Source: Acidihalobacter aeolianus (GTDB taxonomy: Bacteria > Pseudomonadota > Gammaproteobacteria > DSM-5130 > Acidihalobacteraceae). From it: DNA of 24,000 nt. The position numbers and the translations under genes were made by a program. Shown here piece by piece: positions 1 to 24,000 of this stretch. Where the stretch lies: the NCBI RefSeq assembly GCF_001753165.1, contig NZ_CP017448.1, positions 490,462 through 514,461 on the forward strand, given 5' to 3'. The stretch's first letter is position 1. Every line of letters begins with the position of its first letter. The notes under the pieces were generated by a model that was not told where the DNA came from, ran no database searches, and worked only from the letters and a program-made list of their open reading frames with translations.

Positions 1-92
1 CGCGAGGTTGCCCGTAGGGTCAAGGCGATCCGGGGCGAATTTCTTGGTAACTTTCTTTGTTCGTCCAAAGAAAGTTACTCGCACGCCCGCAC
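1..92 (+). repeat. Hairpin-containing intergenic repeat, copy A (cut by window edge)
   Basis: Perfect 13-bp stem gtaactttctttg (47-59) / caaagaaagttac (66-78) with a 6-nt loop. Bases 2-92 align by eye with the reverse complement of 1291-1377 (shared blocks gcgaggt, caaggcg, atttctt, tttctttg...caaagaaa). Confidence 0.7.
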
Positions 93-469
93 CTGAGCCA
101 TTAAAAAAGCTGTTGTTGAAAGCGTGTGAAAGCACGCCGCCATTTCCGCTAGTGCCTGACGCGAAGTCGCCAAAAGTCACAGGGAGCGACTATCCTGCAA
201 GCCCCGGCGGGGTGAGGCGCAGGGATGCGCCGAGCAATGTGATTCGTACGTCCTCACCAAAACCAATTTAGAACGCCATTGCGCAAGGCGTGTGAAATGG
301 CGCCACCGTCCAACTAATCTCTCCCGCGCAGAAAGCATAAGTCTCACAATCGTGCATGGTTGCAAGACCGGCCCCATCCCCCCTCGTTCAAGTAGTTGCC
401 GGGCAGTGGGTAAGCGCTGGAAGGTGATGCTCCCCCTCGGTTTGTCGGGTTGCGCTATTAATGGATTGC

Positions 470-487
470 GTTATTATCGCTAATAAC
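470..487. promoter_or_regulatory. Candidate HigA operator (7-bp perfect inverted repeat)
   Basis: gttatta-tcgc-taataac lies 32 nt upstream of the higB ATG in an AT-rich patch. TA antitoxins typically autoregulate through such palindromes. Confidence 0.4.
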
Positions 488-518
488 GACATACGTTAAT
501 GTCCGCCAAGCCGATCCG

Positions 519-800
519 ATGCTCAAAAGCTACCGTTGCAAGGAAACAGAGAAGATTGGGAATCGCCAACACTCGAAGCGGTTTCCCGTCGATATACAGC
601 GAAGAGCCAAGATGCGGCTTGATCGGATCGATGCGGCGGCGAGCCTGGAAGACCTGAAGACGCCCCCCTCTCATAGGTTGGAAGCTCTCTCAGGCGACAG
701 GCAAGGCCAGCATAGCATCCGGATCAACGAGCAATGGCGAATCTGCTTTGTGTGGTGGGACGGTAACGCCTATGACGTGGAGATCGTGGATTACCATTAA
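519..800 (+). CDS. higB: HigB toxin (RelE/ParE superfamily, plasmid maintenance system killer)
   Basis: 93 aa. The N-terminus MLKSYRCKETEK and C-terminus RICFVWWDGNAYDVEIVDYH match the HigB family pattern (...W/F..DG.A..V.Y.DYH). It is followed by an HTH antitoxin in toxin-first order. Confidence 0.85.
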   Translation: MLKSYRCKETEKIGNRQHSKRFPVDIQRRAKMRLDRIDAAASLEDLKTPPSHRLEALSGDRQGQHSIRINEQWRICFVWWDGNAYDVEIVDYH

Positions 801-828
801 CGCAGCTCCGGTTAGAGAGGGGCAATAC

Positions 829-1137
829 ATGAGTGAGGACATGATGAACGCACAGAGAATCGCCCCCATTCATCCGGGGGAGCATCTGGCTGAATACCTT
901 GAAGACTATGGTTTGAGCCAGTACCGCTTGGCGATGGCGATCCATGTGCCGCCGCGCCGCATCAATGAAATCGTGCTGGGTAAACGCGGCATCACGGCTG
1001 ATACAGCCCTCCGACTGGCTCGGTTCTTTGGAACCAGCGCGCAGTACTGGATGGCCCTGCAAGACAAGTACGAGCTTGAAACTGCGCAGGATCAGCTCGG
1101 TGACGCGTTGGAAAGAGACATCGTGTGTCACGCGTGA
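829..1137 (+). CDS. higA: HigA antitoxin (Xre-type HTH)
   Basis: The sequence IHPGEHLAEYLEDYGLSQYRLAMAIHVPPRRINEIVLGKRGITADTALRLARFFGTSAQYWMALQ is typical HigA/VapI. I chose the ATG at 829, preceded by gagagggg, instead of the track start at 748. Confidence 0.85.
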   Translation: MSEDMMNAQRIAPIHPGEHLAEYLEDYGLSQYRLAMAIHVPPRRINEIVLGKRGITADTALRLARFFGTSAQYWMALQDKYELETAQDQLGDALERDIVCHA

Positions 1138-1290
1138 CCGCGCGGAATCGCAGGCGCTGACAAGAATTGCAGAGTCTGATCCTCTCATCTGCCTTGTCTA
1201 TTTTTTTGCAGGCTCTTGATTCTCGCGAGTGTTTTCGATTGAGGTTTCGGGCGCGAAATCAGTTTTCCATGATTGATTTGGCCTAGCGAC

Positions 1291-1377
1291 GCGCCCGCCC
1301 TGGTTTCTTTGCTCGCCCAAAGAAACCAGGGAAAGAAATGCGCCCGAAACGCCTTGGCCCTGAGGGCAGACCTCGCC
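1291..1377 (-). repeat. Hairpin-containing intergenic repeat, copy B (inverted relative to copy A)
   Basis: Perfect 13-bp stem cctggtttctttg (1299-1311) / caaagaaaccagg (1318-1330) with a 6-nt loop. Its reverse complement aligns with 2-92. Similar GC-rich sequence continues to about 1480, but the window edge leaves no partner in copy A for comparison. Confidence 0.7.
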
Positions 1378-1621
1378 CGCACACGCCGCCGAGGGGCGCA
1401 GCTGGCATTCGCCGTCCGGGCGAAGCCTGCTCGGGCGGCGTCCTGCCGCCCGAGCCCACGTCGGCGCGCACGGTCGAGGCAAGGCGTAACGGGAATAAAA
1501 AATATAAGCGAAGCCGCTACGCGCCAGTGACGTACTTCGCTTGTCTTTATTCTATCTATATCTTTATCGCATTGTCTCGCGGGGATGCGGCTGGACGGGG
1601 TCGGCCCGGAGGTTCACGGCA

Positions 1622-2044
1622 TTAATCTTCCCACGGATTGAGGATGGTCGCGCCGGTGGGCTCGAAATCGGCCACGTTGTGAGTTACCACGGCCATGCCA
1701 TGCACGAGGGCCGTCGCCGCGATGAGTGCGTCTCGCTCGCTACGTTTGTCGGGAACGTGCAGTCGGGCACAGCGTTGCGCCACGGCTGTATCGACAGGCA
1801 ATGTCCGTCCGGAGAACTCCGGCAGTACGTGCTGATCCAGCCACGTGCGAAGCACGGCTCCCTGAGTGGCATCCTTGCGCTCAATCGACAGGACACCCAG
1901 TTCCAGTTCCATGATGGTGATGGCGGACACAAAAAGATCGGCGGCATCGACGTTTTCAACCCATGCCGCAAGATTCGGGTCTGCTTTGCCGCCCCGAATC
2001 TTGCGCAGTTCCGACACCACGTTGGTGTCGAGAACGTACATCAT
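1622..2044 (-). CDS. vapC: VapC toxin (PIN-domain ribonuclease)
   Basis: 140 aa. It has MMYVLDTNVVSELRK, ITIMELELG and ALIAATALVHGMAVVTHNVADF, giving the PIN acidic residues in the expected spacing. Its ATG overlaps the vapB stop (ATGA). Confidence 0.9.
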   Translation of the reverse strand: MMYVLDTNVVSELRKIRGGKADPNLAAWVENVDAADLFVSAITIMELELGVLSIERKDATQGAVLRTWLDQHVLPEFSGRTLPVDTAVAQRCARLHVPDKRSERDALIAATALVHGMAVVTHNVADFEPTGATILNPWED

Positions 2045-2295
2045 GCGAAATCGGCCGGCTTTGTCTCGATGGTCATACGCGGCGGTTCAAAATCGATGTC
2101 TGCTATCCCCGGCATGGCCAGCGCATCGGCAATATTACGATGTTGCCTTGTAAGCCGCTGGTATTCCTCGAAGCTCAACAGTACATGCGCGGGCTTGCCG
2201 CGATCCGTGATGAACACGGGTCCAATCTTGGTTGCTTTCTTAGCGCGACTTATGTCTTGGTTGAGTTCCCGGCTGGAAAGGGTTGTGATCGTCAA
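2041..2295 (-). CDS. vapB: VapB antitoxin (Phd/YefM-type)
   Basis: 84 aa with SSRELNQDISRAKKATKIGPVFITDRGKPAHVLLSFEEYQRL, a Phd/YefM-like N-terminus. The start is TTG, preceded by ggaggtg, and the gene has a 4-nt overlap with vapC. Confidence 0.85.
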   Translation of the reverse strand: MTITTLSSRELNQDISRAKKATKIGPVFITDRGKPAHVLLSFEEYQRLTRQHRNIADALAMPGIADIDFEPPRMTIETKPADFA

Positions 2296-2317
2296 GATGC
2301 ACCTCCGTAAAGGCCAT

Positions 2318-2337
2318 ATGTAGTTAAGTTACTACAT
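2318..2337. promoter_or_regulatory. Candidate VapB operator (7-bp perfect inverted repeat)
   Basis: atgtagt-taagtt-actacat lies 23 nt upstream of the vapB start codon. Confidence 0.45.
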
Positions 2338-2664
2338 GCCTATTTGGATGTCTATGGGCTGTTGAGCATGCTTATCGTGCAGCTCCGGCAAGGTGAAGTG
2401 CTGGGATGGCCGTGAAAAGCCATTCGCGCGCTGGCAACCAAATCCAGTAAGAAATCCGCAGCTTAAGGCGTATGAAACCATCCGCCGTTTCCCACTGTGG
2501 TCCCGGCAGTCATGCGCGTAATGCGATGCAAGGCCGTTACGCCTTCGGCAGAATCATCTTGCTCTGTAATTGGCTCAGGATTTGAGTCGATTAAGTACGT
2601 TATCCGGCTCACAAAATTGCAGTGCTGTCCTGCAGAAATGTTCCAGCCTTTGCAGCAGCCCCCC

Positions 2665-4044
2665 TTAAACCGCCAACGCCTCCCCCTTCACCGACGCCTG
2701 TAGCAACCGGGCGATATGCACCGGTCTCCGGTCGGTGGCTTCGGCGATCTGGTGACGGCATGAGAAGCCGTTGGCGACGATGGCGGCCTGCGGCTGCTCG
2801 CGCAGGGCCGGCAGCAAGCTCAGCTCGGCCATGGCGAGGGAGTCTTCCACGTGTTCGGCCTCCAGGCCAAAGCTGCCGGCCATGCCGCAGCAGGAGGTTT
2901 CCACGAGCTCGAAGCGGAACTCGGGGATCATTTTCAGAACTTTGCGCATGGACTTCATCGCGCCCACCGCCTTTTGGTGGCAATGGCCGTGGATCATCGT
3001 GGGTGCGGCTTGTTCGGGGATGGGCTTCAGGTCGAGGGTCATTTTCTTGGCCGTGACCTCGCGGGCGACGAACTCCTCGAAGAGGATCGCCTGTCCGGCG
3101 ACCTGGTCGGCGATCTCGCCGAGGCCGAGGAACTTGTAGTCGTCGCGTATGGCCAGCAGGCAGGCGGGCTCCAGGCCGATCACCGGCATGCCGGCCTCGG
3201 CGTAGGGGGCCAGCGCCGCGAGTACGCGACGGGCGTTGGCCTTGGCGCCGTCGAGCAGGCCGTGGGCGAGCTGGGTGCGTCCGCAGCACAGGGGGGTGGG
3301 CTGGCCGTCCCGGGCCACGTGCACCCGGTATCCGGCGCGTTGCAGCACGTCGATGGCGGCATGCGCGTTGGCGGGATCGAAGTGGTGAGTGAAGGTGTCC
3401 ACGAACAGCACCACGGCCCTGCCGTCGGCATTGTCCGGAGGCGAGGTCTCCTGCGCGGGCTGCCGGGATTGGAAGAAGGGGTTTGCCTGCGGCAGCGGGA
3501 GCTGGCGCTGCCGGGCGATGCCCAGTAGGTCGTCGCCCAGGCGTGCCAGCAGCGGCAGGCGGTTGCGCAGGGCGATCAACGAACGCAGTGGGTAGCGCGC
3601 CAGCAGATCGGGCAGGTTGGCGAACAGCCGGGTGCGCAGGGGAATCGCGTGGCGCGCATGGCGCTGGGCCAGATACTCGATCTTGATCATGGCCATGTCG
3701 ACTTCGTTTTCGCACTCGCGCTTGCAGCCCTTGCAGGAGAGGCACAGATCCATGGCCTCGGCCAGTTCCCGTTCGTCGAAGGCTGCGAGGACATCGTCGC
3801 TGTTCAGCGCGGCCTTGAGCAGCCGCACCCGGCCGCCGGTGGAGAGCAGCGGGTTGTCGCTGACCCGAAAGCTGGGGCACATGACGCCCTTGGGCTTTTC
3901 CTCGCAATGGCGGCTGTTGATGCATACGGCGACGGCCTTGGCGAAATCGCCGCCTGTTTTGGGGATGTCCGCATAGGCATCGCCCACGCCGGCGTTTTCG
4001 TAGCTGGACCAGTCGAGCAGATTTTTCATGGGCGGGGTTGTCAT
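2665..4044 (-). CDS. (Fe-S)-binding CCG-domain protein (GlcF/GlpC/HdrD-like)
   Basis: It has a CxxCxxCxxxC motif (CLSCKGCKREC), the cysteine run CINSRHC..C, and two CCG motifs (PLCCGRT, SCCGMAGSFG). The N-terminus LLDWSSYENAGVGDAYADIP recalls the linker of long FAD+FeS YdiJ-type dehydrogenases (from memory). The start ATG at 4044 overlaps the upstream stop (ATGA), so I discarded the track extension to 4395. Confidence 0.85.
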   Translation of the reverse strand: MTTPPMKNLLDWSSYENAGVGDAYADIPKTGGDFAKAVAVCINSRHCEEKPKGVMCPSFRVSDNPLLSTGGRVRLLKAALNSDDVLAAFDERELAEAMDLCLSCKGCKRECENEVDMAMIKIEYLAQRHARHAIPLRTRLFANLPDLLARYPLRSLIALRNRLPLLARLGDDLLGIARQRQLPLPQANPFFQSRQPAQETSPPDNADGRAVVLFVDTFTHHFDPANAHAAIDVLQRAGYRVHVARDGQPTPLCCGRTQLAHGLLDGAKANARRVLAALAPYAEAGMPVIGLEPACLLAIRDDYKFLGLGEIADQVAGQAILFEEFVAREVTAKKMTLDLKPIPEQAAPTMIHGHCHQKAVGAMKSMRKVLKMIPEFRFELVETSCCGMAGSFGLEAEHVEDSLAMAELSLLPALREQPQAAIVANGFSCRHQIAEATDRRPVHIARLLQASVKGEALAV

Positions 4045-4337
4045 TCGCCGTGGCCGGAAAGCAGGTTGTCGATCTCGCACATGAGGTATTCGTTGTCGCC
4101 GACGTTGCGCGCCACTTCGATGATGTCTGCGTAGCTGTGGTTGTGCAGGTCGAAGCTGAGCTTGTCGACGCGGCTCTTGTCGTAGAGCAGCTCCAGCAGC
4201 AGGATCACCCGCGGCGGATGGTCGCCGGTATCCGCAGCGATCCGAATCTTGGATACGACGCGCAGGTGCGCATCGATCTGGTTGATGAAATGCAGGGCGG
4301 AGAGTTCGTCGATCTCCTGCTGAGTGAACATGTGCAT
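4041..4337 (-). CDS. Hypothetical small protein (98 aa), translationally coupled to the Fe-S protein
   Basis: The ORF starts MHMFTQQEIDEL and has non-GC-biased, protein-like composition. Its stop overlaps the downstream ATG. I do not recognise the family. Confidence 0.55.
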   Translation of the reverse strand: MHMFTQQEIDELSALHFINQIDAHLRVVSKIRIAADTGDHPPRVILLLELLYDKSRVDKLSFDLHNHSYADIIEVARNVGDNEYLMCEIDNLLSGHGE

Positions 4338-4455
4338 GGGTGTCTCGGAATTCCTGACGATATCGGCCGCGCCACGGCCAGCGGACGGGCAGCATCGCGC
4401 CGCGCCGTTGCCTGGGAACGGCCGGCGGCGATGGTCGGCTGCGGGCACGATGCGC

Positions 4456-4821
4456 CTAGACCGCCTGCAGCAGGCGGGGCTCGGTGTTGATCGCGCCGGC
4501 GCGGCCCCAGGCGGTGATCGCCTCGACGAACCAGCGCGAGTCGGTGGGGTGCGGGCGCAGCACGTCGCACTCGGCATACAGGCTGCCGTCGGCGTTGACC
4601 ACCAGCTCGCCGCAGCGGTAGCCCTCGGCGTTACGCCACTCCATTACCAGCGCCATCGAGCCGTCGGCCGGGTCGCGGCGCAGGGAGGGGGTGCCGGCCT
4701 CCCAGGCCGGGGCGAAGAAACCCAGCGATCCCAGGCGGCCGGCGGCGCGTTCCAGCTCCCGCAACACCTCGATGCCGAGGGGGCGCAGCGCTTCCAGCCG
4801 CCGATCGAGCTCGCTGAGCAT
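4456..4821 (-). CDS. Hypothetical protein (121 aa)
   Basis: The ORF starts MLSELDRRLEAL. Its ATG overlaps the ferredoxin TGA by 1 nt (TGATG). I do not recognise the family. Confidence 0.55.
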   Translation of the reverse strand: MLSELDRRLEALRPLGIEVLRELERAAGRLGSLGFFAPAWEAGTPSLRRDPADGSMALVMEWRNAEGYRCGELVVNADGSLYAECDVLRPHPTDSRWFVEAITAWGRAGAINTEPRLLQAV

Positions 4822-5147
4822 CACCAGATCTCCGAGGGCACCAGCAGCCGTTCGACCGGCTTGCCACCGAGCAGGTGGCTGTCGATGATCTCGGCCACGT
4901 CTTCCTTCTTCAGCCCGCCGTACATCATGCCCTCGGGATAGACCAGCAGGTTGGGGCCGGAATCGCACGGGCCGAGGCAGCCGGTGCCGGTCACCTGAAT
5001 CCCCTGGGCCGCCAGCTCGCGGCTCTGCGACTGGGACAACAGTTCGTCGAACACGGCCTGGCAGCCCTTGGCGCCGCAGGAGCCGCGGGGATGGCCCGGT
5101 GGACGGGACTGTACGCAGACGAATACGTGTTTGGCGGGTCTTGGCAT
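4821..5147 (-). CDS. Thioredoxin-like [2Fe-2S] ferredoxin
   Basis: It has HVFVCVQSRPPGHPRGSCGAKG and TGCLGPCDSGPNLLVYPEGMMYG. This is the Cys spacing and VYP..(W/M)Y signature of the Trx-like 2Fe-2S ferredoxin family. The ATG at 5147 is preceded by ggag. Confidence 0.8.
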   Translation of the reverse strand: MPRPAKHVFVCVQSRPPGHPRGSCGAKGCQAVFDELLSQSQSRELAAQGIQVTGTGCLGPCDSGPNLLVYPEGMMYGGLKKEDVAEIIDSHLLGGKPVERLLVPSEIW

Positions 5148-5341
5148 GGCACTCACTCCGGAACGGGATGGATTTCGCAGGCAAACTCGATGGCAATCGG
5201 AGAGCAAGCGACGTGCCACAGCTAAGCGATTGATTTTCGGTGGAGCGGGCGGAGCGGGTCTGTAGCAAACGGAACAATCGACCCGGCGAGCGGGGTAAAC
5301 GGACCAACGCGGATGGCGTTGTGGGCGGGGGCCCTGAAAGG

Positions 5342-5371
5342 GGCGCCGAGCATCGGTCGATGCTCGGCGCC
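5342..5371 (-). terminator. Hairpin downstream of the TonB-dependent receptor gene
   Basis: Perfect 13-bp stem ggcgccgagcatc / gatgctcggcgcc with loop ggtc, 17 nt past the stop. On the minus strand it is followed only by ccctttc, a weak U-tract. Confidence 0.5.
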
Positions 5372-5387
5372 AGGGTGTGGCGCAGAA

Positions 5388-7721
5388 CTAGAAGCTTGCG
5401 GTGACCGTCAGATAGAGGCTTCTCGGCGCACCGGGGTTGGCGATGATGTACCCGGTGGAGGTGGTGCCGAAGTACCCGCCGCTGGAGATGTATTCCGTGG
5501 AATTGTATTTCTTGTCCAGCAGATTCAGGACGCGGAGGGAAACGGTCGCGTACTTGAGCCCGGGAATCAGGTGATTGAAAACCCGGGTGTCATCGGAAAT
5601 CGACAGATTCACGAGGTTATAGGCCGGGGTTTGCTGGTTCGTCGGCGCGCCGTTGTTGTTGTCCCACAAATAACTGTGGCCCGTGTACTGATCCCACAGC
5701 GTGGTGGTGATCGCCGAGGTCGAGAGATACCACTTGTAGCTGGCGCCGGCGTTGAACGTGGTCGAGGGCGAATTCGAGACCGGGTAGCCGTTGTAATAGG
5801 TATTGTTGGTGGTCGAGAAGAACGAATCCCAGTTGCTCTTGAGCCAGCCGAAATTGGCAAAACCGGACCAGTGCGTATCGAGGTCGCCGGAAAATTGCGC
5901 ATCCACGCCCTGCAGGGTCGCGGCACCGTAGCCGAAGGTGGTGACCGGGCTGCCGGCGATGTTACGCGGGATGGTCTGATGATCCATCTTGGTGTGGAAA
6001 TATTCGAGCGACGCCGTCATCCGCTTGAGCCCGAGAACGTGCTCGCCCGCAAAACGCCAGCCCAGGTCGTACGTCGCCGCCCTGACGGGCTGCAGGGTGC
6101 TGATGTCGATCGGGTAATTGTCGTAATTTCCCGCCGTGGGGTTCTGGTAGGCAATGCCGTAATTGGCGAATACCGCCATGCCCTTCGAAAGCTTCCAGTT
6201 GATGCCGATGGAGGGTTCGGTCTTGAGGAAATTGCTGGAAGCGTTCGGGTTGGTGTCGTAGCTGAAGTTGGGGTCGGTGGGCACGCCGTTCGGATAGAGG
6301 TGGAGCGTTTCGGTGTAGCTGTTGTTCACCCAGTCCGTCTGGAAGCCGTTCACGCTGATGCCCGGCACGATCTTGAGCGAGGGCGTGAGCTTGATGGCAT
6401 CCTGAATGAATGCGGAGGAATAGGTGCTGTAGGTCGTGTTGAAATAAACCGCGGCGGGATTGTAATTGTGATAACCCAGGGTTGGCGCGTACCCCAGATA
6501 ATTGCTGCGAGCCTTGGCCATGATCAGCCAGCCGCCGAAGCTGACCAGGTTGGTGTCGCCGATGGCTTGATCGAAAACGACCTTGTCTCCCAGGTTGTAG
6601 GAATGTTCGTGGTAGTTCTCGACGTTCGTTGTCGAGCCGGCATCGTAGCCCGTGTTCACGCGGTGGTGATAAATGTTGCCGTTGCGGAACCAGATGCTGT
6701 TCGAGAGCCTGAGCGTCGGCGACAGATCCAGATGCAGATGCGACCACGCCATGTAGTCCTTGACGTAGTTGTGCTTCCACCAGACCGATTGCGGCAGCGC
6801 CGAATAGAATCCGGTCGTCTGCTGGCTGTACAGGGGGCCGCTCCCGTTCAAGCCGTCGACATGAATCTCGCTATTGGGCACGAGTGGGATCATGTTGGGA
6901 CGGAGTTCGTCGTTGTTGATCGCGTAGGCGCCCGCGCTGAACGATCCGCCGGCAAAGGTTTTTTTGGTCTTCACATAGAGCTGATAGGTGTTGGACGGCC
7001 AGACGTCCGACGTCTTGCGGATCGAATGACTGCCGGCATGGGCGAGCCCGATCACGGTTGACCAGCCGTCGATTTCACCTGTGTTGTGCACGGCGGAAAT
7101 CACATTGGTGTCGAAGCTGCCGCCTGACAGGCTGATCTGGGTATTGGCGTGTGCGGTCGGCTGAACGGGAATGAAATTGATGGTGCCGCCCAGGCTGTCG
7201 TACCAGTGGGTGTCGGGATTGCCTGGACCTTGTATGACATTGGTGCCCGCCATCAGGCTGCCAATGGGCACTTCAGGAGAGTGCCAGCCGGTGCCCTGGT
7301 TGAGGCTGTTCAGCGGGATGCCGTCGAGTTCGGTGGTGATGGCGTTGGTTTCCAGATCGCCGGGGATGCTGTTCCAACCGACTTTCAAGCCGCGCATCGA
7401 GATTGTGGAGCGGGAGGAAACGCTGCTGGCGTTATAACTGCTGATTTCGACGTTGGGCAGGATGCTGAGCGCCTGCATGCCGCCGGCATCGGGACCGAAC
7501 AGGGAAATGCTGCTCTTGGATACGGTTTTGACCGTTTGCGTTGTGGCCAGCTTCTTTTTCTCGGTCATGACCGAGCTGTCCGAAGATCGCTCTTGAGAAT
7601 TCTTCTTCACGTTGGCGTTGACGGTGCCGAGATTCATGACGCCGGCAGCGTGTGCGGCCAACGGGCAAATCAATGCGGATGCAATCGCGGCCGCGACTGC
7701 ACTTCGTTTCAACGATTTCAC
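5388..7721 (-). CDS. TonB-dependent outer-membrane receptor
   Basis: 777 aa. It has a signal peptide (...ICPLAAHA/AG), a plug-like region (SMRGLKV...IQGPG), a long Tyr/Asn/Gly-rich beta-barrel and a C-terminal ...LTVTASF. The start is GTG, preceded by aggagag. Confidence 0.9.
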   Translation of the reverse strand: MKSLKRSAVAAAIASALICPLAAHAAGVMNLGTVNANVKKNSQERSSDSSVMTEKKKLATTQTVKTVSKSSISLFGPDAGGMQALSILPNVEISSYNASSVSSRSTISMRGLKVGWNSIPGDLETNAITTELDGIPLNSLNQGTGWHSPEVPIGSLMAGTNVIQGPGNPDTHWYDSLGGTINFIPVQPTAHANTQISLSGGSFDTNVISAVHNTGEIDGWSTVIGLAHAGSHSIRKTSDVWPSNTYQLYVKTKKTFAGGSFSAGAYAINNDELRPNMIPLVPNSEIHVDGLNGSGPLYSQQTTGFYSALPQSVWWKHNYVKDYMAWSHLHLDLSPTLRLSNSIWFRNGNIYHHRVNTGYDAGSTTNVENYHEHSYNLGDKVVFDQAIGDTNLVSFGGWLIMAKARSNYLGYAPTLGYHNYNPAAVYFNTTYSTYSSAFIQDAIKLTPSLKIVPGISVNGFQTDWVNNSYTETLHLYPNGVPTDPNFSYDTNPNASSNFLKTEPSIGINWKLSKGMAVFANYGIAYQNPTAGNYDNYPIDISTLQPVRAATYDLGWRFAGEHVLGLKRMTASLEYFHTKMDHQTIPRNIAGSPVTTFGYGAATLQGVDAQFSGDLDTHWSGFANFGWLKSNWDSFFSTTNNTYYNGYPVSNSPSTTFNAGASYKWYLSTSAITTTLWDQYTGHSYLWDNNNGAPTNQQTPAYNLVNLSISDDTRVFNHLIPGLKYATVSLRVLNLLDKKYNSTEYISSGGYFGTTSTGYIIANPGAPRSLYLTVTASF

Positions 7722-7877
7722 CGGAGCTCTCCTAATATTTTTGATGTTGTTGCATGAAGACTGGCCGTTCGGAATTTAAAGGCTGACTTCAGTGTGCATC
7801 CGGGGTTAGCGGATGTCCGCGCATGGTGGACTCGGCTCCGTGAATAATTGGTAGCAGGGAAGTGAACTAATTATTTA

Positions 7878-7918
7878 TTGACATTAACATTTGGTAATTC
7901 ATAACAATTAGTTATTGA
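7878..7918 (+). promoter_or_regulatory. Candidate sigma70-type promoter with overlapping near-palindrome
   Basis: TTGACA (7878-7883), a 16-nt spacer, then CATAAC (7900-7905). The near-palindrome tcATAACaattaGTTATtga (7899-7918) overlaps the -10 element. The site lies in the AT-rich divergent region between the receptor and DUF1810 genes. Confidence 0.3.
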
Positions 7919-8012
7919 TATTGAGTCGATAAGTAATTAGCAGTTGGGTTTGATGTGCAAGCGAAATTAATCACTAATTATCCGGCAATGAGCTGCGCGG
8001 CAAGTAGACGGT

Positions 8013-8459
8013 ATGAGTCTCGGGCGCATGCGCGCTGACCTGCAGCGCTTCCTCGACGCCCAGACCGGGATCTACGACGCGGCGCTGGCCGAGCTGCGGC
8101 ACGGCCGGAAGACGGGACACTGGATGTGGTTCGTGTTCCCTCAGGTCGTGGGGCTGGGTGCGAGCGTGACGAGCGTGCGCTATGCCATCCGCGATCTTGC
8201 CGAGGCCGAGGCGTAGCTGGCTCATCCGCTGCTCGGGGTACGGCTGGTCGACTGTACCGAGGCCGTGCTGGGACATGCGGGTATTGCGGCCGAGGCTGTT
8301 TTCGGCTACCCCGACGTGCTCAAGTTCCGCTCCTGCATGACCCTGTTCGAGTGCGTCGCCGCGCCGGGGAACGTGTTCTCCCGGGCGCTGGAGAACTTCT
8401 ACGCCGGGCAGCGCGACGAGCGCACGCTGGCGTTGCTCGGCGGCGAGCGGGAACGCTAG
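8013..8459 (+). pseudogene. DUF1810-family gene interrupted by an in-frame TAG
   Basis: Track ORFs 8013-8216 and 8265-8459 are in the same frame. Joined, they read ...HWMWFVFPQ...DLAEAEA*LAHPLLGVRL...FGYPDVLKFRSCMTLF..., which is the DUF1810 pattern. The TAG at 8214-8216 sits where the family has Tyr (A-Y-L-x-H-P). Confidence 0.8.
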
Positions 8460-8465
8460 CCGCGA

Positions 8466-8675
8466 TCAGTCGCCGGCCGTATCGGCCTCGCGCCGGTAGT
8501 CGCCGTAGGGCTTGTCGGCTGCCTGCATGCATTGCGCCTGTTGCTCCTGGGAGGGCATGTTCAGGCAGCGGTTGCGCTGGTAGGCCTGCCCGCTGCCGTA
8601 GAGCTGCTCGGGCGTGCAGGCGGAGCACAGGGCGAGCAGCGCGATGGCGAGGGCGGCGGTCAGGGATTTGTGTAT
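8466..8675 (-). pseudogene. Small lipoprotein/secreted-protein-like ORF lacking a canonical start (ATA where ATG is expected)
   Basis: Minus-strand frame reads (ATA)HKSLTAALAIALLALCSACTPEQLYGSGQAYQRNRCLNMPSQEQQAQCMQAADKPYGDYRREADTAGD*, a signal-peptide-like N-terminus plus a Cys-rich mature part. There is no ATG, GTG or TTG between the upstream in-frame TAG and the hydrophobic segment. Confidence 0.4.
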
Positions 8676-8843
8676 GGTGAGTTTCCAGCGGGAGTGTCGG
8701 TGTGGGCCGGGGGGAAAGGCCGCGTTCCGCTAGCGGACTTTACGCCCGGGCGCGGTGCTTGGCGAATGCCGCCCCGCGCTACCGCGCGCGCCGCATCCGC
8801 GACATACTAATCCGGCGATAAGACAAGGGAATGCCGCACCGTC

Positions 8844-9701
8844 ATGAAGCCGAATGCCCGCCTCTCGTCCACGGCCGATGCCGTTCTCGGCTCGCCGGCG
8901 TGCGATCTGGCGCGGTCGCGCGTGATGGGCGCCGATTCCGGAGGGGGCGGACCCGAACTGCCGCCGCTGCATGTGCGCCGCTACGGCGAGGCGGGTCCGG
9001 TGGTGTTCGTCCTGCACGGCGGCCCGGCCGCGGCCGGGAACGCGGCGCCGATCGCCCGCGGCCTGTCGGAGTCGTTCCGCGCGATCGAGCCGTTCCAGCG
9101 CGGCAGCGGGGACGAGCCGCTGACGGTGGCGCGGCACGTGGCGGATCTGGACGCGCTGGTGCGTGCGACGGATTCGCCGGGCAGGCCGGTCGTGGTCGGG
9201 GAGTCCTGGGGCGCGATGCTCGCGCTCGCCTATGCGGCCGCCCATCCCGAGGCATTGAGTGCGGTGGTGCTCGTGGGCTGCGGCACCTTCGACCCGGCTT
9301 CCCGCGCACGCATGCACGAGCTCATCGCGCAGCGTCGCGCGGCAGCGCGCGATGCGTACGATTACGATGCCGAGCCGGCCGAAGATCTGGCGCTGCCCTT
9401 CGACGAGCGGGCGCACAGCGAGACCTGGAACGATATGCTGGAGGCGCAGGCGCGCGGCGTCTACCCGGCTGCGTTCGCCGCCATCGATCTGCCGGTACTG
9501 ATGATCCACGGGGCGTACGATCCCCATCCGGGCCAAATGATCCACCGGGTGCTCGCGCAGTACATGCCCAGGATCGAATATCACGAACTGACGGACTGCG
9601 GGCATAGTCCGTGGCTCGAAAGACACGCCAGGGCGGCGTTTTTCGCGAAACTGTCGGTGTGGTTGGGCGAACAGTTCGGCATTCCGGTGATCGAGCGGTA
9701 G
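8844..9701 (+). CDS. Alpha/beta-fold hydrolase
   Basis: It has an HGGP oxyanion-type motif, the nucleophile elbow GESWG, and a C-terminal D...GH (LTDCGHSPW). An alternative start lies at 8925. Confidence 0.8.
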   Translation: MKPNARLSSTADAVLGSPACDLARSRVMGADSGGGGPELPPLHVRRYGEAGPVVFVLHGGPAAAGNAAPIARGLSESFRAIEPFQRGSGDEPLTVARHVADLDALVRATDSPGRPVVVGESWGAMLALAYAAAHPEALSAVVLVGCGTFDPASRARMHELIAQRRAAARDAYDYDAEPAEDLALPFDERAHSETWNDMLEAQARGVYPAAFAAIDLPVLMIHGAYDPHPGQMIHRVLAQYMPRIEYHELTDCGHSPWLERHARAAFFAKLSVWLGEQFGIPVIER

Positions 9702-9797
9702 CCGATCGATGATTTCGGCCTGCGCGCGCATTCCGCGAAATGCGCCGGTCAGAGAGTCGGTGCAAAATCCAGGGAAGCGGAGGCCCCGGGACACGAC

Positions 9798-10325
9798 ATG
9801 AACGACCGAATCCAGTATCTCGACCAGTTCTGGCTCAGAATCGAACAGGCAGTTCCCGCGGTCATCGCGGGTATCCTGATTTTTCTGGTGTTTCTGACGG
9901 CGGCCATTATAGCCAGAAGGCTGTTGAGGCGACTCGCCGGGCGGGTCAAGGCCGACAAGCGTCCCCTGGCCGGGCTGGCCGGCGAAACGGTGTACTACAC
10001 GGGGCTGGTGATCGGTTCGATTACCGGACTCGGAACCATGGGGATCGATGTCTCCGCCCTGATCGCCGGTCTTGGGCTGAGCGGATTCGCGCTGGGGTTT
10101 GCCCTGCGCGATGCGGTATCCAACTTGATTGCCGGTATTTTGATCCTGGTGTACCAACCCTATCGATATGGCGACAAGATATCCGTGGCCGGCAACAGCG
10201 GTGTGGTTTCGGATATCAATTTCCGCTACACGGTGCTGGTGGGCGAGGATGGCAGCACGATACACGTCCCCAACGGCACCATGTTCAGCAACAGCGTCGT
10301 GGTGGCGCCGCACACCGATAAATAG
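9798..10325 (+). CDS. Mechanosensitive ion channel family protein (short MscS-like)
   Basis: It has TM helices and a pore-helix-like segment LIAGLGLSGFALGFALRDAVSNLIAGILIL, followed by the beta-domain start GDKISVAGNSGVVSDI...TIHVPNG. At 175 aa it lacks the usual C-terminal domain. Confidence 0.7.
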   Translation: MNDRIQYLDQFWLRIEQAVPAVIAGILIFLVFLTAAIIARRLLRRLAGRVKADKRPLAGLAGETVYYTGLVIGSITGLGTMGIDVSALIAGLGLSGFALGFALRDAVSNLIAGILILVYQPYRYGDKISVAGNSGVVSDINFRYTVLVGEDGSTIHVPNGTMFSNSVVVAPHTDK

Positions 10326-10407
10326 AATGCATATTTATCGGCATGAAAGGCAGCGCATGAAGGTGCCAGGTCGATAGATCGATATTCGCGGACGTTCGGT
10401 CGATTTC

Positions 10408-10947
10408 ATGGAAAACATTCAGCTCGTGCATGACGATCACCACGGGGAACTGCGCCGTTTCCCTCTGAGCCTCCTCGTCCATGATATGGCGGCGCCGGAA
10501 AACGTGGGCAGTCTGTTCCGGCTGGCCGACGCGCTCGGCGTCGAGAAACTGTACCTGACCGGCACCACGCCATTGCCGCCGAACAGGAAAATCAGAAAAA
10601 CCTCCCGCGCCGCCGAAAAATACGTGCCCCACGAGTACGCGACCGACCCGCTCGCCGTGGTGGGAAAGTTGCAGGCAGATGGCTATCGCGTCGTCAGCCT
10701 GGATCTGACTACTGCGAGTCTGGACCTGGCCGTGCTGCCCGTTTCCAGCGGAGACAGGATATGCCTGGTGCTGGGTTCTGAAAATGCGGGAGTCAGTCAG
10801 GCGCTTTTGGATGCCTCCGATTTTTCCGTGCACATCCCCATGCGTGGCCTAAATTCGTCCATGAACGTGGCGATGGCCTGTGCAATCGCGGCGTACGAAA
10901 TCATCGGGATGTGTGCGGACGAAACGGGAATGGATTCGGGTAAGTAA
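10408..10947 (+). CDS. TrmH/SpoU-family RNA 2'-O-methyltransferase
   Basis: The SpoU motifs are present: PENVGSLFRLADALGV, LVLGSENAGVS and IPMRGLNSSMNVAMACAIAAYE. Confidence 0.8.
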   Translation: MENIQLVHDDHHGELRRFPLSLLVHDMAAPENVGSLFRLADALGVEKLYLTGTTPLPPNRKIRKTSRAAEKYVPHEYATDPLAVVGKLQADGYRVVSLDLTTASLDLAVLPVSSGDRICLVLGSENAGVSQALLDASDFSVHIPMRGLNSSMNVAMACAIAAYEIIGMCADETGMDSGK

Positions 10948-11122
10948 CGCTGCCGGGTTCGCATTGAGCATGATTTTCCTTATGGGGTGAAACGTCGCTT
11001 GGTCTGATGCCGGCAGGTATTGAACCTGCGTGATCCACTTCCGTGCGTGCAATATCTGGCAGTGGTATTCGCAGGCATGCGCAAGATATCCTTGTCCGCC
11101 TCGCCCCCTGTGAGTGATCGCT

Positions 11123-12271
11123 ATGAAGGTGCTGTTCTGGCTGGTCGTGGTCCTGATCACTTACGGGTCGATTTACCCACTGAATTTTGTCTCCGGCAAT
11201 CCGCATCACCTGGACCTGCACGGCTTTCTCCTGACCATTTTCCAGTACTCGGGTAACGGCGATACGCTGGGCAACTTTCTTCTGTTTCTACCCATGACGC
11301 TATTTGGGCGGCTGGCCTGGCCGCGTATGAATGCTTGGGTATTGATGTGGTGGGCCCTGGTGCTGGCGGTGGGGCTGCAGATCCTGCAGTTGTGGCTGCC
11401 AAGCCGTGTGCCCAGCCTGCAGGATGCTTTTGTAAACGAAGTAGGCGCAGCAGCCGGTTTTTTGCTGGTGCGCATCCCGGGGTGGTTTTCGGCGCGTTTT
11501 CGCCTGGCGCTGAGCCATCAGGCGCGATACCCGCTGCTATTGGTCATGCTGTGGTTCGGCTATCGTCTGATGCCGTTCGTGCCTGCAATTGACTGGCAGT
11601 CCTGGAAAGACAGCCTGAAACCCTTGCTGCTGCATCCGACCTTGCCCTGGGTTCAAGTATTGCTGGCCATTTTTTCATGGACCATGGTGGCGGCCCTGTG
11701 GGAGAAAATCTGGCCGGGGCGACATGCACGCTCCCTGCTGGCCGCGCTCATTCTGGCGAGCTTTGCGGCGGAAGTGGTGATCGTTAACAACGTGCTCACC
11801 GCCACCAATGTGCTTGGCGGTGTTGTCGGTTATTTCCTGTGGCCATGGCTGAAGCGCCTTCCTGGGCGCGACGGGTTGCTGGCCGGGCTGCTCCTTTTTT
11901 CATTCGTTCTGGAAGAGCTGACCCCCTTTCAATTGCGTACCGAGGGCATAGCGTTTCACTGGGTGCCATTCTGGGGTTATCTGCATGGCAACATGTTTAT
12001 CAATCTCGAAGCATTTCAGCAGAAACTATTCGTTTATGGGTGCCTGATCTGGCTGCTTGTCCAGGCTGGTACGCGTCTGTCAGCTGCAATCGCGATGACC
12101 ACCCTGTCCATTTTTCTGCTGGTTGCCGCGCAGAGCCTGTTCGTCGGCCATACAGGAGATATCACGGGCGTGTTGATGGTGCTCGGCATGGGGTGGATGA
12201 AATATCTGTTCGACAAGCAGGCGTCAAGCAAGTCGTGGTCTCCAAGGCCAGAGCCAAGGGGCAATGGATGA
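11123..12271 (+). CDS. Polytopic membrane protein, VanZ-like N-terminal region
   Basis: The protein is hydrophobic throughout. GDTLGNFLLFLPMTLFG resembles the VanZ D..N..LF.P.G motif. I prefer the ATG at 11123 over the GTG at 11114. Confidence 0.5.
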   Translation: MKVLFWLVVVLITYGSIYPLNFVSGNPHHLDLHGFLLTIFQYSGNGDTLGNFLLFLPMTLFGRLAWPRMNAWVLMWWALVLAVGLQILQLWLPSRVPSLQDAFVNEVGAAAGFLLVRIPGWFSARFRLALSHQARYPLLLVMLWFGYRLMPFVPAIDWQSWKDSLKPLLLHPTLPWVQVLLAIFSWTMVAALWEKIWPGRHARSLLAALILASFAAEVVIVNNVLTATNVLGGVVGYFLWPWLKRLPGRDGLLAGLLLFSFVLEELTPFQLRTEGIAFHWVPFWGYLHGNMFINLEAFQQKLFVYGCLIWLLVQAGTRLSAAIAMTTLSIFLLVAAQSLFVGHTGDITGVLMVLGMGWMKYLFDKQASSKSWSPRPEPRGNG

Positions 12272-12331
12272 TGCGGAGTCCGCTTGGTTGATGCGGCAAG
12301 AACCTTCGATGACGCGGGCAGTCCATGGGCC

Positions 12332-12850
12332 ATGCAGACCGAATCCTTGATCGTGCGTCCCGCACGCGAAAGCGACGTGCCTTCGATGCATGAGATCTAT
12401 CGCCACTACGTCGAGACGACGATCGTTTCCTTCGAGGAAACAGCGCCTGACCTCGATGACTTCGCCGCCAGGCTTTGCAAATACCGCAACGGATGGGCCT
12501 GCGTGGTGGCGGAACTGGGCGGCAAGGTGCTCGGCTATGCCTATGGCGGCCCGCATCGAGAAAGAGCCGCTTACCGATGGTCCGTCGAGATGACGATCTA
12601 TGTCGCGCCGGGCTTGCAGCGACAGGGCGTCGGCCGGGGGCTTTACCGTGTATTGCTGCCGATGCTGGCCGACGCCGGCTATTGCAACGCCTACGCCGGC
12701 ATAGCCTTGCCCAACCCCGGGAGTGTCGGGCTGCACAGGGCCGTGGGCTTTACACCCATCGGCACCTTCCCTCGGGAGGGCCACAAATTCGGCCGTTGGC
12801 ACGATGTCATGTGGTTCCACCTGCCGCTACGCGAGAGCCCTCCGGACTGA
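12332..12850 (+). CDS. GNAT N-acetyltransferase (phosphinothricin/PAT-like)
   Basis: IVRPARESDVPSMHEIYRHYVETTIVSFEE, VAELGGKVLGYAYGGPHRERAAYRWSVEMTIYV, QRQGVGRGLY and HRAVGFTPIGTF..GHKFGRWHDV fit the PAT family pattern. Confidence 0.75.
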   Translation: MQTESLIVRPARESDVPSMHEIYRHYVETTIVSFEETAPDLDDFAARLCKYRNGWACVVAELGGKVLGYAYGGPHRERAAYRWSVEMTIYVAPGLQRQGVGRGLYRVLLPMLADAGYCNAYAGIALPNPGSVGLHRAVGFTPIGTFPREGHKFGRWHDVMWFHLPLRESPPD

Positions 12851-12926
12851 GCGGTGAACCATCGCTCTGTCTTTCCGATGCGACTTCCAGTTGACTGCCT
12901 ATCGTGAAAATCGCGCGCGCGACAGG

Positions 12927-12988
12927 TGCGGCATATCGTCGCAGTTCGTCGTAATTATGGGTAAATAATGCGGCATATCGTCGCAGTT
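12927..12988 (+). repeat. Two perfect 20-bp direct repeats (tgcggcatatcgtcgcagtt), 42 bp centre to centre
   Basis: Copies lie at 12927-12946 and 12969-12988, in the 376-nt leader upstream of the copper-receptor gene. Confidence 0.9.
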
Positions 12989-13108
12989 AAAGCCTGCCGC
13001 CTTCACTGCCGAGTGCGATTCGCTTAGGGTGCCACGTCCCCGGCCTGGGAATATCCGGCCATCAATCTATTTTGACGCCTGCGGAAATTATTTTTCTGTG
13101 TGGGAGGC

Positions 13109-13127
13109 CTGTTTTTCTCAAAAACAG
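13109..13127 (+). other. Perfect 8-bp stem hairpin in the receptor leader
   Basis: ctgttttt-ctc-aaaaacag, followed within 20 nt by ggattttttcgtttt. It could be an operator or attenuator, but function is not established. Confidence 0.4.
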
Positions 13128-13226
13128 TATGTCGCTCGGATTTTTTCGTTTTCATCATGCGTTCGGGTGTCTGGACTGGGTCGCGGGAAAATCCTGTATC
13201 AATGCTAGCGGGTCACGAGGGAGAAG

Positions 13227-15473
13227 ATGGGAAATTACTCGAAGAAATCAGCAGGAAAAATTCGGCAGTCTCGTTCGCAAATTCCGGCGGCCGGGAAGGT
13301 TCTGGCGACCTCGCTGGTCGTTTCAGCGGCGGCCCTATCCGGTCGTGCCATGGCGGCAACACCCTACATATCGATACCGACCGTGACGGTCAACCAGTTC
13401 GATCTGACGAACCCGATCCTGGGTGCGCAGACGCTGGGCCCATCCCAGGTTGCAAAGTACGGCCTGAAAACCAGCAATACCGCGGATATTCTCGACGGCA
13501 TTCTCGGCGGCAGCGTGTTCAAGACCGGCGGCGTATCCGGGTTTCCCGTCGTTCACGGCCTGATGGACGACCAGCTGCACGTGTCCTACGGCGGGATGCA
13601 GCTCAATTCGGCCTGCCCGAACCACATGAATCCGATCCTTTCCTATCTCTTCCCGAGCCAGGTCGGTGCGGTCACGGCCTACACCGGCATCGTGCCGGTC
13701 AGCGTGGACGGCAACAGTATCGGCGCCTCGGTCGTGGTACATCCGGCGCCGCCCAAGTTCGCCATGCCGGGCAAGACGCGGGTCAGCGGCAGCGTCGGCG
13801 GCTACTACCGCAGCAACGGTTCCGCCACGGGCGGACATCTGGCTGCGAGCATAGCCAATGATGCCTTCAGCATGAAATACAGCGGCGACGTTTCGCACGC
13901 TTCCGACTACAAGGCAGGGGGCGATTTCCATCCGTCGGGTCCGGCGGCGATGGGACGCAGTTCGATCGGCGGCGACGTGGTCGGCTCGTCCGCCTACAGC
14001 ACCAGCAATCAGCAGATTCAGTTCGCCTACCGCCATGGGAGCCAACTGGCCGACCTGTCGGTGAACCTGCAGGACATTCCGTACGAGTACTATCCCAATC
14101 AGCGCATGGACATGGTGGAGAACAAGAGCACCTTGATCCATTTCAATTACCGCGACCGCTTCGACTGGGGCAACGTCAAGCTGCACCTGTACCATCAGGA
14201 TATCCATCACACCATGGATTTCGGCAGCGACAAGCAGTACATGTACGGCACCACCTCAGGCATGCCGATGAAGTCGCACGGCCATATCGACGGTGCCAAG
14301 CTCGACGGCACGATTCATCTCGACAGCGCCAACCTGCTGCGTACCGGCCTGCTGTTCCATTCGTTCCGCCTCAACGACTACTGGCCGCCTTCGGGTACCG
14401 GCATGATGGCGCCGAACACCTTCGACAACATCAACGACGGTCATAGCAACCGCTACGACGCCTACGTCGAATGGCGCGGCCAGTGGTCGTCGCAGTGGAG
14501 CACGCTGATGGGCGTGCGCAGCGACACCGTCGAGCAGAATGCCGGCGAAGTGCATGGCTATAACATGATGTACAACATGCAGGCGGCGGCGTTCAATGCG
14601 CAACCGCACAAGAAGACCGACCGCAACTGGGACTGGAGCCTGCAGGCAAAATTCCAGCCGACCGCGATGCAGAAATACACCTTCGGTGTGATGCGCCAGG
14701 AGCGCTCGCCCAATCTGTATCAGCGCTATACCTGGTCCTCGATGCCGATGGTCGCGGTGATGAACAACCTGGTCGGCGACGGCAACGGCTACGTGGGCAA
14801 CCTGAACCTCAAGCCCGAAGTCGCCTATACCGCTGTCCTCAGCGGCGAATGGGCCAGCATCAACCACGGACTGTGGAAAATCCGCGCCGATGCCTACCTG
14901 ACCCAGATTCACGACTACATCGGCGAGCAGTGCGCGCCCGGCACCACCTGCCAGGCCGGCAAATTCAACGTGCTGCAATACGTCAACCAGCAGGCGCGCA
15001 TGTCGGGTGCGGACGCGTCCGGCAAGGTGCTGCTGGCGCAGACGCGGACCGCGGGCGAATTTTTCCTGAACGGAAAGCTGAGCTACATCCATGCGCGCAA
15101 TACCGAGACGCACGACGGCCTGTTCGGCATCGCGCCCTGGCAGGGCAAGGTCGAGCTTGCCCAGAACACGGCACACTGGGACAACGCGGTCGATGTGCAG
15201 TTCGTCGGCGCGAAAACGAACGTGTCCTCGATTCAGAGCGAACCGCAGACCAAGGGCTACACGATCGTCAATTTGCACGCCGCCTACAAAACCGGCAATG
15301 TGACGATCCGGGCGGGAATCGATAACGTTTTCAATCGTCTCTACTACAATCCACAAAACGGCGTGTATGTGGGTCAGGGCATGACCATGATGCTCAACGG
15401 CATCCCGGCGGGAATCACGGTCCCAGGCCCCGGTCGGTCGTTCAATATCGGCTTCGACGCACATTTCGCGTAA
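13227..15473 (+). CDS. TonB-dependent copper receptor (OprC/NosA-like)
   Basis: 748 aa. It has a signal peptide ...GRAMA/ATP, a TonB-box-like IPTVTV and a beta-barrel. It carries CPNHM (Cys130...Met134, DNA 13614-13628) and HTM (His328-x-Met330, DNA 14208-14216). This matches the CxxxM + HxM copper site described for Pseudomonas OprC at nearly the same positions. Confidence 0.8.
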   Translation: MGNYSKKSAGKIRQSRSQIPAAGKVLATSLVVSAAALSGRAMAATPYISIPTVTVNQFDLTNPILGAQTLGPSQVAKYGLKTSNTADILDGILGGSVFKTGGVSGFPVVHGLMDDQLHVSYGGMQLNSACPNHMNPILSYLFPSQVGAVTAYTGIVPVSVDGNSIGASVVVHPAPPKFAMPGKTRVSGSVGGYYRSNGSATGGHLAASIANDAFSMKYSGDVSHASDYKAGGDFHPSGPAAMGRSSIGGDVVGSSAYSTSNQQIQFAYRHGSQLADLSVNLQDIPYEYYPNQRMDMVENKSTLIHFNYRDRFDWGNVKLHLYHQDIHHTMDFGSDKQYMYGTTSGMPMKSHGHIDGAKLDGTIHLDSANLLRTGLLFHSFRLNDYWPPSGTGMMAPNTFDNINDGHSNRYDAYVEWRGQWSSQWSTLMGVRSDTVEQNAGEVHGYNMMYNMQAAAFNAQPHKKTDRNWDWSLQAKFQPTAMQKYTFGVMRQERSPNLYQRYTWSSMPMVAVMNNLVGDGNGYVGNLNLKPEVAYTAVLSGEWASINHGLWKIRADAYLTQIHDYIGEQCAPGTTCQAGKFNVLQYVNQQARMSGADASGKVLLAQTRTAGEFFLNGKLSYIHARNTETHDGLFGIAPWQGKVELAQNTAHWDNAVDVQFVGAKTNVSSIQSEPQTKGYTIVNLHAAYKTGNVTIRAGIDNVFNRLYYNPQNGVYVGQGMTMMLNGIPAGITVPGPGRSFNIGFDAHFA

Positions 15474-15527
15474 CGCCTTCACGCGGGACCGCAAACGCGG
15501 TCCCGCGGGATGGAGGGGAGCAACCTG

Positions 15528-15560
15528 GCAGGACCGTCGGCCGCGGTCCTGCTTTTTTTT
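15528..15560 (+). terminator. Intrinsic terminator of the copper-receptor gene
   Basis: Stem gcaggaccg (15528-15536) / cggtcctgc (15544-15552), followed by T8 (15553-15560). An 11-bp GC hairpin with no U-tract precedes it (cgcgggaccgc/gcggtcccgcg, 15482-15507). Confidence 0.8.
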
Positions 15561-15562
15561 AT
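15555..15562. repeat. Target-site duplication, left copy (TTTTTTAT)
   Basis: This 8-mer is identical to 20342-20349 and directly abuts the cassette tip. Confidence 0.75.
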
Positions 15563-15587
15563 GGGTATCCAAAATTAGTGGTTGAAG
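15563..15587 (+). repeat. Terminal inverted repeat, left
   Basis: GGGTATCCAAAATTAGTGGTTGAAG. It matches the reverse complement of the right end at 21 of about 26 aligned positions (my count). The first 11 nt are identical. Confidence 0.75.
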
Positions 15588-15688
15588 ATGACAGGATCTT
15601 TCAACGTAAAGTGGTGCCGTATTTGGTTGAAGCGGCCAAGCTATGAATGGGTGATTGAGTTATGGACGGCTGCTTTTCATTTGGATGA

Positions 15689-17757
15689 GTGCGTACTTTC
15701 GACCCTGGTCGGCCAGTCGCGGATCGATGACGTGCTGTCTGTTCCAGCCCCGACAGCGGCCGTTCAACGCCTAAGCTCACCGGCGGTAATGGAGCGCAGC
15801 GGAATTGCCGTCCGGTGCAGCGCCTTGTGTACGCCCGACATGGGCATGAACTGATGGGGTGAAAGTCCCCTGTAGGAGTACCTGTATAGTCCATGCGGAC
15901 GAATGTAACTACTAGCCGACGGCAAGGGCAAACCCGCGAGGGGATGTCTGAAGGAAGCCCGAGCGCAAAGGTGCGAGCCGACGGACAGAAATCGCATAGA
16001 AGGCTCAGTCCCCGGGCGAGTCAGCACAAGATGACGAAGCCCGCCAGGTGCAGGGGATAGGGTAAATGCGGCGGTTGTGCACCGAAAGTTCATGTCCTTA
16101 TTCGGGGAGATCTGCCCGGCTTGCGGCCGTGTTGGGTTATGGGAGCCGGACTGAGGCCCACGGCGAAAGTCGTGGAACCGCCACCGGACCCTACTGTCCA
16201 TCTGCTGCAGCGCGTCTTGCGGTAACGCAGGACGTGACCGGGCAGAAGTCAGCAGAGGCCATAGTAGGCGGCCGGGGACGGAATCCCCGCCGGTGAAGGG
16301 CCGAACATGAGAAACCAAGGAGGAGCTGTGAGTCACTCGCCACCATCGCCGAACCCGACCGGGGGAGATGCGTCGCGGCGTGGTCTCACGCAGCCAGCCT
16401 TGCACGAGGAGTTGATGGCGCGGGTCCTGGACAGTGCGAACGTGCGACGCGCATGGAAGCGGGTAAAGACCAACAAGGGTGCTCCCGGCATCGACGGGAT
16501 GCGCATCGAGGACTTTCCCGAGTTCGCCCGGACGAACTGGCCACAAATCCGCCAGCAGCTTGCCAATGGTATCTATCAACCCCAGCCGGTGCGTCGGGTC
16601 TCGATCCCGAAGCCGAACGGGGGCGAGAGGTTGCTGGGGATCCCGACCGTAATCGACCGGGTGATCCAGCAGGCCATCGCGCAAGTACTCACGCCGATCT
16701 TCGATCCCGAGTTCTCGGAATCGAGCTTCGGCTTCCGACCGGGGCGCTCCGCCCACGGAGCAATCAGACAGGTACAAGGCCACATCAAGGCCGACTACCG
16801 CATCGCCGTCGACCTGGACTTGGCGAAATTCTTCGACAACGTCCGGCACGATATCCTTATGGTCAGAGTGGCCAGAAAGGTGCGCGACAAGCGGCTGCTG
16901 GCCCTGATCGGTCGCTACCTGCGGGCGGGTGTCCTGGTCGGGGAGTCCATCCAGGCAACGGAAATCGGCACGCCGCAGGGCGGGCCGCTCTCTCCGCTGC
17001 TGGCCAATATCCTTTTGGACGACCTTGACCGAGAACTGGACGGACGTGGCCACCGGTTTGCCCGCTACGCGGACGACCTGGTGATCCTCGTCAAGACTTT
17101 CAGAGCCGGAGAACGGGTGAAGGCGAGCGTGACCCGTTTCCTCACCCGAAAGTTGGCACTGGTGGTCAATGAGCAGAAGAGCCGGGTAGTGAAGACCAAC
17201 GACTGCACGTTTCTCGGGTTTACGTTTCGGGGAACGAAGCTGCGCTGGTCCGACCGCGCCTTCGAGGACTTCAGGCACCACGTCCGGCGATTGACCGGTC
17301 GTTCCTGGGGCGTCTCGATGGCATACCGATTCATGAAGCTCGCCCGGTACGTGCGAGGCTGGATGGGTTACTTCGGCATCTCGGATTACTACCGACCGCT
17401 CCCCGAGATCGACCATTGGCTGCGCCGCCGGGTGCGCATGTGCTACTGGAAACAGTGGCGCTATGTGCGCACCAAGGTCCGCCACCTGGTGGCCTTGGGG
17501 ACGTTCAAACGCCAAGCGATCCTGACGGCGCTCAGCAGCAAGAGCTACTGGCATCTATCCCGCACGCTGGCGACACAATCCGGAATGACGAATGAGTGGC
17601 TGAAACGCCAAGGGCTGATCGGTATCCGCGATCTGTGGATGAAAGCCCATGGCTATGCTTGATCTCCCTGTGTGCTTCTTTCTTATGAACCGCCTAGTGC
17701 GGACCCGCATGCTAGGTGGTGTGGGGAGGGCGGGCTAAACACCCGCCCTTACCCGAT
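15689..17757 (+). mobile_element. Bacterial group II intron (ORF-containing)
   Basis: The 5' end is GTGCG at 15689, about 620 nt of structured GC-rich RNA before the ORF. Domain V lies at 17689-17720: ACCGCCUAG/CUAGGUGGU stem, UG bulge, UGCG-GACC-CGCA. Domain VI lies at 17724-17754 with a bulged A at 17751, 7 nt before the proposed 3' end ...CCCGAU. Boundaries are approximate (+/- a few nt). Confidence 0.8.
16307..17662 (+). CDS. Group II intron reverse transcriptase/maturase (no endonuclease domain)
   Basis: RT motifs are present: KGAPGIDG, IPKPNGGERLLGIPTVIDRVIQQA, GFRPGRSAH, DLDLAKFFDNV, GTPQGGPLSPLLANILL and the catalytic YADD. A maturase/X region follows (RGWMGYFG) and the protein ends there, with no HNH/En domain. 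An in-frame GTG at 16328, behind aaggagg, is an alternative start. Confidence 0.9.
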   Translation: MRNQGGAVSHSPPSPNPTGGDASRRGLTQPALHEELMARVLDSANVRRAWKRVKTNKGAPGIDGMRIEDFPEFARTNWPQIRQQLANGIYQPQPVRRVSIPKPNGGERLLGIPTVIDRVIQQAIAQVLTPIFDPEFSESSFGFRPGRSAHGAIRQVQGHIKADYRIAVDLDLAKFFDNVRHDILMVRVARKVRDKRLLALIGRYLRAGVLVGESIQATEIGTPQGGPLSPLLANILLDDLDRELDGRGHRFARYADDLVILVKTFRAGERVKASVTRFLTRKLALVVNEQKSRVVKTNDCTFLGFTFRGTKLRWSDRAFEDFRHHVRRLTGRSWGVSMAYRFMKLARYVRGWMGYFGISDYYRPLPEIDHWLRRRVRMCYWKQWRYVRTKVRHLVALGTFKRQAILTALSSKSYWHLSRTLATQSGMTNEWLKRQGLIGIRDLWMKAHGYA

Positions 17758-17765
17758 TAGCCGTT

Positions 17766-18773
17766 TTATACATAGCCTGGTATTCGACGGTGCTTGTTTG
17801 CCATTCTTATGTATTCGATTCGTGGTCGCTGATTAGCGTCAAGCGGTAGATGAATTTTTTTGTCCAAAAATGACTTAAACTCCTTAATCCCACCATCCAG
17901 TTTATGTTGTTTTAGCTCATCTGCCTTTTCCGCATTTAGCCTCATCACATAGTTTTCATCGAGATAAATCAAGCAATTGTCGTATGCTCTATGAAATGTC
18001 GGAGATAGAGACATCCCATTTGTAACATGATCACTGCTATCTCCTGAAGGCACAGGTAGAATGTGAGCAGCATCCACAAGGCGCAATTGGAGTCTTGTAA
18101 CTGCACATCTGTTGTCATAGGCACTTAATACAATTTTTCTGAAGTTTGCGTCACGCGAGTACCTGCTGACATTTTCCACAATGAGTTTTCTTTTTGCCGT
18201 AAGTGATGAAATATCCTGCTCAGGGATCTCTTGTAACTCGACAGCCTTTGTTAGCAATTCTGTAAGATTGCTTTCAGCGCCATATAGATGCAACGGCTCG
18301 GCGTTCAGGCAATATGTTAGAAACTGATCTGGCCGAACCCCAATTGCTATTTCGTCATTATCTTTAGTGACGAATGAGAGACCATTTTGTAACGCCGAAT
18401 GTATCGCGGAGATTCCTATTTGAACTGAGGGAGACCCCGCAGTAAATGTGCTGTGTTTCTTTAAATCAAAGCCTGCAAACATCTTTAAATCTGGGTTATA
18501 GCCCATGAGTACAGTCAATCCGCTTGGGTTCTTCTGTAATGGTGAAGACACAGATGTCATTTGTATTCTGTACTCATCGGGCAATGAAACCCGACCGCCG
18601 TGGGTGAGCGTCCACATGTAAACCCAAAGGCTGTATGTGTTTCCTAAAAAGCTAACGATAAACTTGCGAGGATGTGTTCTAACAGTCTCAGAGACATAAG
18701 CAGCCACGCCGCCAGATTGCTGAATCGCGTCAATTAGTTCGTTGACAATCAGTGTAGGGCTAACGGCTGGCAT
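17766..18773 (-). CDS. HNH-family nuclease, putative Type II restriction endonuclease
   Basis: The C-terminus has an HNH (HNH_2-like) signature: DNRCAVTRLQLRLVDAAHILPV...HVTNGMSLSPTFHRAYDNCLIYLD. I do not recognise the N-terminal ~220 aa. I chose the ATG at 18773 (preceded by aaggaag), which overlaps the MTase 3' end by 14 nt. The track start at 18866 would overlap by 107 nt. Confidence 0.7.
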   Translation of the reverse strand: MPAVSPTLIVNELIDAIQQSGGVAAYVSETVRTHPRKFIVSFLGNTYSLWVYMWTLTHGGRVSLPDEYRIQMTSVSSPLQKNPSGLTVLMGYNPDLKMFAGFDLKKHSTFTAGSPSVQIGISAIHSALQNGLSFVTKDNDEIAIGVRPDQFLTYCLNAEPLHLYGAESNLTELLTKAVELQEIPEQDISSLTAKRKLIVENVSRYSRDANFRKIVLSAYDNRCAVTRLQLRLVDAAHILPVPSGDSSDHVTNGMSLSPTFHRAYDNCLIYLDENYVMRLNAEKADELKQHKLDGGIKEFKSFLDKKIHLPLDANQRPRIEYIRMANKHRRIPGYV

Positions 18774-19776
18774 CTTTTTCTTCCTTTGTGCTTTGTTTGG
18801 CGGGACGGGCCTTTCCCCCGTCAACTGGTAACGGCTCTTCATTATCAACGCCATTCCATAATGCACCAGGATGAGAAAGATTGTATGTAGGAATTTTTCT
18901 TTCTAACGACTTGACCGGGAATCTCAACCTTCCGCCCTCAATGTATTCTTTCTCTAACTCAACGCAAACCCATTTTCGTTCAAGCCTTTCGGCGGCCTCC
19001 CCCGTAACACAAGACCCACCAAATGGATCAAATACAAGATCACCTTTGTCTGACAACATGCGTATGAAATATTCCGGCAAATCAACAGGGAATCTTGCTG
19101 GGTGTGGCTTAATTCCATTTTCTTTGCACTTGGTCAGATATGCGGAGTTGCTTTCAGTATTGGCAATTGCAATTAAATTTGGAGGAATAGAAGCGCCATT
19201 ATCTTTGGAAAATTTATCGCTAATATCGTGTCCGCTCGGGCGCATCTGGGCTTTGTACCCATTCTTTAGCAATCCCTTCATCGACTCACTATAAGGAACC
19301 AAAATCCTACGATTGCTTGCTTTCGGCCACGGTGTCTTTGATAGCCACCATACGCAATTTATGGCATCTTTGACCCTGATTCGCCTAATATTTACCCATT
19401 CTGCGGGGGTGGGTAATTTAGATGGGTTCCACCAGAAAAAATCTTGCGCCAGGTGAAATCCATACTCGCGACAAAGCATGATCATTAGCTCATAATGATA
19501 TAGTGATCTGGTTGGTTGCCCCGGTATCCACGCGCCACCAATATCTATTACGAGTGACCCGTCTTCTCGAAGGATTCTATGAAACTGTTCCGCAAAAGGG
19601 CGGAACCAATCCAAATATTCATGTGCATCTGCGTTGCCGTAGTCCTTCTTTCTCACGAGCCCAAATGGCGGAGATGTCATTATGAGATTAACTTCGCCGT
19701 CTCGCAGTGTAGGCATATACGCTAACGAGTCTGCGTGATAGATACTTCCAAATTGCGTTTTATAGAATTTCTTCAT
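18760..19776 (-). CDS. Beta-class amino DNA methyltransferase (N4-cytosine or N6-adenine)
   Basis: SPPF (motif IV) lies near the N-terminus (IMTSPPFGL) and the AdoMet motif I near the C-terminus (VFDPFGGSCVTGEAA). This is the beta permutation. SPPF is typical of N4mC enzymes such as M.PvuII, but N6A is not excluded. Confidence 0.85.
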   Translation of the reverse strand: MKKFYKTQFGSIYHADSLAYMPTLRDGEVNLIMTSPPFGLVRKKDYGNADAHEYLDWFRPFAEQFHRILREDGSLVIDIGGAWIPGQPTRSLYHYELMIMLCREYGFHLAQDFFWWNPSKLPTPAEWVNIRRIRVKDAINCVWWLSKTPWPKASNRRILVPYSESMKGLLKNGYKAQMRPSGHDISDKFSKDNGASIPPNLIAIANTESNSAYLTKCKENGIKPHPARFPVDLPEYFIRMLSDKGDLVFDPFGGSCVTGEAAERLERKWVCVELEKEYIEGGRLRFPVKSLERKIPTYNLSHPGALWNGVDNEEPLPVDGGKARPAKQSTKEEKDASR

Positions 19777-20315
19777 GGGTTCCTGATCTGTTTAGTTTTG
19801 TACGGCTAACAGTAAATATAGAGACCGATGGGTCCGGACATTCTTTAATATGGAGACGCGAGCGAATCGACTATAACCATTAGATTTCGTTACATCATGT
19901 TACCTCACATTTTTGTCTCTATATGCATGCATGAATACAGGGACACGCGGATGCACCCATGACTCCCATGCGCTATTGTTCGGTTTTTATCTACAGGAGC
20001 GATTCTCATGGGGTCAAATCCCACACCGTCTGTTTGATTTGGTCTCCATCGTTTGCCGCCGTCGGCATTACAACCCACTGTATCCACTGAGCTACCACTA
20101 CCAAATCCATTTTAGAACTGTATTGGGCTGGGATTCAGCACAAAGCAGCCTTTCATATGCCTGTTTCGGCAGACACCTGACCGGCCGGATGTGGTCGAAA
20201 GCACCAACCAGTTCAGACAAGCATCCACATAACGGACACTACCAGAATCAGCTATCTCCATCACAGACGTAGTCAACCACATAGTTAGAGATAGGGCCCG
20301 GTGATAACAGTTGGT

Positions 20316-20341
20316 GTTTCAATCAGATAATTTGGATACCC
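20316..20341 (-). repeat. Terminal inverted repeat, right
   Basis: The minus strand reads GGGTATCCAAATTATCTGATTGAAAC from the tip at 20341. Confidence 0.75.
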
Positions 20342-20349
20342 TTTTTTAT
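20342..20349. repeat. Target-site duplication, right copy (TTTTTTAT)
   Basis: This 8-mer is identical to 15555-15562. Confidence 0.75.
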
Positions 20350-20423
20350 CTGCGATACAGGACTGGGCGAAATGAGGCGCTCCCGGGGTAAGCTGTGAGG
20401 CCGCCCCAAGACCGGAGAGCACG

Positions 20424-20906
20424 ATGCCGCGCAAGCCCGCACACCTGCCGATGGCGGCCCTGGAAATCCCGCCCCGCAGCACGCCTTCGAACTACCCCGA
20501 ACCCTTCGCCTCGCGCATGGCGGGGCGCGAAAAACGCGCGCTGGGCGACTTCTTCGGGCTGACGAATTTCGGCGTCAACCTGACGCGCCTGCAGCCGGGG
20601 GCGGTTTCCGCGCTGCGGCATGCGCACACGCGCCAGGACGAATTCCTCTATATCCTCGAAGGCACGCCGACCCTGCATACGGACGAAGGCAGCTTCCCGC
20701 TGTGGCCGGGTCAGTGCGTGGGTTTTCCCGCCGGCGGCGGCAACGCCAATCATCTGGTCAACGAGTCGGGCGCGGACGTGCTGTACCTGGAGGTCGGCGA
20801 CCGCACCCCGGGCGATGCCGCGAGCTATCCGGACGACGACATCCTGGCGCAGGCGGTCGAGGGCGGCTGGGCGTTCACGCACAAGGACGGCACGCCGTAT
20901 CCCTGA
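20424..20906 (+). CDS. Cupin-domain protein
   Basis: RHAHTRQDEFLYILEGTPTL and GFPAGGGNANHLVN fit the two cupin motifs (H.H...E / G....H). The ATG is preceded by ggagag. Confidence 0.7.
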   Translation: MPRKPAHLPMAALEIPPRSTPSNYPEPFASRMAGREKRALGDFFGLTNFGVNLTRLQPGAVSALRHAHTRQDEFLYILEGTPTLHTDEGSFPLWPGQCVGFPAGGGNANHLVNESGADVLYLEVGDRTPGDAASYPDDDILAQAVEGGWAFTHKDGTPYP

Positions 20907-20910
20907 GCGG

Positions 20911-21252
20911 TCAGCGGTCCGGCAGCCTGCGCGCGAAGCGCAGGATCGCCACCAGCACCGGCACCAGCCCGATCAGCGGGACGAGGGCATAGGGCAGCGA
21001 CCAGGGGCTGCGCGGGGTCGGCGCCCATGGCCCGGCCAGCAGCGCGAACAGCAGCAGGAAGACGCCGAAGGCCAGGATCAGGCGCCCGCCGTAGGCATTG
21101 ATCGCGTACCAGTTCCGCCGGGAGGCGAAGGCCTTGCGGATGCGGACGCCGTAGAAGTGGTTCATCGGCACCTTGCGCAGGATCAGCGGGATGGACAGCA
21201 CGATGAACGCCAGACCCATTCCGGCATGGACGTAACGGATCGGCAGGATCAT
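20911..21252 (-). CDS. SdpI/YhfL-family membrane protein
   Basis: VPMNHFYGVRIRKAFASRRNWYAINAYGG matches the SdpI signature (P.N...G.R......S...W...N), flanked by TM helices. I chose the ATG at 21252 (preceded by gagga) over the track start at 21330. Confidence 0.6.
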   Translation of the reverse strand: MILPIRYVHAGMGLAFIVLSIPLILRKVPMNHFYGVRIRKAFASRRNWYAINAYGGRLILAFGVFLLLFALLAGPWAPTPRSPWSLPYALVPLIGLVPVLVAILRFARRLPDR

Positions 21253-21424
21253 GTGCGCATCCTCGGTCGAGATGCCGCCGATTATCCGGCTGCCGGTGCA
21301 GCGCCACAATCCTGCTGCGGCCGTGCTCATGGTGAGCCCATGGATTCGACAGGGCGGCGGTCCTACACTCAGGCAATGATGGGTCGCCGCATCCGACCGA
21401 GGCGGTCAGCGGGAGCGTCAAGTC

Positions 21425-22144
21425 ATGAAAATCTACGGCGATGCCGGTTCCGGCAACTGCTACAAGATCAAGCTGTTGTGCGGTCTGCTGGACATTCCCC
21501 ACGAATGGGTGGCGGTGGACATCATGGCCGGAGGGACGGACACTGGGGCATTTCTGCGCATGAATCCCAACGGCAAGATCCCGGTGGCGGAATTCGACGA
21601 CGGAAGATATCTCGCCGAGTCGAATGCGATCGTGAACTACCTGGCGCGCGGCAGCGCCCTGCTCCCCGATGATCCCTGGCGGCTCGCAAAGGTGCAGGAA
21701 TGACAGTTTTTCGAGCAGTACAGCCACGAACCCTATATTGCCGTCGCCCGCTTCATCGCCCGCTACCTCGGCCTGCCGGAGGCGCGCAGGGCGGAATACG
21801 AGGCCAAGCAGGCCGGCGGCCGCAAGGCGCTCGGGATCATGGAACGGCAGCTCGCGGAGACGCCCTACCTGACCGGGGACGACCTCGCCACGGCCGACAT
21901 CAGCCTGTATGCCTACACCCACGTGGCGCATGAGGGCGGTTTCGATCTCGCGGCGTTCCCGGCGGCCGGTCGGCCGTCGTCCCTGTTGCAAATCCGAGTG
22001 CGTGGGTGGGATTTGGCGTGGCGTTTGCATACGTCAACGCCATCGTTCGCGGCGCGTGAACGACAGACCGCCACACCGGCGACATCGACCAGCAGCCCAG
22101 GGAGGATCCCGCATGACCTATTCCATCGTCGCCCGCGATCCTGA
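21425..22144 (+). pseudogene. Glutathione S-transferase gene with an in-frame TGA at a conserved Trp; 3' end unclear
   Basis: It has an N-terminal thioredoxin-like GST domain (MKIYGD.GSGNCYKIKLL...NPNGKIPV...ESNAI.NYLA). The TGA at 21701-21703 interrupts ...AKVQE*QFFEQYSHEPYIAVARF..., where relatives as I recall them read (Q/E)W.FFEQYSHEP. The same frame stays open to 22144, overlapping the DUF1028 start, and its last ~60 codons do not look GST-like. Confidence 0.75.
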
Positions 22145-22877
22145 CACCGGCCATTTCGGCCTGGCCGTGGCCAGCCGTTTCTTCGCCGCCGGCGCACTCG
22201 TGCCGCACATCCGCGGGGGCGTCGGCGCGATCGCCACGCAGGCCATGGTCAGCCCGCTGTACGGCGTCGACGGCATGCGCCTGCTCGCCGAGGGCATCGC
22301 GCCGGAGGAGATCGTGCGCCGGCTGACCGAGGCCGATGAGGGACGCGCGTTTCGCCAGCTGCATCTCATCGACGCACACGGCAACAACGCCGCCTACACC
22401 GGTTCCGAGTGTACGGACTGGGCCGGCCACCGGGTGGCCGAGAACGTGTCCGTGGCCGGCAACATCCTGGCCGGTCCGGAGGTGGTCGACGACATGCTGA
22501 GCGCCTACCAGGCCGCGCTGGACCTGCCGCTGGCGGATCGCTTGCTGCTGGCCCTGGAGGCGGCCGAGGCCGCGGGCGGCGACAGCCGCGGTCAACAGTC
22601 CGCGGCGCTCGAAATCTATCGCGACCAGGACTACCCCTGGCTGAGCATCCGCACCGACGACCACGGCGACCCGCTGCGCGAACTGCGCCGGCTCTACGAG
22701 GTGGCGCACGAGGGCTATATCCATTTCGCGGACATGTTGCCGACGCGCGCAAATCCGCATGGCGTGACCGATCGCGGCGAATTCCGCCGCCGCATCGACC
22801 AACTCGAAGCCGAATATGCGGCGAACGGCCGGGTTTCGGTCTCGTTCGCCACGAACCGGGAGACCGGCGAGGGCTGA
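22113..22877 (+). CDS. DUF1028-family (Ntn-hydrolase-fold) protein
   Basis: MTYSIVARDPDTGHFGLAVASRFFAAGALVPHIRGGVGAIATQA matches the typical DUF1028 N-terminus (M-T-[FY]-S-I-V-A-R-D). The ATG is preceded by gggagga. Confidence 0.8.
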   Translation: MTYSIVARDPDTGHFGLAVASRFFAAGALVPHIRGGVGAIATQAMVSPLYGVDGMRLLAEGIAPEEIVRRLTEADEGRAFRQLHLIDAHGNNAAYTGSECTDWAGHRVAENVSVAGNILAGPEVVDDMLSAYQAALDLPLADRLLLALEAAEAAGGDSRGQQSAALEIYRDQDYPWLSIRTDDHGDPLRELRRLYEVAHEGYIHFADMLPTRANPHGVTDRGEFRRRIDQLEAEYAANGRVSVSFATNRETGEG

Positions 22878-22927
22878 TCCGGGACCTCGGCAAGACATTC
22901 ATCACTCGGCGACAAAGGGGGAAGCCG

Positions 22928-24000
22928 ATGCAAGCAACGACTCCAGCCACACATGGGCCCGACGGACGGCCGCGCGCCCGCGGCCTGGGCCTGCCGCTGC
23001 CGGGCGAACCCGGACCGGCCAACGCCATTACCGATGTGCCCGGCGTCGCAGTCGGCTACGCCACGCTGATCGAGGGCGAGGCGGTGCGCACGGGCGTGAC
23101 CGCCATCCTGCCGCGCGCGCCGGAGGCGCTGCTGAATCCGGTGTGGTCGGGCACGTTCAGCATGAACGGCAACGGCGAGATGACCGGCACGCACTGGATT
23201 CGCGAGGCGGGCTGGTTCACCGGGCCGATTACCCTCACCAACACACTGTCGGTCGGCCTCGCGCATCACGCCACGGCACGCTGGATGGCCGAGCGCTTCC
23301 CGGCGATCGGCGAGGAGGTCTGGATCCTGCCGGTGGCGGCGGAAACCTTCGACGGCTACCTCAACGACATCGCCGGTTTCCACGTCACCGAGGCGCATGT
23401 GCGTGCGGCCATCGACGGTGCCCGGGGCGGCGCCCTCGCCGAGGGCGCGGTGGGCGGCGGTACGGGCATGATCGCCTACGAGTTCAAGGGCGGCACCGGC
23501 ACCGCCTCGCGGCGCGTGGCGGCGGGCGGCGGACACTACACACTCGGCGCGCTGGTGCAGGCGAACCACGGTCTGCGTCCCTGGTTCAACGTGCAGGGCG
23601 TGCCCGTCGGCCGGGCCATGCCGGGCGCGCCGATCTGGAACGCCGAGCGCGGTTCTATCATCGTGGTGCTGGCGACGGACGCGCCGCTGCTGCCGAACCA
23701 GCTCGAACGTCTGGCGCGGCGCGCGGCCATCGGCATCGGCCGCGGCGGCACGCCTTCGGGCAACAACTCCGGCGACATCTTCATCGCCTTCAGCACCGCC
23801 AATGACCCCGGTCCGCTGCCGGAACCGCCGCGGCTGAACCTCGAAGCGCTCGGCAGCGACGAACTCGACGCCCTGTTCATGGCGGCGGTGGAAAGCGTGG
23901 AGGAGGCCGTGCTGAACGCGATGCTCGCGGCGGACACGATGACCGGGCGCAAGGGCCGCCGCGTCGAGGCGCTGGATTCTCGGCGCTTGATAACGCTGTT
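22928..24000 (+). CDS. P1/S58-family (DmpA/BapA-like) aminopeptidase, 3'-partial at the window edge
   Basis: This ORF is not in the supplied track because it runs off the window. My translation gives MQATTPATHGPDGRPRARGLGLPLPGEPGPANAITDVPGVAVGYATLIEGEAVRTGVTAILPR...GGGTGMIAYEFKGGTGTAS...IVVLATDAPL...GGTPSGNNSGDIFIAFSTAN... This is the DmpA-family pattern, including the GNNSGD self-processing region. The ATG is preceded by aagggggaag. Confidence 0.7.
   Translation, partial: MQATTPATHGPDGRPRARGLGLPLPGEPGPANAITDVPGVAVGYATLIEGEAVRTGVTAILPRAPEALLNPVWSGTFSMNGNGEMTGTHWIREAGWFTGPITLTNTLSVGLAHHATARWMAERFPAIGEEVWILPVAAETFDGYLNDIAGFHVTEAHVRAAIDGARGGALAEGAVGGGTGMIAYEFKGGTGTASRRVAAGGGHYTLGALVQANHGLRPWFNVQGVPVGRAMPGAPIWNAERGSIIVVLATDAPLLPNQLERLARRAAIGIGRGGTPSGNNSGDIFIAFSTANDPGPLPEPPRLNLEALGSDELDALFMAAVESVEEAVLNAMLAADTMTGRKGRRVEALDSRRLITL

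Follow-up and report, generated by a model that had tools for sequence, protein, structure and literature searches.

How does a restriction-modification (R-M) system come to lie directly behind a TonB-dependent receptor gene (13227-15473) in Acidihalobacter aeolianus, and what kind of mobile DNA may have carried it there? In the 24,000-nucleotide stretch of DNA analysed here, hereafter the window, the first-pass annotation had proposed a cassette with insertion sequence (IS) ends, devoid of transposase, that delivers R-M genes into a transcription terminator. The element is a nesting of three layers, each of them a known kind of mobile DNA, and not a new kind of element (Table 1).

Table 1. 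Features of the element and of its insertion site, in window coordinates.
Feature	Position	Strand	Size	Remarks
Whole element	15563-20341		4779 bp	ISL3-ended, transposase-less
Left terminal inverted repeat (IRL)	15563-15586	+		GGGTATCCAAAATTAGTGGTTGAA
Right terminal inverted repeat (IRR)	20341-20318	-		GGGTATCCAAATTATCTGATTGAA
Target-site duplication, left copy	15555-15562		8 bp	TTTTTTAT
Target-site duplication, right copy	20342-20349		8 bp	TTTTTTAT
Left arm of the 737-bp backbone	15563-15767			IS end followed by some 135 nt of unassigned non-coding DNA
Right arm of the backbone	19810-20341		532 nt
Integron-type gene cassette	15768-19809	-	2113 nt without the intron	methyltransferase, HNH nuclease, attC
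M.PvuII-like N4-cytosine DNA methyltransferase	18760-19776	-	338 aa
Putative restriction endonuclease	17766-18773	-	335 aa	MTaX1 and HNH_2 domains; length counted from the ATG of homologues, reading frame open back to 18866
attC site	15762-15828 and 17758-17762	-	72 nt	67 nt, plus 5 nt beyond the intron
Group IIC-attC-type intron	15829-17757	+	1929 nt	open reading frame 16307-17662
Intrinsic terminator of the receptor gene	15527-15560	+		11-bp stem, then T8; terminator scan

In an ungapped sequence comparison, IRL and IRR match at 19 of 24 positions, the first 11 being identical, and each tip is directly touched by one of the two identical octamers. The inverted tips and identical flanks described earlier are thus real and lie where they had been placed in the sequence. 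Each end had also been said to carry TGGTTGA twice, at mirrored offsets. The offsets hold, at 16 for the tip-proximal sites of both ends and at 61 on the left (15624-15630) and 62 on the right (20279-20273) for the inner sites, but the right tip-proximal copy reads TGATTGA, TGGTTGA being found at the other three of the four sites. The second TGGTTGAA site of the left end spans 15624-15631.

The terminator of the receptor gene is the insertion target, and insertion into its T-tract with an 8-bp duplication is borne out. The proposal that deleting the element in silico restores this terminator needs a small correction: hairpin and T8 stand unbroken on the left of the insertion, so that there is nothing to restore. 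Without the intron, the interior has a G+C content of 41-47% compared to 57-72% in the flanks, in agreement with the AT-richer interior noticed at first. What had been described as a 565-bp non-coding arm is made of a 33-nt cassette leader and 532 nt of backbone; in the latter, about 400 nt (19810-20206) are unassigned, non-coding and single-copy, and the last 135 nt (20207-20341) are apparently repeated elsewhere in the host genome. The gene content is as first listed, namely a protein with HNH_2 and MTaX1 domains, an N6_N4 methyltransferase and a group II intron maturase, with neither transposase nor integrase. A Pfam profile search detected no transposase or integrase remnant inside the element, and ISL3 transposases, either full-length or as a C-terminal fragment, gave no tblastn match to it.

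Several comparisons support the assignment of the ends to the ISL3 family, and more precisely to its ISPpu12/ISPst2 branch. The window ends match the published ISPst2/CLJ-ISL3 repeats, which served for comparison (PMC7643977), at 19/24 and 18/24 positions, IRL matching the CLJ-ISL3 IRL at 19/24. In a metagenomic element (contig L025), an ISL3 transposase gene reads into the adjoining end, which agrees with the window IRL at 23/24 positions. Another contig (L011) encodes the C-terminal part of an ISL3 transposase (PF01610, 35.4 bits for a cut-off of 23), whose reading frame runs into the tip GGGTATCCAAATTAGCTGGTTGAA, and the second TGGTTGAA lies at offset 61. A complete 3965-bp element (L029) encloses between such ends an intact 445-aa ISL3 transposase (NF033550, 271 bits for a cut-off of 180) together with passenger genes. 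L011, L020, L025 and L037 all have the second, subterminal site at offset 60-62, and the flank is AT-rich in every relative retrieved. The earlier suggestion of the ISPpu12 branch is therefore upheld by published repeats as well as by such ends adjoining ISL3 transposase genes.

Imperfect terminal repeats of about 24 nt and an AT-rich 8-bp duplication are features of the ISL3 family found here, whereas the DDE_Tnp_ISL3 transposase of an autonomous member is missing between the ends; the element is thus an ISL3 derivative and not an IS. It shares with ISPst2, ISPpu12 and CLJ-ISL3 the 24-nt repeats GGGTAT...TGGTTGA, the AT-rich 8-bp duplication and the passenger genes that these elements tend to enclose (PMC7643977; PMC4133298). 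By contrast, these elements encode their own ISL3 transposase, to which ISPpu12 adds TnpR, and their passengers are metal or transport genes, whereas the window element has no transposase and its passenger is an integron cassette. Among the relatives retrieved, no autonomous partner had the same subterminal sequence, similarity stopping after 24-26 nt and the inner motif.

The R-M genes constitute the second layer. The methyltransferase is related to M.PvuII (E = 4e-108 against the structure PDB 1boo) and matches the PADLOC model MTase_II with 405 bits; for the nuclease, a structure search found no structurally solved relative. Both genes are adjacent and overlapping, and their pairing is kept in homologues; judged from domains and gene order, methyltransferase and putative nuclease would qualify as a Type II R-M pair. 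The pair is bounded by G|TTAGCC at the 5' side and G|TTGAAC at the 3' side and followed by an attC site with R'' = GGCTAAC, R' = GTTGAAC and a long stem of 16 bp with two bulged bases. This site was the top candidate in a scan for attC-like structures, with no second candidate within the element. It is nearly identical to the attC of homologous cassettes, and a site without intron on a Geoalkalibacter plasmid shares 92% identity with it.

In at least five independent cassette-array contexts, homology begins exactly at 19810/19809 and stops at the attC R' site; in contigs L050-L056, L059 and L060, identity extends from G|TTAGCC to this R' site and the flanks differ in each. These homologues present 83-90% nucleotide identity and 88% amino-acid identity, and the closest R-M homologues (95% amino-acid identity) lie in ordinary cassette arrays and not between ISL3 ends. 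One homologous array (L050) has clear attC sites and adjoins the gene of an integron integrase (TIGR02249, 429 bits). By its attC, its boundaries and its changing neighbours, the R-M pair is a bona fide integron gene cassette. An array downstream of intI/attI is lacking in the window: no intI and no second attC occur within its 24 kb, neither an attC nor a recognisable attI is present at the 5' cassette junction, and the cassette sits between the IS ends. The integron-cassette and attC nature of the R-M pair had been overlooked at first reading.

R-M and other defence cassettes of sedentary chromosomal integrons are likewise compact, two-gene, promoterless and provided with G|TTRRRY boundaries and an attC (bioRxiv 10.1101/2024.07.02.601686), and homologues of the window cassette occur in arrays adjoining intI (L050), as in such integrons. 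The window cassette differs in its location outside any integron and inside IS ends, with no 5' attC/attI.

The third layer is an intron that splits the attC. Its open reading frame encodes a reverse transcriptase/maturase with RVT_1 and GIIM domains (TIGR04416, 407 bits), and its RNA domains are recognised by RF02001 (135.8 bits) and RF01998 (70.2 bits). It is inserted at TTGT|T of the attC bottom strand, 8 nt from the stop codon of the HNH gene and in opposite orientation to the cassette genes; an intron-less form of this attC is present in contig L005. At the nucleotide level, the intron is 67-70% identical to introns in the attC of dfrA14, aadA6 and catB and 81% identical to a Methylocalor plasmid copy. 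Its plasmid relatives occupy the attC of these three cassettes antisense to their genes. Group IIC-attC introns insert in the attC bottom strand, antisense to cassette genes, and those of the S.ma.I2 type do so within a few nucleotides of the stop codon (PMC3001079), as seen here; the window intron differs from them in that its cassette lies outside any integron. Judged from target and similarity, it is an attC-targeting intron of the group IIC type and a probable member of the monophyletic IIC-attC clade. The first-pass annotation had missed this type.

A sibling of the element was found in another contig (L037, 757-1621, 865 bp). It is equally transposase-less, is flanked by a perfect 8-bp duplication AAAAAATT and carries a toxin-antitoxin cargo with a PemK/MazF toxin, its left end matching the window IRR at 23/24 positions. 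Together with the ends, the duplication and the absent transposase of the window element, this sibling sustains the initial reading of a transposase-less, IS-ended cassette carrying R-M genes. Logan assemblies use k = 31, a value on which the argument for multi-copy ends depends. Unitigs of this strain break off 30 nt (k-1) into IRL and at position 20236, and one of them (L006) terminates at 15592, exactly 30 nt inside the left repeat; these break points suggest that the host genome contains several copies of the ends. The cassette-bearing element was seen in one copy only, and no second copy or partner IS was retrieved; in a scan of species-representative genomes, which did not return the host genome, matches were essentially at chance level. 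As regards an empty site, one relative (L007) has the same terminator hairpin and T8 and the same cupin gene without the insertion, but a separate indel of 2.4 kb also distinguishes it from the window at this position, and a clean empty site was not retrieved.

Could such a configuration arise without transposition of the whole unit? The window is rich in imperfect inverted repeats with 70-80% identity, and T-rich octamers are low-complexity, so one could take the inverted and direct repeats for accidents of AT-rich DNA around an R-M island acquired by another route. This is hardly conceivable. A degenerate pattern of the repeat with up to 3 mismatches matches just the two ends in 24 kb, with 0 expected from 100 shuffles, and the combination of an inverted repeat matching at 19/24 positions or more with an 8-bp direct repeat touching it, present once in the window, never arose in 300 dinucleotide-preserving shuffles, which effectively refutes chance. 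Moreover, the tips match ISL3 ends of unrelated origin, down to the inner site at offset 61, and unitig ends agree with the element tip to the base. An unlikely scenario, of another order of plausibility, is that a MITE-like ISL3 backbone of about 737 bp entered the terminator first and the R-M cassette joined it later, in place, through an integron integrase (attC x GTT); were this true, the R-M system was not delivered by IS ends. It fits with a bona fide integron cassette whose G|TT junctions are intact and with a reconstructed pre-insertion junction, GTTGAAC, that is a valid GTTRRRY core. The intron is also multi-copy in the host, with a 3' flank common for 2 nt (TA), which suggests other attC-like targets in the genome. 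It is at odds with the lack of an integron integrase in the 24-kb window and with a Logan unitig (L001) that crosses the 19810 junction unbranched, so that an empty backbone copy is seemingly absent from the genome, as well as with the sibling, which bears cargo, lacks a transposase and has its own duplication.

Finally, the element may once have been an autonomous ISL3 transposon with passengers that inserted by itself and later lost its transposase gene, being now an immobile relic. In relatives with the same ends, passenger genes do accompany an intact transposase gene (L029; CLJ-ISL3, PMC7643977), and the repeated right end of 135 nt is close to the distance from tip to start codon in relatives (128-157 nt), consistent with removal of a transposase gene from its start codon onward. 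This history is nevertheless quite improbable: the 737-bp backbone retains no leftover transposase coding sequence, and mobilisation in trans is a more parsimonious explanation than the exact removal of a whole 1.3 kb, given the sibling with its perfect duplication.

We consider it probable that the element is a non-autonomous ISL3 derivative, i.e., a mobile insertion cassette, carrying an intron-invaded integron R-M cassette and pasted in trans, and we infer the following course of events. The R-M cassette must originally derive from an integron cassette pool, and the likeliest way into the backbone would be recombination by an integron integrase at a GTT site. A group IIC-attC intron would then have retrohomed into the attC bottom strand, splitting the attC hairpin and probably preventing excision of the cassette. 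Both ISL3 ends are retained, and in each the TGGTTGA sites, one next to the tip and one subterminal, are presumably bound by the transposase. A cognate ISL3 transposase acting in trans would have inserted the unit in the T-tract directly behind the hairpin of the TonB-receptor terminator, thereby duplicating TTTTTTAT. The promoterless cassette may be expressed from the right arm or from the IS end.

Mobile insertion cassettes such as MIC231/IS231 of Bacillus cereus possess IS ends and passenger genes and no transposase. The window element has the same characters, with IS-family inverted repeats, a target duplication, passengers and no transposase, and its mobility, like theirs, is presumed to occur in trans. 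In integron mobilisation units, or MITE-flanked integrons, two separate MITE copies flank an integron fragment. There too, non-autonomous IS-derived ends mobilise integron-derived DNA, whereas in the window one cassette lies in one element bounded by one pair of ends. The mobile insertion cassette concept is cited in PMC4133298, and no ISL3-family mobile insertion cassette with an R-M integron cassette as cargo was found in the searchable literature.

The first-pass annotation had considered R-M genes as cargo between IS ends to be rarely documented. However, transposon-like R-M units bordered by 8-bp direct repeats and imperfect inverted ones have been known since 2010 from Xanthomonas oryzae and Neisseria gonorrhoeae, and a trans-acting transposase was already raised as a possibility (Furuta et al., 2010; PMC2853133). 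These units resemble the window element as Type II systems with imperfect terminal repeats, an 8-bp duplication and no linked transposase; their repeats have no IS-family assignment and are unique in the genome, whereas the window ends are ISL3 and apparently multi-copy, around a cargo with integron-cassette structure (PMC2853133). The novelty is thus smaller than initially assumed. On the favoured explanation, the R-M system would have arrived together with the IS ends, and its nature as an integron cassette provides a second possible route by which it may have arrived.

The two tips of the 4779-bp element are inverted repeats of each other, identical at 19 of 24 positions without gaps and at all of positions 1-11, and each is adjoined by the same 8-mer TTTTTTAT (15555-15562 and 20342-20349), in agreement with the first-pass annotation save for its match count. 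The paired TGGTTGA copies that it placed at mirrored offsets were recovered at offsets 16 and 61-62 of each end, although the tip-proximal ones read TG(G/A)TTGA. A degenerate repeat pattern with up to three mismatches matched twice in the 24-kb window, at the two ends of the element, compared to none expected from 100 shuffles. Similarly, the window offers a single case of an inverted repeat of 19/24 or better bordered at both tips by one and the same 8-mer, and no such case arose in 300 dinucleotide-preserving shuffles; that these repeats arose by chance is effectively excluded. The interior is indeed AT-richer than its surroundings, with a G+C content of 41-47% outside the intron versus 57-72% in the flanks.

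Features of the element in the window, with their positions
Feature	Position	Strand or placement	Description
IRL (left terminal inverted repeat)	15563-15586	+	sequence GGGTATCCAAAATTAGTGGTTGAA
IRR (right terminal inverted repeat)	20318-20341	-	reverse complement is GGGTATCCAAATTATCTGATTGAA
Integron gene cassette	15768-19809	-	2113 nt minus intron; leader of 33 nt, no obvious promoter
Group II intron	15829-17757	in attC	3' end common to four relatives (...TACCCGAT then T); 5' end after TTGT

The predicted empty site reads GGTCCTGCTTTTTTTTATCTGCGATACAGGACTGGG, with a single TTTTTTAT. Deletion of the element had been said to restore a terminator for the TonB-dependent receptor gene; on the contrary, this terminator (hairpin and T8, 15527-15560) is still whole to the left of the insertion. 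Another TonB-dependent receptor gene lies at 5388-7721 on the minus strand, roughly 5.5 kb upstream of the gene with the targeted terminator. A promoter-like ATAACA-16-GATAAT (20304-20331, plus strand) in the right end faces outward to the cupin gene (20424), at a frequency not above that of shuffled sequence.

A related metagenomic contig (L007) presents the receptor gene, the terminator and the cupin gene as in the window and is devoid of the 4.8-kb element. It was not accepted as a clean empty site, since it carries another indel at this intergenic position, two ABC-transporter genes spanning 2.4 kb (2780-5170 of the contig) between terminator and cupin gene that are missing from the window (15553-15562, 20350-20362). 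Homology ends at most 2 nt from the left tip and restarts at a CTGCG..ACAG motif after the right copy of the duplication. The junctions of the two sequences have short CTGCG..ACAG and CAG motifs in common, which argues that the 2.4-kb difference is a separate indel.

The affiliation of the ends was sought by scanning sequence collections with the repeat pattern. Among species-representative genomes, six matches were obtained against an estimated nine or so expected by chance, and a single one, in a Gallionella MAG (L011), was genuine; the host genome was not among them. The metagenome scan gave 24 matches, mostly chance ones inside coding regions, the genuine ones being L026, L029, L032, L037 and L040, and the only match of the viral scan was due to chance. 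In the Gallionella sequence, an ORF reading towards the tip GGGTATCCAAATTAGCTGGTTGAA corresponds to the last 39 positions of Pfam DDE_Tnp_ISL3 (35.4 bits, cut-off 23), and a further TGGTTGAA is found at offset 61. Homologues of this fragment led to L025, where the end located 3' of an ISL3 transposase gene is GGGTATCCAAATTTAGTGGTTGAA, identical to IRL at 23 of 24 positions, and to five other sequences (L016, L020-L023) with GGGTAT... left ends 128-157 nt upstream of transposase start codons. A complete ISL3 element of 3965 bp with such ends is present in the metagenome contig Ga0105044_10005091 (L029, 865-4829); its intact transposase of 445 aa exhibits Zn_ribbon_ISL3, HTH_Tnp_ISL3 and DDE_Tnp_ISL3 domains (NCBIfam transpos_ISL3, 271 bits, cut-off 180), and among its passengers are a YhcG/DUF1016 PDDEXK nuclease and DUF2807 fragments. 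The sequences bordering this element, AAAATTTT and AAAAATTT, come close to a duplication without being identical. The window repeats are also identical at 19/24 and 18/24 positions to GGGTATCCGGAATTTCTGGTTGAT, one of the two repeats published, together with GGGTATACGGATTTAATGGTTGAT, for CLJ-ISL3, a passenger-carrying isoform of ISPst2 (PMC7643977). These transposase-linked ends, the CLJ-ISL3 matches and the AT-rich flanks seen in all relatives verify the resemblance to the ISPpu12/IS1396 branch of ISL3 that the first-pass annotation had proposed. On a Dyella plasmid (NZ_CP134868; L014, ~1300-1345), an ISStma11-like ISL3 copy directly follows a terminator-like hairpin and the 8-mer of the window duplication, TTTTTTAT, an arrangement hinting that this IS group prefers terminator T-tracts.

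The first-pass annotation was right that the element encodes neither transposase nor integrase, as none was detected across the whole element by Pfam, by tblastn with the full-length ISL3 transposase or a C-terminal fragment, or by tblastn with an integron integrase. Cargo-bearing elements that have these ends and no transposase do insert with duplications of their own, as attested by an 865-bp element in the metagenome contig VFQO010019759.1 (L037, 757-1621), whose left end matches IRR at 23 of 24 positions and which is bordered by a perfect 8-bp duplication, AAAAAATT. Its cargo consists of a PemK/MazF toxin gene preceded by a small ORF; it is a second addiction module between ISL3 ends.

The cargo of the window element is an integron gene cassette located outside any integron, a feature overlooked in the earlier annotation. 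When the intron is excised in silico, the sequence 3' of the HNH stop reads, on the gene strand, GGCTAAC-AAGGCGCTGCACCGGACGGCAATTCCGCTGCGCTCCATTACCGCCGGTGAGCTTAGGC-G|TTGAAC, and the R''/R' pair together with a 16-bp stem carrying two bulged bases identifies the site as an attC. Homologous pairs of methyltransferase and HNH genes, 88% identical in amino acids, were met in several metagenomic settings with varying neighbours; the similarity stops precisely at G|TTAGCCGTCAAAAC at the 5' boundary and at the G|TTA... of a near-identical attC at the 3' boundary. Alignment of the window with the nearest relatives (95% and 91% amino-acid identity) does not extend past 19810, and one of these relatives follows another cassette that has an attC of its own. 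Another homologue lies about 4 kb from a divergent integron integrase (TIGR02249, 429 bits, cut-off 265) on the 1.4-Mb contig ctg24211_848x_c (L050), in a chromosomal integron (1146-11000) with intI and an array that has several clear attC sites. Two consecutive R-M-like cassettes are found there, of which the first encodes an EcoRI-type methylase and a GmrSD/HNH protein and the second the PvuII-like methyltransferase and a truncated MTaX1 protein. The methyltransferase of the window is a close homologue of M.PvuII (PDB 1boo, E = 4e-108); the nuclease carries MTaX1 and HNH_2 domains, with no relative of solved structure. No attC was found in the cargo of L029, L037 or L016, so that cassette capture is not general among these relatives.

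An intron-less site on the Geoalkalibacter plasmid pGSUB1 (L005, 3001-3070), directly 3' of an unrelated methyltransferase gene, shares 92% identity with the 70 nt that adjoin the intron on its 5' side (15758-15828). Nearly the same attC (92% identity) follows a DUF4326 gene on the C. freundii plasmid pLNU-11 (L004, ~3650-3730). Such likeness of sites after unrelated genes in distant hosts suggests, from sequence comparison, a common cassette pool or attC type. Plasmid-borne relatives of the intron lie within the attC of dfrA14, aadA6 and catB cassettes, antiparallel to those genes, a placement in keeping with what has been published on group IIC-attC introns, whose target is the bottom strand of attC sites (PMC3001079). 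As the intron holds the two halves of the attC hairpin 1.9 kb apart, excision of the cassette by an integrase should be hindered. An exact-sequence look-up of the intron reverse transcriptase returned no record.

Removing the cassette in silico leaves a backbone of 737 bp (15563-15767 and 19810-20341) joined at GTTGAAC on the gene strand. The similarity of this backbone to retrieved sequences is confined to its terminal 24-26 nt and the inner motifs. The right arm contains no IntI remnant or attI-linked ORF, its ORF at 19913-20272 matches no family, and a scan with the real attC as positive control revealed no second attC upstream of the cassette or in the backbone. No minus-strand promoter that would convincingly serve the R-M genes emerged from a promoter scan, the counts being at or below chance, and none is clear in the backbone. 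A 19-nt palindrome-like repeat centred on ATGCATGCAT is present at 19914-19945, and a 10-bp inverted repeat, ATATAGAGAC and GTCTCTATAT, encloses some 90 nt immediately upstream of the junction with the cassette; neither structure is attC-like.

Logan contigs of run SRR9180443 match the window at 100% identity, and their breaks are informative on copy number in the host. One contig (L006) stops at 15592, exactly 30 nt within IRL, and another (L001) covers 17730-20236, unbroken across 19810. For these assemblies, which we take to use k = 31, such breaks are as expected if the left end (from 15563), the segment 20207-20341 and the intron (to 17759) are repeated, suggesting under this k that both ends recur in the host, the right one over its last 135 nt. 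This length is close to the tip-to-start-codon distance of autonomous relatives and suggests that the right end may be the transposase-proximal one, in which case the R-M genes would be oriented as the transposase gene would have been.

On balance, we regard as probable that a non-autonomous ISL3 derivative, with the cassette already aboard, was pasted by a trans-acting transposase into the T-tract behind the terminator hairpin, an insertion that would have duplicated TTTTTTAT. The element was seen as one copy only. The cassette itself would most likely have entered the backbone by integrase-mediated recombination at a GTT site; secondary-site insertions of cassettes are established for class 1 integrons. 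The backbone might instead have transposed empty and captured its cassette later in place, which we consider unlikely; the continuity of L001 at 19810 indicates that the right arm is single-copy over its inner 400 nt, and an empty copy of the backbone thus seems to be absent from the host. Finally, loss of the transposase gene after insertion of an autonomous, passenger-carrying element would start from an organization such as that of L029, and the 737-bp backbone holds no transposase remnants; we judge this course of events improbable.

Each layer of this structure is already known, namely passenger-bearing ISL3 elements, mobile insertion cassettes, integron cassettes for R-M or other defence systems (bioRxiv 10.1101/2024.07.02.601686) and IIC-attC introns. 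Carriage of R-M genes as passive cargo between IS ends had been presented as rarely documented: the IS ends are supported, but R-M systems within imperfect inverted repeats and 8-bp duplications, lacking a transposase, were described in 2010 by authors who brought up possible mobilisation in trans (PMC2853133). Those units had no known transposase, whereas the ends of the present one are assigned to ISL3. New are the link of such a unit to one particular IS family, the nature of its cargo as an integron cassette outside any integron, and the nesting of three layers. This provides a concrete IS-family assignment for R-M structures of this kind, and an integron cassette within transposon ends may bridge site-specific cassette exchange and transposition. 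A broader and rather doubtful extension is that transposase-less cassettes with ISL3 ends form a recurrent escape vehicle for addiction modules, here R-M and in L037 a MazF-type toxin-antitoxin: a cassette would enter the backbone GTT, the attC intron would lock it in, the IS end would drive its expression and a resident ISL3 transposase would spread it to terminator T-tracts. If true, integron cassettes would gain a second, integrase-independent means of movement.
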